Origin: a virus
Length of the DNA stretch: 64,000 nt
Strand: one strand, 5' to 3'
IMG/VR virus record: IMGVR_UViG_3300045988_092861
Span: 14,226-78,225 of that record
In this document: positions 1 to 64,000 of the stretch, in pieces
Position numbering within the stretch: the stretch's first letter is position 1
How the letters are laid out: the number at the start of each line of letters is the position of its first letter
Program-made: the position numbers and the translations under genes
Notes under the pieces: generated by a model
What the model saw: only the letters and a program-made list of their open reading frames with translations
The model's database searches: none
Told to the model about the DNA's origin: nothing

Positions 1-1
1 A

Positions 2-382
2 GCAGCAGAGGACGAACTGTTCGCAAAGGATTACGCCAAGCCGAACAAGAATATCGATGACTGCTGCGACTTTATCATCTCAAAGGTCAAGAAATCCGGA
101 AGACAAGGATTTGATGATGATGAGATTTATGGTCTTGCGGTTCATTATTATAATGAAGAAGAGGTTTCATTCAGCAAGAACATAAATTGCACCATCGTTA
201 CAAACCTCTCAGACCAAACCAAGGAGAGTTTGGAGAAGAAGGCAGAGGAGGAGTTCAAGCAAGCTAAGATTATGGAGCTCAAAAAGAAGGAGTCTGCAGA
301 GAAGGAGCGCTTGAAGAAGAAAGCCGAGGCCAAGAGAAAGAAGGATGCCGAGGTTGGGCAGTTGAGTTTGTTTGATTTTTAA
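2..382 (+). CDS. PcfK-like protein (family that includes Cas9 inhibitor AcrIIA9), 5'-truncated by window edge
   Basis: Frame 2 is open from the window start to TAA 380-382. Translation AAEDELFAKDYAKPNKNIDDCCDFIISKVKKSGRQGFDDDEIYGLAVHYYNEE, then a K/E-rich tail, matches PcfK-like proteins from memory. A PcfJ-like gene follows directly. Confidence 0.55.
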   Translation, partial: AAEDELFAKDYAKPNKNIDDCCDFIISKVKKSGRQGFDDDEIYGLAVHYYNEEEVSFSKNINCTIVTNLSDQTKESLEKKAEEEFKQAKIMELKKKESAEKERLKKKAEAKRKKDAEVGQLSLFDF

Positions 383-393
383 TTATGTGAGTT

Positions 394-1665
394 ATGAAAC
401 CAAGAAATAAGATAGAGCGTGAAGTCGTCAAACTATCCGTTAGAATACCAGAGTTATCTGACAAACAACGTCAGTGGGCCATCAAAACTTGTATTTCAGA
501 AGACGTCGCTTATAAGTATAGAGACAGATTTTCAAGAGGGTGTTTTTATCTTGTATGTACTTTCAAAGGATGGCAAGTTCTCAGATATTTTCAGATAAGA
601 GCAAAGTTTCGGTTTTATAAGATTGTTAAAGAAAAAATCTACTTCAAGGAGTGTATGCAACAATGGATGAAAGACGGGAAATACGTCTTCCTTGCCAGAC
701 AGAGGATTAACGGATATTTCACAGACGCTTTTACTTCAAGCGGGAATTTGGAAGTGAGAACACATACTGTATGGGGCTACCTTGGCGACCCACGCGAACT
801 TGGATTTGATGGAGTATATTATGCCTCGGTTCAAGACAAGTATAAGTATGCTCTCAGAGACTTCAAGAAAAAAATTTCATGTGATGAAATCTTTCGTTCT
901 GTTAATGCTAACACGTACAATGAAACCCTCATGAGACGAGATGTTGATATGTGGAAAATGTGCAAGTATCACGAAGCAGTCTTTGACAAAGGAAAAATGT
1001 CAGCTATTAAGATTGTAGTCAGACACGGAAAGGCAGAATATCTTTATGACAGCTTATGGTGGGATATGCTCGACAGTATCATATATCTTAAGAAAGATGT
1101 ACGCAACCCTTCAATAGTTTGCCCGCAGAATCTTCACGATGCACACGACAAGTGGCTTAAGGCTGCTGACAACAAGAAAAAGAAGATGGAGGACAGAATG
1201 ACTAAACTGCGCTTGATTGCTGAAGAAAAAATGCAACTCAGGTACCTGGAGCAAGCAGCTAAAGCCGAAGAGGAGAATAAGAAAAAGGCAGAAGCAATGG
1301 CTAATGTTTATATTGCCAGAAGAAAGCAGTTCTTTGACATTGACATAAAGGATGGCGCCATAGACATACAGGTTCTTAAGTCCGTCCAGGAGTTCTTTGA
1401 AGAAGGAAAAGAGATGGGGCACTGTGTATTTAGAAACGGCTATTACGATGTGAACAGAAAGCCGAACTGTCTCATACTTTCTGCCAAGGTAAACGGACAG
1501 CGTATGGAGACAATCGAGGTAAACTTAGCCGATGTTACCGTTGTTCAATGCCAGGGCCACAGAAACATAAACTCAGCTTTCCACGATACTATCCTAAAAC
1601 TCATCAACGACAATCTATGGCAGATAGAATCTAGGCTTCCGAACAGAGCAAGCAGAACGGCGTAA
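394..1665 (+). CDS. PcfJ-like protein
   Basis: 423 aa with ATG start. The C-terminal EEGKEMGHCVFRNGYYD...LILSAKVNGQRMETIEVNL...VVQCQGHRN resembles the PcfJ-like domain. It is paired with a PcfK-like gene, as in Bacteroidales mobile elements. Confidence 0.55.
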   Translation: MKPRNKIEREVVKLSVRIPELSDKQRQWAIKTCISEDVAYKYRDRFSRGCFYLVCTFKGWQVLRYFQIRAKFRFYKIVKEKIYFKECMQQWMKDGKYVFLARQRINGYFTDAFTSSGNLEVRTHTVWGYLGDPRELGFDGVYYASVQDKYKYALRDFKKKISCDEIFRSVNANTYNETLMRRDVDMWKMCKYHEAVFDKGKMSAIKIVVRHGKAEYLYDSLWWDMLDSIIYLKKDVRNPSIVCPQNLHDAHDKWLKAADNKKKKMEDRMTKLRLIAEEKMQLRYLEQAAKAEEENKKKAEAMANVYIARRKQFFDIDIKDGAIDIQVLKSVQEFFEEGKEMGHCVFRNGYYDVNRKPNCLILSAKVNGQRMETIEVNLADVTVVQCQGHRNINSAFHDTILKLINDNLWQIESRLPNRASRTA

Positions 1666-1670
1666 TTTTT

Positions 1671-1772
1671 TAGTATTTTTGACTAAAATTTCCGTTTGAT
1701 ATATTTGCATATATCAAATAATTTTCGTACCTTTGCGTATAAGAAGAGCCTATTTTATGGTGTTTTAGGCTA
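1671..1772 (+). promoter_or_regulatory. Family-1 promoter cassette, copy 1 (-33 TTTG / -7 TAnnTTTG) with palindromic operator and leader hairpin
   Basis: -33 TTTG 1704-1707, a 20-nt spacer, then -7 TACCTTTG 1728-1735. 9-bp inverted arms TTGATATAT/ATATATCAA (1696-1717) straddle the -33 box. Hairpin AGCCTA/TAGGCT at 1747-1771. The upstream TAGTATTTTT.ACTAAAAT block is shared with the other copies. Confidence 0.6.
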
Positions 1773-1840
1773 TCAAGCCTGCATATATTCATGTTTTTAT
1801 GTTAAAATATAGTTAATTTTAGATTTTAAGTATTTAATCA

Positions 1841-1861
1841 TCAAATATTTTATTTAAATTT
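1841..1861 (+). promoter_or_regulatory. Family-2 operator 17-mer TATTTAATCATCAAATA plus -7 box TAAATTTG
   Basis: The 17-mer at 1841-1857 recurs in inverted pairs at 55134/55177 and as related copies at 30590/30633/41212. TAAATTTGCAGC at 1854-1865 lies just 5' of ATG 1868. Confidence 0.5.
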
Positions 1862-1867
1862 GCAGCA

Positions 1868-2713
1868 ATGGAATACGATTACAGTAAGCTCAGAGAGTAC
1901 ATCAAGCGTTGTAAGTGGCAATGGGCTACTTCTATGATAGACGTTCCTCACGAGTATATCCACAGAGACAAATGCGCTTTGACACGTGATGAATTCTATT
2001 ACTTCGTCAGCGCACAAAGAGACAATGGAGTCCACGAAAGATGGGGAAAGTATAATTTCCCTTACCTTTACATTGACGGTTATAAGTATTGGACGATGGG
2101 TGACCCATTCGAGACTACTTGGATTTTGAACAGACAGAAGGTTTTCAACGAGTTCGATTTCCTTGAGTGGCCAATACCGCGAATCTATTCGAACCAGGAG
2201 ATGGACGTGATGGCAAGATCTATCATGTTCACGTTCAAGAACAGAAGATTTTTCGAGGCAGGCATCGGAAACGGAGACTTCGTCGCCTACACCAAGATAA
2301 AACCGGAAATGTATTATGGAGTTGATCCTAGCAAGAAAGCAATCAAGCAGTTCAGGGATAAGACCTCTGGTTTTTTCCGAAGATGTTCTACTATTTCTTT
2401 TGAGGAGGCGATAAAGAAATGGATGTCGGCAGACAGCGTTGTGGTTGCTCTTTTCGGTACAGCTTCCTACTTCATGCCTCAGTATCTCCGTAAACTGGGC
2501 GAGAGTGGTCTGGATTATTGCCTTATGTTCTACAAGGATGACTACACCCCTGCAGAGTTCGAGGAAATGCACCATTTCACCTACGACAGAATGCAGCTGA
2601 AATCAATGTTCCCGAATTGTAACATATACAATCACAAGAATTTCATAACCATTTCAAGTAAAAAAATCATCTGGCAACAGACGACATTAGAAAATGAAAT
2701 ATTCCCAGTATGA
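1868..2713 (+). CDS. SAM-dependent methyltransferase with N-terminal phage-type domain
   Basis: The C-terminal half carries FFEAGIGNGDF (motif I-like), YYGVDPS and VVALFGTASY. It is visibly paralogous to the next ORF. The N-terminal WQWATSM..PHEYIHR..YKYWTMG domain is common in phage proteins. Confidence 0.6.
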   Translation: MEYDYSKLREYIKRCKWQWATSMIDVPHEYIHRDKCALTRDEFYYFVSAQRDNGVHERWGKYNFPYLYIDGYKYWTMGDPFETTWILNRQKVFNEFDFLEWPIPRIYSNQEMDVMARSIMFTFKNRRFFEAGIGNGDFVAYTKIKPEMYYGVDPSKKAIKQFRDKTSGFFRRCSTISFEEAIKKWMSADSVVVALFGTASYFMPQYLRKLGESGLDYCLMFYKDDYTPAEFEEMHHFTYDRMQLKSMFPNCNIYNHKNFITISSKKIIWQQTTLENEIFPV

Positions 2714-3236
2714 TAAAATAGCAAGTAAGTACGACACTTTGTTTCGTGATGAAATGAGTCTCGTTGAGAACCACGAGGTGGGGGAAAATCTCCCACCTCT
2801 CAGTGGTTCAATTCTAGACATCGGATGCGGAACCGGCTTACTTACAGAGATTGCAGAAATCGACCCGCAGGAATACTTAGGAGTTGATCCTAGTAAAGGA
2901 ATGTTGGAGCAGTTCATTAACAAACACCCTGAATATAAGGAAAGGGTAGTCTGCGAGCCTTTCGACGGTAAAAACCTGGACTGCAAGAATTTTGATAACA
3001 TTGTAGCTTTGTTCGGCTCTCCATCTTATCTTTCGCGGTATGCTGTTCTTTCAATATCACGGTGTAAAGCCCGAAAGTTCTTGATGTTTTACAAGGAGAC
3101 GTATCACCCCGTCACTTACGAGAAATGCGATGTAGAATTTAGGCATTTCTTCTATTCCAAGAAGGTCTTGTGCAGTCTTTTCGGTGAAGAAAACGTATCA
3201 GAGTATCACAATTATTTAATAGTAAATTGCGTATGA
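2694..3236 (+). CDS. Class I SAM-dependent methyltransferase
   Basis: ILDIGCGTGLLTE (motif I), YLGVDPSKGMLEQF and IVALFGSPSYL. Paralogous to the C-terminal half of 1868-2713. Confidence 0.75.
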   Translation: MKYSQYDKIASKYDTLFRDEMSLVENHEVGENLPPLSGSILDIGCGTGLLTEIAEIDPQEYLGVDPSKGMLEQFINKHPEYKERVVCEPFDGKNLDCKNFDNIVALFGSPSYLSRYAVLSISRCKARKFLMFYKETYHPVTYEKCDVEFRHFFYSKKVLCSLFGEENVSEYHNYLIVNCV

Positions 3237-3892
3237 CATCACAGAAAGGTTTGCGTTATGATGGCAGTATTGATAAATACCCCATCACAGAAGGCGAGAT
3301 TTACAGTTTAGGCAATGGTAGCAAGATTACCATTGCCGATATTACTTTGGGGCTTCCAGAGTTTTCAAAGAATGCCGACTGCGTATTCATCGACCCAGCA
3401 GGAAGCAAAGGAGTCCTCAAAGCGTATTACACCAAGGCGGAGAAGCAATGCCCAGTTGACAATTTTGATGAGTTCGTTGCCCACATCAAGAGGTGCATCG
3501 AGCAGATTAATCCGGACAGACTATTCGTCGAGTGCTTCTACAGAAATAAGAAGCAGTTGGTTCCTATGGTAGAATCGTTATTCCCTCATGTAAAAATCTA
3601 CGAGAACACCTATTATCATAAGCCAGATTGCAAGTGTTGGATTATCCAAGGCTCCAAGCAGGCAGAAGACTGGGGACTCCAGGGAATGGATGAATGGGAT
3701 GCGGTGTTCAAGATTTGTAAGGATGTTCCGTTCAGCTCTATCACAGACTTCTTCATGGGTCAAGGACTTGTTGCCCAAGCAGCCTATGCTGCTGGCAAGG
3801 TTTTCTATGGTAGCGATATGAACAGAAATCGTTTGGCTGTAGCCATCAGCAAGGTTGCCAAGCGAGGTGGAGAATGGACAGTAACTAAATAA
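3233..3892 (+). CDS. Beta-class (N6A/N4C-type) DNA methyltransferase-like protein with non-canonical motif IV (DPAG)
   Basis: ATG 3233 overlaps the upstream stop (ATGA). N-terminal ...LPEFSKNADCVFIDPAG sits where DPPY is expected. C-terminal ITDFFMGQGLVAQAAYAAGKVFYGSDMN matches the FxGxG SAM-binding motif in the permuted beta-class order. Confidence 0.5.
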   Translation: MTSQKGLRYDGSIDKYPITEGEIYSLGNGSKITIADITLGLPEFSKNADCVFIDPAGSKGVLKAYYTKAEKQCPVDNFDEFVAHIKRCIEQINPDRLFVECFYRNKKQLVPMVESLFPHVKIYENTYYHKPDCKCWIIQGSKQAEDWGLQGMDEWDAVFKICKDVPFSSITDFFMGQGLVAQAAYAAGKVFYGSDMNRNRLAVAISKVAKRGGEWTVTK

Positions 3893-3900
3893 TTACGCAT

Positions 3901-4635
3901 ATGATTAAACTCTCTCAGATTATCATCCTCAATGTTCCGAAGCGAGAACGTGAGGGTAACTACCTTAAGAAGTTGATAGAGACCAGCACGAAGCCCTATG
4001 GCATTCCTGTCAGTATCTCTATGGACCGAGGTAAGGGTCTTTGGGATAATTATTCCCAAGCGTTGACGCAAGAGGTAGCGGAAGGAACCCATCGTATGAT
4101 TATCCATGATGACATTACCTTCGACCGTAACATTCTTGCCAAGATTTTACATATTCTCTCTTTTGCTCCAGAAAACAACGTTATCAGTTTCTACAATCCA
4201 ACAAATGGTGACTATACTGATTGTTACGCAAAGGGCAAGCACGTTATCTCTACAAAGACAAACTTCTGGCTGCAGGCAAGCGTATATCCAAACGACCTTG
4301 CCAAGGATTTTGTTGAAACATCAAACAAGATGACGGATGATCAGACACGTTATGATGATTCGCGTCTTAAGGCATACCTTCAGGCAAAGGGTATCGACCT
4401 TTACGCCATCGTTCCCGGTCTGGTTCAGCATTTCGGTGCATACAGAAGCACGTTCAACAATCCAGGCGCAGTAGGTGGCATTCCTCGAAACAGCAAGACC
4501 TACGACAACCAGTTTGATGTAGAGTCTGTAGATTGGGAGAGTGAGTTCAAGAATCCTTATTTGGCTAAGTCAAGCAAGGATTGGGTTAAGGAAATAGTAA
4601 ACAAGGAATTTCTCGATGAATACAAAAAACTCTAA
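3901..4635 (+). CDS. Possible GT-A/GT25-like glycosyltransferase (weak)
   Basis: N-terminal IIILNVPKREREGNYLKKL and MIIHDDITFD resemble the GT25 'INL.R..eR' and 'EDD' motifs. This is weak pattern-level evidence only. Confidence 0.3.
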   Translation: MIKLSQIIILNVPKREREGNYLKKLIETSTKPYGIPVSISMDRGKGLWDNYSQALTQEVAEGTHRMIIHDDITFDRNILAKILHILSFAPENNVISFYNPTNGDYTDCYAKGKHVISTKTNFWLQASVYPNDLAKDFVETSNKMTDDQTRYDDSRLKAYLQAKGIDLYAIVPGLVQHFGAYRSTFNNPGAVGGIPRNSKTYDNQFDVESVDWESEFKNPYLAKSSKDWVKEIVNKEFLDEYKKL

Positions 4636-5074
4636 GGAAAATCTAGCCTTGAAATTGGCGAAGGACAATATCGAGGTTGAGCAGGTGAAGCCGCTGCATA
4701 TAGAATACGTTAAGGTTGACGACATTTATCCGAATGACTATAACCCTAATACGCATGATGCAGACAGTTTTGACCTTCTCATCAAATCGTTGCTCTATTT
4801 CGGATTTACTCAGCCTATCGTTGTAAACCGCTCGACGATGCAGATCGTGGACGGAGAGAACAGATACCGTGCCGCCTGCGTCATTGGATATGAGATGGTT
4901 CCTGTATGCTTTGTTGATTTTGACGAAGAGAAGTTGAGATATGCAACAATCATGCACAATGCCGCTCGCGGTCACAACAACAATGAAATGATGGGCAGAC
5001 TTAAGGATTACCTTGACACCCATTTCAGCAATTCCAGCGACAAGGTATTATTAAACAATAGAAATAAGAAATGA
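4616..5074 (+). CDS. ParB/Srx-fold protein, IbrB-like (copy 1)
   Basis: YPNDYNPN...IVDGENRYRA...HNAARGHNNNEMM shares its NYNPN, DG.-R and HN.ARG.H motifs with 6230-6892. Confidence 0.65.
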   Translation: MNTKNSKENLALKLAKDNIEVEQVKPLHIEYVKVDDIYPNDYNPNTHDADSFDLLIKSLLYFGFTQPIVVNRSTMQIVDGENRYRAACVIGYEMVPVCFVDFDEEKLRYATIMHNAARGHNNNEMMGRLKDYLDTHFSNSSDKVLLNNRNKK

Positions 5075-6264
5075 TATTTTACAGTGACAAAAACGTTTAT
5101 GAGGCAGCTCTTGAAAGATTCAGATACATCTTTCGGGAGTTTTATGGTAAGCGTAAGATTGTCGTGACGATGTCGGGAGGAAAGGACTCTACCGTGGTTC
5201 TCAACCTTGCTCACGAGGTTATGAAGGAGATGGGAATTGAAAAGATTCCCGTCCTCTTCCTAGACCAAGAGGCAGAGACTCCAATGACTATCGAGTATAT
5301 ACGATACATCATGCACTTGCCGTGGGTTGAGCCATATTGGATTCAGTCATACTTCCAGGAATGGAATGCCTCAAAGGGAGAATGGTTCAATGTATGGGGG
5401 CCTGGAGAAAAATGGATTCGTGAGAAGGAACCAGATTCTTATGGAGATTTGGAAATCCCTCACAATCAGTATTTCTCCAAGACCCTCGATCAGGTACACA
5501 GAATGCTCTTTGGCAAAGACTACCTAACTTTGGGCGGTGTCCGTATCGAGGAATCGCCGGCACGTTTGTCTGGTCTTACCAGAGGCGAATGTCTTCCTGG
5601 CATAACATGGGGAGGTGGTGGCGGATATTATAAAGACGGCACACCGAGAAGTCTGGTGCTCTACCCTATTTGGGATTGGAAGGTTCATGATGTATGGTAT
5701 TACATCTTTAGCAACAAGCTTCCGTACTGCAAGCTCTATAACTATCAGTTCACGCAGAAGCCACTCAGAGCATGCCGAGTTAGTTCCCTCATCCATGAGC
5801 AGGCTATCCACGACTTAGGTTTCATCAAGGAGGTTGATCCATGGTTCTACGACAAGCTGGTGCGAAGAGTGGCAAACGTCAATACATCTGTACACGTCTT
5901 TAACGAAGTGGCAACATACTGCTACAACTTGCCACCTTATTTCAAGGATTGGGATGAATACGTTGATTATCTCGCAGACAATCTTTGTGAAGACAAGAAG
6001 AATGCGGAGACTATCAAGAAAGGCTACCGTTCCGCCAAGAAGAGAAATGTAGCTAAAGCCGGTCATTGCCAGGAGTGTATTGATTATGTCATACATCAGA
6101 TTGGCTATACAAGTGCCGTCTGCGTCATTGCGGAAGATTTCGGCATGAAGCGCATTCAGAGTGTAGAGCGTTCTTTGCGTCAGTATTTGAGCGACAATTA
6201 TGTTAAAATAGAAAAAGCTAATAAGGAATATGAATCTTCAAGAGAACATCAAGAAGGAGTTTGA
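5071..6264 (+). CDS. PAPS-reductase/PP-loop ATPase family protein, IbrA-like
   Basis: PP-loop VVTMSGGKDSTVV, about 400 aa with a long C-terminal extension. Flanked on both sides by IbrB-like ParB genes. ATGA-type overlap with the upstream gene. Confidence 0.8.
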   Translation: MIFYSDKNVYEAALERFRYIFREFYGKRKIVVTMSGGKDSTVVLNLAHEVMKEMGIEKIPVLFLDQEAETPMTIEYIRYIMHLPWVEPYWIQSYFQEWNASKGEWFNVWGPGEKWIREKEPDSYGDLEIPHNQYFSKTLDQVHRMLFGKDYLTLGGVRIEESPARLSGLTRGECLPGITWGGGGGYYKDGTPRSLVLYPIWDWKVHDVWYYIFSNKLPYCKLYNYQFTQKPLRACRVSSLIHEQAIHDLGFIKEVDPWFYDKLVRRVANVNTSVHVFNEVATYCYNLPPYFKDWDEYVDYLADNLCEDKKNAETIKKGYRSAKKRNVAKAGHCQECIDYVIHQIGYTSAVCVIAEDFGMKRIQSVERSLRQYLSDNYVKIEKANKEYESSREHQEGV

Positions 6265-6892
6265 TGCTGCCAAGGATAAGGTGCAGTTTTTGAACGACCT
6301 CAGAAAGTATATCAGTTCCTTATCTCCGGAGAAAGTCAACCCAGTAGATTGCGTGCTTTGGGTTGACAAGGATATGGTTGTAGCCAACAACTACAACCCT
6401 AACCACGTAGCAGATAAGGAAATGCGTCTTCTCTATACATCCGTGAGGGAAGACGGTTACACAATGCCTATCGTTACCATTTGGGACGAGAAGCTGCAGA
6501 AGTATGTAATCATCGACGGTTTCCACAGAAACCTCGTTATTCGCAAGTTTGCGGACATCAATGAGCGATGTGGCGGAAAGCTGCCGATTGTAGTCCTAGA
6601 CAAGGACATTGACCAGCGTATGGCATCAACCGTAAGACACAATCGTGCCCGTGGAAGTCACTCTGTCGATGGAATGGTAAACATCGTTTTCAATATGCTC
6701 AGAGATGGTGTGTCTGAGCGTGAGATTTGCGAAAAGGTAGGTCTGGAGCAGAAAGAGCTTGTAAAGCTTAAGTTTGTTACCGGTTTCGCCAAGATTTTCA
6801 AGAACTATAAGTACAATGCGGCTATCGAAAAGGTTGTCGACGAGAGACGCGTAGCAAGAGAGACAGCCAAGAAGAAGGAGGATAAGAAATGA
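6230..6892 (+). CDS. ParB/Srx-fold protein, IbrB-like (copy 2)
   Basis: ANNYNPNHV...IIDGFHRNLV...VRHNRARGSHSVDGM. Overlaps the IbrA-like stop by 35 nt. Confidence 0.7.
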   Translation: MNLQENIKKEFDAAKDKVQFLNDLRKYISSLSPEKVNPVDCVLWVDKDMVVANNYNPNHVADKEMRLLYTSVREDGYTMPIVTIWDEKLQKYVIIDGFHRNLVIRKFADINERCGGKLPIVVLDKDIDQRMASTVRHNRARGSHSVDGMVNIVFNMLRDGVSEREICEKVGLEQKELVKLKFVTGFAKIFKNYKYNAAIEKVVDERRVARETAKKKEDKK

Positions 6893-7521
6893 AAGTAAAG
6901 GTAGTTAAACTCAGTGAAATCTTTCCTTACTATGACAACCCTCGTGACAATACGAATGCGGTTGAGCCTACGAAGGAGAGTATCAAGCGTTTTGGATACG
7001 TTAAGCCTATCCTCGTTGATAAGGCAGGTGTAATCATTGCCGGTCACACAAGATATGTGGCTGCTTACCAGTTGGGAATGGAGTTCGTTCCTGTCGTTTA
7101 CTCGGATATGGACGACGAAATGGCAAAGAAGTACCGCATCCTCGATAACAAGCTGGCAGAGAAATCTTCCTTTGATGAAGACCAGCTTTTGGAGGAATTG
7201 CGCAACATGGAGGTTCCTACAGATATGCAGGCATTCTTCTTTGAGGACATCAATCAGATGCTCAACTTCTCTCTCGACAGCATCAACCAGCAGGCAGAAG
7301 AGTATGGTGGCTTCCAGAATGACTATTCTCAGGTTGATGATGAGAACTTCGAGACTCCATCAAATGAAGAGGCTGGCGAAAGCGAGGAAGCTCCTTCGGA
7401 TGAGGAGGAAGACCCTGCCAAGGATTTGTTCGTTCTCAAAGAGCGCGAGGACGGTTCACATTATATGAAGGTCGTTTGCCCATATTGTGGAAATATGGAA
7501 ACAATAGAAATTGAGGATTAA
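6889..7521 (+). CDS. ParB-like nuclease-domain protein with acidic linker and C-terminal CxxC
   Basis: KPILVDKAGVIIAGHTRYVAAYQLGMEFVPVV is typical of the ParB N-terminal domain. It has an E/D-rich linker and ends VVCPYCGNMETIEIED. Confidence 0.7.
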   Translation: MKVKVVKLSEIFPYYDNPRDNTNAVEPTKESIKRFGYVKPILVDKAGVIIAGHTRYVAAYQLGMEFVPVVYSDMDDEMAKKYRILDNKLAEKSSFDEDQLLEELRNMEVPTDMQAFFFEDINQMLNFSLDSINQQAEEYGGFQNDYSQVDDENFETPSNEEAGESEEAPSDEEEDPAKDLFVLKEREDGSHYMKVVCPYCGNMETIEIED

Positions 7522-7526
7522 CAGGT

Positions 7527-8144
7527 ATGGAAGAGATTAAGATTAATGACAAGGTAATTGAGTTACCTATTGACAGTATCGTGCCTCATGACGGTTCGCA
7601 CAAGACCGACGAGACGGCAGTACAGGCAATCATGCAGTCCATCAAGGATTTCGGCATCACTCAGCCTATTTCCGTTGACAAGAACAACGTAATTGTAACA
7701 GGTAACGGTGTGTATAAGGCAGCTAAGGCATTGGGAATGGATAAGGTTCCCTGCATTCGTCTTGACTATCTGACTGATGAGCAGATTAAGCAGTATAGAA
7801 TCGCTGATGACAAGACGTCCGAGTTCGCCACTTGGAACGAGAAGAAGCTTCGCAAGGAGCTCTCCTATCTCGGTGATCCTAACAGCATTCAGTTTGCTTT
7901 CGATGAGAGCATTGCCGGTATGCTTGGACTCAATGCTAAGCCAAAGGAACAGAAACCTGCGGCCGCACCTTCCAAGGCTGAGACTAACCATACGGCTAAG
8001 AAGGTCGTAACCGAAGCCCAGAAGGACCAGAAGTTCAAGGAGGAAATGAAGGGCGTTGAGGAGAATATCCAGGTCAAGCCTTCAGAGTATTATGAGTATA
8101 ATTGTTCCGCTTGCGGTAAACTGGTAAAAGTTAAGAAGCCATGA
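7527..8144 (+). CDS. ParB-like domain protein (degenerate catalytic motif) with C-terminal CxxC
   Basis: QPISVDKNNVIVTGNGVYKAAKALGMDKVPCI has GNGVY in place of GHTR. It ends YEYNCSACGKLVKVKKP. Confidence 0.6.
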   Translation: MEEIKINDKVIELPIDSIVPHDGSHKTDETAVQAIMQSIKDFGITQPISVDKNNVIVTGNGVYKAAKALGMDKVPCIRLDYLTDEQIKQYRIADDKTSEFATWNEKKLRKELSYLGDPNSIQFAFDESIAGMLGLNAKPKEQKPAAAPSKAETNHTAKKVVTEAQKDQKFKEEMKGVEENIQVKPSEYYEYNCSACGKLVKVKKP

Positions 8145-8677
8145 CAGATGAATCATCACAGCCGAAAGTAAAGTCTTTCGTACATAGAATTCCCAATCCT
8201 GTTGGAAGACCATACAAGATTAAGTCTTCTCAGGAATTATGGGATAAGTTTGTAGCTTACTGTGATGATGTTGAAAACGACCCTTGGCAGCAAAAGACTG
8301 GTAGCAATTCCATTGCAGGTGGCAGCGGCAAATCCACAAATTCCATGAGACAAGAGGTAAGGGTTTTCAGAAGAGCCTATACCCTTGTCGGATTTTGTGC
8401 TTTCTGTGGCATCGTTCAGAAATGGGCGGATTTCAAGAGAGGTAATCTTAAGAGACCAGGCTTTGAGCAGGTGATAACACAGATTGAGAATGTCGTGATG
8501 GCCCAGCAGATTGATGGCGCCATGCTTCATCAGTTTGATTCCAGCATTGTTGCAAGGCTCAACGGATTGGCAGACAAGCATATTCAAGAAGTAACAGGCA
8601 AGGATGGTGAGGACTTCAAGTTCCCTAAACTATCCTTGGATGATATTAAAGAATTACAGAAGATAAATGGACTTTGA
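8141..8677 (+). CDS. Terminase small subunit (putative)
   Basis: 178 aa, directly upstream of and overlapping TerL. The N-terminal GRPYKIKSSQELWDKFVAYCD resembles a TerS HTH region. Confidence 0.5.
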   Translation: MTDESSQPKVKSFVHRIPNPVGRPYKIKSSQELWDKFVAYCDDVENDPWQQKTGSNSIAGGSGKSTNSMRQEVRVFRRAYTLVGFCAFCGIVQKWADFKRGNLKRPGFEQVITQIENVVMAQQIDGAMLHQFDSSIVARLNGLADKHIQEVTGKDGEDFKFPKLSLDDIKELQKINGL

Positions 8678-10145
8678 GAAACAACGTTTTCTCCATAAGC
8701 AGTTAGTGGCTTCATCCCTACTGCAATTCACTACCAAGATGTTCGCCTATACTGCCCGACGTGAGTATGTTATAGGCGAACATCATAGGATTATATGTGA
8801 TGCGCTCATGGATGTTATAAGAGGAAAGACGAATAAGCTGATTATCAACATCAGCCCACGTTATGGAAAGACCCTCTTGTGCTCACAGATGTTCATCGCA
8901 TATGGTCTTGCGCTGAACCCTGCTTCAAAGTTTCTACATATATCTTATTCCGGAAGTCTCGTCCAAGACAACTCAATGGCGGTCAAGGACACGATAACTT
9001 CCGCATATTTCCAAACATTATTTCCGAATGTCAAAATCCGAAAGAACGATAACACAAGATCAAAATGGAGCACAACGGCAGGTGGTGGTGAGTATGCTAC
9101 ATCTACCTTGGGTCAGATCACAGGTTTTGGTGCAGGTCAGCCAGACTGGACCGAAGAAGACATAAAGAACATGGATAAGTTCATGGCTACGTTCAACCCT
9201 GGTCACTTTTCGGGAGCCATAGTTATCGATGACCCTTTACGACCAGATGATGCCTTGTCTGATAATGTAAGAGAGTCTATCAACAGACGCTTCGAGACAA
9301 CCATCCGTAACCGTGTAAACTCGCGTCACACGCCAATTATCATCGTCATGCAAAGATTGCACGAGCACGATTTGTGCGGTTACCTTCAAGAGATTGAGCC
9401 AAATGAGTGGAAGGTTGTTTCCCTCCCGGTAATACAGACAGACGAGGACGGAAAGGAGCGAGCATTGTGGCCATGGAAGCATACACTGGAAGAGCTGTAT
9501 AAAATCAAGCATGCCAGCGAGTTCGTATTTGAGACACAGTACATGCAGAACCCTACCCCTATGGAAGGTCTTATGTACCATGCCTTCAGAACATACGACG
9601 AGCTGCCGGACAGAAGGTATGCAAGAATGATTGGCAACTACACCGACTCGGCAGATACTGGTTTCGACTTCCTTTGCTCTATATGCTTCGATGCACATGA
9701 TGACGGTTACTATGTTACCGATGTTCTATACACTAAGCGACCGATGGAATACACGGAGCCAGCGCAAGCCAATATGGTTAAGCGTAATCAGACAGACGTG
9801 TGCTTCGTCGAGAGTAACAACGGTGGACGCTCTTATGCCCGCAATGTTGAGCGCATAACAAGGGAACACGGAAACAGAATCACCCAGTTCGTAACGTTCA
9901 CGCAATCGAAGAACAAACAGATTAGAATTTTCACTCGCTCCAGCGAGGTAAATAATAAATTAGTATTCCCTTCTAATTGGGAGCAGTTGTGGCCGGAGTT
10001 TGCCCACGACATGAAATCCTACAGAAAGGAAGGATATAACGCCCACGATGATGCGCCGGACGCTTGTACGGGCATCATAGAGAAGTGCGAGGAGTGGCTT
10101 AACAATGCTACCGATGCACAGCTCAGGCAAGGAGGATTCTTGTAA
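8667..10145 (+). CDS. terL: Terminase large subunit
   Basis: 492 aa with Walker A-like SPRYGKT, Walker B-like AIVIDDP and a C-terminal nuclease-like region. Its size and position are typical of TerL. Confidence 0.85.
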   Translation: MDFEKQRFLHKQLVASSLLQFTTKMFAYTARREYVIGEHHRIICDALMDVIRGKTNKLIINISPRYGKTLLCSQMFIAYGLALNPASKFLHISYSGSLVQDNSMAVKDTITSAYFQTLFPNVKIRKNDNTRSKWSTTAGGGEYATSTLGQITGFGAGQPDWTEEDIKNMDKFMATFNPGHFSGAIVIDDPLRPDDALSDNVRESINRRFETTIRNRVNSRHTPIIIVMQRLHEHDLCGYLQEIEPNEWKVVSLPVIQTDEDGKERALWPWKHTLEELYKIKHASEFVFETQYMQNPTPMEGLMYHAFRTYDELPDRRYARMIGNYTDSADTGFDFLCSICFDAHDDGYYVTDVLYTKRPMEYTEPAQANMVKRNQTDVCFVESNNGGRSYARNVERITREHGNRITQFVTFTQSKNKQIRIFTRSSEVNNKLVFPSNWEQLWPEFAHDMKSYRKEGYNAHDDAPDACTGIIEKCEEWLNNATDAQLRQGGFL

Positions 10146-10229
10146 TTTCATATTTTTTAACTATGCTCGTAAGGCGTTTGCTCGTGAGAGTAAGCGCCTT
10201 AACTATTTGAATATCAATCTATTGTAATT

Positions 10230-10369
10230 TAGTATTTTTAACTAAAATAATTATTAGTATATTTGCATATATCAAATAATTTTCGTATCTTTGCATATAG
10301 ATAAAAGGTAGTACTTTTGACTATTCAGAGCCTACCTTACAAGTTGAACCAATTAAAATTATAAAGATT
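10230..10369 (+). promoter_or_regulatory. Family-1 promoter cassette, copy 2
   Basis: -33 TTTG 10262-10265, a 20-nt spacer, then -7 TATCTTTG 10286-10293. Leader hairpin AAGGTAG/CTACCTT at 10305-10338, then GAACCAATTAAAATT at 10346-10360. Differs from 18513-18652 at about 3 positions over about 143 nt. Confidence 0.65.
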
Positions 10370-10597
10370 ATGAAGACAATTAAAGTTACCAATGCTCCAA
10401 AGTCAATGATTATGGTACTCGTTGAGAATGACAATAGATTCGTTTTTAACAGCGGTGACATATTTATTATGGGAACGAGCAACGTAGAGAAGTTCAAGAA
10501 ATACATAAAAACAAAAGGCATATCTTCCTCTGAGATTGATAGCCTCTCCTACGAAGTCGTTGATATTGACGAGGTAAGTGATTTGTATAATTTCTAA
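10370..10597 (+). CDS. Hypothetical protein
   Basis: 75-aa ORF with ATG directly after the conserved leader. No recognisable motif. Confidence 0.5.
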   Translation: MKTIKVTNAPKSMIMVLVENDNRFVFNSGDIFIMGTSNVEKFKKYIKTKGISSSEIDSLSYEVVDIDEVSDLYNF

Positions 10598-10618
10598 CCA
10601 ATTGAAATTATAAAGATT

Positions 10619-10810
10619 ATGAGTACTTTATTAGTTACATTCTACAAGGAGGTGTTTCACGGTATGGATGACAAGACCTTAGAAAAGGTTGAGTTCGAAC
10701 ATAAGAAGAACGTGAACAAGAGTGATTACGAAAATATGACGGATGCTTATGACATTGCAGTAAGCAGAGGGCACAACCCTGGTAAGAACATTTCAATAAA
10801 GGAGGTTTAG
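10619..10810 (+). CDS. Hypothetical protein
   Basis: 63-aa ORF preceded by a second copy of the AACCAATTGAAATTATAAAGATT leader motif. Confidence 0.45.
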   Translation: MSTLLVTFYKEVFHGMDDKTLEKVEFEHKKNVNKSDYENMTDAYDIAVSRGHNPGKNISIKEV

Positions 10811-10812
10811 CT

Positions 10813-10974
10813 ATGGACAGTGTTTTTGAAACAAAGCTTCTCAAATACAAGAAGCACATCATCCAGGTTTTTGAGGATATGTTTGGTCAGAGATACGTCT
10901 ATATCGACGGCAAGACACAGACTTATTCTATTAATAATGCAAAGAGAATGATTAGCCTATGTTGTCAACAGTAA
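10813..10974 (+). CDS. Small hypothetical protein (53 aa)
   Basis: ATG 10813 follows AAGGAGG at 10799-10805 and lies 2 nt after the upstream stop. Below the ORF-track length cut-off. Confidence 0.3.
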   Translation: MDSVFETKLLKYKKHIIQVFEDMFGQRYVYIDGKTQTYSINNAKRMISLCCQQ

Positions 10975-11231
10975 TATTCACTGATGGTGCCAAGAAGAAT
11001 GTGGAGCCATCCAACGGAACGGATTTCTCATTGGAGGAGTTGAGAGGATTTGTAGGTGGCCACATCGAGTTGGTCAGACTCAGCAATTCGCAGGTGATGG
11101 TAGTTAATGAGGAAGGCAAGGTTTACGACCTTCCTCAGAACGAGAACGCCACGATGCTTGTGAACATCGCAGGTATCAGAGACGTAATAGTAGGTAATGT
11201 ATTAGTTTGTGACATTAATAAAATCAAGTAA
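10959..11231 (+). CDS. DUF3846-like protein
   Basis: LEELRGFVGGHIELVRL...VVNEEGKVYDLPQNENAT matches the DUF3846 pattern (VGG.IE...NEEGK..LP.N) from memory. Confidence 0.5.
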   Translation: MLSTVIFTDGAKKNVEPSNGTDFSLEELRGFVGGHIELVRLSNSQVMVVNEEGKVYDLPQNENATMLVNIAGIRDVIVGNVLVCDINKIK

Positions 11232-11232
11232 T

Positions 11233-11415
11233 ATGGATAAGAATGATTTGATGAAGTACCTCGTAGAAGAGGCAGAGTATAGTGAGAGCGAAGTAGCTGA
11301 AATGACTAACACGAAGCTGCTGGATCATTGGCTGGAGTACAACGGAATTTGCGGTTTCACAGAGGATATCAAAAATGTTGTTGAAGCTGCTTTTGATGTA
11401 GATTTGGAGGACTAG
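11233..11415 (+). CDS. Hypothetical protein
   Basis: First ATG is at 11233; the track start at 11209 is GTG inside the upstream gene. Acidic 60-aa product. Confidence 0.45.
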   Translation: MDKNDLMKYLVEEAEYSESEVAEMTNTKLLDHWLEYNGICGFTEDIKNVVEAAFDVDLED

Positions 11416-11417
11416 CT

Positions 11418-11636
11418 ATGTACAAAGAGAATATAGGAACAGACAGATATGGGCGCACGATGCGCCTATATCACTCCTGCAACACGGTCTATTGCGACCA
11501 CGTCAAGAATGACAAGGTAGTCAGGACAAACCAGATAAAGGTAGATAACTGCATCATCTTAATGTTTAGTGCTCCGCATACGAGTGGAGCATACATTTAC
11601 GATGAGATTCACAGAAGATACGGAAAACGGCTATGA
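11418..11636 (+). CDS. Hypothetical protein
   Basis: 72-aa ORF with ATG, 2 nt after the upstream stop. Confidence 0.45.
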   Translation: MYKENIGTDRYGRTMRLYHSCNTVYCDHVKNDKVVRTNQIKVDNCIILMFSAPHTSGAYIYDEIHRRYGKRL

Positions 11637-11773
11637 AAGAGATTATCACCATTGAAGTAGAAAGCTCTAGTGTAGAGTGCTATAGTAGCTTTTATACGGA
11701 CCTGTTGTCTTTCGTCGCGCACAGAGTGAATGGTACTCCATTGAGAATTAAAATAATCTCAGATATTAAGTAG
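11633..11773 (+). CDS. Small hypothetical protein (46 aa)
   Basis: ATGA overlap with the upstream stop. Ends at the TAGCGTATG junction with the ligase gene. Confidence 0.3.
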   Translation: MKEIITIEVESSSVECYSSFYTDLLSFVAHRVNGTPLRIKIISDIK

Positions 11774-11776
11774 CGT

Positions 11777-12571
11777 ATGAAACCAATGTTAGCAACAAGA
11801 TATTATCCGTCACAGACGAAGTTTCCTTGCTTCGTTCAGCCTAAATACGACGGAGTTAGATGCGTCCTTCATGAAGGAGAAGGTGGTGAGGTTCATCTCA
11901 CATCGAGAGGTGGCAAGGAATATGATGTTCCTCAGATTAAGGCGTGGGGAGAGAAGCACCGCGGTATGCTTCCTTTGGATGGTGAGATATACAACCACCA
12001 GGAATTGACCTTTCAACAGATATGTTCTGCTGTAAAGTGCCGCTCTACCATGACCGACAAGCTACGTATGGTTATCTACGATGCACAGATTCCAGGAAGC
12101 TTTGCTACCAGATGGAAAGCTCTGCAGGAGGAATTTGCTCCCATTGATCCAAACGGACCTGTGTACCTTACGCAGACTTTCGTTGCCCATTCAGAGAAGG
12201 ACATCAAGCGATGGCACAAGATATTCGTTTCCACCGGTTACGAGGGTGCCATTATCAGAAATGCAGATGGAATCTATACCGAGGGCAGAAGCAATGACCT
12301 TATGAAGCTGAAATCGTTCGATACGACGGAGTTCAAGGTGGTAGATGTTTTGGAAGCGGAGGGCAATGATGCGGGTACCGCTATATTCAAACTGAAGTGT
12401 GGAGAGCATGAGTTCTGCGCCCGCCCAGTAGGTCCAAGGTCACTCAGAGCCCAATACTTAGCCGACAAGTACGAGTTGATAGGTATGGCGGCGACTGTTC
12501 AGCACCAGGGTTATTCTGATGCTGGAGTGCCGAGATTTCCTGTATTGTTGAACATTAGGGATTACGAGTAA
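11777..12571 (+). CDS. ATP-dependent DNA ligase (minimal, about 264 aa)
   Basis: Nucleotidyltransferase motif I QPKYDGVRC (KxDG), motif IV GYEGAIIRN and motif V DLMKLK. Confidence 0.9.
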   Translation: MKPMLATRYYPSQTKFPCFVQPKYDGVRCVLHEGEGGEVHLTSRGGKEYDVPQIKAWGEKHRGMLPLDGEIYNHQELTFQQICSAVKCRSTMTDKLRMVIYDAQIPGSFATRWKALQEEFAPIDPNGPVYLTQTFVAHSEKDIKRWHKIFVSTGYEGAIIRNADGIYTEGRSNDLMKLKSFDTTEFKVVDVLEAEGNDAGTAIFKLKCGEHEFCARPVGPRSLRAQYLADKYELIGMAATVQHQGYSDAGVPRFPVLLNIRDYE

Positions 12572-12711
12572 TGACAGCATTAAATATTAACGAGTATTAC
12601 GGCTGCTTCTCTTGCGAGGCTGCTGACGAGCACGGAAATGGTTGCAGGCACGGTCTGCTGTTCCCGGTACTGCTTACAATGGAAAAACAAGAGAAGCTGC
12701 CCAAACTATAA
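12571..12711 (+). CDS. Small Cys-containing hypothetical protein (46 aa)
   Basis: ATG overlaps the ligase stop (TAATG). No other support. Confidence 0.25.
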   Translation: MTALNINEYYGCFSCEAADEHGNGCRHGLLFPVLLTMEKQEKLPKL

Positions 12712-12729
12712 ATTCGAAGAGAAATAATT

Positions 12730-13296
12730 ATGGAGTTAGAAGTTAAGTTAAAAAGAAAATATGAGTCAAAGACAGAGCCTCTTATCCTTATTAATTATAA
12801 AAGAGACTTGCGAAGATGTGTCAACATAACTTACCCAAGAGATTGGGATTGCGAAAAGCTTGATACGTTCATTCAAACGTTTCACGACATACACGTAAGA
12901 AAGCCTTTATACACGTCAGAATGGGGGGCTTTGCTTATGAAAAACAGACTTGAGGAAATCAAGGAACTTGGCTATCGTGTCATTGCAATTAAGCAAACGT
13001 ATGGCTATATCGTTCGAAAGGACGGAAAGTTTCTATATTATCAGCTTGCCAGATATACATCAGAAGGAGGAATAAGCCTAACATACAATTATAAGCCTTC
13101 AGCTAAACATGGGACAGGTGCTATACAGGGCGGAGAGAGTGGCTACAACTTTGGATTCACCGAGTTCAGCAAAGAGATGCTGGACGAGATGATGGACTAC
13201 CCTAAACTTTACGGAAAGGTAGAGCGTTATAAGGACTTTTCTGACTACTGTAAAAGAGAGTCTAAACGTTATAGCTATCTTGAAAAGTTTATTTAG
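12730..13296 (+). CDS. Hypothetical protein
   Basis: 188-aa ORF with ATG start. No recognisable motif. Confidence 0.55.
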   Translation: MELEVKLKRKYESKTEPLILINYKRDLRRCVNITYPRDWDCEKLDTFIQTFHDIHVRKPLYTSEWGALLMKNRLEEIKELGYRVIAIKQTYGYIVRKDGKFLYYQLARYTSEGGISLTYNYKPSAKHGTGAIQGGESGYNFGFTEFSKEMLDEMMDYPKLYGKVERYKDFSDYCKRESKRYSYLEKFI

Positions 13297-13322
13297 ATTT
13301 TTTGGTTCAACACAATAAAGTA

Positions 13323-13400
13323 CCATATGATGCGTTATTAATCTGATAGACGGATTATTAACTAAAGCTTAGCTACCGGCATGACGGGCGCATCATATGG
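13323..13400 (+). promoter_or_regulatory. Long-range 12-bp inverted repeat enclosing the start codon of 13397-13723
   Basis: CCATATGATGCG (13323-13334) is the exact reverse complement of CGCATCATATGG (13389-13400). ATG 13397-13399 lies in the 3' arm. An inner TAATC/GATTA stem is also present. Confidence 0.45.
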
Positions 13401-13723
13401 GAAATAGAAAATTTGTACCTCAAGTAGGCAAGCATTTAGGCAATATTGCCGATGCATTAGCTGTAATATCTATTCTTGCTCTGATAGTAACCTTTATTAT
13501 TTGGTTTGTTACTATAACCTCTTCCAATGGATATAGTAGTTATGAACGCTCTTCCTTGTCTGGATTAGAAGCCTTCGGTTTTATTATCTACTCTATGGAG
13601 GGTATAATAGCGTCTTTCGTTCTTAGAGGATTTTCTTTTGTAGTCAAAGCAGCTATCAAATATCTCGATGAGAAAGGTGAATTTGATGAGAAAGAAGAAA
13701 CTAGTACACCAAGCAATATTTAA
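13397..13723 (+). CDS. Small membrane protein
   Basis: Two hydrophobic segments (ALAVISILALIVTFIIWFV and GFIIYSMEGIIASFVL). AT-rich moron-like context. Confidence 0.55.
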   Translation: MGNRKFVPQVGKHLGNIADALAVISILALIVTFIIWFVTITSSNGYSSYERSSLSGLEAFGFIIYSMEGIIASFVLRGFSFVVKAAIKYLDEKGEFDEKEETSTPSNI

Positions 13724-13738
13724 ACAAAGATTTAAATC

Positions 13739-14167
13739 ATGAGAAAGATATTACCATTAATTTTTGTATTTTTCTTGTGTGGATGTATCAATCGTTTCCA
13801 TTCTGAAGCAGAAGAGAGATATAACTTTTTTATAGATAGCATTAAGCATGGATTTGATAGCAGTCAGTCGATTGTTGATGAAGGTATGGTATATGAAGAT
13901 GATTCTGTTTACATCAGAAGATTTGACTTAAAAGGTACTTACCCTTTGTCTTCAGAAACATATCGTGACTGGGTTGTCTATATTTATAGTCGCAATTTCC
14001 AAAATAAGCGATTTGAGTGCTTCTTTAAAAAAGAAAGATATGATAATATTATGAAGTTTTATCATAACGATACGTTTGTTACGATGGAAGAAGAAGATAA
14101 GCATAAGGCAAAAGTTCTTTGGAGCGTTGCTATAGCAATCGGAAAAGAAGTTAATATAATACACTGA
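13739..14167 (+). CDS. Lipoprotein (putative)
   Basis: Signal peptide MRKILPLIFVFFLCGC with a lipobox-like L-C-G-C. AT-rich. Confidence 0.6.
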   Translation: MRKILPLIFVFFLCGCINRFHSEAEERYNFFIDSIKHGFDSSQSIVDEGMVYEDDSVYIRRFDLKGTYPLSSETYRDWVVYIYSRNFQNKRFECFFKKERYDNIMKFYHNDTFVTMEEEDKHKAKVLWSVAIAIGKEVNIIH

Positions 14168-14200
14168 TAATCAACGATTTAAATTCGTAATTTTGGTTAA

Positions 14201-14275
14201 AAGATTTGGCAAATTGGCAAAATTTTCGTACCTTTGCATATAGAAAAAGGGTAGTAATTTTGTCTAAGAGCCTAC
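14201..14275 (+). promoter_or_regulatory. Family-1-type promoter, copy 4 (partial cassette)
   Basis: -33 TTTG 14205-14208, a 20-nt spacer, then -7 TACCTTTG 14229-14236. The ATTTTCGTACCTTTGCATATAG core is identical to the other copies. A short GTAG/CTAC hairpin follows. Confidence 0.55.
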
Positions 14276-14418
14276 TAAATAGGGCAACTGCAACGTTACG
14301 ACCTGCCAAGGAGATAAGACCGGGACGCTGGTTCTCTAAGGCTGTTTTTCGAGGGCGTGACAAGCGGCTGCCCTTCTCTATTAAAATGAGCTTGATGGTT
14401 GCTTAATACGAAAAACTT

Positions 14419-15123
14419 ATGGCAACAAACGCAGACATGAGCTTGAAAGAGTTCGCAAAGGAAATGCTGGTCGAAGTTAGAAAGGACCAGGAGTGGTTAA
14501 AAAGGCAGAAGGAAATCATGGGTGATCTCCAGGAGAGAATCGATGAGTGCTTCAAGAAAGTGCAGAAGTGCGACATGACAAAAGGCATCTACTCCACTAC
14601 GCAGATGGCGAAGGAGTTGGGCATGAGCAGCGCACAGAAGTTGTACGAAGAGCTGAAGGAGGTTGGCCTTGCGTTCAACCAGGGTTATGAGTGGATGCTG
14701 ACAAGTCCCTACTCCACCTACCAGCTAACTGAGGTGACTACACACCTTATCAAGGGCAAGTACATAAGAAGACCTCTTTGGACGGAGCGAGGCAGACGCT
14801 GGCTTCTCGCATTGAAGGAGAAGAACATCATCTGCAACCTCCCGAAGCCGAGAGTGCCGAAGGCTGTTGAGAAGTGTATTGCTTCTCAGTCCGGTGAGAA
14901 GAAGAAAGAGGTCAAGGTTGAGCCACCAACACCGCTGATGAAGAAAGCCGAGACGCTTAAGGATGAAATCAACTGCCTTTTGAGTCTCATTACAGAGGTC
15001 GGAAAGGGAGAGACGATGCTCCTTATGGGAGACATCATGACAATCTCCACAACCATCAGTGAGCACGTGAGCACATTGACTTTCGAGGCTTACAAGACAT
15101 TAAATGCACCAGCGAGGGCTTGA
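14419..15123 (+). CDS. Antirepressor-like protein (KilAC/ANT-like domain)
   Basis: YSTTQMAKELGMSSAQKLYEELKEVGLAF...PLWTERGRRWLLAL resembles the ANT/KilAC C-terminal domain. It has its own consensus promoter and a long leader. Confidence 0.5.
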   Translation: MATNADMSLKEFAKEMLVEVRKDQEWLKRQKEIMGDLQERIDECFKKVQKCDMTKGIYSTTQMAKELGMSSAQKLYEELKEVGLAFNQGYEWMLTSPYSTYQLTEVTTHLIKGKYIRRPLWTERGRRWLLALKEKNIICNLPKPRVPKAVEKCIASQSGEKKKEVKVEPPTPLMKKAETLKDEINCLLSLITEVGKGETMLLMGDIMTISTTISEHVSTLTFEAYKTLNAPARA

Positions 15124-15144
15124 ACCAATTAAAATTCGAAAAGA

Positions 15145-15176
15145 TTTGGATTTTCCAAAATAAAATATTACCTTTG
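15145..15176 (+). promoter_or_regulatory. Consensus Bacteroidetes promoter in front of candidate sRNA
   Basis: -33 TTTG 15145-15148, a 20-nt spacer, then -7 TACCTTTG 15169-15176 followed by CAGC. No ORF lies downstream. Confidence 0.5.
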
Positions 15177-15182
15177 CAGCGG

Positions 15183-15297
15183 TAAAGGAGAAAGATAAAA
15201 GCACTGAAATTCATCCGGAACCTAAGCCCAAATTGAGTCAGGCAGGGGCGCCAATTAGGCCTGTTTGACCTTGGATGGTTTCAGTGCTTCATTTTTA
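15183..15297 (+). ncRNA. Candidate ~115-nt rod-like sRNA; may also act as a bidirectional terminator
   Basis: An 11-bp closing stem (15199-15209 with 15279-15289) continues into about 8 more pairs (15211-15218 with 15271-15278). Inner CAGGC/GCCTG stem. A 3' CATTTTT run follows. It sits between convergent genes. Confidence 0.4.
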
Positions 15298-16863
15298 GAA
15301 AGAATATCTCTTTATTATCAATTTTTCGCCATCTTTTATAACGCAAACTATATTCTTGACAACTATTGGCTGTTTGTTCTGTTTAGCGACGTTAACAAAA
15401 CTTTTATAGCTCTCAACAACACTTTCGTCTTTGAACATTTTCTTATCATGGAAATAAAGACAAACGGTATTGCTATTGTCATTCTGCTGAGCATTCCAAA
15501 TACTCAGCTGTTTATTTTTGGTCTTGATTTGATTTCTGTATTTACAGGTATAACTACAAACAGATTTTATATCCATGCGCACACCATCAAAAATCATATC
15601 GAGAGATTTGTATTGGCCAGTAGTATTAGGCATTCTTTCACCCTCTTTACATAAAATAACACTATGCCCGTTATTGTAAGCTAAGTCTCTCAATTCATAT
15701 TCCAGATCATACCCAGTCATTTTACCCAGGCATGGCTCTTGGTCCTCGTCTGCCTTTTCGTGTTTGACGTGAGTAGCCTTAAGACCGCCTTTAGAGTTCA
15801 TGGCCACATCTGTATATTCCTTGTCGCCTTTCAGTGATAAGAATTGCTTTCCCCGTTCGCTTTTCAAGACTATACTAGAAGTAATATACTGTTCGTTGTT
15901 TGTGAGAAATACAGGAATGCTCTTAGATGACAGAATCTTGGACTCGTTTCTACTGATATAGTCGTTGAACTGCTTAGGAACCTCAGACACTCTTCGTTTA
16001 GGGCCTACGCTCCAATATTCTTCCTCACTCATAACAATAGGAATAGCATAGCACATACAATTTACATGCCAGCCATTCCAATCAAATGGCAACGGATAAA
16101 TACCAGCTAATTCATCGCACATATCATGCTTAGGATGGCTACCACTCGGCTTTATCTCTTTGCCTTTAATGAAGTCCATCCTAGCCCATCTTTCCTGCTC
16201 GGCAGAACGGTAGGCCATGTTTATCTCGTTACGTGCCAGTCGCACGCTTCTGTACTCGCAGTTCTGAATGGTTATGGCTTTGCCGTATTTCTTCTTATAG
16301 TCTTTGGCAAGTGATGGATAATCATTAAGGTACTTGCTGACCTTCTTGCTGAGTTTAACAGCACTCATACCCTTCTCGATGCCGACGGACAGAGCTTTCT
16401 CAAGAGCCTCCTTTACATCAGCTCTCTGGTTCCATATTCGTTCTGAAAGACTGAGACCATTTATCTTTCTTTCCACGAAAGCCTTCTTTGCCGCATTGTT
16501 GTGTTCAAAGTAAGCTTTCTGTTTTGTCTCCGCAATCTTCCTCGTAAAGGTGCCGATTACCCTTTTGGCAAGTAGATCTTGCAGAGTGTTACTGTTCTTC
16601 CATTCCTCGGATATTCCGTTATAGACCAACGCCTGCATATTGTTTGAATAGTAATCCAACAAGGCGTTCACCCTCTTTTCTGTTCTAGGGTAATCATCAA
16701 AAGAGAACTCGCCATCCCCATCGAAGTCGGTGGAGGTGGCGATTTTAGATGATTCTTTAGCAAGAGTCTCATAGATGGAAATGATTTTCCTGGTATAAGC
16801 ATTCAGTCTCTTGCCAAGGTCTTTATATGCCTTTTTCTGATTAGGCAGTTTTGGCTTTTTCAT
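15295..16863 (-). CDS. MuF/SPP1 gp7-like minor head protein with ~220-aa C-terminal toxin-like extension
   Basis: The N-terminal ~300 aa (NEINMAYRSAEQERW; HPKHDMCDELAG...WHVNCMCY) is typical of Phage_Mu_F. The C-terminal part contains SLDMIFDGVRMDIKSV, a PD-(D/E)xK-like signature. It lies downstream of the portal gene. Confidence 0.75.
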   Translation of the reverse strand: MKKPKLPNQKKAYKDLGKRLNAYTRKIISIYETLAKESSKIATSTDFDGDGEFSFDDYPRTEKRVNALLDYYSNNMQALVYNGISEEWKNSNTLQDLLAKRVIGTFTRKIAETKQKAYFEHNNAAKKAFVERKINGLSLSERIWNQRADVKEALEKALSVGIEKGMSAVKLSKKVSKYLNDYPSLAKDYKKKYGKAITIQNCEYRSVRLARNEINMAYRSAEQERWARMDFIKGKEIKPSGSHPKHDMCDELAGIYPLPFDWNGWHVNCMCYAIPIVMSEEEYWSVGPKRRVSEVPKQFNDYISRNESKILSSKSIPVFLTNNEQYITSSIVLKSERGKQFLSLKGDKEYTDVAMNSKGGLKATHVKHEKADEDQEPCLGKMTGYDLEYELRDLAYNNGHSVILCKEGERMPNTTGQYKSLDMIFDGVRMDIKSVCSYTCKYRNQIKTKNKQLSIWNAQQNDNSNTVCLYFHDKKMFKDESVVESYKSFVNVAKQNKQPIVVKNIVCVIKDGEKLIIKRYSF

Positions 16864-17035
16864 ACAATTTCATTTTAAAGTGTTTACAGCAATCCCAGTT
16901 GAGAAGAACGCTCCATTCTTGATATGGGCATTTGGCTAGGATAGGCTGACCTTTAAGGCTCATACTATGGAAGTCAGTAGCATAAGCGCATTCACGGCAG
17001 AAGTGCCGTTTCTTATCTTCTTTCTTTTTTCTCAT
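16841..17035 (-). CDS. Small zinc-ribbon-like protein
   Basis: 64 aa with CRECAY...KCPY...DCCKH cysteines. Sits between the portal and MuF genes. Confidence 0.45.
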   Translation of the reverse strand: MRKKKEDKKRHFCRECAYATDFHSMSLKGQPILAKCPYQEWSVLLNWDCCKHFKMKLYEKAKTA

Positions 17036-17037
17036 GA

Positions 17038-18453
17038 CTACTCCTCCGAGAATAAGTTAGGCATAGTAGCTGCTGTTCTGGTTGCCTCGGCTTCGTCCTC
17101 TTCGCGAATCTCTTGGTAAGTAGCGTCTGGGTCGTCGGAAATGCCAGCACGTTTGATTGACTCTTTCTGGCTGATGATTGGCTTGTTTCCGTTGCCCTTC
17201 ATCCACTTTTCAATTTGGGTCATCTCGTCCTCTTGGATGAATGGAGTGATGATGTGCTCTACCGTAATCTCATCCATTCTAGCCTCCCATTTCGTATTCA
17301 TCTTGGCAAGGAAAGCCTTTATGACGTTAGTCTCTCTCTCGAAGCCTTCAATCCAGGCACCCGTCTCCTCTCCTATCTTAAGATGGGCATCCATGAGGAG
17401 TGTCTTTCTTGAATCATAGCCGATATTGCCAAGACTCTTCAAATTCTCGAAACTGATGTCCGGCATCTGGGACTGCATGAAGAAAAGCTTGACGAGAGTG
17501 TCAACGTGATACTTAAGAGCCTCGATAGCCTGCTGCCAAGACACGTAGCTAACATCGCCGTCTTCGCTGACTCTATACACCCTCTTGCTCTCTCCCTTTC
17601 GCTCCATTCCAACGATGGCACCGGCAATCTTCAAGACAGGAGCGGAATTGTATGCCACAACATCGCTGTTTCTGGAAATGGTGTACTCGATATTCTCACG
17701 TATAGGTTTCAATCCTTCCCAGCATGGCTTGTGCCGGTACCAGAAAACGGCTGGAATCTTGTCGATAGAAATCTCATTTTCATCCACCAAATTCCATCCG
17801 GACTCTTCATCGTCTGAAGACAGGTCCCACTTGTAATGATGGTCTGCGGTATAGGTCTCGAAGAAGGTGTGCTCTGTGTCAGTAACCTTACGCTTGTACT
17901 CGAATGACAGGGCGAGCATGTCTCCATACTCATCGAAGTAAGGATAGATGTCAACTCCGTCCATTGGAGAGAATGTCTTACATTTCAGCTTATACTGGCT
18001 GTCGAAGCCGTAGAGCTTGTTAGGCTTCTTCTGCGTGTACCAAAGTGTGAACATCTGACAAGAGGCGTAATAGCACTTTGCTCTGTGCATGTTCATGGCA
18101 TCAATGTGTGCACAGGTGTAGATTTTCTCGATGGCACGCGCAATCGTCTTCAGTTCCTCGTCAGCCTGATTATACGTATATACACGCTTGACTGGTATAG
18201 CCATTGTAAATTCAGAGATTCTTCGTGTAAGAAGCTTCTCCAATCCGATAGGCAATCTAGCTGCCTTTTCTACAATTCCGTCATCAAGCGTTCTGTCCTG
18301 TCTGCCTACGTGGTCGTTTACGATTTCATGGAGCATAGGCTCATACTCAGACAACAGGGTACTCCAAAGTGGAATATCCAGCACTCGTTGTTTCAGCTCT
18401 CCTATGATGCTGCCAACGTCATTTCTTTTAAAAAGTTCATTAAAATCTATCAT
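17038..18453 (-). CDS. Portal protein (SPP1 gp6-like, inferred)
   Basis: 471 aa, immediately upstream of the MuF-like gene in the same operon. Size and synteny are typical of portals. No motif-level proof. Confidence 0.7.
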   Translation of the reverse strand: MIDFNELFKRNDVGSIIGELKQRVLDIPLWSTLLSEYEPMLHEIVNDHVGRQDRTLDDGIVEKAARLPIGLEKLLTRRISEFTMAIPVKRVYTYNQADEELKTIARAIEKIYTCAHIDAMNMHRAKCYYASCQMFTLWYTQKKPNKLYGFDSQYKLKCKTFSPMDGVDIYPYFDEYGDMLALSFEYKRKVTDTEHTFFETYTADHHYKWDLSSDDEESGWNLVDENEISIDKIPAVFWYRHKPCWEGLKPIRENIEYTISRNSDVVAYNSAPVLKIAGAIVGMERKGESKRVYRVSEDGDVSYVSWQQAIEALKYHVDTLVKLFFMQSQMPDISFENLKSLGNIGYDSRKTLLMDAHLKIGEETGAWIEGFERETNVIKAFLAKMNTKWEARMDEITVEHIITPFIQEDEMTQIEKWMKGNGNKPIISQKESIKRAGISDDPDATYQEIREEDEAEATRTAATMPNLFSEE

Positions 18454-18475
18454 AATCTTCGAAGTTTAGATATGG

Positions 18476-18483
18476 CAAAATTA
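18476..18483 (-). promoter_or_regulatory. Putative -7 box (TAATTTTG on minus strand) for portal operon
   Basis: Plus-strand CAAAATTA at 18476-18483 lies about 23 nt upstream of the portal ATG (18453). It faces away from family-1 cassette copy 3. Confidence 0.35.
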
Positions 18484-18512
18484 CAGATATATTCGCATAT
18501 ATTTAACGCATT

Positions 18513-18652
18513 TAGTATTTTTAACTAAAATATCTATTAGTATATTTGCATATATCAAATAATTTTCGTACCTTTGCATATAGATAAAAGGTAGTACTTT
18601 TGACTATTCAGAGCCTACCTTACAAGTTGAACCAATTAAAATTATAAAGATT
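18513..18652 (+). promoter_or_regulatory. Family-1 promoter cassette, copy 3
   Basis: -33 TTTG 18545-18548 and -7 TACCTTTG 18569-18576. Hairpin at 18588-18621. GAACCAATTAAAATT at 18629-18643. Near-identical to copy 2. Confidence 0.65.
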
Positions 18653-19084
18653 ATGAATAATTCAATTGAAACTAAGAAGGCAGAGGTTAGAAAGAACATC
18701 AAGAATACACTTGAGTCAGCCAAGATTAAGATTATTAACGTAATTTCAGTTTGTCCTGATTGGGAGGTAGAATATATCAACTTAGGTTTTAAGTCACTTA
18801 ACGTTCGTTTGATTTTAAAAGGAGTCGAAAGAGACAGAAGCCTGGAAATTCGTTACCAGAAAAAAGATGGCAACTTCCAGGAAGAGTCTTTTAACACCAA
18901 TGTGGCAAGCTGTGGAGAATTTGACCTTCTTGAGGCAAACGACAACCTTAAGTACTACACGGCGATTGGCGACATTCTCAACCACAAAGATATGCTTTCA
19001 CTGTTGAAAGATACTATGGTTTATTTCACAAATAAACTTGTTGAGTTGGATAAAGAATATGATAAATTAGACCAGGAGGATTAG
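18653..19084 (+). CDS. Hypothetical protein
   Basis: 143-aa ORF, the first gene after cassette copy 3. Confidence 0.55.
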   Translation: MNNSIETKKAEVRKNIKNTLESAKIKIINVISVCPDWEVEYINLGFKSLNVRLILKGVERDRSLEIRYQKKDGNFQEESFNTNVASCGEFDLLEANDNLKYYTAIGDILNHKDMLSLLKDTMVYFTNKLVELDKEYDKLDQED

Positions 19085-19086
19085 TT

Positions 19087-19467
19087 ATGACAAAGCAAGA
19101 AGAAATCGATATTCTACAGTCCTTGAAGGGTGACACTTATTTCGCTCAGTTCTTCGGAAGCAAGGACATTGATCAGATGTGTCAGAACATCAACAATGAT
19201 TTTGCCATTGAGGGCGGATGCGGATTCATCCAGAAAGCTGTAGCTTTAGAGAAAAATAACGCAGACCTCAAAAAGGAGTACAAGCAGAAAATCTATGATT
19301 TAGGGATGGAAATTATTAAAATTCTCGATAGAGGATTTGACGAAGATGCTATTTACCAGTTGGTTGAAGGCGAGGTCGGAATTAATGCTATCATTAAATT
19401 CAAATTTAAGAACAATCTGGAACTTACGGATAAGGAGATAGACTATATGGTATCTCAACTTCCATGA
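19087..19467 (+). CDS. Hypothetical protein
   Basis: 126-aa ORF at a GGAGGATTAGTTATG coupling junction. Confidence 0.55.
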   Translation: MTKQEEIDILQSLKGDTYFAQFFGSKDIDQMCQNINNDFAIEGGCGFIQKAVALEKNNADLKKEYKQKIYDLGMEIIKILDRGFDEDAIYQLVEGEVGINAIIKFKFKNNLELTDKEIDYMVSQLP

Positions 19468-19532
19468 TTATGTAGTAATCGCATAGCTTATGAGGGTATG
19501 CAGGTTATGGTTTGATAATTAAAATAAGAACA

Positions 19533-19973
19533 ATGAAAGACGATAAAGTTACGGTAGAAGATTTGAAGACAGCCATGTCGAGCAAGGGAATCAGTTCAGA
19601 TATAAATCAAGAGAAGGTAATAACACGCCTACAAGTAAATGGCTGTTTGATAGCAATGGTATCAGATATATTAGACCAGCTTATCACGGATGAGCAATCT
19701 ACGCTAAGACTCCTTGATGTTCAGTACAAGCAAGAGCAGAAGATGCACTACAATCAGATGCAAAATGCAGCGAAGAAGTACTACTTTCACTTGAAGCCAT
19801 TTACTAAGAGTTTCTTTGGTGACAATAACATCTGTGCCGATATTGAGGACAACGCAAATGACATATACGAAATCATCAAGTTACTTGCGGACCACACTAA
19901 CGACCACAAGGATATGGAAGTAATTAAGAGAAACCTCAGAAAGAGAAAGTTGAACCATCATATATTCGATTAA
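19533..19973 (+). CDS. Hypothetical protein
   Basis: First ATG is at 19533; the track start at 19512 is TTG. 146 aa. Confidence 0.5.
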   Translation: MKDDKVTVEDLKTAMSSKGISSDINQEKVITRLQVNGCLIAMVSDILDQLITDEQSTLRLLDVQYKQEQKMHYNQMQNAAKKYYFHLKPFTKSFFGDNNICADIEDNANDIYEIIKLLADHTNDHKDMEVIKRNLRKRKLNHHIFD

Positions 19974-19976
19974 GCG

Positions 19977-20315
19977 ATGAGAAGGGAATTAATCAATGAT
20001 ATAGCTAAAGGCGCATTCGAAATGGCCATTGAGGAGAATGCTTATAGCTTTATTTACACATACGAAATGGCAACAAAGATTATAGAGATAGTCGTAGGTG
20101 TAAAGAACAATGAATATTATTGCGAAAAGGTTAATGTTTACGATTACGATCAGAACGACCTTTCTTATAGATTTGAAAATATAAGTAAGTTAATCAAGAA
20201 GGAATGTGCGCCCTGCAGAAGTGTCGTCATTGACGAGATAAGGGATTCCGGAATGAATGAGACGGAACGAATATTCGGTTCAGAATCAGCTTACATCAAT
20301 TACAGATTCTGCTAA
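19977..20315 (+). CDS. Hypothetical protein
   Basis: 112-aa ORF with ATG, 3 nt after the upstream stop. Confidence 0.5.
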   Translation: MRRELINDIAKGAFEMAIEENAYSFIYTYEMATKIIEIVVGVKNNEYYCEKVNVYDYDQNDLSYRFENISKLIKKECAPCRSVVIDEIRDSGMNETERIFGSESAYINYRFC

Positions 20316-20628
20316 ATATAAAAGATTGTCGGTACAGAATATTTTGGTTAGAAGTTCCTTTTGAACCACCCGACATTAATAAAAGTGATTGAAAATGGAA
20401 ATCGGTGAGTAAACAATTTAAAATCGGTCGGCCATAAACCTTATCATGGTGGCACGATAGGAGCCTTAAACATCCTGGAGACCGACAACCCAAACAGCGG
20501 TTAGACAGAGCTGGAACGTCGATAAATACAGCCGTATGTGTAAACGTTAATAGCACAAAAGTACCGAAAGTTAAAGGACCCAGGACTACGGTATTTATCA
20601 ACAAGTTAAACTTTAAAAGAAATAACCT
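20316..20628 (+). other. 313-nt ORF-free, relatively GC-richer intergenic element (candidate structured RNA or origin-like region)
   Basis: No plus-strand ORF in an otherwise tightly packed operon. Repeated CGGT-containing motifs: AAATCGGT twice (about 20399 and 20421), and TGTCGGT at 20327 with its reverse complement at 20481. Several local stems are present. Confidence 0.3.
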
Positions 20629-20829
20629 ATGATGTCAGAAAAGCAATATCGAGTAGCCCGAAAGGGAATCATCGATCAGATTAAGTTAGCTCAGAAGCTA
20701 CACTGTACCAATTTAGCTCAGAAGCACAAAGCTGCATTGAAGAAGCTCGAATTGCGCTTTTTACAACCAGATGCAACAGGTTGTTTTGATTGGCGAGCAC
20801 GAGTATCGAGTAGTTATTATCACATATAA
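20629..20829 (+). CDS. Hypothetical protein
   Basis: 66-aa basic ORF with ATG start. Confidence 0.4.
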   Translation: MMSEKQYRVARKGIIDQIKLAQKLHCTNLAQKHKAALKKLELRFLQPDATGCFDWRARVSSSYYHI

Positions 20830-20840
20830 TTAGTAAGGTC

Positions 20841-21092
20841 ATGGTAATAGTAAATTTTGAAATTGGGAACAAAGAATTTGAGGTACGTTCTATACGTGAA
20901 TCAGGTTATCCACCAACGAATAACGAGCGTGGCTCTATGCTGGTTGAGTATGATGTAACGACTTTCATGAATGGTCAGCCAATGACAAAGAAGTTCAATC
21001 AAAAGAAACGAGTTTTCTTTGACCTTGAAGGTAATGTTTACAAAAGCAAGCAGAGCAACAAGGTATGGTTCAATCTTCACAAATCAAGTTGA
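20841..21092 (+). CDS. Hypothetical protein
   Basis: 83-aa ORF with ATG start. Confidence 0.45.
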   Translation: MVIVNFEIGNKEFEVRSIRESGYPPTNNERGSMLVEYDVTTFMNGQPMTKKFNQKKRVFFDLEGNVYKSKQSNKVWFNLHKSS

Positions 21093-21099
21093 TAAGATT

Positions 21100-21624
21100 A
21101 TGAAAACAGCAAAGTATATTATAATAGACATAGAAACGTTAGGTAGAAGAAATGATGCTGCTGTTACTCAGGTAGGAATAGTGATAGCAGACGAAAATTT
21201 CGATGTATTAGACTCATATCTGATACAGGTAACACCTGATGCTTGGAACACTTGTGATAGAACATTTACTGGAGAAACTTTATTCTGGTGGATGGAGAAA
21301 AAGAACACTCCAATAAGTAAAAAGCCTACTCATATTGTTCATAGCTACAAATATTTGGTAGATAAGTTATATCAAATCTTTGATAGATATAATACAGAAG
21401 ATACTACAATATGGACTAAAGGGGCAATGGACCTATTTAGCATTAAAGATATATGCGAGTATCTTAATATGGAAACTCCCTGGAAGTTTTGGCAACCAAG
21501 AGACATCAGAACCGCAAAGGAGTTCATAAAAGAGTGGAAGACTTTTGAGAATAATAATCATAACGCTCTCGATGATGCTTTGAACCAGTTGAGAGAGTTA
21601 AAAGCTAACTTAATTGAAAGATAG
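21100..21624 (+). CDS. DEDDh-type 3'-5' exonuclease
   Basis: ATG 21100 (MKTAKYIIIDIETLG) gives ExoI motif DIET. C-terminal HNALDDALN gives ExoIII (H-x4-D). Confidence 0.7.
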   Translation: MKTAKYIIIDIETLGRRNDAAVTQVGIVIADENFDVLDSYLIQVTPDAWNTCDRTFTGETLFWWMEKKNTPISKKPTHIVHSYKYLVDKLYQIFDRYNTEDTTIWTKGAMDLFSIKDICEYLNMETPWKFWQPRDIRTAKEFIKEWKTFENNNHNALDDALNQLRELKANLIER

Positions 21625-21626
21625 AT

Positions 21627-22601
21627 ATGGAAGCAAAGATTAATGTAGCTGAAATCCTTAAGGATAAGCCAGAAAATACGAAGTTATATTCTCCTCTATT
21701 TGGAGATGTATATTTTTCATATATAAAGGATAGTATTATAAATGTAAAACATCATGGAGGAATAACAAAATTCTTTGATAACAGCAGATACTATAACTAT
21801 CCTGAATCAGAGCCGTTATTATTTCCATCAAAAGAAATGCGTGACTGGAGCAAATTTTCTTGGAAAAGAGGTGATGTATTGGTTAGTGATGATGGTTGTA
21901 TAGAGGTTATCTTTGATAAATGGTACGATGATACCTATACAAGTTTCTATGGCAAACATTATCTAGACAGCGAGAATGAGAATGATATTGTATATATCGA
22001 AGCATTTATTTGTACAACTGAAAGATTTTCTCTCGAAGATAAGGAATCTTTCCTGTGCTACATCAACACTATAGAGGAACGCTTGGGTGGCAAACTTAAT
22101 CGTGAAACTTTGGAGATTGAGAAGACTCAGCCAGAGTTCAAGGATGGGGATATTCTCTCCAATCCTAGTACTGCTCTACCAAAAAATCATATTTTTATCT
22201 TTAGCAAATTTAATAAGTATAAAGATTTTGAACACCATGTAGCCCTTACAGCTTCAGGAGAGATTACTATCCCAACGTCTCATGGTGCTTGGTGTCGTAA
22301 AGATAGCGGTGTAAAATATGCTACAGAAGAAGAGAAGCAACAGCTCTTTGAAGCTTTAGCCAATGTAGGCAAGGCTTGGGATGCTGAGAAGAAAGCCATT
22401 GTTGATTTGAAGCCAAAGGTTGATGGGCTGAAACCATTCGATAAGATACTTGTCAAAGATAACCCTAATGGAAGTTGGGAGCCAGCTCTCTTTTGGAAGA
22501 AAGTGGATGTAATAGACCTTCATCCCTATATGGTTATAGGAGGTAAAAGATATAGATATTGTGAACCTTACGAAGGCAACGAAAGTCTTTTAGATTACTA
22601 A
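21627..22601 (+). CDS. Hypothetical protein
   Basis: 324-aa ORF with no recognisable motif. Confidence 0.55.
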   Translation: MEAKINVAEILKDKPENTKLYSPLFGDVYFSYIKDSIINVKHHGGITKFFDNSRYYNYPESEPLLFPSKEMRDWSKFSWKRGDVLVSDDGCIEVIFDKWYDDTYTSFYGKHYLDSENENDIVYIEAFICTTERFSLEDKESFLCYINTIEERLGGKLNRETLEIEKTQPEFKDGDILSNPSTALPKNHIFIFSKFNKYKDFEHHVALTASGEITIPTSHGAWCRKDSGVKYATEEEKQQLFEALANVGKAWDAEKKAIVDLKPKVDGLKPFDKILVKDNPNGSWEPALFWKKVDVIDLHPYMVIGGKRYRYCEPYEGNESLLDY

Positions 22602-22620
22602 TAACGTGGAGGATTAGATT

Positions 22621-22974
22621 ATGATAGACGATAAGAAAATGGGAAAAGCCATAGAAGACTATGTAAGATATAGTCCTGTCGAGGATGAATATCCAGGAAC
22701 GGAGGGAGATGCATTTAAAGCAGGTGCTAAATGGGCTGTTAATAAGTTCTTGAAGGACTTGTGGTATGACGCTGAGGAAGAGCCATATAGTAATCTTAGT
22801 CCAATATTATTTGATGGTAGAGATAGGGAAGGACGTCAAATTGTTAAAACTAGCTTCTTTAGAAGTGGTTATTGGAATAAAACTGTTGAATATTACGGTA
22901 TTATTCGTTGGCTCTATATTGATGATTTGTTTCCTGAGGAAGAAGAGGAAGAAGAGGAAGAAGAGGAAGAATAA
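22621..22974 (+). CDS. Hypothetical protein with C-terminal poly-Glu tail
   Basis: 117 aa ending EEEEEEEEEEEE, encoded by the 9-bp tandem repeat. Confidence 0.5.
   Translation: MIDDKKMGKAIEDYVRYSPVEDEYPGTEGDAFKAGAKWAVNKFLKDLWYDAEEEPYSNLSPILFDGRDREGRQIVKTSFFRSGYWNKTVEYYGIIRWLYIDDLFPEEEEEEEEEEEE
22936..22971 (+). repeat. Tandem 9-bp repeat (GAGGAAGAA)x4
   Basis: Read directly from the sequence. It encodes the poly-Glu tail. Confidence 0.9.
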
Positions 22975-23111
22975 TGACAGTAGGAGAATACGCAAGGCTT
23001 AATGCTAAAATAGCTGTCTTGAAAGAGATAGCTATAGACTATAGCGGTAAGACGATTGATAACGTTATTCAGCAATTAGAAGCAATCAGAGAGGAAGTAA
23101 GCAATGATTAG
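22974..23111 (+). CDS. Small hypothetical protein (45 aa)
   Basis: ATG overlaps the upstream TAA (TAATG). Coiled-coil-like. Confidence 0.3.
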   Translation: MTVGEYARLNAKIAVLKEIAIDYSGKTIDNVIQQLEAIREEVSND

Positions 23112-23238
23112 AGCATTTAGCATTAAGCACTATATTCGAGAACAAATATTCGATTTGGGTTGTTATTGTAACGAACATCCTTGGAATAAAGTCGCATATA
23201 ATATCTATTTGTTCTTATGTAGGTTATGTTTTAAATAA
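23104..23238 (+). CDS. Small hypothetical protein (44 aa)
   Basis: ATG 23104 overlaps the upstream stop region. Weak support. Confidence 0.25.
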   Translation: MIRAFSIKHYIREQIFDLGCYCNEHPWNKVAYNIYLFLCRLCFK

Positions 23239-23244
23239 GTAGAT

Positions 23245-23409
23245 ATGAAAGAGCTTAAAGTTGGAGAAAGAATAATTTTGGAGGTGGTTGAAGCAACAAG
23301 TATTTCTTGCCAAGGCTGCTTCTTCGCAAAGGAAGGGTATGCTTGCCCAGACTACTGCTATACCCGCTTAGACGGCATTAATGTAATCTTTAAAGAAGTT
23401 AAGGAGTAA
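23245..23409 (+). CDS. Small Cys-rich protein (54 aa)
   Basis: CQGC...CPDYC pattern. Ends at a TAAAGCGTATG junction. Confidence 0.35.
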   Translation: MKELKVGERIILEVVEATSISCQGCFFAKEGYACPDYCYTRLDGINVIFKEVKE

Positions 23410-23414
23410 AGCGT

Positions 23415-23645
23415 ATGAGTGGATTATTATCAATGATTGGTATGCAAACTGAACTGGAATACCAAATGGGTGATTTTCATTTTGGTCTTCCACGTGTCAG
23501 ATATAATGTTCCGAAAGGCAACATTCCATCCGACAAGCAGAAGTTTCAGCCAAAGGAGCTGCATGAGTTCACCATCAAGGGTGTCAAGATTATGGCAGCT
23601 TCTAAGAAGGATGCTATCAAAAAGTTTAATCATCGTAAAAAGTAA
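23415..23645 (+). CDS. Hypothetical protein
   Basis: 76-aa ORF between two TAAAGCGTATG junctions. Confidence 0.45.
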   Translation: MSGLLSMIGMQTELEYQMGDFHFGLPRVRYNVPKGNIPSDKQKFQPKELHEFTIKGVKIMAASKKDAIKKFNHRKK

Positions 23646-23650
23646 AGCGT

Positions 23651-24148
23651 ATGAATACAAATAGCTATTTCCGAATAGAAAAGGGATTTGATATATCTAA
23701 GATAACTGGGGGTATTCCTCAGAATATTGGAGAAGGATTTCAGTTTAATCTCCGTGGGAAAATATATACAACTACGGGTAGCTATACTAAAGACAAAAAA
23801 AGACTCATGAATATCGAAATTCGTTCTTTTCGTGGTCTTTGCGGTGGCGCAATACATTATTACGCAACATTGTATGTTAAAGTAAACAATGTGTGTGATA
23901 ACAGCTCGGTAAGTGGATATTTGGGAGGAATTGAAATTCCAAATGAATATCAAACCATCAAAGGGGAGTTTGTTAGACCACTTACTCAAAAGGAGAAAGA
24001 TAAGCAACCAGATAGATGGGACTGGTATCAAGTAGGGGATTTAGTTAATGCCTTTGAATCTCTTCAAGAGATAGAGAGTTTAATTAAAAACCTCAAAAAG
24101 AAGTTCTCTTCTAAGGAGTGGAAAGTTGAGATAAGACGCAATTATTAA
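23651..24148 (+). CDS. Hypothetical protein
   Basis: 165-aa ORF with ATG start. Confidence 0.5.
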   Translation: MNTNSYFRIEKGFDISKITGGIPQNIGEGFQFNLRGKIYTTTGSYTKDKKRLMNIEIRSFRGLCGGAIHYYATLYVKVNNVCDNSSVSGYLGGIEIPNEYQTIKGEFVRPLTQKEKDKQPDRWDWYQVGDLVNAFESLQEIESLIKNLKKKFSSKEWKVEIRRNY

Positions 24149-24176
24149 CCGCCTTCTAGCACAAATAGATAGTAAT

Positions 24177-24434
24177 ATGACAGAAGAACAATATCAAAAG
24201 GTTATTTCTCTTAATAAGAGATTAACCGAGTTGGAAGAAGTGTATAGTCTTTTAAATGATGAAGATACTCATCTTTCTTATTACCAACCAAGTTGTTTTG
24301 GTTCTCATGCTTATCTTTGTGATCTTGAAAAATTAACACCCATAAAAGATATTTTAAAAAGATATGAAGATACTATACGTTTTGAGGTTAGGACTGAAAT
24401 AGAAAGCATTAAGAGGCAAATTAATGAAATTTAA
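24177..24434 (+). CDS. Hypothetical protein
   Basis: 85-aa ORF, coiled-coil-like. Confidence 0.45.
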   Translation: MTEEQYQKVISLNKRLTELEEVYSLLNDEDTHLSYYQPSCFGSHAYLCDLEKLTPIKDILKRYEDTIRFEVRTEIESIKRQINEI

Positions 24435-24552
24435 ATATAAATAATATGATATTATTAATAATTTTAGGAATTATCTTTTTAGCAGCTATTGATAACAGAT
24501 AGTAAAAAGAAAAGTATGTTGTTTAATCGCCTTAGGGCATAAATTAAAAAAT

Positions 24553-24882
24553 ATGATAGAAATAGAATTATACAACGAATTACAGTATGCAGAAGGTTGC
24601 TTAAAGATATTGGATTCACAAATATCAGAGCTTCGCAAAAAGAAGAATGATATAATGAACGACTTTCTAAGTTTGTTACCTTTTCAGGAAGGTGACAAGG
24701 TGAAAGATAAAGATGGCAATATCTTTATCATAGAACGTCTAAAAGAAGCCATATCTCTTGGCAAGAAAGAAATTAAGGTTCGTTTTCTTATCCGAAAAAT
24801 AAAGAAAAATGGAGAACCTTATCAATACGCAAACGAAGCTTGGGGAATTGATTATTTTTCCCTTGAAAAAGTGGAAGAGTAA
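24553..24882 (+). CDS. Hypothetical protein
   Basis: 109-aa ORF with ATG start. Confidence 0.5.
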   Translation: MIEIELYNELQYAEGCLKILDSQISELRKKKNDIMNDFLSLLPFQEGDKVKDKDGNIFIIERLKEAISLGKKEIKVRFLIRKIKKNGEPYQYANEAWGIDYFSLEKVEE

Positions 24883-24894
24883 TAACCATCCCTT

Positions 24895-25614
24895 ATGGGA
24901 TATAAATATAAAGTAATTATGAAAAAGTTTATTGGTACAAAGGTCATTATGGCAGAGCCTATGACTATGACAGAAGCACAGAAAGTGCTTGGTAGAGAAC
25001 TGAAGCCAGCAACCACTGAGGAAGATGGCTACCTTGTAGAGTACAAGAACGGATATAAGTCTTGGTCTCCTAAGAGTGTGTTTGATGAGTCTTATAAGTC
25101 AGCAGAGACATTCTTGGACAGAATGAAATTGGAGTTTGAAAGTGAAGTTGATAAATTTAAAAAGGGTGATACCTTTATTCGCTCTGAGAAGTTTAACGAG
25201 CTTCCTCTTGTTGCAAGAGTTCTTCTTTATGCGCAGAACAAGACTCAGAAAATGTACTGTGCCTTGTTGGAGAACAGAATTGACGCCGCAGAGAATAATA
25301 ACCCATTGCTAAAGCTATTTGACTTCGGCACAGCCATCAAGTTCTTGGAGGCAGGTGGAGCTATCCGCCGTAGTGGTTGGTATGGAAAGGGATTGTTTGT
25401 TGTAAAGCAGGTTCCTTCTCACATTACAGGTGACATCATTCCTAAGATGCAGTCATTGCCACAGATTGCTAAGGACATCTTGATGAAGCGTGATAATCCA
25501 CACATTGATTACACAAATCAGATGTTGATTATCAATCCTGATGGCAGAGCAGACTCATGGGTTCCATCATCTTCCGATGTGTTTGCGGAAGACTGGGAAG
25601 TTGTAGTTGAGTAA
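24895..25614 (+). CDS. Two-domain protein with C-terminal DUF2829 (Tad2-like) domain
   Basis: The C-terminal FDFGTAIKFLEAGGAIRRSGWYGKG...SWVPSSSDVFAEDWEVV fits the DUF2829 pattern. The N-terminal FIGTKVIMAEPMT...GYLVEY.NGYKSWSPKSVF domain is common in phages. Confidence 0.6.
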   Translation: MGYKYKVIMKKFIGTKVIMAEPMTMTEAQKVLGRELKPATTEEDGYLVEYKNGYKSWSPKSVFDESYKSAETFLDRMKLEFESEVDKFKKGDTFIRSEKFNELPLVARVLLYAQNKTQKMYCALLENRIDAAENNNPLLKLFDFGTAIKFLEAGGAIRRSGWYGKGLFVVKQVPSHITGDIIPKMQSLPQIAKDILMKRDNPHIDYTNQMLIINPDGRADSWVPSSSDVFAEDWEVVVE

Positions 25615-25620
25615 CTAACA

Positions 25621-25646
25621 ACCCTCTCCTGCAAAAGGGAGAGGGT
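25621..25646. other. 9-bp GC-rich hairpin
   Basis: ACCCTCTCC / GGAGAGGGT with an 8-nt loop. The 3' flank on the plus strand is A-rich, so it is not a classical plus-strand terminator. Confidence 0.4.
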
Positions 25647-25660
25647 AAAAAGAAAAGAAT

Positions 25661-25837
25661 ATGGCAAAAATGAATGTAACAGAAAAGGACTTTGAAGCTT
25701 TCTTTCAAGCAACAGAATCCCTTATGGCTATGTCTGGTACTTTAGATGAAGGCTTTGATGAAGAGGCTTATGCTATAAACAGACAGTTCAAAAGTTTCAA
25801 GCGAAGATACTTAAAGGCAAAGGAGGATAAACAATGA
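25661..25837 (+). CDS. Small hypothetical protein (58 aa)
   Basis: ATG 25661. Its stop overlaps the next ATG (ATGA). Confidence 0.35.
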   Translation: MAKMNVTEKDFEAFFQATESLMAMSGTLDEGFDEEAYAINRQFKSFKRRYLKAKEDKQ

Positions 25838-25959
25838 GTAAAGAAAAAGCTATCAAATATATTAAAGCAGCCCAAACTGCTATTGATGAAGCGCCATATC
25901 CATGTACGACAAAGGCTAAGATATTGTTAGTGGTGGCACTTAAAGAGTTGGAGGATTAG
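25834..25959 (+). CDS. Small hypothetical protein (41 aa)
   Basis: AAAGGAGGATAAACAATG start context. Ends at the GGAGGATTAGTATG junction. Confidence 0.3.
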   Translation: MSKEKAIKYIKAAQTAIDEAPYPCTTKAKILLVVALKELED

Positions 25960-25960
25960 T

Positions 25961-26308
25961 ATGATACAAAAGCAGACATGGAAGGACGAAATCAGGATTT
26001 TAATAACTGATGAAGAAAATCTTGGTTCGGTTCAAATATCCATTCCGTTATATGTTAGTGATATTTTCAGCAAAGCTGATGCTCTAATATATGCACTCTT
26101 TGTTGATGATACTCATAGAAGATGTGGCGTTGCAAAACACCTATTACAACTCGCAGAGCAACAAGCTAAGTTGAATGGAGTGAAGACAATCGGATTGGAA
26201 TTTAATAAAGATGAATCTGATAGGTTTGTTCTATATTGGTATCTCCGTAGTGGTTATAAACCATTTAATAAGAAAAGTAATTTATTAATTAAAAAGTTGG
26301 AGGATTGA
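25961..26308 (+). CDS. GNAT-family N-acetyltransferase
   Basis: ALFVDDTHRRCGVAKHLLQLAEQQAK contains the acetyl-CoA motif A (R/Q-x-x-G-x-G/A). 115 aa. Confidence 0.7.
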   Translation: MIQKQTWKDEIRILITDEENLGSVQISIPLYVSDIFSKADALIYALFVDDTHRRCGVAKHLLQLAEQQAKLNGVKTIGLEFNKDESDRFVLYWYLRSGYKPFNKKSNLLIKKLED

Positions 26309-26309
26309 T

Positions 26310-26738
26310 ATGACAAAAGAAGAAGCGAAACAGCTATTGCCTATTATTCAGGCAATAGCAGAAGGGAAGGTCATTGAGTGTAGGGCCAAACTAGGCCGTC
26401 TAAAAGGTGTTGTAGACATTCCGAACAAATGGACCGAAACGAAAGAAATTTGGTGTACGAATAGTATTGAGTATCGCATCAAGCCAGAGCAAGAACCAAA
26501 GTACCGTCCATTTAAGGACGAAAAAGAGTGCTGGACTGAGATGCAAAAACATCAGCCGGTTGGGTGGGTGAAAAACAAAAGAAATGATAAAGACCCAGAA
26601 GTATTTATTCATTGTGGGGTTATAAAAGGAGATTGGATTCTTACTGATGTAGATGAAGAACCTTTTCCCTTTGATAAGATATATAATAATTACACCTTTG
26701 TCGACGGCACTCCTTTTGGAGTAAAAATAGAGGAATAG
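26310..26738 (+). CDS. Hypothetical protein
   Basis: 142-aa ORF. Confidence 0.5.
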   Translation: MTKEEAKQLLPIIQAIAEGKVIECRAKLGRLKGVVDIPNKWTETKEIWCTNSIEYRIKPEQEPKYRPFKDEKECWTEMQKHQPVGWVKNKRNDKDPEVFIHCGVIKGDWILTDVDEEPFPFDKIYNNYTFVDGTPFGVKIEE

Positions 26739-26740
26739 TT

Positions 26741-26983
26741 ATGGAAATTGATGAAAAAATAAATGAAATAATTCAACAAGCAAAAGAAGAAGGAGCTTAT
26801 ATGGAAGATCTTGACACATTTGAACAAGAGATATATGACCAAGGTTTTCGTAATGCAATATCTTTTATGCTGTGGAATCCAAGCGAGCGAAGTTGTTCTA
26901 ATTGTCAGTATCGGAGCAGTAGACAGCTATGTGGGGAAGAGTACTGCGGGCAAAAATACTGGAGTCCAAAATTGGAGGAATAG
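26741..26983 (+). CDS. Hypothetical Cys-containing protein
   Basis: 80-aa ORF with a CSNC...C..YC pattern. Confidence 0.45.
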   Translation: MEIDEKINEIIQQAKEEGAYMEDLDTFEQEIYDQGFRNAISFMLWNPSERSCSNCQYRSSRQLCGEEYCGQKYWSPKLEE

Positions 26984-26985
26984 TT

Positions 26986-27183
26986 ATGGCATGGGTAGCA
27001 GTTAACGCAGATGGTAAGGAATTTCTTTTCAGAAAGAAACCATACAGAAGTGGATATGAAGAATATGGATATTGGAATTCTACATATTCTGGTATCGGTG
27101 GTTGTATTCTTATACCTCATGGCAGCATTAAGAAGCTCATCGGAAGGGAATTGACTTGGGAGGATGAACCAATTGAACTTTAA
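26986..27183 (+). CDS. Hypothetical protein
   Basis: ATG 26986 follows a TAGTTATG junction. The track start at 26929 lies inside the upstream gene. Confidence 0.4.
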   Translation: MAWVAVNADGKEFLFRKKPYRSGYEEYGYWNSTYSGIGGCILIPHGSIKKLIGRELTWEDEPIEL

Positions 27184-27195
27184 AGAAGAATAGTT

Positions 27196-27558
27196 ATGAG
27201 AGAAATTAAATTTAAAGCAAAGCAACTCAACTCAGGAAAATGGTTTGAGGGCGATTTAGTACATCTTGGAAACAGAGTGTGTATAGGAGGAGACAATATA
27301 AAAGATGGAATAACAGATGTTGATCCTGAAACCGTCTGTCAGTTTACAGGATTGACAGATTGTAAAGGCAAAGAGATATGGGAAGGCGATATAGTGGAGC
27401 GTGAGATATGGAACAAATTATATAATGGTTTAACCAAGGTAAAAGGAGTAATCGAATATAAAGGCGCTGAATTTTTTGTTGCGATTAATAGTGAGACTTA
27501 TTCGCTATACTCTAAGGATATTAAAGTTGTTGGCAACAAATTCGATAAGGAGAAGTAG
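27196..27558 (+). CDS. YopX-family protein
   Basis: MREIKFKAK...VCQFTGLTDCKGKEIWEGDIV is a characteristic YopX pattern. Confidence 0.7.
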   Translation: MREIKFKAKQLNSGKWFEGDLVHLGNRVCIGGDNIKDGITDVDPETVCQFTGLTDCKGKEIWEGDIVEREIWNKLYNGLTKVKGVIEYKGAEFFVAINSETYSLYSKDIKVVGNKFDKEK

Positions 27559-27561
27559 CGT

Positions 27562-27792
27562 ATGAAAGAAAAGGTTTTAAATTTCTTCAAATCTGCCGTA
27601 TGGCTCGTCTTAATTTTCATTATAGGCGCAATAGGTTTTAGGGTTTCTTTCATCTTAGGAACTCCACACGAAAAAGAAGAGTTTAATATAAAAATATTCA
27701 CCAAGAAAGGGCATGAATACCTGGTTGTGAACACGAAAAACGGAGTTAGTGTTATCCATGCAGAGAGCTGCTCTTGTCATAAAAAGAAGTAG
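27562..27792 (+). CDS. Small membrane protein
   Basis: Hydrophobic segment AVWLVLIFIIGAIGF. TAGCGTATG junctions on both sides. Confidence 0.45.
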   Translation: MKEKVLNFFKSAVWLVLIFIIGAIGFRVSFILGTPHEKEEFNIKIFTKKGHEYLVVNTKNGVSVIHAESCSCHKKK

Positions 27793-27795
27793 CGT

Positions 27796-28053
27796 ATGAT
27801 AAAAATATTAGAAAAAGTATATCGAAAACTGAATGCTTTAGTTGCTAAGGTGTTTAAGAAAGAGACTTATCCTTATCCTCCTCTTACAAGAAGAGAACGA
27901 AGAAAGTTTGAACGTGACAACAAAAAAGCTAAGAAGAATATAGCGTTATGTCGTAGATGCATGAAGAACGCTCCTAATTGGTGGTGTCCAGGAGAACGTT
28001 GCTATTTCTTCCCTTATCGAAGACATGTATTATTTGGAGATAAAGAGAAATAG
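27796..28053 (+). CDS. Hypothetical basic Cys-containing protein
   Basis: 85-aa ORF with CRRC...WWCPGERC. Confidence 0.45.
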   Translation: MIKILEKVYRKLNALVAKVFKKETYPYPPLTRRERRKFERDNKKAKKNIALCRRCMKNAPNWWCPGERCYFFPYRRHVLFGDKEK

Positions 28054-28056
28054 CGT

Positions 28057-28230
28057 ATGAAGAAGATAAGTTTTAATCTCAAATATCTTGTATCCAAATA
28101 CGATTGGTGCTTTTATTTCATTCCAAGTTTAATCGTATGGAAGCCTTATAGTGGTGTTTATGAAATTAATGTAGCCTTTCTGCTTTGGGAGTTTAATATT
28201 AAATATCAATTAAAAAGAAATAAGAAATGA
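28057..28230 (+). CDS. Small hypothetical protein (57 aa)
   Basis: Begins at a TAGCGTATG junction. Its stop overlaps the next ATG (ATGA). Confidence 0.3.
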   Translation: MKKISFNLKYLVSKYDWCFYFIPSLIVWKPYSGVYEINVAFLLWEFNIKYQLKRNKK

Positions 28231-28430
28231 AGAAGGAAATATTTGACTTCTCAGAGGCTCTGAGAAGAATGAAGGAGGGAAAGAAAGTGAGAAGGGTAAT
28301 TTGGGAAGAATGTGGAGCTTATATCCATATTGTCTCTGAGACTATTGTGGCTGTATGCGATGGGCAATTCTTTCCTTGTGTTTTCAAAGATTCTGAGGAT
28401 ATACTTGCAACAGACTGGGAGGAGGTGTAA
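28227..28430 (+). CDS. DUF2829 (Tad2-like) single-domain protein
   Basis: FDFSEALRRMKEGKKVRRVIWEE...DSEDILATDWEEV fits the minimal DUF2829 pattern. 67 aa. Confidence 0.55.
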   Translation: MKKEIFDFSEALRRMKEGKKVRRVIWEECGAYIHIVSETIVAVCDGQFFPCVFKDSEDILATDWEEV

Positions 28431-28433
28431 AAG

Positions 28434-28766
28434 ATGAAGAAAAATGTATTGACCCTCACAGTCAGCAAGCAATGGTTCGACATGATTGTTGCTTGCGAAA
28501 AGACCGAGGAGTATCGGGAGATAAAACCTTATTGGATTAAACGTCTGACCACTAACTGCGAAGTAGCTTATGATGTGGCGGCAGAAACATATTGCGGAAA
28601 GGTGCTCTATCGCCCTTACACCCACGTTCTCTTCATCAACGGATACCGAAAGGATAGCCCACGTATCGAAAAGGAGATTGATAGTATCACTATCGGTAAG
28701 CCTAAGAAGGGTATGTGCCCTGACGAGTGGCTTGATACAGAGTTTTTTATTATTAAGTTTAAGTGA
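28434..28766 (+). CDS. ASCH-domain-like protein
   Basis: LTVSKQWFDMIVACEKTEEYREIK...VLFINGYRKDSP resembles phage ASCH proteins. Confidence 0.5.
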   Translation: MKKNVLTLTVSKQWFDMIVACEKTEEYREIKPYWIKRLTTNCEVAYDVAAETYCGKVLYRPYTHVLFINGYRKDSPRIEKEIDSITIGKPKKGMCPDEWLDTEFFIIKFK

Positions 28767-28767
28767 T

Positions 28768-29010
28768 ATGGTTGCAATTAAAGTATCTTCCGAGAACATC
28801 CAAGAATTATGGAAATGCCCGGACGTTTCAGAGTTAGTTAAAACTGTCAGTGGAGACTGCACAAAGCAGACGCTGATAGTTAGGTTGAGAAATCGAGAGT
28901 TCTATGTTCCATACGGATTCTATCTCGTAAAAGATGAGAATGGTCGTTGGAGCACACTCAGCCCATCGCTGTATGAGTTGATAAAAGATAAAGTTCATGG
29001 CGAGAAGTGA
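28768..29010 (+). CDS. Hypothetical protein
   Basis: ATG 28768 lies 2 nt after the upstream stop. The track start at 28570 is inside the ASCH gene. Confidence 0.45.
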   Translation: MVAIKVSSENIQELWKCPDVSELVKTVSGDCTKQTLIVRLRNREFYVPYGFYLVKDENGRWSTLSPSLYELIKDKVHGEK

Positions 29011-29185
29011 GGAGGAAATCCGAGAATACCATAGAAGGTATTATCAGGAGCATAAGGAGCATCTATTGGCAAGAATGGAAGTTTATCGTAAAGAGAATGC
29101 TGAAAGAATTACCGCAAACAGAAGATATAACAGAAAGAGAAAGAAAGCCTTGGGCGGCTTAATGAACCCAAATATAAAATTATGA
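28997..29185 (+). CDS. Hypothetical basic protein
   Basis: 62-aa ORF, R/K/E-rich. Confidence 0.4.
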   Translation: MARSEEEIREYHRRYYQEHKEHLLARMEVYRKENAERITANRRYNRKRKKALGGLMNPNIKL

Positions 29186-29481
29186 GCAGAGGAAAACATT
29201 TTAGTGCAGAAGAGATTGAGTTCATCAAGGTTAATGCTTTGGTGATGACAACAACAGAGATTGCGAAGAAGCTCAATCGTAATTATTGGGCTATACATCG
29301 AAAGATGCAGGAACTCGGAATTAGTAAGAGCCACACGTTTACAGCAAATGAGGACTTTATTATCAGACAGATGTATGGCAAGTTTCCAGCAAAGGCTATT
29401 GCGACAAAGATCGGTGTAGACGAAAATGCGATTTACAATCGTTGCAAGAAACTTAAGTTAACGAAAGGAGGTACGAAATGA
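29182..29481 (+). CDS. Putative DNA-binding protein (two HTH-like repeats)
   Basis: Repeated segments TTTEIAKKLNRNYWAIHRKMQELG and PAKAIATKIGVDENAIYNRCKKL. ATGA overlaps on both sides. Confidence 0.4.
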   Translation: MSRGKHFSAEEIEFIKVNALVMTTTEIAKKLNRNYWAIHRKMQELGISKSHTFTANEDFIIRQMYGKFPAKAIATKIGVDENAIYNRCKKLKLTKGGTK

Positions 29482-30110
29482 TAGTTATTGTGACTGCAAT
29501 GGATAAGGAATATAACCTTATCAGAGAATGGCTTGCAAAGGCGAATGTAAAAAATACAGCATTACTCAAAACAGGTGTAGGAAAGGTGAATGCCGCAAGC
29601 GGCTTAAGCGACTTTCTATCTTCTGTTACAAGTGACGTTGTTACGAGAGTTATCTCTGTAGGATGTGCCGGTGCTGCCGTTGCAGGTTTGAAACCTGGTA
29701 ATGTCATAATTGGTAATTCATACTGTTACCATGATGTATATTGTGGTGAACCGAATGCTAACGGTCAAATTCAAGGTATGCCAGCAGTCTTCCCTTCAGA
29801 TTTTGCGTGGATCGATATGGATGAACGGTTCAGATTAGGAACTATAGCAACCGGAGATAAGTTTGTTACTACAAGAGAGCAAGTGTTAGCGATTAAGGAT
29901 TTTCTTCCTAATTCGTATAACGTATGCGCCATTGATATGGAGTCTGCCGCCCTTGCTCAAGTATGCTACAAGAAAGGGATTGGTTTTACCTCCATTCGAG
30001 TTATTAGCGATAATCCTCTGGAACCAAGCCAAACCGAGCAGTATGCAGGATTTTGGGACAATTTAGCAGAAAAAGCGTTTAATGTTGTATGTAAGTTGTT
30101 AGAGAAATGA
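29478..30110 (+). CDS. mtnN: 5'-methylthioadenosine/S-adenosylhomocysteine nucleosidase (Pfs/MtnN)
   Basis: TAMDKEY (catalytic Glu position), GVGKVNAA, VGCAGA, IDMESAALAQVC and IRVISD all align with E. coli MTAN motifs from memory. Confidence 0.85.
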   Translation: MIVIVTAMDKEYNLIREWLAKANVKNTALLKTGVGKVNAASGLSDFLSSVTSDVVTRVISVGCAGAAVAGLKPGNVIIGNSYCYHDVYCGEPNANGQIQGMPAVFPSDFAWIDMDERFRLGTIATGDKFVTTREQVLAIKDFLPNSYNVCAIDMESAALAQVCYKKGIGFTSIRVISDNPLEPSQTEQYAGFWDNLAEKAFNVVCKLLEK

Positions 30111-30571
30111 TACCGAGTTTCAAAGTTGATCATACGAAACTAAAGCCAGGTCTTTATGTTTCAAGAGTAGACAAATTAGGGTTGGAAATAGTCACCACAT
30201 TTGACGTCCGTGTATGTAAGCCAAACAGAGATATGATGTCTCCAGCGATTGCTCATACTATCGAGCACTTGATGGCTGATTATATGCACAACAAGAGTTC
30301 ACTGAAAGATTATGTCTTATATTTCGGGCCTATGGGATGCTTAACTGGTTTCTATCTCATTCTTAGAGGCGTTTGGACTTCTGCGATAATAAAGGATAGT
30401 ATAGCAGTCGCCTTTAAAGAATGTTCTGTTTCAAAAGTAATTCCAGGAGCTTCAGAAAAAGAGTGTGGTAACTATAGATTAAACGATTTAAAAGGGGCCA
30501 CATTATTATGTAAAAAGTTTGCTTCATATCTTTCGAGTGTCGGAGAAGACAAACTTACTTATCCTATGTAA
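30107..30571 (+). CDS. luxS: S-ribosylhomocysteine lyase (LuxS)
   Basis: HTIEHL (HxxEH metal site), GPMGCLTGFY (catalytic Cys) and ECGNY (third metal ligand). 154 aa. ATGA overlap with mtnN. Confidence 0.9.
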   Translation: MIPSFKVDHTKLKPGLYVSRVDKLGLEIVTTFDVRVCKPNRDMMSPAIAHTIEHLMADYMHNKSSLKDYVLYFGPMGCLTGFYLILRGVWTSAIIKDSIAVAFKECSVSKVIPGASEKECGNYRLNDLKGATLLCKKFASYLSSVGEDKLTYPM

Positions 30572-30589
30572 TATTTATATGTAACTATA

Positions 30590-30658
30590 AAGTATTTAAT
30601 CATTAAGTATATTTTCTTATAATATATTTTGTGATTAAATACTTTTTATTTAATTTTG
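30590..30658 (+). promoter_or_regulatory. Family-2 operator pair plus -7 box upstream of head module
   Basis: Inverted 13-mers AAGTATTTAATCA (30590-30602) and TGATTAAATACTT (30633-30645). -7 TAATTTTG at 30651-30658 followed by CGGC. Confidence 0.5.
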
Positions 30659-30730
30659 CGGCATTACTTACTATCGCTTCGTACTGGGATATTTTCTTGA
30701 ATTTATTGTTCAATTAAATATTTAGTTAGA

Positions 30731-31429
30731 ATGAAAAAAAGAACGAAGCAAGTTTTAGTTATTCTGAAACCCAAATCAAAGGCGTTGGGGTTCAGTAGAG
30801 AGGAGTTAGAGGGTATTGCTGCCGATGTTGCCAATAACTTAGAACTCGATGAAGAAGCCTCAGACGAGGATGTAAACGCAGAGATTGAAAAGCAGGTCAA
30901 TGCGGTTCTTCCTTATCTTAAAATTGCGCAAAAGACAGCGCAGCGTACTATCCAGAGTTTCAAGGATAGTAAAGACTTGGATGACGACGAGGTCGATGAT
31001 CCTGACGATGACCCTGCCGGCAACAAGAAACCAATCCGCAAACAGAAGAAAGAAAAAGAGGAAGAGCAGGTTCCAGCATGGGCACAGGCACTCATTACTC
31101 AGAACAAAGCCTTGCAGACCGAAATTCTCGGTTTGAAGTCAGAGCGTGAGAGTGATGGCCGCCGTTCTAAGCTGAAGGCACTCCTTAAGGACAAAGGTAC
31201 GTTCGGAAAGACCGTCTTGAAGAATTTCGACAAGATGAAGTTTGAGAACGAATCTGAGTTCGACGATTTCTATGATGGTGTTGTGGAGGACTTGGCAGCT
31301 ATCGATCAAGAGCGCGCTAACGAAGGTCTCGGAAAACTTGGTGCTCCTGCGGCTCAGAGAAAGCCTAAGGAAGAAGAGGTTGAGGTTATCAAGGAAAATG
31401 AGATTGATGAGCTTGCCGAAACTATGTAA
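30731..31429 (+). CDS. Scaffolding protein (putative)
   Basis: 232 aa, acidic, coiled-coil-rich, and the first gene of the head operon upstream of the capsid gene. Confidence 0.5.
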   Translation: MKKRTKQVLVILKPKSKALGFSREELEGIAADVANNLELDEEASDEDVNAEIEKQVNAVLPYLKIAQKTAQRTIQSFKDSKDLDDDEVDDPDDDPAGNKKPIRKQKKEKEEEQVPAWAQALITQNKALQTEILGLKSERESDGRRSKLKALLKDKGTFGKTVLKNFDKMKFENESEFDDFYDGVVEDLAAIDQERANEGLGKLGAPAAQRKPKEEEVEVIKENEIDELAETM

Positions 31430-31448
31430 TCTTTAAATCCTAAAAGTT

Positions 31449-31841
31449 ATGTATGGTGTAAGCAAAACAAAAACGTTTGATTCAGGCAAAGAGTCTGTAA
31501 TCATCAGAAATTATGTGAATGGCATCATGGGTGGTGTCATTCTCGACATGACAGGGTTTACTGGAGAGTTTATCCAGTGCGGACACATTATCATTCGTGA
31601 TACCAAGTCTGGCGAATACAAGCCAATGCCGGTAACAGGTGATGCCTATGCGGCTCTTCCTGAAAACCACGAGTATATTGGTGTCTGCATGACAACTGCT
31701 CCTGTAGATACCCCTCATGTAGGTGTTATGACGGCAGGTGAGGCTAATGATAAGGCTGTCCCTTATCCTGTCGATACGATCAAGGCAGCTTTGAAAACAG
31801 CCGTTCCTACTCTTCAGTGGGGACACGATGCAATCGGTTAA
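31449..31841 (+). CDS. Head decoration protein (lambda gpD-like, tentative)
   Basis: 130 aa. ...YIGVCMTTAPVDTPHVGVMTAGEANDKAVPYP resembles gpD-like decoration proteins. It lies directly upstream of the capsid gene. Confidence 0.4.
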   Translation: MYGVSKTKTFDSGKESVIIRNYVNGIMGGVILDMTGFTGEFIQCGHIIIRDTKSGEYKPMPVTGDAYAALPENHEYIGVCMTTAPVDTPHVGVMTAGEANDKAVPYPVDTIKAALKTAVPTLQWGHDAIG

Positions 31842-31852
31842 GGAGGTGATTT

Positions 31853-33160
31853 ATGCAACAGAGTTCTTTATTTCTTAAGTATATCATGAGTTTCTTCCCA
31901 ATCTTGAAGACTTTGATTGAGAAGATTAACGGTAAGCGCAAGAACGAGATGACGTATCTCCATAAGGATACATCCATTCTCCGCCGCGTTTATTCTACCG
32001 ACAACAAATGGGAAGCCGACACGGTCGACACCTCTTACGTAGCAGCTGACTACGTAGCTGTTGATTCACCTGTTCCTTTGAAGTCTCGTGACAAGATTTC
32101 TACCGCAAACGGCAAATTGCCAAAGGTCGGTATGAAGAAATTCTTGAAGGAGTCAGATATCCTCGCTCTCAGACTCATGGAAGCACAGGGCGGTCAGACA
32201 GCAGAGATTCGTCGTAAGTTGGCTCAGGACCCGGTAGCTTGTAATGTCGGTGTTGATGAGCGTAATGAGTACGCCCTTCTGTATGGTCTTTCTAACGGCT
32301 ACGTAGCTGTTCGTGACGACGATAATCCAAAGGAGTTGCTCCGTATCAAGTATCGGTACTTGCCAGAAAATCAGCTCGGCATCAACAATGTTGATACTGG
32401 TGTTACAGTTGCAGACTTGAAGGAATGTATCGAGCAAGCATCGAATGATGGCAACACCATCTTGATCTTCTGGATTGGAAAGGCTAAGTTTGACGAATTG
32501 AAGAAGGCACAGGACGCTCGCGAGCTTGTTGCCAACTACAAGGGTCAGACTTATGACTCCAACACAAAGCTGCCGGTTCCTACTGCCAGCGTATTCCAGG
32601 AGGCATTCTTGGACGAGACCGGTGTATCATTCCGCATCATCAACCGTACTGTCCGCTTGGAGCATGATGGCGTGAAGAAGAGTGTTAAGCCTTGGAACAA
32701 CGATATGATTATCGGTGTCTGCTCACAGATGATTGGTGCCCTCGTTTACGGTCAGGTAGCAGAGGCAACCAACAGAGTGGCAGGTGTAACCTATCAGCAG
32801 ATTGATTACAAGCTTATTTCTCAGTATTCAACAACTGATCCATTGCGTGAGACTACTGCGGTGCAGGCATACTGCTTGCCTGTCATCGAGGACGTTGACA
32901 CAATCTATCAGATTGATACTAAGCTGGCAGACCCAGACGTTTCTGTTGATACCGAAAAGGAGAAAGCAGATACAGAGGACGCTAAGGTAACAATCTCTGA
33001 TGTGACCTACAAGAAGCCGGAGGCTATCACAACTCTCAACGCTCTTGGTGCTACACTTCCTAGTAACGCCAGCGACAAGGAGGTTATTGATGCCTACAAT
33101 GAGCTGCCTCCTACAAAGAAGAAGGAGTTCAAGGATAACGCAGCTAAAGCTGAGGAGTAA
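31853..33160 (+). CDS. Major capsid protein
   Basis: 435 aa with a strong SD (AAGGAGG 31840-31846). Its position after the scaffold and decoration genes supports the call. No motif-level proof. Confidence 0.65.
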   Translation: MQQSSLFLKYIMSFFPILKTLIEKINGKRKNEMTYLHKDTSILRRVYSTDNKWEADTVDTSYVAADYVAVDSPVPLKSRDKISTANGKLPKVGMKKFLKESDILALRLMEAQGGQTAEIRRKLAQDPVACNVGVDERNEYALLYGLSNGYVAVRDDDNPKELLRIKYRYLPENQLGINNVDTGVTVADLKECIEQASNDGNTILIFWIGKAKFDELKKAQDARELVANYKGQTYDSNTKLPVPTASVFQEAFLDETGVSFRIINRTVRLEHDGVKKSVKPWNNDMIIGVCSQMIGALVYGQVAEATNRVAGVTYQQIDYKLISQYSTTDPLRETTAVQAYCLPVIEDVDTIYQIDTKLADPDVSVDTEKEKADTEDAKVTISDVTYKKPEAITTLNALGATLPSNASDKEVIDAYNELPPTKKKEFKDNAAKAEE

Positions 33161-33162
33161 TC

Positions 33163-33492
33163 ATGAAGACGGTCGGACAAGCATTGGTGGATGAAATTCA
33201 CATACCAATTCCTTATGGATTCGTCGAAAACGCTTGTATCAAGCGCGAATTGGGTTTCGAGGACGAGTTTGATAGCGCTGTCGCTAAAAGCGATGCGTAT
33301 AAGGGAGCGCTTGCCGATTGTCTGCTTTCTCTCATACAAGCCGTAAGTTTCTCTGAGTCGGATAAATCCATTGGTTCTCTCTCAGAAGACCAACGAAAGG
33401 CTATATTAGTTCAAGTCAATCGTTTATACAACTCTATCGGAGAGGAGGAGGTATCACTTACTCCGAAGCCGACAGTTTACATTAATTGCTGA
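33163..33492 (+). CDS. Head-tail connector/adaptor (putative)
   Basis: 109 aa. Call based on position after the capsid gene. Confidence 0.35.
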   Translation: MKTVGQALVDEIHIPIPYGFVENACIKRELGFEDEFDSAVAKSDAYKGALADCLLSLIQAVSFSESDKSIGSLSEDQRKAILVQVNRLYNSIGEEEVSLTPKPTVYINC

Positions 33493-33821
33493 TGAGTCTA
33501 TTGAGTTTTCATGCCTCAAAGCTATATCGGCAGCAGAAGGTAGCTGGCTATACAGATGATGATGGAAATTATCACCAGGGCAAGACCGAATGGAAGTTCT
33601 GCTGCACTTGTGATGTAGTTCCTGCTGGCGAGGCTAACAAAGTAGTTACAACAGATGGGTCTATAGATTATTACTCTTACGAAGTGTATAATTTACCCGT
33701 AGCGATAGAAAAGTTCTCTTATGGGGATTTTATCAAGCTTGATATTTTAGGGGCCGAGGAGGCGATTTTAAAGGTCAAGGGATTTCATCGCTATCAACTC
33801 CAGTGCAAGATATGGGCATAA
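33492..33821 (+). CDS. Head-closure/head-tail joining protein (putative)
   Basis: ATG 33492 overlaps the upstream TGA; the track start at 33486 is TTG. Positional inference only. Confidence 0.35.
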   Translation: MSLLSFHASKLYRQQKVAGYTDDDGNYHQGKTEWKFCCTCDVVPAGEANKVVTTDGSIDYYSYEVYNLPVAIEKFSYGDFIKLDILGAEEAILKVKGFHRYQLQCKIWA

Positions 33822-34294
33822 GAATGACAACCAGCGTATCTGCTCTAAATGCCTTCATACAAAGAGCCGCAAGGAAGATACACGAGAATGTGCTTAAAGC
33901 ATTGAGCAAACTCGGAGACGAATCCGTGGTAAGAATCCGTAACAGGTCTGCCAAGGAAAGCTGGATAGACCATACGGGAAACCTAAGAAGTTCCATAGGA
34001 TTCGCCGTGTACGAGCAGGGAAGTAAATATATGGAATCAGCCTTTTCGCAGGTTCTCAGTGGCACAGACGGCTCTGCAAAGGGCAAAAAGATGATCAATG
34101 ACCTTGCAAAGGAATATTCCAGAGTTTATGCTTTGGTTGTCGTTGCCGGAATGGAGTACGCAGGAGATGTGGAAGCCTTGGAAAGCAAGGACGTACTCGC
34201 TTCAACGAAGATATGGGCCACGTCCATAGTCGAGCAGCGTGTTAAGACAGCAATAGAATCAGCTATTAATGAAATAAATAGATGGAAGATATGA
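33812..34294 (+). CDS. HK97 gp10-like tail/neck component
   Basis: WIDHTGNLRSSIGF matches the 'TGxLRxSI' hallmark of the HK97 gp10 family. The start is ambiguous (ATG 33812 or 33824; the track's 33803 is GTG). Confidence 0.55.
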   Translation: MGIRMTTSVSALNAFIQRAARKIHENVLKALSKLGDESVVRIRNRSAKESWIDHTGNLRSSIGFAVYEQGSKYMESAFSQVLSGTDGSAKGKKMINDLAKEYSRVYALVVVAGMEYAGDVEALESKDVLASTKIWATSIVEQRVKTAIESAINEINRWKI

Positions 34295-34683
34295 AGTCAG
34301 ACGGAGCAATTAAGACCGATGTTTACAGGTACATCAAAGCCAGCGGTTTCATGAACAATGTTAACGGCAAGCTGTCTAAAACGTTGAGACCACATAATTC
34401 TCGAGAAGAAGATGTTGTTATCTCCATCTTGGCCAATGAGGGAACGCAGCTTCAAACGGCAATTATAAATGTAAATATATATATACAAGACAATGATGTA
34501 GATGGGCAGTTTGAAGAGAACTGTATCAGAGTAGAAGAAATCTGTAAGTTGTCTTGGAATCTCTTGGAAACGTTCAGAACGAGCGAGTATGCAGCCCACG
34601 CTATTGAGCAGAGGGTATATGCAACAAGCACGGGAGAACATGTAATAAATAATCAAATCGAATATAAACTCATAAATGATTAA
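34282..34683 (+). CDS. Tail terminator-like protein (putative)
   Basis: 133 aa. Positional inference only. An alternative ATG at 34291 gives an ATGA overlap. Confidence 0.35.
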   Translation: MEDMKSDGAIKTDVYRYIKASGFMNNVNGKLSKTLRPHNSREEDVVISILANEGTQLQTAIINVNIYIQDNDVDGQFEENCIRVEEICKLSWNLLETFRTSEYAAHAIEQRVYATSTGEHVINNQIEYKLIND

Positions 34684-34686
34684 ATT

Positions 34687-35268
34687 ATGTCAGTAACATC
34701 ATGGGGCAAATGTACTATCTACGTTCAAGAAGTAGGTAGCAAAAAGAACGAGTGGACTAAGCTCCCAACTCCAAAGGATGGCACAACGCAGGTAACACCT
34801 ACGAAAGGTGACACAATGACCCAGGTCGAGGAAGGTGGCGGAATTGTTGATCGCAAGACCAAGAAGTCAACATATGAGGCAGCATACCAGCTCTTCATCA
34901 AGAAGAACCAGTCGCAGCCGTTCAAGACCATCGATGGTATCGTAGAAGGTAACTATCGCTTGGCTATTCAGCCTGAAGATGCCGAACTTCCAGGCGTTTA
35001 CATGGGTAATACCACAATCGGTGCAGAAGAGGCCTATACAACTGAGAGCGGTGCTCTTATCACGTACACTCACGCAGCTCTCATTCCTGAGGGTGACGTT
35101 GTGGCTAAGACTACCAACGCGAAGAGTGAGGACGTCTATTGCGCTTACCGTTGGCGTGTCATTACTGCCACAAAGGGAACAGGTGGAAAGTATGCCTTGA
35201 CTTTCAAGAAGCCGCAGGACGGCGATACCGCTCCTGCTGAAATCACGGAAACCTACGCAGAGAAATAG
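34687..35268 (+). CDS. Major tail (tube) protein (putative)
   Basis: 193 aa, located upstream of the chaperone-like gene and the tape measure. Confidence 0.5.
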   Translation: MSVTSWGKCTIYVQEVGSKKNEWTKLPTPKDGTTQVTPTKGDTMTQVEEGGGIVDRKTKKSTYEAAYQLFIKKNQSQPFKTIDGIVEGNYRLAIQPEDAELPGVYMGNTTIGAEEAYTTESGALITYTHAALIPEGDVVAKTTNAKSEDVYCAYRWRVITATKGTGGKYALTFKKPQDGDTAPAEITETYAEK

Positions 35269-35318
35269 GCATATTCTAATATCCCTTCGGCCGACTGAGG
35301 GTTATCAGCCGGCAACCT

Positions 35319-35427
35319 ACCCAAGTAGCTCAGGGGAAGAGCGAGACCAAATAGTCCGTCGCATAAAAATCCAGGGTCTTCAAAAGCTGGTTGAAAGTCG
35401 CAGGTTCGAGTCCTGCCTTGGGTGCCA
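35319..35427 (+). tRNA. Atypical 109-nt tRNA-like gene with encoded CCA
   Basis: Acceptor ACCCAAG/CTTGGGT. U8-A9. D arm GCTC-AGGGGAA-GAGC. T arm GCAGG-TTCGAGT-CCTGC. Discriminator G plus CCA. The middle 57 nt do not form a canonical anticodon arm (AGACC/GGTCT stem with a 26-nt loop, then TTCAA-AAGCTGG-TTGAA). Confidence 0.5.
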
Positions 35428-35447
35428 ACTATTTAAATTCGAGTGAT

Positions 35448-36158
35448 ATGGAAGAGTTAGGAATCATTATATCGAATACGCTCACAGATATGCCTATAGG
35501 CTTTGATACTGAGCATACTCACGTTAATATCTACCCTACTACACTGGGCATGATGTACCTAACGTCGCAGTTGGTAGATAGCTTGGAGATAGACAAAGAG
35601 TTACTTCAAGTCGATCCTTTCTTGGAAGCATTGCGAGTTGCAAACACCAAAAGGGAGACATGCTGCAGATTGATTGCATATCACTCACTCAATACAAAGA
35701 AAGAAATACTAGATTCCAAATGTGTAAGTAAGCAGGTGGAGTTAATCTTCAAAGAATGTTCCAACGAGGATATAGCCACTCTCCTCATAATCATCCTTAA
35801 GGCTAACTCATACCAGACAATAGCAAAAGAGACTGGAATGGAAGAAGAAGCGAAACGTATGGCAAAAGTCAATGCAGCAAAGAAGTCAGAGAATAGCTTT
35901 ATCTTCGGAGGCAAGACAATATGGGGAACACTCATAGATGCCGCTTGCGAAAGATACGGATGGACTTTCGATTACGTGGTATGGGGAATATCGTATAACA
36001 ACCTGACCCTCATGCTGAAAGATAAGGTTACATCCATATATCTGTCTGATGAGGAGAGGAAGAAAGCCCATATACCAGCAGCAGGGGAAGAGGTCATCGA
36101 TGGCAACAACAAGGAGGCTGTCATGAAGGCAGTGAAAGAGTCAGAGGCAGAGATTTAA
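35448..36158 (+). CDS. Tail assembly chaperone-like protein (positional)
   Basis: ATG 35448. The track's TTG start at 35391 lies inside the tRNA-like gene. Sits between the tube and tape-measure genes. Confidence 0.35.
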   Translation: MEELGIIISNTLTDMPIGFDTEHTHVNIYPTTLGMMYLTSQLVDSLEIDKELLQVDPFLEALRVANTKRETCCRLIAYHSLNTKKEILDSKCVSKQVELIFKECSNEDIATLLIIILKANSYQTIAKETGMEEEAKRMAKVNAAKKSENSFIFGGKTIWGTLIDAACERYGWTFDYVVWGISYNNLTLMLKDKVTSIYLSDEERKKAHIPAAGEEVIDGNNKEAVMKAVKESEAEI

Positions 36159-36267
36159 CCGAACCCTACGCACGCACGCGAGGAGTTCCGTTTTAGAACA
36201 TTCAAATTTGGTGTTTCATCGGGATTTCTTTATAACAAAGTATAAATTCAAGGAAAAATAGAACATT

Positions 36268-39200
36268 ATGCCAAGCATAAAATTCGATACAATAGTCGAG
36301 ACCTCTAAGGTAGTTTCTGGTTTTCGAGACATTCAGAACGCAGTTCATCAGACTGCCGAGAGGGTTGAGAAGGACGGAAAGTCCATTGACGACATAATCT
36401 CGAAAATACAAAACAGCATGAACATTGCCATTGGCGGTTGGAGCATTGGCAAGTTCGTCAATCAGATGATGCAGGTCCGCGGTCAGTTCCAGCAGACAGA
36501 AATGGCTTTCAAGACAATGTTGCAGTCTGAGGAGAAAGCTGATGCGCTTATGAAGCAGTTGATCCGCACGGCAGCCGTCACACCTTTCGGGATTGAAGAC
36601 GTTACAGAGGGAGCCAAGCAGCTCCTTGCGTTTAACGTAGCAGCCGAGGATGTCAACAAGACGCTTATCGGATTGGGAGACGTTGCTGCAGGTATGGGCC
36701 TGAACCTTAAAGACCTCGTGATGCTTTATGGCACCACCATCGCCAAGGGCAAGATGGACACGATGGACTTGTATCAGTTCCTCAACCGAGGTATTCCTAT
36801 CGCAGACGAGATTGCAAAGGTTATGGGCCTTGACGTTACCAATGCTATCAAGGAGGTCCAGAAGCAAATCAAGGCTGGCAAGGTAACCAGCGACGTTTTC
36901 ATCCAGGCAATGCAGAATATGTCTGCAGAGGGTAGTAAGTTCGGTGGATTGATGGAAGCTCAGTCTAAGACCATTACCGGCCAGATAAGCAACATCAAGG
37001 ACGCTATCGAGCAGATGTTCAACGAACTTGGTAAGTCTCAGGAGGGTGTCATCAATACCGGATTGGGAGTTGTTTCTACCCTCGTAGAGAACTGGAAGAC
37101 TGTAGGAAAAGTTCTTATGACCGTTGTCGCTGCCTATGGAGCATACAAAGCTGCTGTTTTGGCAATGATTGCAATATCAAAGGCTCAAATAGCTTGGGAA
37201 AGTGCTAAAGCATTTATTTCTTTGGCACGTTCTATAACTTCCGCAAAGGATGCGATGGCGCTGTTCAACCTTGTTGCGTCATCTAATCCTTTGGGTCTTG
37301 TCTTGGGTGTAATTGCTGCTGGTGTTACCCTATTCGGATTATTCGGCGATAGTGCTGAAGATGCAGCAACCAAGACCTCCAAGTTTACCGAGAGTGCAAA
37401 TGAAGCATCAAGTAAGGTCGAGTCGTTAGTCTCCATTCTGAAGACTGCAAAGGAAGGCTCCAAGGTTTATAAGGACACCATCAAGGAGCTGTCAAGCATA
37501 TATAGCAACTATGGTATTACCATTGACAGGATCAAAGAAGATGAGAGTAATCTCGTTAGTGTTAAGCAGCAGGAGATTGATAAGTCTAACGAGCTTATCG
37601 AGCAAATCAAGCTGGAGGCTACAGAGCGCAACAGAGCCAATGCAATCTCTAAGGCCAACGAAGAATACAACAACCGTGTTGATAGTGCTCAGCAAGCCCT
37701 TTTGGATAAGTTGAAGGATTATGGAACCTCCAGTAGTGGTATTGCGGTAGGCATACAGAACATCGTATCTGATTCGGTTATCAAGCAGTTTGATGAGTTG
37801 ACACAGAAGATGTCTGGCTTGAATGAGCACTCCAAGGAGTATCAGACATATCTGAAACAATACAATCAGCTGGAAGCTTCTTTGATTTCAGAATCAGAAA
37901 ATCTTGCTAATGCTTTTGGGTTTACAGGAGACAAGACAAGCGATGCCAGGAAGGCTTTGATAGGCTATCTCTATGAACTTCGAGCTGCAAAGAAGCTGCA
38001 TACCGAGGAGGCTGATAATATCAACAAAGCTGCAGATGCTACTGAAGATTTCGGTAATAAGGCTACCTCAACCAAGAACAGGATAAACGCTTTGCAGAAG
38101 CAGCTCCAGGGTGCCGGTGAGGATGTACACGTTCTCTACAACCGTGTCAAGGAGTTCATGCAGAACTATTCCGAGAACAACATCAACTTCCACGTCAACT
38201 TCGATGCCAAGATACCATCGTGGATGCAGAATATGAATATTCCGGAACTGGGACGTTTAGGTAAGTACTTCTCTGCTTTGGCACGTGACCTTGCAAACAA
38301 CAAGAAGTCTGGTGCGCTAGTCAATGGTAAATGGATGTCAACAAATGATATCGCTCAACGAGGATGGGATTATACCAATGCAGCGAACACCAAGCAGACA
38401 AAAGCTGACGAAGAGGAAAAGCAGAAGCGTCGCGAAAAGGAAGAGGCAGAAGCAAACGCAAAGAAGAACGCTGCCAAAGCCAAGAAAGCCGCAGCCGATG
38501 CCAAGAAGCAGGCAGAAGACCGCAAGAAGGCCCAGGAGGAACTTAATGAGGACTTGAAGCAGCTGCAGCAGGAAAACATCGACAATGATATATCTCAGAT
38601 GCAGGAAGGCACGGAAAAGAAGCTTGCTCAAATCAAGAACGACTATGCCAAGCGCAAAGCCGAGATTGATAAGCAAGAAGCAGAGTTCAAGAAGAAAAAC
38701 AAGGAAGCTGGCAAGAAAGTAACCCTTACCTCTGCTCAGTCCAATGCCCTCAATAAGGCCAGAGACCTCGCTACCCAAGAGTATAACAAGAAGCTTGATG
38801 AGGTCAACAGGGAAGCCCTCACCTCTATGCGTGACTACTTGAAGGAGTATGGCTCACTCTATCAGCAGAAGCAAGCCATTGCCGAGGAGTACGAGGAAAA
38901 GATTGCCAAGGCTCAGACGGAAGGCGAGAAGAAGACTCTCCAGCAGGAGAAGAAAAAAGCACTCGCCAACTTCGACTACGAAAGCATCTCTATGGGCATT
39001 GACTGGAAGGGTCTGATGAGTGGTGTAGGTAATATGAGCAAGGAAATGCTCAAACCAATGCTTGAAAAGTTAGATGCCTATACCAACACGGACAAATTTC
39101 AGCAAGCCGATACTCAGACACAACAGAAGGTTGTTGACCTCATGCAGGAGATTCGCACTTACCTCGGGACTGATCAGAATGCAACGTGGCAGAACCTTGC

Positions 39201-41130
39201 TGCATCCATCAGCAGTTTCAATCAGTCTGTTGCTGAGTACCAAAAGGCTGTTGAGGAAGAGAAGAGACAGAGTGAAAACTTCAAGTCCGCAAAGGCTCTC
39301 CATGACAAGGGCAGTATCTCCGACAAGGAACTTCAGCAGGCAAAGAAAGCTACTGATGATGCAAGTCAAGCGGTAGTTGATGCCAAAAACAAAATGAATA
39401 CCTTCGGTATCAAGCTCAACTCAGCTACGGAAGCCGTTACGAACTATACTTCGGGGCTTACTGCTGCACTCAACAAGCTCGGAACGTGGAAAGGCAACGA
39501 AGGGTTCTCTGAGGTACAATCATCAGTAGGCAACATAGATGCTTTGAAGGGTGTTCTTGATGAATCTCTCTCCACTATGGGCAACGGAGTAGCCAAGACG
39601 ATGGGCGCAACCATATCGAAAGGTTTAGGAAGTGCTCTCGACACTATCGGAGGTGGAATAACCAATATGATGGGTAGTGCTCTCGGCTCAATCGTAGGAG
39701 TGGTGGCACAGATACCGAAACTCATCCTCAATCTCGCAAGTTCCATAAAGAGCTTCGTGACCGGTATTCTTGATTCGTTTACTCAGCTACTTCAATTCGA
39801 ATGGCTATCAGATTTGGTTAACAGCATTCTTGCTTCCGTGGGAAATCTCATTGATGCCATCTTCGACCTTCCAGAAAACCTATTCAAGGCTCTTGAAAGC
39901 ATTGTTGTTAATGGTGTTGGCGGTCTCTTAGATAACGTGTTAGGTCGTGTAGGTAACGTTCTCTCTCTCGGTGCACTTTCTTCGAAAGGTCCATCTGATT
40001 GGTTCACCAACTCGAATGCAGCGAAGGTAAATCAACGCATATCGGAGTTAACGGATAGTAATGCGCGGTTGGATGATTCCATCAATAGGCTGAGGAACAC
40101 CATGGATAAGTCCTATGGTCAACAAACCAAGAAAGCCTATGAGGAAGCCAAAAGACAGCAACAGCAGAAGAATGACAACCTTAAAGAGATTGCCAAGCAG
40201 AAAGCAAGCTATCATAGCTCCCATAAATCTTGGAATCACTATTGGAGTGGGTTCAGTAGTGATGAGATAAAGAAAATCCAAGAAGCTATTGGCAAGGACT
40301 TCAATGGTGACATCTGGAGTTTGGATGAGAACGACATAAACACCATGTTAGGCTATGAGTGGTTCACTACTAAGATACGCAGAACAGGTAAGATATACAA
40401 GGGGCGTTCCGCTTATGGAGAGGCAGTTCTTAAAGCCATGCAGGACTGGGGAGACTCAGCAGGCACGATGGATGAAATTACTGACGAGTTCAAGGAAGCC
40501 CTCACTCAGATTTCCTTTGACAGCATGAGAGATAGTTTTATCAGCAACCTCATGGACATGACCAAGAGTGCACAGGATTTCTCTGATGATTTCGCAGAAA
40601 TGATGCAGAAAGCCCTCCTCTCCTACTCCATGGACGACCTCATTGAAGGCGACTTGAAGAAGCTTTATGATGATTGGGCAAAGGCAATCGATGATAAAGA
40701 AGGAAAGCTCACAGAAGCAGACATAGACGCATTCAACAAGCGTTACGATGATATAGTCCAGGAAGGCTTGAAGAGACGTGACGAGTGGGCAAAAGTGACA
40801 GGCTACACTGGTTCTTCATCCTCATCACAGACCGCAACAAGCGGAGGATGGGCATCTATGGGGCAAGATACCGCCGATGAGCTGAATGGTCGCTTCACCG
40901 CCCTGCAGATTGCAGGAGAGTCTATCGCTCAGAACATGACTACCACCATATCACAGATGGAGAGCATCGTTACACTCGGAATCTCAACCAATGGCGCAGT
41001 ATTAGAGATTAGAAACATGATGATCATGACAAACAGCTACCTCGAAGACATCGTGAAGTATTCAAAGCTCACCTATAATGACTTCGGAACAAAGCTGGAT
41101 GACATGATCAGAAGATTAAAGGATATTTGA
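36268..41130 (+). CDS. Tail tape measure protein
   Basis: 1620 aa. TP901-type core (AAVTPFGIEDVTEGAKQLLAFNV...LIGLGDVAAGMG), TM-like segments and long K/E/A coiled coils. Confidence 0.9.
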   Translation: MPSIKFDTIVETSKVVSGFRDIQNAVHQTAERVEKDGKSIDDIISKIQNSMNIAIGGWSIGKFVNQMMQVRGQFQQTEMAFKTMLQSEEKADALMKQLIRTAAVTPFGIEDVTEGAKQLLAFNVAAEDVNKTLIGLGDVAAGMGLNLKDLVMLYGTTIAKGKMDTMDLYQFLNRGIPIADEIAKVMGLDVTNAIKEVQKQIKAGKVTSDVFIQAMQNMSAEGSKFGGLMEAQSKTITGQISNIKDAIEQMFNELGKSQEGVINTGLGVVSTLVENWKTVGKVLMTVVAAYGAYKAAVLAMIAISKAQIAWESAKAFISLARSITSAKDAMALFNLVASSNPLGLVLGVIAAGVTLFGLFGDSAEDAATKTSKFTESANEASSKVESLVSILKTAKEGSKVYKDTIKELSSIYSNYGITIDRIKEDESNLVSVKQQEIDKSNELIEQIKLEATERNRANAISKANEEYNNRVDSAQQALLDKLKDYGTSSSGIAVGIQNIVSDSVIKQFDELTQKMSGLNEHSKEYQTYLKQYNQLEASLISESENLANAFGFTGDKTSDARKALIGYLYELRAAKKLHTEEADNINKAADATEDFGNKATSTKNRINALQKQLQGAGEDVHVLYNRVKEFMQNYSENNINFHVNFDAKIPSWMQNMNIPELGRLGKYFSALARDLANNKKSGALVNGKWMSTNDIAQRGWDYTNAANTKQTKADEEEKQKRREKEEAEANAKKNAAKAKKAAADAKKQAEDRKKAQEELNEDLKQLQQENIDNDISQMQEGTEKKLAQIKNDYAKRKAEIDKQEAEFKKKNKEAGKKVTLTSAQSNALNKARDLATQEYNKKLDEVNREALTSMRDYLKEYGSLYQQKQAIAEEYEEKIAKAQTEGEKKTLQQEKKKALANFDYESISMGIDWKGLMSGVGNMSKEMLKPMLEKLDAYTNTDKFQQADTQTQQKVVDLMQEIRTYLGTDQNATWQNLAASISSFNQSVAEYQKAVEEEKRQSENFKSAKALHDKGSISDKELQQAKKATDDASQAVVDAKNKMNTFGIKLNSATEAVTNYTSGLTAALNKLGTWKGNEGFSEVQSSVGNIDALKGVLDESLSTMGNGVAKTMGATISKGLGSALDTIGGGITNMMGSALGSIVGVVAQIPKLILNLASSIKSFVTGILDSFTQLLQFEWLSDLVNSILASVGNLIDAIFDLPENLFKALESIVVNGVGGLLDNVLGRVGNVLSLGALSSKGPSDWFTNSNAAKVNQRISELTDSNARLDDSINRLRNTMDKSYGQQTKKAYEEAKRQQQQKNDNLKEIAKQKASYHSSHKSWNHYWSGFSSDEIKKIQEAIGKDFNGDIWSLDENDINTMLGYEWFTTKIRRTGKIYKGRSAYGEAVLKAMQDWGDSAGTMDEITDEFKEALTQISFDSMRDSFISNLMDMTKSAQDFSDDFAEMMQKALLSYSMDDLIEGDLKKLYDDWAKAIDDKEGKLTEADIDAFNKRYDDIVQEGLKRRDEWAKVTGYTGSSSSSQTATSGGWASMGQDTADELNGRFTALQIAGESIAQNMTTTISQMESIVTLGISTNGAVLEIRNMMIMTNSYLEDIVKYSKLTYNDFGTKLDDMIRRLKDI

Positions 41131-41211
41131 CCTCTATAGGCTTTTCGCTTGTCAACCCTTACAACTATACCAAACAATAGCAAAAGCGGCTCACAGCGAA
41201 GCCTATGAGGT

Positions 41212-41228
41212 TATTTAATGATTAAATA
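41212..41228. promoter_or_regulatory. Family-2-type palindromic site TATTTAATGATTAAATA
   Basis: Near-perfect 17-bp palindrome sharing the TATTTAATCA core (on the minus strand). It lies 4 nt upstream of ATG 41232. Confidence 0.4.
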
Positions 41229-41231
41229 GTT

Positions 41232-41687
41232 ATGCTTAATGGTCAACTTTATATAAATGGCAAGGATGCCTACCTTACATGGGGCATAATCTTAGATGAA
41301 ACCGCCCTCAGCACGCTAATGACTCCTGCACCAAACAAGGAGTTCATCAGTAACAAGTATCGCTCAAAGGACGGCAAGTCGGTTATCAAGCACAATCCAA
41401 GACTGGATGAGAGGGAGATAACGCTGCCGTTCAATATGACCGCCAAGGACTCAGATATGTTTATGACGAACTATGCCAGTTTCTGCGAGGAGGTTCTTGC
41501 CAAGGGAGAGTTGGTTATCCGCACCCGATTCCAACCTAATGTGTGGTATAGGTGCATCTATCTCTCCTGCACACAGTTCAGTCAGTTCATTCGGGAAATG
41601 GCAAAGTTCAGTCTAAAGCTCAACGAGCCAGACCCAAGTGACAGAGGTGAAACAAGTAAATATATACAAGCTAATGATTCAGATTAA
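41232..41687 (+). CDS. Distal tail protein (Dit-like, putative)
   Basis: 151 aa directly after the tape measure. The N-terminal LNGQLYINGKDAYLTWGIIL..., together with its position, resembles siphovirus tail proteins. Confidence 0.4.
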   Translation: MLNGQLYINGKDAYLTWGIILDETALSTLMTPAPNKEFISNKYRSKDGKSVIKHNPRLDEREITLPFNMTAKDSDMFMTNYASFCEEVLAKGELVIRTRFQPNVWYRCIYLSCTQFSQFIREMAKFSLKLNEPDPSDRGETSKYIQANDSD

Positions 41688-44600
41688 GAGAAACAACAAG
41701 GTATTCTTCACATTAGAGGACTTCGGTGAGGGTTCTAAGCTGTCATATCAGCTTATGGACCACCACTACATCATCTTGAAGTTCACTACGGCTACCCCTA
41801 TCTATTTCGAGATTGGGGACTCCGTAGAGATTCCCGACTTCGGCTACTTTGAACTTACATCGTCATACTTCCCTAAGCACAACGATAGTGATGGCTACGA
41901 CTACGAAATGCAGATGGATGCCTACTATATGTCTTGGAAGAATAAGATTTGCAAGTATCGCCCTCAGCACGGAGCCAACGAGACCTCCTTCAAACTCACC
42001 ACAACGGTAGGCGTACACATGAACGTTATACTCGGCAACCTAAAGGCGATAGGTCTTACGTACAATGGCAAGGAATTCTCTGTTGACTACACTACATACA
42101 ACAACAAGGCTTTCGATGTTCAGAAGAGATTCTTGATTGAGTACGGCTCTATCAGTATTCTTGATGCTCTCAACTCCATCTGTTCCGAAGATGCGCTCAA
42201 CTGCGAGTGGTGGATAGATGGCTCTATTATATACCTTGGATATTGCGAAATGGAAGGTCAGACAACATTCGAACAGGATGTTAATGTTCTGTCTATGTCC
42301 TATTCGGAATCTAAGTCAACTTATATTACGAGACTGTACGCATTCGGCTCAGATAGAAATATCCCGAAAGGATATTTCACTGGTGCCGATGCGGACGTCA
42401 CAACCGATGGTGTAGCTACCGATTACCTCATGCTACCTAACAAGGAAGTAGATAGTGATGGTTTCTACGTTAAGGATGGCTACATAGAGAACGTGAATGT
42501 CGTGAAGAATGATAAGCAGGCTATCGAAGGTGTCGTGATGTTTGAGGACGAATATCCAAAGGTGGAAAGTGCTGTCAGCAGTATCAAGACCTATGATAGC
42601 ACCGTTGATAACGAAGACGGAACGAAGACTACACAGACATTTTGGCAGGTCACTTCTACAGACTCTTTCACTAATAGTTTCAAGGAGAGTTGGATAAAGA
42701 GTAACCTCACTTTAGGCATCAAGTTCACTAGCGGTGCTCTCATGGGCATGGTGTTCGATGTTAGCTTCAAAGTCATTGACAAGGTTAACTACTTTGAGAT
42801 TGTTGCTAATGACACTTACGGAAGAACTCTCCCCGATGGTGTCATGTGTCCGAAGGTTGGTGATAAGTACTTTCTGTTCAACTGGGATGCAACCAAGATT
42901 ACAGATACGGACCTAATTCCTGCAGCTCAGTTGTCTCTGTTCGATAGAGCGAAGCAGTACTATCTGAAGACTATGATCAGCAACGCAAACTTCACCTGCA
43001 CGATGGATGGCGATAAGTTCTATAATAATGGGACATACGATTATCATCCTCTCGGTGAACAAGTAAAGCTGATTAATGATATGTTTGCGCAGGTTGATGC
43101 TAAAGGCAAGCACTACCGAAACTCTCGTATCATCGGCATGGAGATACCTTTGGATATACCTTATGACCATCCTCAATACATAGTTGGTGAAAAAGCAGCA
43201 ACAAGTCGATTGGGTAAGTTGGAAGATAAGGTAGACTCTATCACGGTAAACGGAACGCAGATAGGAGGTATAGGGAGTGGTAATGGCAGAGGTGTCTATG
43301 TCATTGGTATGAATGACTCAACACCTCCTACAGACAGTAATGTTCTATCAGCAAGAAAGTCCATTAGTTATTTCGTTTCCAAGCTGTTTGATGATGTAGT
43401 AAAAGGACTGATTACTTTTAAACAGGGTATTAAGTTAGGTGCAGGAACCTTGTGGAAGATTACTTCGGACGGAGTAGCTTATCTTAAGAAACTGATAATA
43501 GACGGTGATGTAGAAGTTAATGGTAGCACAAAACTCGGCTTAAACGGCACAAATACCGAGTTCGGAGATTACGCTACAGACTCGACAGGCGCACGAATTC
43601 AAGTAAAAGAAGATGGAACTTCAATAGCTGAGTTTGATTATATCACTATACGCCGTGCTGCTCAATTCCGAGATATTACAATCCGTGAGCTTCGCCATAT
43701 AGGTGGCGAGTTGGCGATAACTCCTGCTGCAATGGTATGTTCAAAGGTAGAAAGACTTAACTCTAACGGAGATGTAATAGCAGACGGAGATAATACAGAG
43801 CCATCCTCATTTAAATGCTATTTTGAAACTAAAGATAGCGATGAAGGAAGCAAAAAGGTGTTTAATTATTTTCGTCCGCTCGACCAGGCGAGATGTCAGC
43901 AGTTTGATATAGTGGCAGAAGGAAGCAAGAAAACGAGATATTATTGGCGACTTGTCACTTCTGTTGGTGAGGATTATATTGTACTTTCTAATTTAGCTAA
44001 TGGAGGTATGGATTCCCTAACTACCTCAGAGCCTTTAGTTGGAGATAATATCGTTCAGCTCGGTTATCAAGGTAGCGATGACCCAAACAGACAGTCAGCT
44101 ATTATACTCTCATCTACATCAGATGATGCGCCAAGTCAGAAGATGTATCAGGGAATATCATCATTCTCCCTTGATGGTTGTCTGGTTAAAGATGAGGGGT
44201 ATGATGCGGCAACTGGGGTATTTCATTGCAATATCTATGGCGACAGCTTTATAGGTGGCAAGGAAGGCTATTTCACCTACGATTCAAAGCAAAAAAAAGC
44301 AACATTCAAAGGTACAGTGAATTTCGAGAGTGATTCTACTTTGCCTGATGGCTCGTCAGTCAACGATATTGCGAAGAAGGATGATTTGCAGGATTTGAAT
44401 ATCAAGAGCGGTAATCTCTTGCGCAATACGTCATTCTGCGGCGACTATGAAAGTATTGATATATCCGAAGATACTGAAATCTCTGAGGATAAGGAAACGT
44501 TTTCAGAGAAACTGAAATATTGGACGATGGAGAATGCCCGTGTGATTGATACCGACGACTCTACAAGCGGAAAAGCAGTATGGATAGGTCACAAATTATC

Positions 44601-46134
44601 TCAGCAACTTGCCCAACCGTTATTGTCAGGTAAGGCATACGTGCTTTCCTTCAAGGGCAAGGGCACGACCGTAAAGGTAAGTGTCGGTGGCGAAACGTAT
44701 GATGTAACCATGACTTCATCTTTCGAGCGATATGAGTTGCATATTACTTGCTCTGATGCAAAAGACGCTGTATTTGATATGGTTAGTACGAATTGTACTA
44801 TCTGCGAAATCATGCTTTCGTATGGCACGATTGCCCCTGCTTGGTCTCCGTCCTATTCTGATAATGATAAGGCGATGGCTGAGTTTCAGAATATAAAGTT
44901 CCTGACTGATGCCATTTCGCAAGGTTCTACAACCATCGATGGCGGCTTGGTTATGTCTCAGCAGTTTAAGGTAGGCAATTACCGAGACAAGAAGATGATT
45001 AAGGAAACTGGCGGTATGAGCGGCTACTACAACGATGACGATTCTCCTTTCCTTTGGGGTGGCGGAACGCTCGAACAGGCTATCTACACTATTCAAAAGT
45101 ACAAGGATAACCCAAATTACGAGCCTACTGCCGAGGAACTCAATAATCTCGCTAAATTCGTAGTCACACATGGCGGTAGAGCCATTCTTACCGACATCAT
45201 ACTGAGAGGTATTATCTACGCAGAAGGTGGAGTTATGAAGTCTATCAAGTCGCCTAATGGCAACTTTGAGATTGATAATGAAGGAAATGCTAAGCTTAAA
45301 AAAGCAGTAGTGGAAAGTTTATCTTCTGTCGGCGGTTATTTTAAGGATGTGTCTGTCAGCGGAAATATCTATACACCGTACACCGTCATCAACGACTCTA
45401 ATAAGATGAAGTATGGCGAGTATGGATTGGATTGGATTGCATTGTACTTCAGGTTAAACTTGGAAGCAAGTGGTTTTAATGTTCAAGTCGAATTAAAAGA
45501 GGAGAAAAGAGATATTTTGATTGAGCTCCCTGAAGATGAAAAATATCTTGGAGCTGAGATTAATATACTGTGTACTTATGGTTACTTAGGTGTAAAAAAC
45601 GCGAGTTATCTTAGCAGTTACAACATTAATTCTGATATACAATTCGAGATTAAATATCCTATATTGTTTCAAGGTCAGACAATGAATTTAAAGTGTATCA
45701 AGGTAGCAGATAAAATTAGATGGATAGTCTTGCAGAATACCGACCTGATGTATAGCCGGTCTGTTCAGCCGAAATTGATAGCTTTAGTTCAAACTAAGTA
45801 TGACGCGTCTAAAAACGTCTATGAGTTCTTTAATTATTCAAGAGGATATGGTTTTTGGTATTCAGATTCTTTTGCCCGAATACTTTATGTAAGTACTGGT
45901 GTTCACGTTGTCAAATATGATAATATCCAACCTTCTGATATGGTAATCGAGCCTAATGTTGTAAATGGATTTATAAACTACACGGTTGATTCAGACAAAA
46001 AAGAAATTAAGTTTACCGTTTACGACTATAACCACAAACTCAGCGATAACGTAAAATTTGGCTTTAAGATTTACAACATTTCAAGGATTGGCAACTATAT
46101 CCCTTCTGCTGATGGGCAAAGCATTAACAATTAA
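41674..46134 (+). CDS. Large tail-tip/baseplate protein (Tal-like, putative)
   Basis: About 1486 aa from the first ATG (the track start at 41638 is GTG). Positional inference after Dit. Confidence 0.5.
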   Translation: MIQIKRNNKVFFTLEDFGEGSKLSYQLMDHHYIILKFTTATPIYFEIGDSVEIPDFGYFELTSSYFPKHNDSDGYDYEMQMDAYYMSWKNKICKYRPQHGANETSFKLTTTVGVHMNVILGNLKAIGLTYNGKEFSVDYTTYNNKAFDVQKRFLIEYGSISILDALNSICSEDALNCEWWIDGSIIYLGYCEMEGQTTFEQDVNVLSMSYSESKSTYITRLYAFGSDRNIPKGYFTGADADVTTDGVATDYLMLPNKEVDSDGFYVKDGYIENVNVVKNDKQAIEGVVMFEDEYPKVESAVSSIKTYDSTVDNEDGTKTTQTFWQVTSTDSFTNSFKESWIKSNLTLGIKFTSGALMGMVFDVSFKVIDKVNYFEIVANDTYGRTLPDGVMCPKVGDKYFLFNWDATKITDTDLIPAAQLSLFDRAKQYYLKTMISNANFTCTMDGDKFYNNGTYDYHPLGEQVKLINDMFAQVDAKGKHYRNSRIIGMEIPLDIPYDHPQYIVGEKAATSRLGKLEDKVDSITVNGTQIGGIGSGNGRGVYVIGMNDSTPPTDSNVLSARKSISYFVSKLFDDVVKGLITFKQGIKLGAGTLWKITSDGVAYLKKLIIDGDVEVNGSTKLGLNGTNTEFGDYATDSTGARIQVKEDGTSIAEFDYITIRRAAQFRDITIRELRHIGGELAITPAAMVCSKVERLNSNGDVIADGDNTEPSSFKCYFETKDSDEGSKKVFNYFRPLDQARCQQFDIVAEGSKKTRYYWRLVTSVGEDYIVLSNLANGGMDSLTTSEPLVGDNIVQLGYQGSDDPNRQSAIILSSTSDDAPSQKMYQGISSFSLDGCLVKDEGYDAATGVFHCNIYGDSFIGGKEGYFTYDSKQKKATFKGTVNFESDSTLPDGSSVNDIAKKDDLQDLNIKSGNLLRNTSFCGDYESIDISEDTEISEDKETFSEKLKYWTMENARVIDTDDSTSGKAVWIGHKLSQQLAQPLLSGKAYVLSFKGKGTTVKVSVGGETYDVTMTSSFERYELHITCSDAKDAVFDMVSTNCTICEIMLSYGTIAPAWSPSYSDNDKAMAEFQNIKFLTDAISQGSTTIDGGLVMSQQFKVGNYRDKKMIKETGGMSGYYNDDDSPFLWGGGTLEQAIYTIQKYKDNPNYEPTAEELNNLAKFVVTHGGRAILTDIILRGIIYAEGGVMKSIKSPNGNFEIDNEGNAKLKKAVVESLSSVGGYFKDVSVSGNIYTPYTVINDSNKMKYGEYGLDWIALYFRLNLEASGFNVQVELKEEKRDILIELPEDEKYLGAEINILCTYGYLGVKNASYLSSYNINSDIQFEIKYPILFQGQTMNLKCIKVADKIRWIVLQNTDLMYSRSVQPKLIALVQTKYDASKNVYEFFNYSRGYGFWYSDSFARILYVSTGVHVVKYDNIQPSDMVIEPNVVNGFINYTVDSDKKEIKFTVYDYNHKLSDNVKFGFKIYNISRIGNYIPSADGQSINN

Positions 46135-46146
46135 TAATAATTCAAT

Positions 46147-46956
46147 ATGGAACAATTAAACAAAACCCCAACTACGGGTAAATTTGGCGACGTAGCAAAA
46201 GTGCTCGATACCAACTTTGGCTTGATTGTCACGAAGCTCATGGAACTGAGTGAGGCGAGCAAGGAGATGAACTGCGGTTTTTATTCATCAGTAACTGAGT
46301 TGAAAACGGCTTATCCTAACCCAGATAAGGGTATGATGGCTTATGTAGGCAGCGGTACTGACTATACCGTCTATCGTTGCAAGACTGATGGCACGTGGAC
46401 TGCTACCAGCGAGACCTTCAAAGTGAATATCTCGGTAGATTTATCCACTTATGCCACTAAGGATGCACTGGCACAAGTCAAGGGTTCGGTAGATAGTCTG
46501 CTGCTGGGTGCGGTATATGGCGGTATCGCTGCAAGAACCACCAATCCTGGCACTCCAAAAACCAAGGTGTTCTATCTGCCTACCGAGGTAGGTGAATATC
46601 CTAATTTTGGCAATCTCTCTGTAGCAGAGAATGAAATCGCCTTCCTCTATTACGATGGCACGAACTGGGCAAAGCAATCCGTCGATTTCTCATCCACTAT
46701 CACTGAAATCAAGGAGAAAGCAACCAATGCTGCTATTGATGCAAGCAATGCGTTAAACAAGGCAGAGGCGGCAAATAAAACGGCAGAGGCCAACAAAACG
46801 GCTTTGACTACTGCTACATCTGATATTTCTACGTTGAAGAAAAAAGTAGATGACATCCCTGCTACTATCACGAAGTTCGTGAGCATGTCGGAAGCAGCTT
46901 ACGAAGCTTTGGAAAAAAAGGAAGCCGATACTTACTATATGCTTACGGAGGAATAG
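46147..46956 (+). CDS. Tail fibre-associated protein (putative)
   Basis: 269 aa with a C-terminal A/N/K-rich coiled coil. Lies within the tail-fibre block. Confidence 0.35.
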   Translation: MEQLNKTPTTGKFGDVAKVLDTNFGLIVTKLMELSEASKEMNCGFYSSVTELKTAYPNPDKGMMAYVGSGTDYTVYRCKTDGTWTATSETFKVNISVDLSTYATKDALAQVKGSVDSLLLGAVYGGIAARTTNPGTPKTKVFYLPTEVGEYPNFGNLSVAENEIAFLYYDGTNWAKQSVDFSSTITEIKEKATNAAIDASNALNKAEAANKTAEANKTALTTATSDISTLKKKVDDIPATITKFVSMSEAAYEALEKKEADTYYMLTEE

Positions 46957-46958
46957 CC

Positions 46959-47129
46959 ATGATAAAGTTAGGAACTAAAGACATCTCTGCTATCAGGTTA
47001 GGAAATAATGTGATTTCGGCAGTTTATAAGGGAAGTGTTCTTATATGGCAAGCTATCAGAAGCTGTTTCGGCAGCGGATGGTGGGTAAATGAGAAACCTT
47101 GGATTAATGATGAAACTTGGAAAAATTAA
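46959..47129 (+). CDS. Small hypothetical protein (56 aa)
   Basis: ATG 46959 lies 2 nt after the upstream stop. MIKLGTKDISAIRLGNNVISAVYKGSVLIW resembles N-terminal motifs seen in fibre-associated proteins. Confidence 0.3.
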   Translation: MIKLGTKDISAIRLGNNVISAVYKGSVLIWQAIRSCFGSGWWVNEKPWINDETWKN

Positions 47130-47136
47130 TTAAGAT

Positions 47137-50100
47137 ATGGCAACAGAAAAAATAGACAAGGAAATAACTGACCTCAAGACCGATTGGGGAGGTTACTTGG
47201 GTAAATGGGTACAGAAGCTCATCAAGGATAACTTGATTTCCTTAAAAGATGGGAAGTTCGGTTACATTGACCAAGAGGTAGTACCTGAGGGAAACAACTC
47301 TCACATCTATTGGAGGTTCTTCTCAGATGAGGATAGCTATCGTCAGTGGTATAAAGATAAGGAGACTTATGCCAATAACGTCAAACAGTCGTATGATTTT
47401 ATTACGGCGAAGGCTGAACTCCAGTATATTCTGAGAACTTCTATCACAAAGAGACCTAATGATGTTATCGTAAAGGGGACAGAGTGTGTTGTGACCATCA
47501 ATTACAATAGCTACTACGGAGAACCAAGCGAAAAGGATGATACAAGTGGAACTCTTGTAGTATCAGTAAATGGTGTTGATATTCCAGAATTGAAACAGAC
47601 ACTTGAAGCTTCTGGCACGGCAACTGGCAACAATTACAATGTTGACCTGACCAACTATCTTGTGTCAGAAACGAATACTGTAAAGATTACTGTGTCTAAT
47701 ACACATGGTCAAAGCAGAACTTTCTCTCTCAGCATCAGAACGGTATCTATCAACCTCTCTTTTGATGCCAGTTATGTAGAGACTTCCGTAAGGGATGGAA
47801 AGTGGTCTTTGCGTGTGAATTGCCAAGGTGCGAATGCTACAGTCTATTGCAAGGTAAGCAATGGCAATGGTAGTGAAACCATGACCAAAACCATCAATAA
47901 CTCATCAGGCGAATTTATCATTGACTCAAAAGGTACTTATGCCGCCGGCAAGCATGAAATTGAAGTATGGGCAGTCAATTCAGAGTATGGTATTACAACA
48001 GAAAAGATAAGAACTTCCTATATCAAGAAGGGTAATGTCTCTGCTATTGCCATAGGAAAAGATGCTCCTGTATCTGCTACTCAGTATTCAACAATCCAAG
48101 TACCTTATTATTTCTACCTTCCTGACAATGAGATTGGCTCACAGGTTGCAATCGAAATTAAGGTATTGTATAATAACAATACGGAGGAGCTTGTTCTGAC
48201 AGACCAGTTATGCACCATAGATGATAATCATACATCAGGAGAGACCCCTTTGAAGGCTACTGTACCATTGGATTTAAATGACTATGCTCCAAAAATTAGT
48301 GTAGTAATATCCATTGGTGATGTGAGTGTAACCCACGATGTAACCATCAAGGGTGCAGGAGTTACCTTGCAGCCAGTCAGTGAATGCAAGGTATATTACT
48401 CCATGAAGGGTAAGACAAACTCCGATAAGGGTATTGAGAACTTGGAGAGTTATTACGAAGGAGTAAGAACTTCCTATTTGGAGCGTTCTGCCAACTTCAA
48501 GTTGAATGCCTATAATGGATTCCTGGATGGTAAGGGTATGACCATCGGAGCTGGCAAATCTGTTACACTGAAAGACTGGCAACCTTTCGCAGAGAATTTC
48601 GGTGTGAGTGGAAGTAAGAAGGGAAGAACCATTGAGATTGAGTTTGAGACAGGTATCTGTTCTGATGAGAATGCAGTTATCGTAGATTGCATGGATGATA
48701 CAACAGGTTTCCGCATATACGCAAATAGAATCGAGGTAAAATGTTCTACTGATAGTGTAATGACTTATTATCCTGAGACCAAGAGAATGAAATTCTCTTT
48801 GTCTATTGATGGAACTACTACTCATACGGTCAATAATCTTGGTGGTGGTGATGCAACAGAGAAGGACGTGAACTTGGCTTATCTGTGTATCAATGGTGTA
48901 TGTGTAAGAATGTTCGATTATTCTAACGCAAACTGGAAGCAGGGAACACCAAAGGATATAGTCATAGGTTCTGATATGGCACAGGTCATCCTCTATTCTA
49001 TAAGAGGATATGAGAAATCCATCAACCCTTATCAAGCCTTGGATAATTTTGCTTACGACACACCAGATGTTAATGATGTGTATGATAGCAACGGAATCTT
49101 TGACCACTACGGAAAGATTAACCTCGCCAAGCGCAACGATATTCTCAACAGCAGTGGCAATATCCATAACCCTGATGAAATTATATCCTATGAGAAGGTG
49201 AAAAAGGCATTACCTCAATCTCCTATCATCGTATGGAATATCGACAACTTGCCTTACAATAAGAACAATGATGATGTTCCTATCAACGGTACGACCTTTG
49301 AGAATCCACTTTGGAACAAGGCTACAGATGGTTGGGCGCAAGCTCCATTCACCGTAGGCGCGCACATGTTTAATGCCGATGGTACCTCATCAAATGGTTA
49401 CCCTCTACCATACAAGAACTTTGCTGAGATATTAGAAACTGGCAATGGCGAGTCTGTAAATATTACCGTAGGATTGGTTGGCGAAACAGAGAACCATACA
49501 CTTTACTCCATTACTGTCGGTGTGGAGACTGGTGAGAAGGAAATGGTTCACAAGGTAAACTTTGCTTCATCTGAAGGTATCTTCAATATTCATGCCATGA
49601 ATATGTACCAGCAGATACTTCTTGCTTGTGCTAAAGGTAATGATTCTCTCTATACTGCTTATCAGAAAGAACAGGCAGATTTAGGTAAGGCTGTAACATA
49701 CAGGAAGTCACTTAGTGGATTCCCTGAGATAGGATTCCGAAGAACCTCAACAAGTGGAACTGCTGCACCTACCTTCCTCAGCATCTACAATTTCATCAAT
49801 AACAAATATTCTGCGTCTTTCCTTGGATTCCCTGCAAAGGATTACATGAAGGCTCAGATATGGGAGATAGATGAGAATGTAAACATGTTCAATCAGGAGG
49901 CTGGAGACTATAGCATTGATGGTGATTCATTACAGAGTAGTGTGCTGACTGGTATTCCACTTTATTATGCGAGAGTACCAAAGAAGTCACCTGTCAATAA
50001 ATCAAATAAACTGGGTGTAGCAAAGAAAACTACGGATAATATCGATGCTACCAATCAGGAGCTTGCGGTAATCAAGCGTTTTCATAACTGGGTGGTTTCC

Positions 50101-50364
50101 ACCAATGTACTCCTTGCCGAGAGATACAAGCGTGAGCATGGTGATTATGCAACACTTGAAACTCCAGTAGTCTATAATGGAACTACCTATAAGAAGGATA
50201 ATCCTGCATACAGACGTGCGAAGTTTACGGCGGAAGCAAGTACATACCTGAGACTTGATAGTGCAATATTCTATTTCAACTACTGCCAGTGGATTATCGG
50301 TATGGATTCTATGGATAAAAACATGAGTTTGGCATTTGATTCAATAACTTGGAATGAGGAATAA
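47137..50364 (+). CDS. Giant tail-fibre-like protein ending in the N-terminal part of a CotH-like domain
   Basis: 1075 aa. The C-terminal third (VNFASSEGIFNIHAMN...PTFLSIYNFINNKYSASFLGF...LDSAIFYFNYCQWIIGMDSMDKNMSLAFD) follows the CotH pattern up to the 'D..KN..ly' block. Confidence 0.5.
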   Translation: MATEKIDKEITDLKTDWGGYLGKWVQKLIKDNLISLKDGKFGYIDQEVVPEGNNSHIYWRFFSDEDSYRQWYKDKETYANNVKQSYDFITAKAELQYILRTSITKRPNDVIVKGTECVVTINYNSYYGEPSEKDDTSGTLVVSVNGVDIPELKQTLEASGTATGNNYNVDLTNYLVSETNTVKITVSNTHGQSRTFSLSIRTVSINLSFDASYVETSVRDGKWSLRVNCQGANATVYCKVSNGNGSETMTKTINNSSGEFIIDSKGTYAAGKHEIEVWAVNSEYGITTEKIRTSYIKKGNVSAIAIGKDAPVSATQYSTIQVPYYFYLPDNEIGSQVAIEIKVLYNNNTEELVLTDQLCTIDDNHTSGETPLKATVPLDLNDYAPKISVVISIGDVSVTHDVTIKGAGVTLQPVSECKVYYSMKGKTNSDKGIENLESYYEGVRTSYLERSANFKLNAYNGFLDGKGMTIGAGKSVTLKDWQPFAENFGVSGSKKGRTIEIEFETGICSDENAVIVDCMDDTTGFRIYANRIEVKCSTDSVMTYYPETKRMKFSLSIDGTTTHTVNNLGGGDATEKDVNLAYLCINGVCVRMFDYSNANWKQGTPKDIVIGSDMAQVILYSIRGYEKSINPYQALDNFAYDTPDVNDVYDSNGIFDHYGKINLAKRNDILNSSGNIHNPDEIISYEKVKKALPQSPIIVWNIDNLPYNKNNDDVPINGTTFENPLWNKATDGWAQAPFTVGAHMFNADGTSSNGYPLPYKNFAEILETGNGESVNITVGLVGETENHTLYSITVGVETGEKEMVHKVNFASSEGIFNIHAMNMYQQILLACAKGNDSLYTAYQKEQADLGKAVTYRKSLSGFPEIGFRRTSTSGTAAPTFLSIYNFINNKYSASFLGFPAKDYMKAQIWEIDENVNMFNQEAGDYSIDGDSLQSSVLTGIPLYYARVPKKSPVNKSNKLGVAKKTTDNIDATNQELAVIKRFHNWVVSTNVLLAERYKREHGDYATLETPVVYNGTTYKKDNPAYRRAKFTAEASTYLRLDSAIFYFNYCQWIIGMDSMDKNMSLAFDSITWNEE

Positions 50365-50366
50365 TT

Positions 50367-53096
50367 ATGGTAAAGACGGTAAAAGAAGCTAAGGCTGATA
50401 TATTTCTGAGGGACACAGACAGCCAGTCCCTTTTTAATAACTCTGGTGTGTTATCATTCAAATACTACCATGAGTGGAATGACTGTTACAATCAGGTAAC
50501 AGGTGAGACAGCACAGATTGCTGGCGAGGTTTATGATGAGACAACGAACTCATACAAACCTAATTGCCCAGAAGGTTTCTCTCCTGTATTCAACGGCCGA
50601 CTGTCTGCCTTGTGGGATAATATTGTAAATTGTTTCCCTAACGAGGTGGAAGCGATGTATGCCAAGATGAGAGGAAATGGTCTTACTTATCAAGACATGC
50701 TCACAAAGTATAAGGACTTTTGGAAGTATTGGTGCGAGAATCTGTATAATGCAGATGCCTTCGGCTATGCCAACACCAACAACTTTACGAAGGCTTATGG
50801 TGACAAAGTGCAAGTGATAGACTACTTCTTTGGCAAGCGTCAGAGATACCTTGATAGTAAGTATCATTGCGGCTCGTCTGTTAGCAATAACCTTCGCTTG
50901 CGTTTATATGAAGTTGGTAGGGGCTTTGCTATCAAGCACTACCAGGCTATCTATTGTACCTTGCAGTGGGGTGTAGGCAACTTTGATGACCACCGTAATA
51001 TCAAGCCAGGCACTTATTCTTATATGCCGTTCAAGTTCTCTAACCCACAGGATGCAACCTTCGATATTGATGATGCAGACCTTATCACAGAGTTATCAAC
51101 CTATGCCAAGGGTAGCAATGGAAATTACACCATCTACGGCTTGGAAGGTCTTGGTGATTTTAAGTTCGACCTCAATATGGGCTTATTAAAAAGGCTCACA
51201 AAGTTCGTCATGAACTATACCGCATCCAAGCCAAACACGAGGGAGACAGGAACGAGTTTTGACCTCAGTAACATGGGTATGCTAAGACAGGTGATTGTCA
51301 GGAACGTGAAGAATCTGAAAAAGAGTATCATCTTATCTTCTGACCTCTTGGAGGAGATTGACTTCACAAATACACCTATAATAGGAGTAACGACACCTCC
51401 TACTGATATGCTCACAAAACTGGTGCTTCCTAATTCTATCAAGGAACTCAACCTTGTTGGATATACAAACTTGCAAGCTCGTTATCTTCAAGTGGCAGGT
51501 TACTCAAACATTGAGACCTTGCATATTGAGGATTGTCCTAACTTGGATAGCTATGAGATTGTTAAGACTTGTTATGATGCAGGAGCAAAACTGAATAATG
51601 TAACCTTGACAGGTATAGATTGGAATATAGACAACGTTGATGTGTTGATGTTCCTGGCAGAAAAGAAGGCAACCTTACGTGGAAAGATAACCATTGACAG
51701 CAGCGTCAGCTTGACAGCAGCGCAAGTCAGTGCCTTGAAGCAAGCCTTTGGTAATATAACATTGGAAAATAACAGTCTTTACATTTCCTTTAAACAGAAC
51801 GTTATTAAGGCTGTTTCCATTACAGGAAAGAAGAATTTACCTAAGGTTGGAAACTATGAGTATGGTATAGTTACAACTCCTGTGACTGGTAACAATATAG
51901 ACAATGTGCAGTGGTATATCTCTGAAAATGAATTTGCGGAGATAGATCGAAATACAGGTATTGTTAAGGTAAACAAAGTAGGGTCAGTAAGTAACAATGA
52001 CAAAGCTACAATCTCTGTAGATGTAACTTTATTGGATAATACTGTATTAACGGCAGAGAAAGAGGTCTTTCTCTATCCTCATCAGTTATCCTTGGGAGAT
52101 TTTCTTTTCTCTGATGGTTCTGTCTCTGATGAGTTGCAAGCTAATCTTACTCCTGTAGCTAATTGTTTCTATATCAACCCAAAGAACAGAAATCAGGGAT
52201 TGTTTGTTGCAACACAAAACTTGAATGTTCCTTATACAGCTTGGGGATTGTATGGGAGTAATAAAGAACCAAATAATAGCATCACTTCTGTAGAACTTAA
52301 AGATAATCCGAATATAAATGTTTATGACATTAATCTAATTCCTAATGTTGATTCCTGGGGAATTATAATCTCAGACGTAAATATTCGAGATGAAAGTAAT
52401 GCTGATAACGATGGGTTTAAAGAATATAAGGATACACAATGGGGAGGTTGTATAGGATTTACAACAGTTACTTCCACTATGTATAGTAACATTGGCTTAT
52501 ATTTGAGCAATATAGGACTTTCTGTAGGAGATACAGTATCTAAGGGACTTGTACAATCTTTGTATATTATTGCTTTAAGAGATATGGTTCTAACAGATTC
52601 AGGTATTAATCTTCCTGTGCCTGAAGCATCTAATGAGGAATCTCTGTATGATAATATAACAAAGTGTATTAACGATTTTGTTGCAAGAAATGACAATCAG
52701 AAAAAGTATGCCCAATACTACTTCCCTGCTGCATCTTATAGTAATGCCTATGAGCCTACTATAAAGAGCAAAGAGACACTTGTGAAAGGACTGAATGCTG
52801 GAAACTGGTATCTACCAAGTCACGGTGAAATAGCAAGATTATGCTGGTTTGCTTTAAAGGGCTACGATGGAGCAGAGTGGGCTATTTTTAGTAATGCTTT
52901 CCTACAAAATGCTTTTACTAAACTGAACGAATATCTATATAGTTCAGCAGAGGTACCAATTTCGACTCATATTTGTAGCTTTAATGCAAATACAGGTTTA
53001 AGTTCTTATGCTTCTGGAAAAAATGATATTAATAAGGCAAACCTTCCTTTGACTGCATCTATTAGACCTGTAGTTGCTTTTGAAATTAAGTATTAA
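50367..53096 (+). CDS. Giant tail-fibre-like protein: C-terminal part of CotH-like domain, LRR-like and Ig-like regions, DUF1566-like C-terminus
   Basis: It starts ...ADIFLRDTDSQSLF, the counterpart of the CotH 'WDxD..fG' motif. LRR-like LVLPNSIKELNLVGYTNLQ... C-terminal AGNWYLPSHGEIARL fits DUF1566 'W.LPs..EL'. Confidence 0.5.
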   Translation: MVKTVKEAKADIFLRDTDSQSLFNNSGVLSFKYYHEWNDCYNQVTGETAQIAGEVYDETTNSYKPNCPEGFSPVFNGRLSALWDNIVNCFPNEVEAMYAKMRGNGLTYQDMLTKYKDFWKYWCENLYNADAFGYANTNNFTKAYGDKVQVIDYFFGKRQRYLDSKYHCGSSVSNNLRLRLYEVGRGFAIKHYQAIYCTLQWGVGNFDDHRNIKPGTYSYMPFKFSNPQDATFDIDDADLITELSTYAKGSNGNYTIYGLEGLGDFKFDLNMGLLKRLTKFVMNYTASKPNTRETGTSFDLSNMGMLRQVIVRNVKNLKKSIILSSDLLEEIDFTNTPIIGVTTPPTDMLTKLVLPNSIKELNLVGYTNLQARYLQVAGYSNIETLHIEDCPNLDSYEIVKTCYDAGAKLNNVTLTGIDWNIDNVDVLMFLAEKKATLRGKITIDSSVSLTAAQVSALKQAFGNITLENNSLYISFKQNVIKAVSITGKKNLPKVGNYEYGIVTTPVTGNNIDNVQWYISENEFAEIDRNTGIVKVNKVGSVSNNDKATISVDVTLLDNTVLTAEKEVFLYPHQLSLGDFLFSDGSVSDELQANLTPVANCFYINPKNRNQGLFVATQNLNVPYTAWGLYGSNKEPNNSITSVELKDNPNINVYDINLIPNVDSWGIIISDVNIRDESNADNDGFKEYKDTQWGGCIGFTTVTSTMYSNIGLYLSNIGLSVGDTVSKGLVQSLYIIALRDMVLTDSGINLPVPEASNEESLYDNITKCINDFVARNDNQKKYAQYYFPAASYSNAYEPTIKSKETLVKGLNAGNWYLPSHGEIARLCWFALKGYDGAEWAIFSNAFLQNAFTKLNEYLYSSAEVPISTHICSFNANTGLSSYASGKNDINKANLPLTASIRPVVAFEIKY

Positions 53097-53116
53097 ATTA
53101 TTAAATTGATTATGAG

Positions 53117-53464
53117 ATGAATACATATATTAAAGAGATAATCATAGAATATCATTTTGGAAGACCAAAGATGACGATAGCAGTGGGCATGGGTAGTGAT
53201 AACTTCATTACCCTTCCTATCGCTGTGTGGAACTATGGGGCAATAGTCTCAGCCCTTATCAGACATAAGTATTCAGAGAGCGAGGTTGAAGCAATAGTAA
53301 GTAACTCTCTTATGCTTATGCAAAATCCTTCAAGTGTAAGTGAGGAGGAATCCAATGAGAAGCTGAATGAGTTCAATGAGTTCCAAGAATACAGAGAGAA
53401 GTGCAAGGCAAGAGCCAAAGAACTTCTCGCCATCGGTGAGACAATGGGGATAAAGGAAATGTAG
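53117..53464 (+). CDS. Hypothetical protein
   Basis: 115-aa ORF. Confidence 0.45.
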   Translation: MNTYIKEIIIEYHFGRPKMTIAVGMGSDNFITLPIAVWNYGAIVSALIRHKYSESEVEAIVSNSLMLMQNPSSVSEEESNEKLNEFNEFQEYREKCKARAKELLAIGETMGIKEM

Positions 53465-53491
53465 TCCTGAGTGTATAACAAATAATAATGT

Positions 53492-53725
53492 ATGATGAGA
53501 AATATATTAAAAGTAAACAAGCGAGACTGGATTGGTCTTGCTTGTTGGCTGCTTATCAGCATATTGATAGGTCTGCTTGCCTTGCCAGTAATGGTAGGTA
53601 GAGAGATATACCAGTACAAGCACTATCATCTCTCGCGATTTGAGTGGGAAGACGTTGTGAGGTATTCCGTAGTAATCTTACTCGGTAGTATTATTAATTA
53701 CTTTATTTTAGATTCATTATTATGA
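53492..53725 (+). CDS. Small membrane protein
   Basis: 77 aa with two hydrophobic segments (IGLACWLLISILIGLLALPV and VVILLGSIINYFIL). Confidence 0.45.
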   Translation: MMRNILKVNKRDWIGLACWLLISILIGLLALPVMVGREIYQYKHYHLSRFEWEDVVRYSVVILLGSIINYFILDSLL

Positions 53726-53932
53726 GACAGATAAAAAGATTTGGAAGAAATGGCGTCCTTGTTTCGATGCAAAATCGGAATATAAGGATGTAAAATAAAA
53801 GATGTCACCTATCTGAGTTGGCAATATCACACAACCAAGTTCATTCTCTATCAAACTAAGATGGCTCATCAAACACTGGTATACGAATAATTTGCTTACA
53901 GATTGTTACTTTATCAAAGCTTAACTTTAAAA

Positions 53933-53976
53933 TTTTGCTCAAAATGAATTGATTTGAGCAAAAAATTGTAATTTTG
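53933..53976 (+). promoter_or_regulatory. 11-bp inverted repeat operator plus -7 box TAATTTTG
   Basis: TTTTGCTCAAA (53933-53943) / TTTGAGCAAAA (53953-53963). -7 box at 53969-53976. Lies upstream of 54040. Confidence 0.45.
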
Positions 53977-54039
53977 CCACAGATTTTAATTTTATCAAGA
54001 ACGTAGAACAATTAACTATAGACAAAAGGAGGAGAATTT

Positions 54040-54591
54040 ATGACTAAAGAGGAAGAAGATGAAGTACATCGGTTAGTTCAATCAGTCGGTGTTGTACAGT
54101 TGTCAAGAGTAATGTTTAAGGACATGGACGTTAGCGAAATTATAAACGTCATTATCCTTGCAGGTAGAGGCTACAGCATAAAGCTACTCACTTGGTTTAA
54201 GTATTATTGTGAAGTGATGCCTCTGTTTATCATGCTTTTTCATATTGCATGCATGGTAACATTTGCGTCTCATGAAAAAGAAATGTGCGTATGGTTTAAG
54301 GAGAATTGGGTATCGGCAGCATTTATCTATTTTTCCGTTTACATCCATCCGCTTGTGCTTATAATTGCGAGCAGATTCTTTTGGCTCTGCTACAGATGGC
54401 GTATTCCGATGATCATCTACCTATTTGGGATAAATGCTATTCATATCGTATACTGGAATGTTTTTACAACCAACGAAATGGTGGAAGCTAATGTTGTAAT
54501 ACTTGTAATGACCATTATATTTTATGTATATGGTTTTGCCGATAAGTATTTCTCAGGCAAGGGCTGTCAAAGTTTAATCTCTAGATTATAA
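54040..54591 (+). CDS. Polytopic membrane protein (moron candidate)
   Basis: 183 aa with 4-5 hydrophobic helices. Strong SD (AAAGGAGGAG) before the ATG. AT-rich island between the fibre and lysis modules. Confidence 0.55.
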   Translation: MTKEEEDEVHRLVQSVGVVQLSRVMFKDMDVSEIINVIILAGRGYSIKLLTWFKYYCEVMPLFIMLFHIACMVTFASHEKEMCVWFKENWVSAAFIYFSVYIHPLVLIIASRFFWLCYRWRIPMIIYLFGINAIHIVYWNVFTTNEMVEANVVILVMTIIFYVYGFADKYFSGKGCQSLISRL

Positions 54592-54595
54592 TGAT

Positions 54596-54940
54596 ATGGG
54601 AAAGTTATTTGGTTATCACACCTTGGGAGTGTTATTAAAATCGTTATCGGATTCTTGTTTTCGAGCAGACGAGCAAGAGAAGAGAGGGGAGAAGGTAACT
54701 GCTTGCGGAATGAGTAGCGATGAGATAGAAGACCTTTGTGAGAACTATCTGCCGTATGCTCTCAACCCGATGATGAGCACCGAGGAAGTCAAGGAGAAAC
54801 TGCACGTTTCTGATGCTACACTCAATCGTATGGTTGCAAGGGGTGACATTCCCAACGGCGAGTGCAAGAAAAGAGGACATACGAGATATTTTAAGAAGTG
54901 GGATATACTACACTACATTAAGAGCAAGAGAGGTAAGTGA
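54596..54940 (+). CDS. Excisionase/MerR-type HTH DNA-binding protein (putative)
   Basis: STEEVKEKLHVSDATLNRMVARGDIP...RYFKKWDILHYI fits the Xis-type HTH_17 pattern. The true start may be an internal Met. Confidence 0.5.
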   Translation: MGKLFGYHTLGVLLKSLSDSCFRADEQEKRGEKVTACGMSSDEIEDLCENYLPYALNPMMSTEEVKEKLHVSDATLNRMVARGDIPNGECKKRGHTRYFKKWDILHYIKSKRGK

Positions 54941-54960
54941 TTGCCTCTCTTTTTATTTTC

Positions 54961-55000
54961 AATCCTTTCCAATCTTGCAAACATTGGAAAGGATTTTAAT
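54961..55000 (+). terminator. Rho-independent terminator-like hairpin
   Basis: Perfect 13-bp stem AATCCTTTCCAAT / ATTGGAAAGGATT with a 9-nt loop, followed by TTAATT. Confidence 0.6.
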
Positions 55001-55025
55001 TCCCCCGATTTCGTGGGTTTTAAAA

Positions 55026-55072
55026 ATACAATATTTCGATAAAATTATATACAATTATATACAATATTTCGA
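55026..55072 (+). repeat. Direct repeats ATACAATATTTCGA x2 (33-bp period) with AATTATATA copies
   Basis: Identical 14-mers at 55026-55039 and 55059-55072, upstream of the lysis promoter. Confidence 0.7.
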
Positions 55073-55133
55073 GGAAATTATATATATATGCGTTTATATG
55101 AGTGCATAAAGTTTTGCACTTTTTCGCAATAGC

Positions 55134-55193
55134 TATTTGATGATTAAATATTTTATTGTATATTTGCAGCATTATTGTTTAATCATCAAATAG
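55134..55193 (+). promoter_or_regulatory. Family-2 operator pair bracketing the lysis promoter
   Basis: TATTTGATGATTAAATA (55134-55150) is the reverse complement of the 1841 17-mer. TGTTTAATCATCAAATA (55177-55193) differs from it by one mismatch. They flank -7 TATATTTG (55159-55166) followed by CAGC. Confidence 0.55.
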
Positions 55194-55200
55194 TTATAGT

Positions 55201-55665
55201 ATGGCAGATAGAATTAAAGATATTGTTGTAGGCGTAGTTCTTGCACTCCTCGCCTATCTTAAACCGATTGAAGGCGAGTTGTCTTCGCTTATGATCGTCT
55301 TCACCCTCAACTTTATTTTCGGTTATCTTAGTGGCATGATTGCAAAAGGAGAGAACTTCGAGTTGAAGAAAGCAGTTGTGTGCATCGGTCACGCTACCGT
55401 GTTTTTCGTCCTTTGCGCAGCCGTGTATGCTATTGGGAGGTTTAAAGGACAGATGGAAGGCTCGGTTCAATGCGTTTCCTTTATCTCGTATTTAGTTCTG
55501 TGGTTTTATGGATGCAATATTCTTAAGAACTTGAAGCTGATATTCAAAAAAGAAACTCCACCCTGGTACGTAGTCAGCTTCCTGTATTATCTTATGCGAT
55601 TTAGGTTTATTGATAAGATTCCCTATCTATCAGAATATCTTAATTACGCAGAAAAGGAGGAATGA
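55201..55665 (+). CDS. Holin (putative)
   Basis: 154 aa with 3-4 TM segments. Immediately upstream of the endolysin, with an ATGA overlap. Confidence 0.5.
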   Translation: MADRIKDIVVGVVLALLAYLKPIEGELSSLMIVFTLNFIFGYLSGMIAKGENFELKKAVVCIGHATVFFVLCAAVYAIGRFKGQMEGSVQCVSFISYLVLWFYGCNILKNLKLIFKKETPPWYVVSFLYYLMRFRFIDKIPYLSEYLNYAEKEE

Positions 55666-56204
55666 TTATGGCAGATTCAGCTAAACTTGTTCCGTTTATT
55701 CTTAGCTGGGAAACGGATAAATACACGAACAGAAAAAACGATAATGGGGGACCGACAAAGTACGGAATTACCCTTGCTACCTGGAGAAAAGTCGGGTACG
55801 ACAAGAATGGCGATGGTGTTCTCAACGAAGAAGACGTGAAACTCCTTACTGAGGAAGACTTCCATCGTGTCTTTAAGGAGAACTATTGGAATGCCTGCAA
55901 AGCAGACAAAATTCAAGATCAGAGTGTAGCCAACATGCTGGTAGACTTTGCTTATAATAGCGGAGTTAATAAAGCTGTAAAACATCTACAACTTGTATTA
56001 GGTATCACAGCAGATGGTATTATCGGTAATAAGACCCTGCATTCCATTAATAAATCAAACGGAGAAAGGCTATTCGAAGCCTTCAAGAAAGATAGAAAAG
56101 CTTATCTAAAGAGAAATGCAGTCGGTAACCAGAGATGTTTTCTTAAAGGATGGCTTCGCAGACTTAGCTACATTACGTATGGTAATCTAAAATTGAATAA
56201 ATGA
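55662..56204 (+). CDS. Endolysin, GH108 lysozyme-like with PG_binding_3-like C-terminus
   Basis: ILSWETDKYTNRKNDNGGPTKYGIT..., ...YWNACKADKI...DFAYNSG...ADGIIGNKT...GWLRRL follows the GH108 pattern. Confidence 0.85.
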   Translation: MIMADSAKLVPFILSWETDKYTNRKNDNGGPTKYGITLATWRKVGYDKNGDGVLNEEDVKLLTEEDFHRVFKENYWNACKADKIQDQSVANMLVDFAYNSGVNKAVKHLQLVLGITADGIIGNKTLHSINKSNGERLFEAFKKDRKAYLKRNAVGNQRCFLKGWLRRLSYITYGNLKLNK

Positions 56205-56800
56205 TGAAATGGCATGATATAAGATTTTGGAAATGGGCAACCACTACCTTAGTGGTAGGTCTTGCGCTTGTTTCTGTCTTAGGGTGCAGCACTCATAGAG
56301 CAGTAACTACACAAACCTTCATCACAGACAAGCAGAGTGAAAAGAAATTCGATTCCCTCTTCAACACCCGATTGTCTTATGCCTTCGAGCAATGGCAACA
56401 TATCCAAAAGCGAGAAACAGAAAAAGCTACCAAAGATAGCAGCTATGTAAAAGATAGCACAGCAACCCGATATGATGCTCAAGGGAATAAGATTGGTGAA
56501 GATCGTTTTCATTACGAGAGTCACTATTTATTTGAAAAGGAACGAAGAATGCTCCTCGATACCATCAGTACATATAAAGCATACAAAGATAGCTTTATAT
56601 ATTACAGAGAAAGATGTGACTCCTTATCAAAGATTGGTACCTCTCAGTTCTATAAGATTAACGCTCCTTCTATAAAAGAGAAATCTCTGTCAAGTATGCA
56701 GAAGATATTCTTAAAAACGGGGCAGATGTTTTGGTTCTGCTTTATACTCATAGTTATGTACTTATTATATATATCAAGGAAGAAAAAGAAAGAATCTTAG
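56201..56800 (+). CDS. Unimolecular spanin-like protein (lipoprotein signal plus C-terminal TM)
   Basis: N-terminal LVVGLALVSVLGC lipobox and C-terminal TM MFWFCFILIVMYLLYI followed by KKKK. ATGA overlap with the endolysin. Confidence 0.4.
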   Translation: MMKWHDIRFWKWATTTLVVGLALVSVLGCSTHRAVTTQTFITDKQSEKKFDSLFNTRLSYAFEQWQHIQKRETEKATKDSSYVKDSTATRYDAQGNKIGEDRFHYESHYLFEKERRMLLDTISTYKAYKDSFIYYRERCDSLSKIGTSQFYKINAPSIKEKSLSSMQKIFLKTGQMFWFCFILIVMYLLYISRKKKKES

Positions 56801-56843
56801 AAAAGTTGTTTAATTAAGGTTTTGAGATTTATTTAGGATAACT

Positions 56844-56880
56844 AGGGCGACTACTCGTGATGAGCGGTCGCCCTTTTTGT
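56844..56880 (+). terminator. Rho-independent terminator
   Basis: AGGGCGAC / GTCGCCCT stem followed by TTTTTGTTTG. It closes the lysis operon. Confidence 0.75.
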
Positions 56881-57007
56881 TTGCAATGTAAATTCTTCTG
56901 TTCTAAGAGGATAAAAAATGAGTCTACCTACTATCACACCAAACTGCTGATTTAGAGCCACTAACAGAAACTATGATAGAGTTATAGCCTATTTGCATAC
57001 TATTTTC

Positions 57008-57034
57008 TAACTTTGCATTTGTAACGTTACAAAT
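57008..57034 (+). promoter_or_regulatory. -7 box TAACTTTG followed by perfect 18-bp palindrome ATTTGTAACGTTACAAAT
   Basis: -7 box at 57008-57015. The palindrome at 57017-57034 covers the expected TSS, 40 nt upstream of ATG 57075. Confidence 0.55.
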
Positions 57035-57074
57035 AGTGTTAGAAAATATTAAGGTTAAATTAAAAATTCGGGAT

Positions 57075-58058
57075 ATGGAAAGTAAAACTTACGTGTTCAA
57101 TCCAGAGAGCGGCACAAGCGGCACAGGCTCTAATGGAATCTTGGCTATGCTTCCTGCACTCATGCAGAGACAGGGTGTTGACCCAGGTCTTATTGCACTC
57201 TTGAACAACCGTGGAAACGGAAATGGTTGGGGTGAAGACATCTTTGCTATCCTTTTGTTGTTCATACTTATGGGCAATAATGGTATGGGACTCTTCGGAG
57301 GTAATCGCTGCATGGGCTCTAACGGACAGGGCGGTGTTATGCCAATGCTTAACAATGATGCCAATACTGCCGTTATCATGCAGGCAGTTCAGCGCAATGG
57401 CTTTGATGTTCAGAGCTTGGCTACAGCCCTCAACACATCAAGTGACGCAGTCATGGCTGCAATCAATGGCTTAGGTCAGCAGATTTGCAACCTCGGCAAT
57501 CAGATGGGCATGAATGCTAATCAGATTTTGACAGCTATCATGCAGGGCAACAACGCTATCGCTACCCAGTTGGCAGAATGCTGCTGCAAGACCAATAACG
57601 CCATCACTGCAATGGACGGCAACATCAAGTTGTCTATCTGTCAGCAGACTCACGCCATCAATGATACGGCAAACGCCAATGCTTTGATGCTCCGTGACAA
57701 GGCTGATGCTAACAATCAGTCCGTCTTGGCTAAGTTGGATCAGATGCAGACACAGGCTATGCAGGACAAGCTCGATGCTTTGAGAGAGAAGAATAGTGCT
57801 CTGCTTGCTCAGATTTCCAATGAGCATCAGACACAGGCTTTGCAGGCTTATCAGGCGCAGGTTATCACCCCAGTAAATGCTGCTTTGGCTGCGCTGCAGG
57901 CAGAGGTAGCTGGCATCAAGTGCAAGTTGCCTAATACCATCAGCGTTCAGTACCCTCAGTACGGAGTATTTAACAAGGACGTTTATACTGCTGCTGCCAT
58001 GGGAGCTTATGCAGGTGATGTAGCGGCTTCTCGTTCTACTGTAGGATGTGGTTGTTAG
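57075..58058 (+). CDS. G/N/Q/A-rich Cys-containing protein with one hydrophobic segment (unknown function)
   Basis: ATG 57075 (the track start at 57036 is GTG). Features are GNGNGWGEDIFAILLLFILMGNNG, ECCCK, a long Q/A-rich coiled coil, and a GCGC end. Confidence 0.5.
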   Translation: MESKTYVFNPESGTSGTGSNGILAMLPALMQRQGVDPGLIALLNNRGNGNGWGEDIFAILLLFILMGNNGMGLFGGNRCMGSNGQGGVMPMLNNDANTAVIMQAVQRNGFDVQSLATALNTSSDAVMAAINGLGQQICNLGNQMGMNANQILTAIMQGNNAIATQLAECCCKTNNAITAMDGNIKLSICQQTHAINDTANANALMLRDKADANNQSVLAKLDQMQTQAMQDKLDALREKNSALLAQISNEHQTQALQAYQAQVITPVNAALAALQAEVAGIKCKLPNTISVQYPQYGVFNKDVYTAAAMGAYAGDVAASRSTVGCGC

Positions 58059-58072
58059 GAAAGGAGGTAACT

Positions 58073-58513
58073 ATGTTCCCTTTGTATCCATTCAATCCAT
58101 TCAACCCAATGTATTTCGGTCAGCGCAATGGTCTCAGACGAGTTGACATCGGTGGCATCTATGAGCTTAGAACGAATGCACAACAGGTAACAGAGGCAAG
58201 TGTGGACTTCGGTATCAATCCTAACTGTTACAATGCCCTGCCTTGTGAAAGTGTTGTCTTGCTTAAGATACACCAAGGTGTGCCTACCGCTAGTGCTGAC
58301 CTTCCTGTAAAGGTCGTAGTTCCTAGTGGCTCTACCACCGTGAACGGAACCACTAGCACGACTTCGGGAACTACAAAGTCTCCCGTGGTTGACCACAACG
58401 GAACGGCAGTAACAGGTGCAGGACTGGCTAACGTTACGGAAGCTTTGGCTTACATCAACAAGAAGAGCGGTACCATCCGATTGCTTGGGTTTCAGCAGCC
58501 AACAGGCGGCTAA
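58073..58513 (+). CDS. Hypothetical T/S/G-rich beta-type protein
   Basis: ATG 58073 lies 6 nt after AAGGAGG (58061-58067). N-terminal FPLYPFNPFNPMYFG. The upstream ATG at 58046 lies inside the previous gene. Confidence 0.5.
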   Translation: MFPLYPFNPFNPMYFGQRNGLRRVDIGGIYELRTNAQQVTEASVDFGINPNCYNALPCESVVLLKIHQGVPTASADLPVKVVVPSGSTTVNGTTSTTSGTTKSPVVDHNGTAVTGAGLANVTEALAYINKKSGTIRLLGFQQPTGG

Positions 58514-58569
58514 CGGAGTATTAACTACGGAGCAGGTGGCAACATCTGCTCCATTAAAAGAGAAAGAAA

Positions 58570-59094
58570 ATGTTTCAAGGACTAAGACAGTCTTCTCTCT
58601 TCTACATCTTAGACAAGGGAGGAGAAAAGCCGACACTAAGAATCGGTCAAGTAATATCGGTTAGCAATCCTCAACAGAAATACCCAAGTTACGTGCCTGG
58701 TCAAACACCGACATTAGAAACTACGGTAGATGTTAAGGTGCAAGTAGAAGACCAGCAAGTAAACTTTGAAAAGTTGCCTTCAACGGCACAGATAGTAAAC
58801 TTCGGCAATGAAGGTGTTGTTGTCAGTGACAACAGGGAAGCTATGTGCGCTGAGATTGATGCTATGTTGCGGCATTCCAAGGGAGTCGTGGAAAGTGTAG
58901 ATTACCACAATGGAGTCATAAGCTCCTGCGAGGAAATGCTTACTAGAATCAACCCACAGATTGCCAAGGAGAAGCAACAGGAGCAGGACATCAATAACCT
59001 CAAATCAGAGGTTAGTGGCATGAAGGGTACGCTTTCCAATATTGAATCCATGCTGTCTAAGGCTTTGAGCAGTGGTAACAATTTTAAAAAGTAA
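58570..59094 (+). CDS. Hypothetical protein with C-terminal coiled coil
   Basis: 174-aa ORF. Confidence 0.5.
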   Translation: MFQGLRQSSLFYILDKGGEKPTLRIGQVISVSNPQQKYPSYVPGQTPTLETTVDVKVQVEDQQVNFEKLPSTAQIVNFGNEGVVVSDNREAMCAEIDAMLRHSKGVVESVDYHNGVISSCEEMLTRINPQIAKEKQQEQDINNLKSEVSGMKGTLSNIESMLSKALSSGNNFKK

Positions 59095-59099
59095 TTGCT

Positions 59100-59339
59100 A
59101 TGGGATATATGGTAGAAATTACGGAAAACAAGTTCGATGAGCTTGTTGACAACTGCGAGGATATGATTCGTGCAGGTGGTAAGGTTATGAAGTGCTTGGA
59201 TAGTTTGAAGCGCGAGCGTATGGGAAACCGTATGCCGATGCCAGACTATCGTGACAAGTGGGACGATGATGATTGGCGCGACGAAGACCGCTATGGAGAG
59301 CGACGCTACTATGGTCGCCGTGGCGGTGGACGTTACTAA
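59100..59339 (+). CDS. Small protein with D/W/R/Y/G-rich tail
   Basis: 79 aa ending DDDDWRDEDRYGERRYYGRRGGGRY. Confidence 0.45.
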   Translation: MGYMVEITENKFDELVDNCEDMIRAGGKVMKCLDSLKRERMGNRMPMPDYRDKWDDDDWRDEDRYGERRYYGRRGGGRY

Positions 59340-59390
59340 TGTTTAATTCGGTGGTGGGGATTTTCCCTGCCACCCTTAAAAGAAAGAGCT

Positions 59391-59819
59391 ATGGGAAGAT
59401 GTAGAATACCTTTGGATGCTTACGATATGAAGCCAGAAGGAATGATAGCATATCTGAGATATAATGGCTGGCACTTCAACAAAAAGGCTTGTGAGTGGGC
59501 AGTTGCGCAGATGAGAAAATACAACCCAGTCACCAAAAAGGATGAGGAGGTTGAATACATGGATAAGGATAAGGTTGAATCCATCCTTACCAAGCAGGGA
59601 GTGACGCTTGAAAATAATGTAGGCTATGATCATGTCTATGTGGCAAACATGGTTAAGGCTGATTTCTATAAGTCTTCCATCGAGGACGAAGCTCACATGG
59701 CTTTGTTTGTGAAAGACATGGTTGATGATTCCGACCAGAAGGATGGTTTCATCTTCAACCGATTCTATGCCGACTGCAACCATAATGGCATCGGTATTCC
59801 ATGGGATGATATTTTATGA
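59391..59819 (+). CDS. Hypothetical phage-associated protein
   Basis: 142 aa. YLRYNGWHFNKKACEWAVAQM...YVANMVKADFY resembles an uncharacterised family I recall from other phages; I cannot name it. Confidence 0.5.
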   Translation: MGRCRIPLDAYDMKPEGMIAYLRYNGWHFNKKACEWAVAQMRKYNPVTKKDEEVEYMDKDKVESILTKQGVTLENNVGYDHVYVANMVKADFYKSSIEDEAHMALFVKDMVDDSDQKDGFIFNRFYADCNHNGIGIPWDDIL

Positions 59820-60196
59820 TTAGTCAAGAGATATATCTAGAGAAGTACGATTGGAGGATTCTTGTGTTCTACGGTTTGAAAGAAGAAGATACCGATGAGG
59901 TATGCAACTCCCTTGTGCAGATAGGCTGCACAGAAAAGGCGGTCGAAAGCGCAAGGGAGCATTGCTTGCGTGGAATGCCCAATACAGGTCTAACCTACTC
60001 CAACCTTGCCGGAAGAAAGAGCGTGGTTGCTGTCAGTAGGACCACATCGGAATACGAGTTTGTGAATACTGTCACACACGAAATGTTCCACGTTGTCACT
60101 CACATCTGCGAATCACTAGGTGTTGACTTGAAAGACGAAGAGCCTTGCTATATGATGGGATGGCTCTGCCAGGCAGTTAGTAGGATATTCATTTAA
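59816..60196 (+). CDS. Putative zinc metallopeptidase (HExxH)
   Basis: The VTHEMFHVVTH motif. 126 aa. ATGA overlap with the upstream gene. Confidence 0.4.
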   Translation: MISQEIYLEKYDWRILVFYGLKEEDTDEVCNSLVQIGCTEKAVESAREHCLRGMPNTGLTYSNLAGRKSVVAVSRTTSEYEFVNTVTHEMFHVVTHICESLGVDLKDEEPCYMMGWLCQAVSRIFI

Positions 60197-60206
60197 AACT
60201 TAAAAT

Positions 60207-60422
60207 ATGACGGACATTAAATTAATGGTGGATGCTGCAAGGCAGCTAAACCAGACTTGGAAAACGTGTAGTAATGGTTTGGAAATGGATAATGTTCCAA
60301 ACGATGTGTATAATGCTTTGTGCGAAGTGGATGAAGCCGTCACCAATCTGATAGACAAGATTGGTGACGCCACAAAAATTATTACATTAAGCTGTATATA
60401 TAAAAAACTCTTAACTTCTTGA
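60207..60422 (+). CDS. Hypothetical protein
   Basis: 71-aa ORF. Confidence 0.4.
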   Translation: MTDIKLMVDAARQLNQTWKTCSNGLEMDNVPNDVYNALCEVDEAVTNLIDKIGDATKIITLSCIYKKLLTS

Positions 60423-60440
60423 TACTCAGCGAGTTAAATT

Positions 60441-60570
60441 TAGTATTTTTAACTAAAATAAAGTGTGGTATATTTGTATATATCACATTTTTTTTGTACT
60501 TTTGCATATAGTAAGAGTGGTTATTTTGATTAACCACAGCTTATGTTGAACCAATTAAAATTTTATAAAG
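60441..60570 (+). promoter_or_regulatory. Family-1 promoter cassette, copy 5 (diverged)
   Basis: TAGTATTTTTAACTAAAAT. -33 TTTG 60473-60476, a 20-nt spacer, then -7 TACTTTTG 60497-60504. Hairpin GTGGTTA/TAACCAC at 60517-60537. GAACCAATTAAAATT at 60548-60562. Confidence 0.6.
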
Positions 60571-60795
60571 ATGGAAGAAATTAAGATTATCAAAAAGCAT
60601 TATGAAATGGGATTCATTTCATCACATGAATTTCTTTGTGAATATGCAGGTGTTTTAATTAAACTTGGAGCACATGGCGAACTGATTGATGCAATGAATA
60701 TGGTATTAGCTCCTCTTGCAGATTTCATCGTAAAGGACATTTTGAATGCCAAAGATAGCGAGAAGAAACAGATTAAGGACTTTAATTTTAAGTAG
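60571..60795 (+). CDS. Hypothetical protein
   Basis: 74-aa ORF directly after the conserved leader. Confidence 0.45.
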   Translation: MEEIKIIKKHYEMGFISSHEFLCEYAGVLIKLGAHGELIDAMNMVLAPLADFIVKDILNAKDSEKKQIKDFNFK

Positions 60796-60896
60796 ACATG
60801 ACAACACATACTTTTCAAGAAAGTCGAGTATTAAAAGAGAGCAAGCAATATGCTCTCGATGGAGAAATAAGTATGGTATAATCAAGGAGGTCTGAT

Positions 60897-60974
60897 ATGG
60901 GAACTATATTTGTCATAGATACGTTAATATTTATCTTTATCGCAGTATTAGTTGATATAGCAAACAAACATTAA
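60897..60974 (+). CDS. 25-aa hydrophobic peptide (speculative)
   Basis: MGTIFVIDTLIFIFIAVLVDIANKH, preceded by AAGGAGG (60884-60890) at 6-nt spacing. Confidence 0.25.
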   Translation: MGTIFVIDTLIFIFIAVLVDIANKH

Positions 60975-61011
60975 GAGAATAAGCCCTCGACATCACGGTT
61001 AAGTCTTTTAT

Positions 61012-61326
61012 ATGAAAGCAATTAAAGTAGCAGTATTTTTTGATTGGATGAAGAACGTTATGGTTTCGTTTTCCGTTGATGAGCTGCAGGGTACTACATT
61101 CAGAAGTCATTTTGGTGCAGTTGGCCTTGGTGATGCACAGGAGCGAAATGGCTTCTTCCTGGCAGCTTATATAACAGATAATTCTGTAATACAGGATAGC
61201 TTTATGGAGGGAGTAAGAAAATACCTTGATGATGCAGTCGTATATAAGTACGATTCTCCTTATCAAGAGAAGGATGTTCCAGATAAAGAATTAATGTACA
61301 TAATTGAGATTAAAAATGAAGATTAG
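61012..61326 (+). CDS. Hypothetical protein
   Basis: 104-aa ORF. Confidence 0.45.
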   Translation: MKAIKVAVFFDWMKNVMVSFSVDELQGTTFRSHFGAVGLGDAQERNGFFLAAYITDNSVIQDSFMEGVRKYLDDAVVYKYDSPYQEKDVPDKELMYIIEIKNED

Positions 61327-61564
61327 CAGTTTATATGTATTCCGTGATGACTTCGAATATGATAAGAAGAGCGGATTTAAGACTTACGAGGAAGCTAATG
61401 ATTATCGTGAGAAGTGTCAAAGAAGTTGGATCAACCACGCCGATTATGTGTTCCTTATAACAAGGGATATTACCGGACGTATTGTCAAGCAGACAAACTT
61501 AACAAAAGCAACAAAAGAAGAGAGAATTAAGCTTCTTGCAGAAGCTGGCATTCCTTTGAAATAA
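61316..61564 (+). CDS. Hypothetical protein
   Basis: First ATG is at 61316; the track start at 61304 is TTG. Confidence 0.4.
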   Translation: MKISSLYVFRDDFEYDKKSGFKTYEEANDYREKCQRSWINHADYVFLITRDITGRIVKQTNLTKATKEERIKLLAEAGIPLK

Positions 61565-61592
61565 TTTATAACCAATTAAAATATTAAAGATT

Positions 61593-62540
61593 ATGACAAC
61601 AGCAACAATTTTGAGTAAGGCTGCCGAAGATATGGTAGCAGTTCCTTCATCAGTTAATGAAGACAAGTTCTTTGATTTCGAGAAAGCCAAGACTCAGGCT
61701 ATCACACTCGAACAGTTGAGTCGCACACACCGCGAGGATGATGTTTACGGAAATCCACTCCGTGGCATCTATCACTTTGACCTTTTCAATAAGGTCATTG
61801 ATGAGTGTACTGAACTCGGCTATAATGTTGAGGTTTACGATATGTTTGCCGCACAGAACAGAGACCGTCAGTCGCCTGGAGTGGTCCGCCTTCCACAAGT
61901 GGAGGCGGTCAAAGGTCAGCATGCGGTAGAAGCGCATATCCTTCGTCGAGTTTATGCCAATATTCGTATCACAGATTTTGATAATGATGAGACTACAACT
62001 AATGTAGCCGTAGCCTTCCATCAGAAGGGTATTCAGATTGGATTCGGCCCGAATGTGATGATTTGCCACAATCAGTGTATGCTCTCTCCAGAACTGTATA
62101 TGTCAAGCTATTCCGAAAAGGGTAAGAAGGGTTCCGGTATGGGCGTGGCGGCAATGCTTGATACCTTGAAGTCGTGGCTTGTCGATGCCCGGCATATCAT
62201 CGAGACTGATCGTGAGCGTATTGCAAAAATGAAGGAGACACGCATTACTGCAGAACAGATGTTCTTGCTCATTGGCTTGATGACTGCTACAAGAGTAAAA
62301 GCAGATACATCACGAAAGTCTATTCGTGAGAATATCACCTACCCTCTCAATCAGTCACAGATTACACTCTTTACGGAGGATATGCTGGAGGCCTATCATG
62401 ATAAGGAGTTTGTAACTGCCTGGGATATGTATAATTCTGCTACCAACTTGTATAAGGCTAACAGAATGGATATCCCTGCCCTTTTGCCACAGAACAGGGC
62501 AATGGTGAACTTCATGAGAGACAATGGTCTGATTATTTAA
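61593..62540 (+). CDS. DUF932-like protein
   Basis: 315 aa. ...VAVAFHQKGIQIGFGPNVMICHNQCM... resembles the DUF932 core. This family co-occurs with PcfJ/PcfK in Bacteroidales mobile elements. Preceded by an AACCAATTAAAAT leader. Confidence 0.5.
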   Translation: MTTATILSKAAEDMVAVPSSVNEDKFFDFEKAKTQAITLEQLSRTHREDDVYGNPLRGIYHFDLFNKVIDECTELGYNVEVYDMFAAQNRDRQSPGVVRLPQVEAVKGQHAVEAHILRRVYANIRITDFDNDETTTNVAVAFHQKGIQIGFGPNVMICHNQCMLSPELYMSSYSEKGKKGSGMGVAAMLDTLKSWLVDARHIIETDRERIAKMKETRITAEQMFLLIGLMTATRVKADTSRKSIRENITYPLNQSQITLFTEDMLEAYHDKEFVTAWDMYNSATNLYKANRMDIPALLPQNRAMVNFMRDNGLII

Positions 62541-62551
62541 TTGGTTCGAAA

Positions 62552-62584
62552 GGAGCTTCCAAGGGTTAGTCCTTTGGTTGCTCC
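62552..62584. terminator. Bidirectional terminator hairpin between convergent genes
   Basis: GGAGCTTCCAAGGG / CCTTTGGTTGCTCC forms 12 pairs, interrupted by a 2-nt mismatch, with a 5-nt loop. It overlaps the integrase stop codon. Confidence 0.6.
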
Positions 62585-63825
62585 TTATATAGAACGTAAT
62601 CCAATACTTTTCTATTTGCAGCGTCTATATTGGCAACACTCTTGTCAATATAGATAGCTGTTGTCCTGTTTCCATGGGAATGTCCCAATGCTTCGGCAAT
62701 GATTTCTTCGGGTATTCCTATGGAGAAGGCTATTGTTGCCCACGTATGTCTAGCCCAATACAGAGAGATATGAGTAAACAAAGGATTATGCTTCGTATGA
62801 TATTCCTTCTGAAAATCGTGAGCTTTCTTTTTCTCGTTCTTTTCTCTAGTGACAGGCCCTATTGCCTTCAGTCCCTTGTTTGCCTTGCACACAAATTGCT
62901 TGTAGTTCCTCATGTTCTCTGAGAAATTGACTAAATTCGTCTTTCCTCTATACCTATTTATTATCTGTACGGCTTCCGGTTCCAGTCTTATACTATACAA
63001 TCTTCCGGTCTTCTTTCGTCTATACAGCAATCTTCCATCTACTACATTCTCATCTGTACAATTAAGAATATCGGCAGGATTTATCCCGATCAAGAAGAAT
63101 GTAAGCTTGAAATAGTCCAAGTACTTCTGCTGCCATGGCTGAACATTATAATTAAATAAGGTGCGTAGTTCATCTACAGAAAGAGAACGTTTTTCTGTCT
63201 GTTCCGGATTTATATCGAATGTTCTCATCGGATAATGGCTGGTTATCTCATTATCGATAGCATCGTTGAAAACAGCACGTATGTTTCTGAAATGTATGTT
63301 CCTTGAGTTCTTCTTTAACCCTTGTCTTACCAACTCGGCATCCAACCTTTTCAGCCAATCCTTTGAAATATCTTCAAAAGCGTAGGTATCTACCTTGCTA
63401 TCGAAATCGCGCATCTTCTTCAAAGTGGTTGCATATATTTCCCTGGTCCTTTGTGCTGAACGACTATTCATATATTCTATATACCTATTTATAAATAAGT
63501 CTTTCTTCTTAATATCAGGGTCTAGATAGGCCACAACCTTATTCTTTATCTGCGTTGAAGTCTGTTTAGTAAGCTCTCCCTTCATCTGCAGTTCCAATAT
63601 GGCATTTTCAATCTCTACCAATTTGTTCTTGACAAATATTTCCAATCTCTGCTTGTTTGGTGCATCAACTATTCTTTGTTTCTTTACATCCCATTGTTCC
63701 TTTTTCAATTTTACACCAAGAGAAATATAAGCTGCCTGTCGCTTCTTTGTGATTGCAACTTTGAGCGGTGCAGGCTCTCCGTCCTTGACCGCTCTTGTAT
63801 CTAAGTATAGTTTCGTTGTTATCAT
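62566..63825 (-). CDS. int: Tyrosine-type site-specific integrase
   Basis: C-terminal ARHTWATIAF...LGHSHGNRTTAIYI (R, H-x-x-R, H and Y catalytic pattern). Bacteroides-type N-terminal arm-binding region MITTKLYLDTR. Start set at ATG 63825; the track's extension is encoded by the tandem repeats. Confidence 0.85.
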   Translation of the reverse strand: MITTKLYLDTRAVKDGEPAPLKVAITKKRQAAYISLGVKLKKEQWDVKKQRIVDAPNKQRLEIFVKNKLVEIENAILELQMKGELTKQTSTQIKNKVVAYLDPDIKKKDLFINRYIEYMNSRSAQRTREIYATTLKKMRDFDSKVDTYAFEDISKDWLKRLDAELVRQGLKKNSRNIHFRNIRAVFNDAIDNEITSHYPMRTFDINPEQTEKRSLSVDELRTLFNYNVQPWQQKYLDYFKLTFFLIGINPADILNCTDENVVDGRLLYRRKKTGRLYSIRLEPEAVQIINRYRGKTNLVNFSENMRNYKQFVCKANKGLKAIGPVTREKNEKKKAHDFQKEYHTKHNPLFTHISLYWARHTWATIAFSIGIPEEIIAEALGHSHGNRTTAIYIDKSVANIDAANRKVLDYVLYKEQPKD

Positions 63826-63890
63826 TTGCAAGCTATTTGCAAGCAGAATTGTGCAAAAATGTGCAAGAATGTGCAAGAATGTGCAGGATT
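63826..63890. repeat. Phased TGCAAG-type direct repeats (two at 11-bp spacing, then four 10-bp units)
   Basis: TTTGCAAG at 63826 and 63837, then GTGCAAAAAT GTGCAAGAAT GTGCAAGAAT GTGCAGGATT at 63851-63890. Lies between the integrase start and the tRNA. Confidence 0.85.
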
Positions 63891-63947
63891 CTACTTAGTT
63901 GGATAAAATACAATGTTTGGGAAATGCCTAATTTTCAGTGTTTTCTG

Positions 63948-64000
63948 CGGAAAGAGGGGGATTCGAACCCCCGATTCCCTTTAGGGGAATACACGCTTTC
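63948..64000 (-). tRNA. tRNA, 3' portion (class II with long variable arm; possibly Ser), truncated by window edge
   Basis: The minus strand reads ...ATTCCCCTAAAGGGAAT (variable-arm hairpin) C GGGGG-TTCGAAT-CCCCC TCTTTCC G. T arm, 3' acceptor strand and discriminator G are present. The anticodon lies outside the window. Confidence 0.6.

What the first reader, a model, noticed from the sequence alone, without database searches (positions are those of the whole stretch)
4616..6892. IbrB-IbrA-IbrB sandwich: a PP-loop enzyme flanked by two diverged ParB/Srx paralogues
The PAPS-reductase-like protein (SGGKDS PP-loop) is flanked on both sides by ParB/Srx-fold proteins. These share the NYNPN, DG.-R and HN.ARG.H motifs but are otherwise diverged. 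E. coli ibrAB is a simple pair, so a duplicated IbrB partner suggests a heteromeric or two-substrate arrangement. Overlapping stops and starts (4616/4635, 5071/5074, 6230/6264) imply stoichiometric co-translation.
Basis: partly seen in the sequence, partly recalled or inferred. Interest (0 to 1): 0.65.

Follow-up and report, generated by a model that had tools for sequence, protein, structure and literature searches.

The report
Phage IbrA/IbrB module with extra ParBs
A temperate gut phage of Segatella copri carries, in one operon with its DNA-packaging genes, an ATP-using enzyme surrounded by four ParB-like proteins plus methyl- and sugar-transferases. This is one version of a very common but never-tested phage gene set that most likely marks phage DNA chemically.

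Summary
A PAPS-reductase/DUF3440 PP-loop protein (IbrA type, 5071-6264) is flanked by two ParB/Srx proteins that share the NYNPN, DG..R and HN.ARG motifs, and the genes overlap.

It is also incomplete. Two more ParB-N genes follow (6889-7521, 7527-8144). All four lie in a gap-free 11-gene unit running from methyltransferases and a GT-A glycosyltransferase-like gene through to TerS/TerL.

The downstream flank (6230-6892) is a full-length IbrB/YbdM orthologue. The upstream flank (4616-5074) is not a local duplicate of it. It is a C-terminally truncated member of an old sister clade of IbrB.

Extra ParB genes beside IbrA/IbrB are the rule in phages: 44 of 72 diverse viral loci have one, including cultured Arthrobacter, Mycobacterium and Bacillus phages. 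The "sandwich" is therefore not unusual.

IbrA has no conserved cysteine, and its model most resembles FMN adenylyltransferase. It is therefore neither a sulphur-metabolism gene nor DndC-like.

The best reading is a DNA-modification module co-expressed with the packaging genes. The chemistry is unknown and nothing about it has been characterised in the literature searched. It is a new variant of a known, uncharacterised kind, of moderate interest.

The parts
1677..1741 (+). Repeated promoter-like cassette ending in TACCTTTGCGTATA (Bacteroidetes-type TAnnTTTG -7 box). It marks the start of the 11-gene unit.
   Evidence: Four copies, at 1677, 10235, 14178 and 18518. Reading it as a promoter is inference.
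1868..2713 (+). 281-aa protein with no family match; first gene of the unit
   Evidence: No Pfam, PHROG or NCBIfam hit. Homologues sit at the same position in L085, L088 and L103.
2694..3236 (+). Small SAM-dependent methyltransferase (180 aa)
   Evidence: Methyltransf_25/12/11 at E 3e-8 to 4e-6. Conserved in the related islands of L085, L088, L098, L100 and L268.
3227..3892 (+). N6/N4 DNA-methylase-like protein (221 aa) whose catalytic motif reads DPAG instead of DPP(Y/F/W)
   Evidence: Weak PF01555 hit at residues 172-206. 28% identity, E 7e-23, to the L268 homologue, which has DPPW and passes the Pfam cut-off.
3901..4635 (+). GT-A-fold glycosyltransferase-like protein (244 aa); its end overlaps the start of ParB1 by 20 nt
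   Evidence: AF2 model pLDDT 87. Foldseek PDB top hits are mimivirus R655, GnT-I and ColGalT1, E 9e-7 to 1e-4. D70-D71 and Q176-H177 are invariant. It lies directly upstream of a ParB1-class gene in 8 lineages.
4616..5074 (+). ParB1: minimal ParB/Srx core (152 aa) of an IbrB sister clade, lacking the IbrB insertion and C-terminal region. It is the most constrained protein of the module.
   Evidence: PF02195 E 1e-12. Scores on my own HMMs: ParB1 253, ParB-MT 72, IbrB 62 bits. 37 invariant positions in 19 homologues. Compared with L085, its middle third has 32 synonymous and 0 amino-acid changes.
5071..6264 (+). IbrA/YbdN-type PP-loop enzyme (PAPS_reduct + DUF3440), predicted adenylyltransferase-like, with no conserved cysteine
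   Evidence: 27% identity, E 7e-24, to YbdN. No invariant Cys in the 13- or 40-sequence alignments. AF2 pLDDT 90; top folds are FMN adenylyltransferase/FAD synthase, then PAPS reductase and CysD.
6230..6892 (+). ParB2: full-length IbrB/YbdM orthologue (DGFHR, RHNRARGSH, C-terminal helical region)
   Evidence: phrog_2159 E 6e-63. 37% identity, E 7e-48, to YbdM. An IbrB gene follows IbrA in 64 of 72 viral loci.
6889..7521 (+). ParB3: methylase-type ParB-N protein (NPRD, GHTR, DNKLAE) with an acidic linker and a terminal CxxC
   Evidence: PF02195 E 1e-8 and phrog_620 E 2e-41. No similarity to YbdM.
7527..8144 (+). ParB4: paralogue of ParB3 in which the box-II arginine is lost (GNGV); predicted not to bind NTP
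   Evidence: 38% identity, E 6e-24, to ParB3. The loss (GNGV/GNAL) is shared by all five orthologues examined. The consequence for NTP binding is inferred from R-to-A mutants in PMC12704722.
8141..8677 (+). Small terminase subunit (P22 gp3 type)
   Evidence: PF16677 GP3_package E 8e-14.
8667..10145 (+). Large terminase subunit
   Evidence: Weak Terminase_6C hit, and its position after TerS. The homologue in L103 hits the Terminase-T7 RNaseH-like family.
10235..10299 (+). Next copy of the promoter-like cassette; marks the end of the unit

Best explanation
The three genes are the centre of an 11-gene unit (1868-10145) in a temperate Segatella copri phage. The unit most likely modifies phage DNA around the time of packaging.

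Proposed roles:
- The fixed core is the pair IbrA (a PP-loop ATP pyrophosphatase/adenylyltransferase-like enzyme) plus IbrB (ParB2, an NTP-binding ParB/Srx protein), the same pair as E. coli YbdN/YbdM. By analogy with DndC/DndB and DpdA/DpdB, IbrB would bring or gate the enzyme on DNA while IbrA activates a phosphate or carbonyl group with AMP.
- ParB1, the upstream flank, is a second, ancient IbrB-clade protein reduced to its nucleotide-binding core. It travels with the GT-A glycosyltransferase-like gene and a DNA-methylase-like gene. It is more likely an adaptor that couples these tailoring enzymes to the core than a duplicated IbrA subunit.
- ParB3 and ParB4 are a third class, of the kind normally fused to phage DNA methylases. 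One of them is an inactive-looking partner.

Shown here: gene content, family membership, conservation, co-inheritance, linkage to terminase, and the absence of catalytic cysteines.

Inferred: DNA as the substrate, the division of labour among the proteins, and the timing.
For: - Family assignments.
- Tight 11-gene array between two copies of a Bacteroidetes-type promoter cassette.
- IbrA followed by IbrB is nearly universal, and extra ParB-N genes are common: 72 viral loci; cultured phages.
- The module sits directly upstream of terminases of unrelated types: GP3_package with a TerL whose L103 homologue has a weak Terminase-T7 RNaseH-like hit, Terminase_6, Terminase_3, and actinophage terminases.
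- Neighbouring enzymes are of DNA-modification types and vary by lineage. They include an N6/N4 DNA methylase with an intact DPPW motif in relatives, SAM methyltransferases, a GNAT, and a GT-A fold protein. In Microbacterium phage Hendrix, glucosyltransferase, methyltransferase and N-acyltransferase genes lie directly before the PAPS-reductase homologue.
- ParB1-class proteins always lie directly after the GT-A gene (8 lineages) and always have IbrA and IbrB within about 1 kb. In Mu-like prophages a full-length ParB1-class protein is the only ParB found beside an IbrA-like gene.
- Between otherwise 96-100% identical phages, the block from mid-ParB1 to the 3' part of TerS is swapped as a unit. 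Four-fold site divergence is 0.43-0.67 inside the block against 0.02-0.20 outside.
- IbrA has no invariant Cys and most resembles FMN adenylyltransferase.
- The phage encodes no cysteine desulfurase and no ParA.
- A precedent exists for a ParB-like ATPase working with a DNA-modifying enzyme: DpdB/DpdA, as summarised in PMC12839542. ParB-fold fusions to phage DNA methylases bind NTPs (PMC12704722).
Against: - No modified base or backbone has been shown for any phage carrying this module.
- No published biochemistry exists for IbrA, IbrB, YbdN or YbdM.
- The window's own DNA-methylase-like protein has a degenerate catalytic motif (DPAG).
- Linkage to terminase fits a packaging role equally well.
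- E. coli IbrAB was described genetically as regulators of eib gene expression (PMC4541368 cites Sandt and Hill), and YbdNM sits in a metabolic regulon (PMC9068703). Neither points to DNA modification.
- Which protein ParB1 actually contacts is inferred only from gene order. The recombination block groups ParB1 with IbrA, whereas adjacency groups it with the GT-A gene.
Confidence: 0.5

Rival explanations
1. Packaging accessory. The ParB paralogues, with IbrA, act with TerS in recognising, organising or processing the phage genome for packaging, for example as NTP-gated clamps loaded near pac. They do not modify DNA chemically.
For: - The module abuts terminase genes in unrelated phage lineages.
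- It lies in the same gap-free array as TerS/TerL, between two promoter cassettes.
- The block that is exchanged between near-identical phages runs from ParB1 through most of TerS, so these genes are co-inherited with the DNA-recognition subunit.
- Mycobacterium phage Gadjet has no annotated TerS between the IbrB-type gp5 and the terminase gp6.
Against: - A recognisable TerS is present here and in Wheelbite.
- IbrA/IbrB pairs also occur away from terminase: Streptococcus phage Pika beside a helicase and E. coli ybdNM in the chromosome.
- Methyl-, acetyl- and glycosyl-transferases have no obvious role in packaging.
- A PP-loop enzyme has no known role in packaging.
Confidence: 0.2
2. Transcription control. 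IbrA/IbrB act as co-activators of prophage or host gene expression, as the E. coli names imply. The extra ParB proteins would then be DNA-binding regulators of late genes or of lysogenic-conversion genes.
For: - Public annotation reads 'co-activator of prophage gene expression IbrA' (Rhizobium phage L338C), and PMC4490671 uses the same description.
- The C-terminal region shared by IbrB and YbdM (aligned) reads as HTH-like by eye; this was not tested with any tool.
Against: - A conserved PP-loop catalytic site (invariant SGGKDS, D-x-E, G-x-R-x-x-E-S-x-x-R) is not expected of a pure co-activator.
- ParB1 lacks the C-terminal region altogether.
- Co-variation with tailoring enzymes is unexplained by this reading.
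Confidence: 0.12
3. Prophage-encoded defence or superinfection exclusion of the Dnd/BREX-type-4 kind. On this reading the module marks DNA in the lysogen to discriminate against incoming phages.
For: - Weak PADLOC hits of IbrA to BrxP (E 1e-11) and DndC (E 2e-8).
- The phage is temperate: it has an integrase at 62566-63876, and a copy lies inside a 1.64-Mb Segatella copri contig.
Against: - The PADLOC hits cover only the PP-loop segment (residues 11-81).
- No restriction or effector partner, cysteine desulfurase or PglZ was found. PF00266 is absent from the genome and there are no such PADLOC hits among the neighbours.
- The genes sit in the terminase operon, which is not expected to be expressed in a lysogen.
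- The same module occurs in the phages, though I did not check their lifestyle.
Confidence: 0.1
4. Auxiliary sulphur-metabolism gene. On this reading the 'PAPS reductase' boosts host sulphate assimilation, as phage PAPS reductases are usually annotated.
For: - The PHROG category is 'moron, auxiliary metabolic gene'.
- The literature states this view for phage PAPS reductases.
Against: - There is no invariant cysteine anywhere in the family, so the thioredoxin-dependent catalytic Cys of CysH is missing.
- All NCBIfam CysH, CysD and PAPS-reductase scores are far below their cut-offs.
- The obligate ParB partner and the terminase linkage are unexplained.
Confidence: 0.03

Closest known systems
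E. coli YbdN/YbdM (K-12) and IbrA/IbrB (ECOR-9 island)
   Same: The same two families in the same order, IbrA then IbrB, with overlapping genes (28 nt in K-12). IbrA is 27% identical to YbdN (E 7e-24) and ParB2 is 37% identical to YbdM (E 7e-48).
   Different: The E. coli loci are simple pairs under a LysR regulator in the chromosome. Here there are three additional ParB paralogues of two other classes, plus methyltransferases, a GT-A fold protein and the terminase, all in one array. The biochemical function is unknown in both.
ParB - PAPS-reductase - ParB arrays of cultured phages (Arthrobacter phage Wheelbite gp5-gp7, Mycobacterium phage Gadjet gp1/gp4/gp5, Bacillus phage 031MP004 gp79/gp80/gp84)
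   Same: A ParB-N gene before IbrA and an IbrB-type gene after it, often with a methyltransferase, next to the terminase or at the genome end.
   Different: In those phages the upstream ParB is of the methylase type, not the ParB1/IbrB-sister class, and there is no GT-A gene. None has been studied functionally.
DndB/DndC (DNA phosphorothioation) and BrxP (BREX type 4)
   Same: A PAPS-reductase-family PP-loop enzyme paired with a ParB-fold protein that has a DGxHR-type motif. Both systems act on DNA.
   Different: IbrA has no conserved cysteines or Fe-S ligands. The phage has no cysteine desulfurase and no DndD/E or PglZ. The TIGR03183 score is 34 bits against a cut-off of 290.
DpdA/DpdB (7-deazaguanine DNA modification)
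   Same: A ParB-like ATPase is needed alongside a DNA-modifying enzyme (PMC12839542). This is the best mechanistic precedent for an enzyme plus ParB pair.
   Different: The enzyme there is a transglycosylase, not a PP-loop protein, and there is no sequence relationship beyond the ParB fold.
ParB-N fused to DNA methyltransferases in phages (phrog_498; PADLOC MTase_II PDLC03229)
   Same: ParB3 and ParB4 match the ParB-N part of these fusions (E 4e-31 and 1e-30, and 7e-19 and 2e-17). In relatives, ParB1-class genes lie directly before an N6/N4 methylase gene, in the same order as in the fusions.
   Different: Here the ParB-N domains stand alone and the methylase-like genes are separate.
Eukaryotic FMN adenylyltransferase (FAD synthase) and CysD
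   Same: These are the closest solved folds and sequences to the IbrA catalytic domain. Both transfer AMP to a phosphate or sulphate acceptor without a catalytic cysteine.
   Different: Identity is only 15-18%, they have no DUF3440 domain and no ParB partner.

Membership tests
IbrA/YbdN family (PAPS_reduct + DUF3440) | PAPS_reduct domain with a PP-loop SGGKDS motif, followed by DUF3440 | tested here: met
   PF01507 63.6 bits (cut-off 22.5); PF11922 25.7 bits (cut-off 25). SGGKDS is invariant. phrog_2302 E 4e-67.
IbrA/YbdN family (PAPS_reduct + DUF3440) | Full-length similarity to E. coli YbdN and an adjacent IbrB-type gene | tested here: met
   27% identity over 328 aa, E 7e-24. The IbrB-type gene overlaps its 3' end.
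IbrB/YbdM family - downstream flank 6230-6892 | ParB/Srx core with NxYNPN, DGFHR and RHNRARGxH, the insertion after DGFHR, and the C-terminal region | tested here: met
   37% identity over 183 aa to YbdM, E 7e-48. Motifs shown. Falls inside the IbrB clade, support 100/99.
IbrB/YbdM family - upstream flank 4616-5074 | IbrB-type core motifs (NPN, DGxxR, HNxARG) | tested here: met
   NDYNPN, DGENR and HNAARG are present. 34% identity over 128 aa to YbdM, E 1e-16.
IbrB/YbdM family - upstream flank 4616-5074 | IbrB insertion after the DGxHR motif, the C-terminal region with the YSxxW tail, and placement inside the IbrB clade | tested here: not met
   The protein ends about 30 residues after box III and has no insertion. 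It forms a separate clade. Full-length clade members, such as L268, do have the tail.
Canonical partition ParB (ParABS) | TIGR00180 above cut-off, an HTH plus C-terminal dimerisation domain, and a ParA partner | tested here: not met
   TIGR00180 scores are 47, 39 and 30 bits against a cut-off of 58.45. No ParA-type ATPase (PF13614) occurs in the 78-kb genome.
DndC / DNA phosphorothioation | DndC equivalog score, conserved cysteines or Fe-S ligands, and a cysteine desulfurase partner | tested here: not met
   TIGR03183 34 bits against a cut-off of 290. No invariant Cys. No PF00266 in the genome.
Assimilatory PAPS reductase (CysH) | Equivalog score and a catalytic C-terminal cysteine | tested here: not met
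   TIGR00434 20.7 bits against 165; TIGR02057 16.9 against 254. No invariant Cys.
GT-A glycosyltransferases (for 3901-4635) | GT-A Rossmann-like fold with a DxD-type acidic motif and a downstream metal-binding His | tested here: met
   Foldseek probability 1.0 to GT-A enzymes, though TM is only about 0.5. D70-D71 and Q176-H177 are invariant.
GT-A glycosyltransferases (for 3901-4635) | Glycosyltransferase activity and identity of the acceptor | not testable with these tools
No Pfam, PHROG or NCBIfam match.
NTP-binding ParB-CTPase fold | Box-II (P-motif) arginine | tested here: met
   Present in ParB1 (GENR), ParB2 (GFHR) and ParB3 (GHTR). Lost in ParB4 (GNGV) and in all its orthologues. Actual nucleotide binding was not tested.

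The most novel reading that the evidence does not exclude
The IbrA/IbrB-ParB cassette would be a still-undescribed kind of DNA hypermodification machine coupled to packaging. On this reading, NTP-gated ParB-fold proteins load on phage DNA. They recruit an adenylyltransferase-like PP-loop enzyme that activates a DNA phosphate or base, and swappable glycosyl-, methyl- and acetyl-transferases then build a lineage-specific adduct. The nearly invariant mini-ParB (ParB1) would be the hub joining the tailoring enzymes to the core.
Probability: 0.15. Interest if true: 0.85.

Novelty: new variant of a known kind. Interest (0 to 1): 0.5.

Why it matters
IbrA/IbrB-type pairs are among the commonest unexplained gene sets next to phage terminases. 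[quoted passage not shown]

This window gives a clear dissection of one rich version:
- three distinct ParB classes around one PP-loop enzyme;
- a glycosyltransferase-fold partner;
- a natural cassette swap that defines which genes are inherited together;
- one mini-ParB under extreme purifying selection.

If the module does modify DNA, it would add a new chemistry to phage anti-restriction. It would also give the ParB-CTPase fold a new job. It occurs in phages of Segatella copri, a major human gut bacterium, and in easily handled actinophages, so it is directly testable.

Tried and rejected
- Near-identity DNA search of the phage collection found nothing.
- Six literature searches found no functional study of phage IbrA/IbrB or of YbdN/YbdM beyond regulation by CitR.
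- PADLOC hits to BrxP, DndC and SspD cover only the PP-loop and were not taken as membership.
- Sigma-70 promoter and terminator scans gave no more sites than shuffled sequence and were not used.
- A distant GT-A alignment (A4) had no stretch conserved enough to search with. The closer alignment (A5) mostly returned the window's own clade.
- The ParB tree has three clades and no outgroup, so it cannot show that ParB1 is the sister of IbrB. That link rests on motifs and on the full-length L268 relative.
- My first inference, that ParB1 belongs to the upstream block because its protein is 95% identical in L085, was wrong. Synonymous-site analysis puts two thirds of ParB1 inside the deeply diverged block.
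- No multimer structure prediction was available to test IbrA-IbrB, IbrA-ParB1, GT-A-ParB1 or ParB3-ParB4 contacts.
- The DUF3440 half of IbrA is all-helical. It gave no separate fold match, because the whole-protein search was dominated by the PP-loop domain.

Full report
**What is there.** The window is bases 14226-78225 of a complete 78,225-bp viral record with direct terminal repeats. The phage is temperate. A tyrosine integrase lies at 62566-63876. A copy of the module with 98% ParB1 identity sits inside a 1.64-Mb contig of Segatella copri N016-9 (L264).

- 5071-6264 is a PAPS_reduct + DUF3440 protein with an SGGKDS PP-loop. It matches phrog_2302 at E 4e-67 and is 27% identical to E. coli K-12 YbdN (E 7e-24).
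- 6230-6892 has no Pfam hit. It is a full-length IbrB/YbdM orthologue: 37% identity over 183 aa, E 7e-48, and phrog_2159 at E 6e-63.
- 4616-5074 is a 152-aa ParB_N protein (E 1e-12). It aligns to the downstream flank at 32% identity (E 1e-8) and somewhat better to YbdM (34%, E 1e-16).
- The shared motifs and the 20-, 4- and 35-nt overlaps are real.

Two further ParB_N genes follow directly: 6889-7521 and 7527-8144, 38% identical to each other (E 6e-24). After them come TerS (GP3_package) and TerL.

Upstream lie four more genes:
- a 281-aa protein with no family match;
- a SAM methyltransferase;
- an N6/N4 DNA-methylase-like protein;
- a 244-aa protein with no family match. Its AF2 model (pLDDT 87) is a GT-A glycosyltransferase fold (mimivirus R655, GnT-I, ColGalT1; E 9e-7 to 1e-4), and its acidic DD pair and a QH motif are invariant.

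All eleven genes from 1868 to 10145 overlap or are at most 8 nt apart. They lie between two copies of a repeated cassette that ends in a Bacteroidetes-type TAnnTTTG box (1677-1741 and 10235-10299). I read this as one transcription unit that includes the terminase.

**Three classes of ParB.** Pairwise scores, custom HMMs, a motif alignment and a tree separate three classes.
1. IbrB proper: NxYNPN, DGFHR, an insertion of roughly 6-20 residues, RxNRA(R/K)GxH and a C-terminal region ending in YSxxW. Members are ParB2, YbdM, Gadjet gp5, Wheelbite gp7, Bacillus 031MP004 gp84, FCL-2 gp08 and Pika.
2. The ParB1 class: the same NPN and HNxARG motifs, but DGE(N/H)R and no insertion.
3. The methylase type: NPR, GHTR, DNKLAE. 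Members are ParB3, ParB4, Gadjet gp1, Wheelbite gp2 and gp5, and 031MP004 gp79.

ParB1 scores 253 bits on its own class HMM, 72 on the methylase type and 62 on IbrB.

The link between ParB1 and IbrB comes from bacterial genomes. In Mu-like prophages of Kapabacteria, Ignavibacteria, Planctomycetota and others, a 289-aa protein has a core 54% identical to ParB1 (E 4e-39). It carries the IbrB C-terminal region and aligns to YbdM over 163 aa (36% identity, E 2e-25). There it is the only ParB found in the fetched stretch beside an IbrA-like gene, a SAM methyltransferase and an intact DPPW DNA methylase, directly upstream of the terminase and the Mu portal.

So the window's ParB1 is a C-terminally truncated member of an old sister lineage of IbrB. 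It is not a local duplicate of ParB2. ParB3 and ParB4 are each other's closest relatives. In ParB4 and all four orthologues examined, the box-II arginine is replaced (GNGV/GNAL). According to the R-to-A mutants in PMC12704722, that should abolish nucleotide binding.

**How common is the arrangement?** A pattern search with a diverse IbrA alignment returned 80 viral loci, of which 72 are not close relatives of the window.
- 25 have only IbrA followed by IbrB.
- 2 have IbrB followed by IbrA.
- 18 have IbrA, IbrB and then one or two methylase-type ParBs.
- 23 have a ParB-N gene upstream of IbrA as well as a ParB-N gene downstream (an IbrB in 22 of them).
- In total, 44 of 72 (61%) have at least one extra ParB-N gene. 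This is a lower bound, because many contigs are cut.

Annotated cultured phages show the same pattern.
- Arthrobacter phage Wheelbite: gp5 ParB, gp6 PAPS reductase, gp7 ParB, gp8 methyltransferase, gp9 TerS, gp10 TerL.
- Mycobacterium phage Gadjet: gp1, gp4, gp5 and then the terminase gp6.
- Bacillus phage 031MP004: gp79, gp80, gp81 methyltransferase, gp84.

What is lineage-specific here is the class of the upstream ParB and its GT-A neighbour.

**Which genes ParB1 travels with.**
- In eight lineages with a clear homologue of the GT-A gene, a ParB1-class gene follows it with a 4-20-nt overlap, and IbrA plus IbrB lie within about 1 kb. The lineages are the window's clade, L085, L098, L100, L103, L184, L185/L186 and a JGI contig.
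- In five of the eight, another gene is inserted between ParB1 and IbrA: a GNAT in L103, and an N6/N4 methylase-like gene in L098 and L184.
- Relatives whose IbrA is 54% or 44% identical (L088, L090) lack both the GT-A gene and ParB1. They keep IbrA, IbrB, ParB, ParB, TerS and TerL.

**A natural cassette swap.** A comparison with L085 is informative. That phage is 96-100% identical in DNA from about 1400 to 4600 and 92-96% identical again from about 8600 to 10000. In between, identity falls to 52-84%.

Four-fold degenerate site divergence:

| Gene | Divergence |
|---|---|
| Four upstream genes | 0.02-0.13 |
| ParB1 | 0.57 |
| IbrA | 0.63 |
| IbrB | 0.67 |
| ParB3 | 0.49 |
| ParB4 | 0.64 |
| TerS | 0.43 |
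| TerL | 0.20 |

The breakpoints fall in the first third of ParB1 and the last third of TerS. ParB1, IbrA, IbrB, ParB3, ParB4 and TerS are thus exchanged as one cassette.

Within this anciently diverged cassette, protein divergence differs sharply. IbrA has changed at 34% of residues, IbrB at 25%, ParB3 at 30% and ParB4 at 40%. ParB1 has changed at only 7 of 151, and its middle third has 32 synonymous and no amino-acid changes. Across all lineages ParB1 is also the best-conserved protein of the island. That is the pattern expected of a small protein with several obligate contacts.

**Chemistry.**
- Alignments of 13 and of 40 IbrA homologues have no invariant cysteine.
- The invariant residues are the PP-loop, a D-x-E, G-x-R-x-x-E-S-x-x-R and P-x-x-D-W.
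- The closest solved sequences and folds are FMN adenylyltransferase/FAD synthase, then PAPS reductase and CysD.
- All CysH, CysD and DndC equivalog scores are far below their cut-offs.
- The phage has no cysteine desulfurase and no ParA.

IbrA is therefore neither a sulphate-assimilation gene nor a DndC-type sulphurtransferase. AMP transfer to a phosphate-like acceptor is the most economical guess, and that is inference.

**Interpretation.** The best-supported reading (confidence about 0.5) is a DNA-modification module expressed with the packaging genes.
- IbrA plus IbrB form the fixed core.
- Lineage-specific tailoring enzymes (methyl-, acetyl- and glycosyl-transferases) vary around it.
- The extra ParB-fold proteins act as DNA-loading or coupling subunits.

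DNA as the target rests on three points: the intact DNA methylases in sister islands, the ParB fold, and the precedents DndB/DndC and DpdB/DpdA.

The rivals are a packaging-accessory role, which the co-inheritance with TerS makes a serious alternative, transcription control as the E. coli names imply, prophage defence, and sulphur metabolism. I found no experimental work on any member.

Notes from other agents in this scan describe the same module in at least 78 other genomes and reach similar readings. They agree with mine but are not independent evidence.

**Verdict.** This is a rich new variant of a known but uncharacterised kind (IbrA/IbrB, YbdN/YbdM). It is not a novel triad.

Noticed in passing
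window 4766-8500 compared with L085: Two otherwise 96-100% identical phages carry deeply diverged alleles of one cassette running from mid-ParB1 to the 3' part of TerS. Four-fold site divergence is 0.43-0.67 inside the cassette and 0.02-0.20 outside. This suggests allelic replacement of the whole IbrA/ParB/TerS block.
   Followed up: yes
window 3227-3892: The N6/N4 DNA-methylase-like protein has DPAG where its homologues in L268, L184 and L098 have DPPW. It may be inactive or repurposed.
   Followed up: partly
window 6889-8144: ParB3 and ParB4 each end in a single CxxC after a long acidic or low-complexity linker. ParB4 and all its orthologues have lost the box-II arginine.
   Followed up: partly
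window 1677-1741, 10235-10299, 14178-14242, 18518-18582: A cassette of 65-148 nt occurs four times. It contains a palindrome and a TAnnTTTG box typical of Bacteroidetes promoters. The copies at 10227-10374 and 18510-18657 are 98% identical.
   Followed up: partly
window 2-1665; L085 363-2599: A PcfJ-like gene lies just upstream of the island. In relatives, PcfK-like and DpnD/PcfM-like genes are also present. These families are typical of conjugative elements.
   Followed up: no
L265-L285 (e.g. L268 3031-11925; L273 and L274 in one genome): Mu-like prophages in Kapabacteria, Ignavibacteria, Planctomycetota, Bacteroidetes and other MAGs share a compact version of the island: SAM methyltransferase, IbrA-like gene, DPPW methylase, full-length ParB1-class protein, terminase and Mu portal. 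One chromosome carries two copies.
   Followed up: partly
L003 (Microbacterium phage Hendrix 94205-97753): Glucosyltransferase, methyltransferase, N-acyltransferase and PAPS-reductase genes lie in a row at the extreme right end of the genome. No ParB gene is detected in the flank. The glucosyltransferase is weakly collinear with the window's GT-A protein (21% identity, E 0.004).
   Followed up: partly
window 15295-18453 (- strand): The SPP1-type portal gene (17038-18453) and a 522-aa gene with no family match (15295-16863) lie on the minus strand, about 7 kb from the terminase, in a genome otherwise almost entirely on the plus strand.
   Followed up: no
window 11777-12571: An ATP-dependent DNA ligase is encoded shortly after the terminase operon.
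   Followed up: no
window 62566-63876 (-); L264: A Bacteroidetes-type tyrosine integrase (Arm-DNA-bind_5 + Phage_int_SAM_5) is present, and a near-identical module copy lies inside a Segatella copri chromosome contig. Together these identify the host and a temperate lifestyle.
   Followed up: partly

What the first reader, a model, noticed from the sequence alone, without database searches (positions are those of the whole stretch)
29478..30571. Phage-encoded Pfs (MTA/SAH nucleosidase) plus LuxS operon with intact catalytic residues
The two translationally coupled genes together convert S-adenosylhomocysteine to homocysteine plus DPD, the AI-2 precursor. All residues I can place are retained.
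- LuxS: the HxxEH metal site, the catalytic Cys in PMGC, and the Cys in CGNY.
- Pfs: the Glu/Asp positions in AMDKE, DMES and ISD.

The pair sits at the end of the small-gene block, just upstream of the head operon. Two non-exclusive readings are possible: removal of inhibitory SAH produced by the phage's three or more methyltransferases, or phage-driven AI-2 production that manipulates community quorum signalling. Complete Pfs/LuxS pairs are uncommon in phage genomes as far as I know.
Basis: partly seen in the sequence, partly recalled or inferred. Interest (0 to 1): 0.72.

Follow-up and report, generated by a model that had tools for sequence, protein, structure and literature searches.

The report
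Gut prophage Pfs–LuxS methyl-cycle cassette
A prophage of a gut Bacteroidales-type bacterium carries its own, apparently functional copies of the two enzymes that recycle the methylation by-product S-adenosylhomocysteine (releasing the AI-2 signal precursor as a side product); the genes are real and conserved in this phage family, but such viral genes were already catalogued in gut viromes, so this is a solid but not surprising find.

Summary
Window 29478-30110 encodes a 210-aa MTA/SAH nucleosidase (Pfs/MtnN). Window 30107-30571 encodes a 154-aa LuxS.

The pair lies deep inside a prophage integrated at tRNA-Ser(GGA) in a Gram-negative, Bacteroidales-like host. It is not a recent host capture:
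- The best cellular LuxS is about 50% identical and the best cellular Pfs about 40%.
- The phage-family LuxS proteins form one clade.
- Both genes are under strong purifying selection (dN/dS about 0.06).
- The cassette sits in one fixed slot, between a small HTH gene and the conserved head-operon leader, in over 140 viral contigs.

The slot varies among relatives: Pfs-LuxS (most), LuxS alone, MetK-LuxS, MetK-Pfs-LuxS, or empty. An unrelated phage-like contig carries an overlapping MetK-Pfs-LuxS trio.

This favours an activated-methyl-cycle support module, with DPD/AI-2 as an unavoidable by-product. Selection for AI-2 itself is not excluded.

I found one methyltransferase, not three or more. 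Viral luxS/mtnN, including both on one genome, were already reported as common human-gut AMGs (Kieft et al. 2021).

Verdict: a new member of a known kind, of moderate-to-low interest.

The parts
29182..29481 (+). 99-aa two-repeat HTH protein, translationally coupled (ATGA) to the Pfs gene. It is the conserved left border of the slot.
   Evidence: It matches phrog_323 'transcriptional regulator' at 9e-20. It is present at 63-100% identity in all relatives, including those with an empty slot. Median dN/dS is 0.04. A role as a late-gene regulator is inference only.
29478..30110 (+). Pfs/MtnN: 5'-methylthioadenosine/S-adenosylhomocysteine nucleosidase, a short 210-aa form.
   Evidence: Family scores: PF01048 96.8 bits; TIGR01704 79.5 against cut-off 73.8. 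Residues E11, E155, D178, R174, S177, M8, M154 and F129 align to E. coli E12, E174, D197, R193, S196, M9, M173 and F151. AF2 pLDDT is 96.1, and the Foldseek top 50 are all MTANs. Median dN/dS is 0.065.
30107..30571 (+). LuxS: S-ribosylhomocysteine lyase, 154 aa.
   Evidence: Family scores: PF02664 156 bits; NF002604 159.8 against cut-off 158. The best PDB match is B. subtilis LuxS 1J98, E 1e-25. H50, E53, H54, C78, C120, S4, H9 and R35 are invariant. Median dN/dS is 0.063.
30572..30730 (+). Conserved AT-rich leader of the head operon. It contains a Bacteroidota-type -7 box TAATTTTG (30651-30658) and an invariant block TCGTACTGGGATATTT (30679-30694). It is the right border of the slot.
   Evidence: The leader aligns across full-cassette, LuxS-only and empty-slot relatives. 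A sigma-70 scan was uninformative. Promoter function is inferred, not shown.
2694..3236 (+). The only recognisable SAM-dependent methyltransferase of the prophage, and so its only evident own source of SAH.
   Evidence: It matches Methyltransf_25/12/11, phrog_4752 'tRNA methyltransferase', and weakly UbiE/BioC/CmoB-type NCBIfam models.
62566..63876 (-). Tyrosine integrase at the prophage edge. The true start is probably the ATG near 63825, giving 419 aa.
   Evidence: It matches phrog_1. Its domains are PF17293+PF13102(+PF00589). A 97%-identical cluster has 1968 members, and the first named relative is from Prevotella sp. at 53%. In L178-L180 it is adjacent to host genes.
63947..64000 (-). The 3' part of the host tRNA-Ser(GGA) gene (attachment site), cut off by the window end.
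   Evidence: The window tail is identical to the 3' part of the tRNA-Ser(GGA) found intact at L179:9791-9879, between host TatD and the integrase.

Best explanation
The pair is an auxiliary 'activated methyl cycle' cassette of a temperate Bacteroidales (Prevotella/Segatella-like) phage.

Steps:
1. Pfs/MtnN hydrolyses S-adenosylhomocysteine, and probably also MTA and 5'-deoxyadenosine, to adenine plus S-ribosylhomocysteine.
2. LuxS cleaves S-ribosylhomocysteine to homocysteine plus DPD.

The two genes are translationally coupled to each other and to an upstream HTH gene. They form the 3' end of the long plus-strand small-gene transcription unit, directly before the head-operon promoter. They are therefore most likely made during lytic development.

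Their likely selected role is to keep SAH from accumulating, since it inhibits SAM-dependent methylation by product inhibition, and to return adenine and homocysteine to the nucleotide and methionine/SAM pools while the phage replicates. DPD/AI-2 leaves the cell as an unavoidable by-product.

What is shown computationally: gene identity, intact active sites, fold, prophage location, conservation, purifying selection, and the MetK association in relatives.

What is inferred: enzyme activity, timing of expression, and which product is the selected one.
For: - Enzyme identity: family scores, catalytic residues and fold.
- Phage ownership: the pair is flanked on both sides by hallmark genes. The prophage is integrated at tRNA-Ser next to chromosomal genes.
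- Old, constrained phage genes: cellular LuxS is at most about 51% identical and cellular Pfs at most about 40%. The phage-family LuxS clade has 85/100 NJ bootstrap support. dN/dS is 0.065 for Pfs and 0.063 for LuxS, lower than the scaffold gene at 0.147.
- Methyl-cycle signature. In relatives the same slot holds MetK-HTH-Pfs-LuxS (L088/L089) or MetK-HTH-LuxS (L086/L087). A different phage-like contig (L339) has an overlapping MetK-Pfs-LuxS trio. MetK, Pfs and LuxS are three of the four steps of the cycle.
- The gene order mtnN-luxS equals the Bacteroidales operon order, and is the reverse of the clostridial luxS-pfs order in L171.
- Position: same strand as the flanking lytic genes, at the end of the small-gene block and before the conserved leader.
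- Kieft et al. 2021 independently found viral mtnN and luxS to be under purifying selection.
Against: - The prophage has only one recognisable methyltransferase, so its own SAH load is not obviously large.
- Pfs, the step that actually removes SAH, is the less persistent gene. In a capsid-sampled, LuxS-unbiased set of 81 distinct slots, 66 had Pfs-LuxS, 9-10 had LuxS only and 3 were empty. This points to a product downstream of SRH (homocysteine or DPD) as the selected output, and shows the cassette is dispensable.
- No expression data exist. The promoter and timing assignments rest on position and a short motif.
- Whether the host has mtnN-luxS or sahH is unknown.
- Pfs has Cys in place of Ser76, a more polar 5'-substituent pocket, and lacks a hairpin. 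Its substrate preference is therefore untested.
Confidence: 0.6

Rival explanations
1. Signal production is the selected function. The phage carries LuxS, with Pfs to feed it, in order to raise DPD/AI-2 output from infected or lysogenic cells. This would manipulate AI-2-responsive neighbours, or serve as a cue for the phage's own decisions.
For: - LuxS is the most persistently retained gene of the slot, including LuxS-only variants in at least two sub-lineages.
- AI-2 release is biochemically unavoidable once LuxS acts.
- luxS-carrying Bacteroidales do produce AI-2.
- Links between AI-2 or quorum sensing and phage behaviour are discussed in the literature retrieved.
Against: - No AI-2 receptor or transporter was found among the prophage ORFs scanned.
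- The cassette is embedded in a lytic-type operon. It is not arranged as a moron with its own promoter and terminator.
- MetK co-location is unexplained by a signalling role.
- Bacteroidaceae did not respond to AI-2 under the tested conditions. Likely host genera (Segatella, Phocaeicola, Paraprevotella) already have luxS in their core genomes, so the phage may add little new signal.
Confidence: 0.2
2. Sulfur/methionine catabolism AMG, following the reading of Kieft et al. The cassette funnels SAM-derived sulfur to homocysteine, which then feeds cysteine or sulfide production for phage protein synthesis. On this reading, protecting methylation is not the point.
For: - Kieft et al. 2021 place metK, mtnN and luxS among AMGs 'inferred to indirectly produce sulfide', and find them dominant in human-associated viruses.
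- LuxS-only variants fit a homocysteine-output role.
- The prophage also has a PAPS-reductase-like gene at 5071-6264.
Against: - No downstream homocysteine- or cysteine-converting enzyme (metB/C, cysK, megL) was found in the window.
- The PAPS-reductase-like gene is paired with a ParB_N gene in an IbrA/IbrB-like arrangement, not with sulfate-assimilation genes.
- MetK consumes methionine. It would drain the amino-acid pool, not supply it.
Confidence: 0.1
3. The nucleosidase has a different main substrate: MTA, 5'-deoxyadenosine from radical-SAM enzymes, or another adenine nucleoside including a defence-related signal. On this reading LuxS is secondary.
For: - Pfs fails one MTAN equivalog cut-off: NF004079 scores 107.9 against 169.
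- It has Ser76 replaced by Cys, pocket changes at F105, Y107 and P113, and a deleted hairpin.
- The prophage carries counter-defence genes such as a Tad2-like protein.
Against: - The catalytic and adenine/ribose-binding residues are those of MTAN.
- The pocket motif is shared with chromosomal Bacteroidales proteins annotated as MTAN.
- The gene is translationally coupled to LuxS, whose only known substrate is the SAH-derived product SRH.
- No radical-SAM gene was seen in the window.
Confidence: 0.06
4. The pair is passenger or host DNA: a recent capture or a mis-assembled host segment with no role for the phage.
For: - The slot is empty in 3 of 81 capsid-sampled relatives.
- luxS is frameshifted in two MAG contigs, L172 and L173.
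Against: - There is no close cellular homologue.
- The position is fixed in over 140 viral contigs from many samples.
- The LuxS clade is monophyletic and roughly tracks capsid divergence.
- dN/dS is about 0.06.
- GC content in this part of the window (0.40 across 28-32 kb) falls within the range seen across the rest of the window, 0.35-0.47.
Confidence: 0.03

Closest known systems
Viral organosulfur/methionine-cycle AMGs (metK, mtnN, luxS, dcm) catalogued from IMG/VR by Kieft et al. 2021 (bioRxiv 10.1101/2021.01.05.425418)
   Same: - The same genes occur on viral genomes from human gut samples.
- That study reported purifying selection.
- It noted luxS and mtnN co-occurring on one genome.
- It suggested Prevotella-type hosts at lower identity.
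   Different: That work is a catalogue across many viruses. The points below are added here for one family:
- The fixed slot between the HTH gene and the head-operon leader.
- The alternative slot contents: Pfs-LuxS, LuxS only, MetK-LuxS, MetK-Pfs-LuxS, or empty.
- The monophyly and depth of the phage LuxS clade.
- The tRNA-Ser prophage context.
- The atypical short Pfs.
Bacterial Pfs(MtnN)/LuxS branch of the activated methyl cycle, in particular the mtnN-luxS operon of gut Bacteroidales (Kennedy et al. 2026, bioRxiv 10.64898/2026.07.27.740950); structural references E. coli MtnN 1JYS/1NC1 and B. subtilis LuxS 1J98/1JQW
   Same: - The same two enzyme families, the same gene order (mtnN then luxS), and the same catalytic residues and folds.
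- The Pfs shares the YHDV(Y/W)CG..N..GQ motif with chromosomal Bacteroidales MTANs.
   Different: - The genes are encoded by a prophage.
- They are only about 40-50% identical to any cellular copy found.
- The Pfs is 210 aa, with the beta2-beta3 hairpin deleted and Cys at the Ser76 position.
- The genes are coupled to a phage HTH gene, not located next to yfhO.
Phage T3 SAM lyase (SAMase) and other phage manipulation of the SAM pool
   Same: Both are phage-encoded enzymes acting on the SAM/SAH node of host metabolism. (This comparison rests on my own knowledge of the field.)
   Different: T3 SAMase destroys SAM to disable SAM-dependent restriction and BREX. The cassette here, with MetK in relatives, works in the opposite direction: it sustains SAM-dependent chemistry by clearing SAH and regenerating precursors.
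Phage-encoded quorum-sensing genes, e.g. the agr cassette of C. difficile phage phiCDHM1 (Hargreaves et al. 2014, PMC3901668)
   Same: In both cases a phage carries a gene whose product generates a diffusible bacterial signal.
   Different: The agr genes are dedicated signalling genes. LuxS is primarily a metabolic enzyme whose signal is a by-product. No receptor or response gene was found in this prophage.

Membership tests
LuxS (S-ribosylhomocysteine lyase, PF02664) | Sequence match above the curated family thresholds. | tested here: met
   PF02664 scores 156.1 bits against GA 27. NCBIfam equivalog NF002604 scores 159.8 against 158, a narrow pass. The other LuxS equivalog sub-models score below their cut-offs.
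LuxS (S-ribosylhomocysteine lyase, PF02664) | Metal ligands His54, His58 and Cys126 (B. subtilis numbering). | tested here: met
   H50, H54 and C120 align to them and are invariant in alignment A1.
LuxS (S-ribosylhomocysteine lyase, PF02664) | Catalytic acid/base residues Cys84 and Glu57, and substrate-contact residues Ser6, His11 and Arg39. | tested here: met
   C78, E53, S4, H9 and R35 are all invariant. The residue roles come from established LuxS literature, recalled from my own knowledge.
LuxS (S-ribosylhomocysteine lyase, PF02664) | Enzymatic conversion of SRH to homocysteine plus DPD; a homodimer with interface active sites. | not testable with these tools
   This needs protein expression and an assay. 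No structure was modelled for LuxS.
MTA/SAH nucleosidase (MtnN/Pfs; PNP_UDP_1 superfamily) | Sequence match above the curated thresholds. | tested here: inconclusive
   PF01048 scores 96.8 against 25.1, and TIGR01704 scores 79.5 against 73.8; both pass. NF004079 scores 107.9 against 169 and fails. The alignment starts only at residue 18, matching profile position 34.
MTA/SAH nucleosidase (MtnN/Pfs; PNP_UDP_1 superfamily) | Catalytic triad Glu12, Glu174 and Asp197 (E. coli numbering). | tested here: met
   E11, E155 and D178 are invariant across 54 homologues.
MTA/SAH nucleosidase (MtnN/Pfs; PNP_UDP_1 superfamily) | Supporting active-site residues Met9, Ile50, Ser76, Phe151, Met173, Arg193, Ser196 and Phe207. 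| tested here: inconclusive
   M8, V34, F129, M154, R174, S177 and Y189 are conserved or conservative substitutions. Ser76 is Cys63, and Cys is the consensus in the phage clade.
MTA/SAH nucleosidase (MtnN/Pfs; PNP_UDP_1 superfamily) | Hydrophobic 5'-alkylthio pocket contributed by the neighbouring subunit (Phe105, Tyr107, Pro113). | tested here: not met
   The equivalents are E91, N93 and Q99. The same motif occurs in chromosomal Bacteroidales proteins annotated as MTAN, so this is a subfamily trait and not decay. The consequence for substrate preference is unknown.
MTA/SAH nucleosidase (MtnN/Pfs; PNP_UDP_1 superfamily) | MTAN fold. | tested here: met
   The AF2 model has pLDDT 96.1 and pTM 0.92. 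The Foldseek top 50 PDB hits are all MTANs or closely related nucleosidases, with TM 0.77-0.84. The beta2-beta3 hairpin is absent; it is also absent in some longer-contig homologues, P0195 and P0236.
Viral auxiliary metabolic gene (operational definition) | Located inside a virus, with viral hallmark genes on both sides. | tested here: met
   TerS/TerL at 8141-10145 and the portal at 17038-18453 lie upstream. MCP at 31853-33160 and the TMP at 36268-41130 lie downstream. The integrase and the tRNA att site are at the end.
Viral auxiliary metabolic gene (operational definition) | Conserved among related viruses and under purifying selection. | tested here: met
   85 of 89 LuxS-sampled loci and 66 of 81 capsid-sampled loci have the pair. 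dN/dS is about 0.06.
Phage quorum-sensing system (signal plus response) | A cognate receptor or response component for the signal, encoded by the phage or shown in the host. | tested here: inconclusive
   No LuxP-, LsrB- or dCache-type protein appeared among the ORFs scanned with Pfam, PHROGs or NCBIfam. Many small ORFs were not scanned, and the host genome is not available.

The most novel reading that the evidence does not exclude
In this widespread Prevotella/Segatella-type prophage family, LuxS is the real target of selection and Pfs is not. The evidence is that LuxS persists when Pfs and MetK come and go. On this reading the phage tunes DPD/AI-2 or homocysteine output of its host.

In addition, such phage-borne mtnN-luxS cassettes could be the vehicles behind the 'numerous independent replacements' of sahH by mtnN-luxS reported across Bacteroidota (Kennedy et al. 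2026). That would make phages drivers of which gut Bacteroidales are AI-2 producers.
Probability: 0.12. Interest if true: 0.7.

Novelty: new member of a known kind. Interest (0 to 1): 0.35.

Why it matters
If the cassette is active, induction or carriage of a very common gut prophage would change the SAH/SAM balance of its Bacteroidales host. The scale is large: the integrase cluster has about 2,000 member sequences, and the Pfs clusters have hundreds to thousands. An active cassette would also add to the pool of AI-2 in the gut, a signal to which many Firmicutes and pathogens respond.

The family offers a natural series for testing what phages gain from methyl-cycle genes: empty slot, LuxS only, Pfs-LuxS, and MetK-Pfs-LuxS, all on an otherwise similar backbone. 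That question has so far been treated only at catalogue level.

The finding does not overturn anything. The kind of gene was already reported in gut viromes, and the biochemistry is textbook.

Tried and rejected
1. DNA-level search of the pair against 50,697 phage records found no match. A protein search gave only 12 records. Four were uncultured gut scaffolds at 32-44% identity. The rest were short 'phage' records or a Salmonella genome that look like host sequence.

2. PHROGs has no family for LuxS, and only a marginal AMP-nucleosidase-like hit for Pfs.

It cannot be used to name the closest cellular LuxS or the host. I fell back on cluster names, contexts and a small NJ tree.

4. I first thought the cassette was hyper-diverged relative to its flanks: capsid 97% against LuxS 76% and Pfs 57%. 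This was rejected as a cassette-specific effect. The upstream HTH gene has equally high synonymous divergence (pS 0.63). The boundary is a module-level recombination breakpoint in the luxS-scaffold gap, where pS drops to 0.14.

5. A 'Pfs-only' architecture in L172/L173 turned out to be luxS with a frameshift near codon 110. It is either a pseudogene or a homopolymer assembly error.

6. The sigma-70 promoter and terminator scan gave counts equal to shuffled sequence, and is the wrong model for Bacteroidota.

7. A search for further methyltransferases was negative. I used Pfam, PHROGs and NCBIfam on all sizeable non-structural ORFs, a motif scan, and PDB sequence searches of three unassigned ORFs.

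8. The 'Bxa ADP-ribosyltransferase' PHROG hit of the head-morphogenesis protein gave no ART domain in Pfam.

9. Host species could not be named. Only the order/family level is inferred, from:
   - integrase domain type and a Prevotella relative;
   - capsid relatives in Cellulophaga and Porphyromonas phages;
   - a GH108 lysin;
   - a host flank with TonB, A2M and DUF1573.
Full report
**What is there**

The stop of the first overlaps the start of the second at ATGA. The preceding 99-aa gene (29182-29481) overlaps the first ORF in the same way. The unit is therefore three translationally coupled genes: HTH, Pfs, LuxS.

The family assignments are secure.
- The second protein matches Pfam LuxS at 7.8e-46. 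It just clears an NCBIfam S-ribosylhomocysteine lyase equivalog cut-off, 159.8 against 158.
- The first matches the PNP_UDP_1 superfamily at 1.7e-27. It clears the TIGR01704 MTA/SAH-nucleosidase cut-off (79.5 against 73.8) but not NF004079 (107.9 against 169).

**Active sites and fold**

Against solved structures, LuxS aligns best to B. subtilis LuxS (1J98, E 1e-25).
- The metal ligands and catalytic residues are H50, E53, H54, C78 and C120. They correspond to B. subtilis H54, E57, H58, C84 and C126.
- The N-terminal substrate-contact residues S4, H9 and R35 are also present.
- All of these are invariant across phage and cellular homologues.

I aligned Pfs to the genuine E. coli Mtn sequence, fetched.
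- Kept: E12, E174, D197, M9, F151, M173, R193 and S196.
- Changed: Ser76 is Cys63.
- Changed: the residues that the neighbouring subunit contributes to the 5'-alkylthio pocket (F105, Y107, P113) are E91, N93 and Q99.
- Missing: the beta2-beta3 hairpin, about 16 residues.

The pocket motif (YHDVYCGEPNxNGQ) is shared with chromosomal proteins annotated as MTAN in Bacteroidales MAGs. The hairpin is variably present within the phage clade. These are therefore lineage traits and not decay.

An AlphaFold model built on 54 homologues is very confident (pLDDT 96.1, pTM 0.92). Its 50 best PDB matches are all MTA/SAH nucleosidases or their close relatives, with TM 0.77-0.84.

**It is phage DNA, in a prophage**

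Genes identified in the window:

| Coordinates | Strand | Assignment |
|---|---|---|
| 8141-8677 | + | small terminase |
| 8667-10145 | + | large terminase |
| 15295-16863 | - | head-morphogenesis protein |
| 17038-18453 | - | portal |
| 31853-33160 | + | major capsid protein |
| 36268-41130 | + | tape measure protein |
| 55662-56204 | + | GH108 lysin |
| 62566-63876 | - | integrase |

- The last 54 bases of the window are the 3' part of a tRNA-Ser(GGA) gene.
- That gene is intact in contigs carrying a 97%-identical integrase. There it separates the prophage from ordinary chromosomal genes: TatD, polyprenyl synthase, TonB, Cmk, IspH, alpha-2-macroglobulin and DUF1573.

Host clues point to a Gram-negative Bacteroidales host, probably Prevotella/Segatella-like. 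I could not name the species.
- The integrase has the Bacteroidota-type domain set, and its first named relative is from Prevotella sp. at 53%.
- The nearest cultured capsid relatives are Cellulophaga and Porphyromonas phages.
- The lysin is a GH108 type.

**Not a recent capture**

- In a 5.8-billion-protein search, the closest relatives of both proteins are uncharacterised metagenomic proteins that share contigs with each other.
- Every context I opened for them was the same phage backbone.
- The best cellular LuxS proteins are about 47-51% identical: a spore-forming clostridial operon with the reverse order luxS-pfs; Alloprevotella tannerae; and a Bacteroidota-like standalone gene.
- The best named cellular Pfs is 39% identical.
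- In a neighbour-joining tree the phage-family LuxS proteins form one clade (85/100 bootstraps). The clade contains all slot variants.
- Pairwise Nei-Gojobori estimates give a median dN/dS of 0.065 for Pfs and 0.063 for LuxS, against 0.147 for the adjacent scaffold gene.

**The slot and its variants**

Searching IMG/VR with LuxS returned 140 viral contigs. All 85 of the closer loci analysed (80 from that scan plus L001-L005) have HTH-Pfs-LuxS-scaffold-p130-MCP.

That sample is conditioned on LuxS. I therefore re-sampled the family with diverged capsid proteins. Among 81 distinct slot sequences:

| Slot content | Count |
|---|---|
| HTH-Pfs-LuxS | 66 |
| HTH-LuxS only | 9, plus one truncated |
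| Empty (about 200-nt gap) | 3 |
| Different upstream arrangement | 2 |

- More distant relatives carry a SAM synthetase in the same place: MetK-HTH-Pfs-LuxS (L088/L089) and MetK-HTH-LuxS (L086/L087).
- An unrelated phage-like contig (L339) has an overlapping MetK-Pfs-LuxS trio.
- Two MAG contigs have luxS frameshifted near codon 110.
- The roughly 150-nt leader upstream of the scaffold gene is conserved in all architectures. It includes a TAnnTTTG box (window 30651-30658) and an invariant TCGTACTGGGATATTT (30679-30694).
- The cassette therefore sits between the HTH gene and what is probably the head-operon promoter, at the 3' end of the upstream small-gene unit.
- Collinearity with relatives begins near 29010. 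The small-gene block upstream of that is mosaic.
- A recombination breakpoint lies in the luxS-scaffold gap. Against L016, pS is 0.6-0.8 to the left and 0.14 to the right.

**How it most likely works**

The biochemistry follows from family membership. Pfs splits SAH into adenine and S-ribosylhomocysteine. LuxS splits the latter into homocysteine and DPD, which cyclises to AI-2.

The open question is which consequence is selected. The recurrent association with MetK, in two independent phage backbones, is the strongest comparative clue. MetK, Pfs and LuxS are three of the four steps of the activated methyl cycle. The module therefore looks like a device for sustaining SAM-dependent chemistry and recycling adenine and homocysteine during phage development. 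I give this reading about 0.6.

Evidence against this reading:
- There is only one recognisable methyltransferase in the prophage.
- LuxS is retained more consistently than Pfs. This points to something downstream of SRH as the selected output.

Selection for AI-2 itself (about 0.2) remains possible, but several things weaken it:
- The cassette lies in a lytic-type operon.
- No receptor was found among the scanned ORFs.
[quoted passage not shown] It also shows that Segatella, Phocaeicola and Paraprevotella already carry mtnN-luxS in their core genomes.

**Comparison with what is known**

- Kieft et al. (2021) mined IMG/VR. They reported metK, mtnN, luxS and dcm (with cysD and cysH) as about 97% of human-associated viral organosulfur AMGs. 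They found dN/dS below 1 for mtnN and luxS, noted luxS and mtnN on single viral genomes, and linked them loosely to Prevotella.
- A 2026 digester virome paper reports one phage LuxS and interprets it as quorum sensing.
- I found no experimental study of a phage LuxS or Pfs.
- The Kennedy et al. preprint on Bacteroidales luxS does not mention phages.

The finding is therefore a well-documented new member of a known kind. What this analysis adds is the anatomy of one prevalent prophage family: a fixed slot, alternative contents including MetK, an old monophyletic origin, and an atypical short Pfs.

**Verdict**

The identity and phage ownership are right. The methyltransferase rationale and the rarity claim are not.
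- Interest is 0.35.

Noticed in passing
window 63947-64000 (minus strand), with 63850-63886: The window ends inside the 3' part of a tRNA-Ser(GGA) gene, the prophage attachment site, which ARAGORN missed because it is truncated. Between it and the integrase start lie four TGTGCAR repeats spaced exactly 10 bp apart (63850, 63860, 63870, 63880). These are candidate integrase arm-type or operator sites.
   Followed up: partly
window 30572-30730: The leader of the head operon is conserved across relatives whose proteins are only 60-98% identical. It has a Bacteroidota-type -7 box (TAATTTTG, 30651-30658) and an invariant 16-mer, TCGTACTGGGATATTT (30679-30694). The 16-mer could be a regulator site or a 5'-UTR element, possibly the target of the adjacent HTH protein.
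   Followed up: partly
window 24895-25614: A 239-aa protein combines a crAss001_48/Sequestin-type domain with a Tad2-like (anti-Thoeris) domain. The same combination is seen in relatives L087 and L177. It is a candidate counter-defence sponge.
   Followed up: no
window 4616-8144: A ParB_N gene (4616-5074) overlaps a PAPS-reductase-like gene (5071-6264) in an IbrB/IbrA-like arrangement. Three further ParB_N paralogues follow (6230-6892, 6889-7521, 7527-8144), just upstream of the terminase genes. None has a methyltransferase domain.
   Followed up: partly
window 15295-18453 (minus strand): The portal and a 522-aa head-morphogenesis protein are on the opposite strand, about 13 kb away from the capsid genes. 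The head-morphogenesis protein matches a PHROG annotated 'Bxa ADP-ribosyl transferase' and has an unassigned C-terminal domain (residues 331-515, phrog_23416). Pfam finds no ART domain.
   Followed up: partly
L172 10660-11084 and L173 3814-4238: In two NCBI MAG contigs of a related phage, luxS is split by a frameshift near codon 110, upstream of the metal-ligand Cys, at an A-rich run. It is either a real pseudogene or a homopolymer assembly error. These relatives also carry a Dam-type methyltransferase (L172 4458-5624).
   Followed up: partly
L339 5036-7477: A different phage-like contig (with dUTPase, T4_Y16D, an exonuclease, a GH19 lysin and ParB) carries an overlapping MetK-Pfs-LuxS trio. 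Its LuxS is among the nearest neighbours of the window family's LuxS clade in the NJ tree.
   Followed up: partly
window 28434-28766 versus L001 3615-3992 and 5555-5933: A small gene of the mosaic block (110 aa, no family hit) has two diverged copies in relative L001. This suggests duplication and shuffling of small early genes in the family.
   Followed up: no
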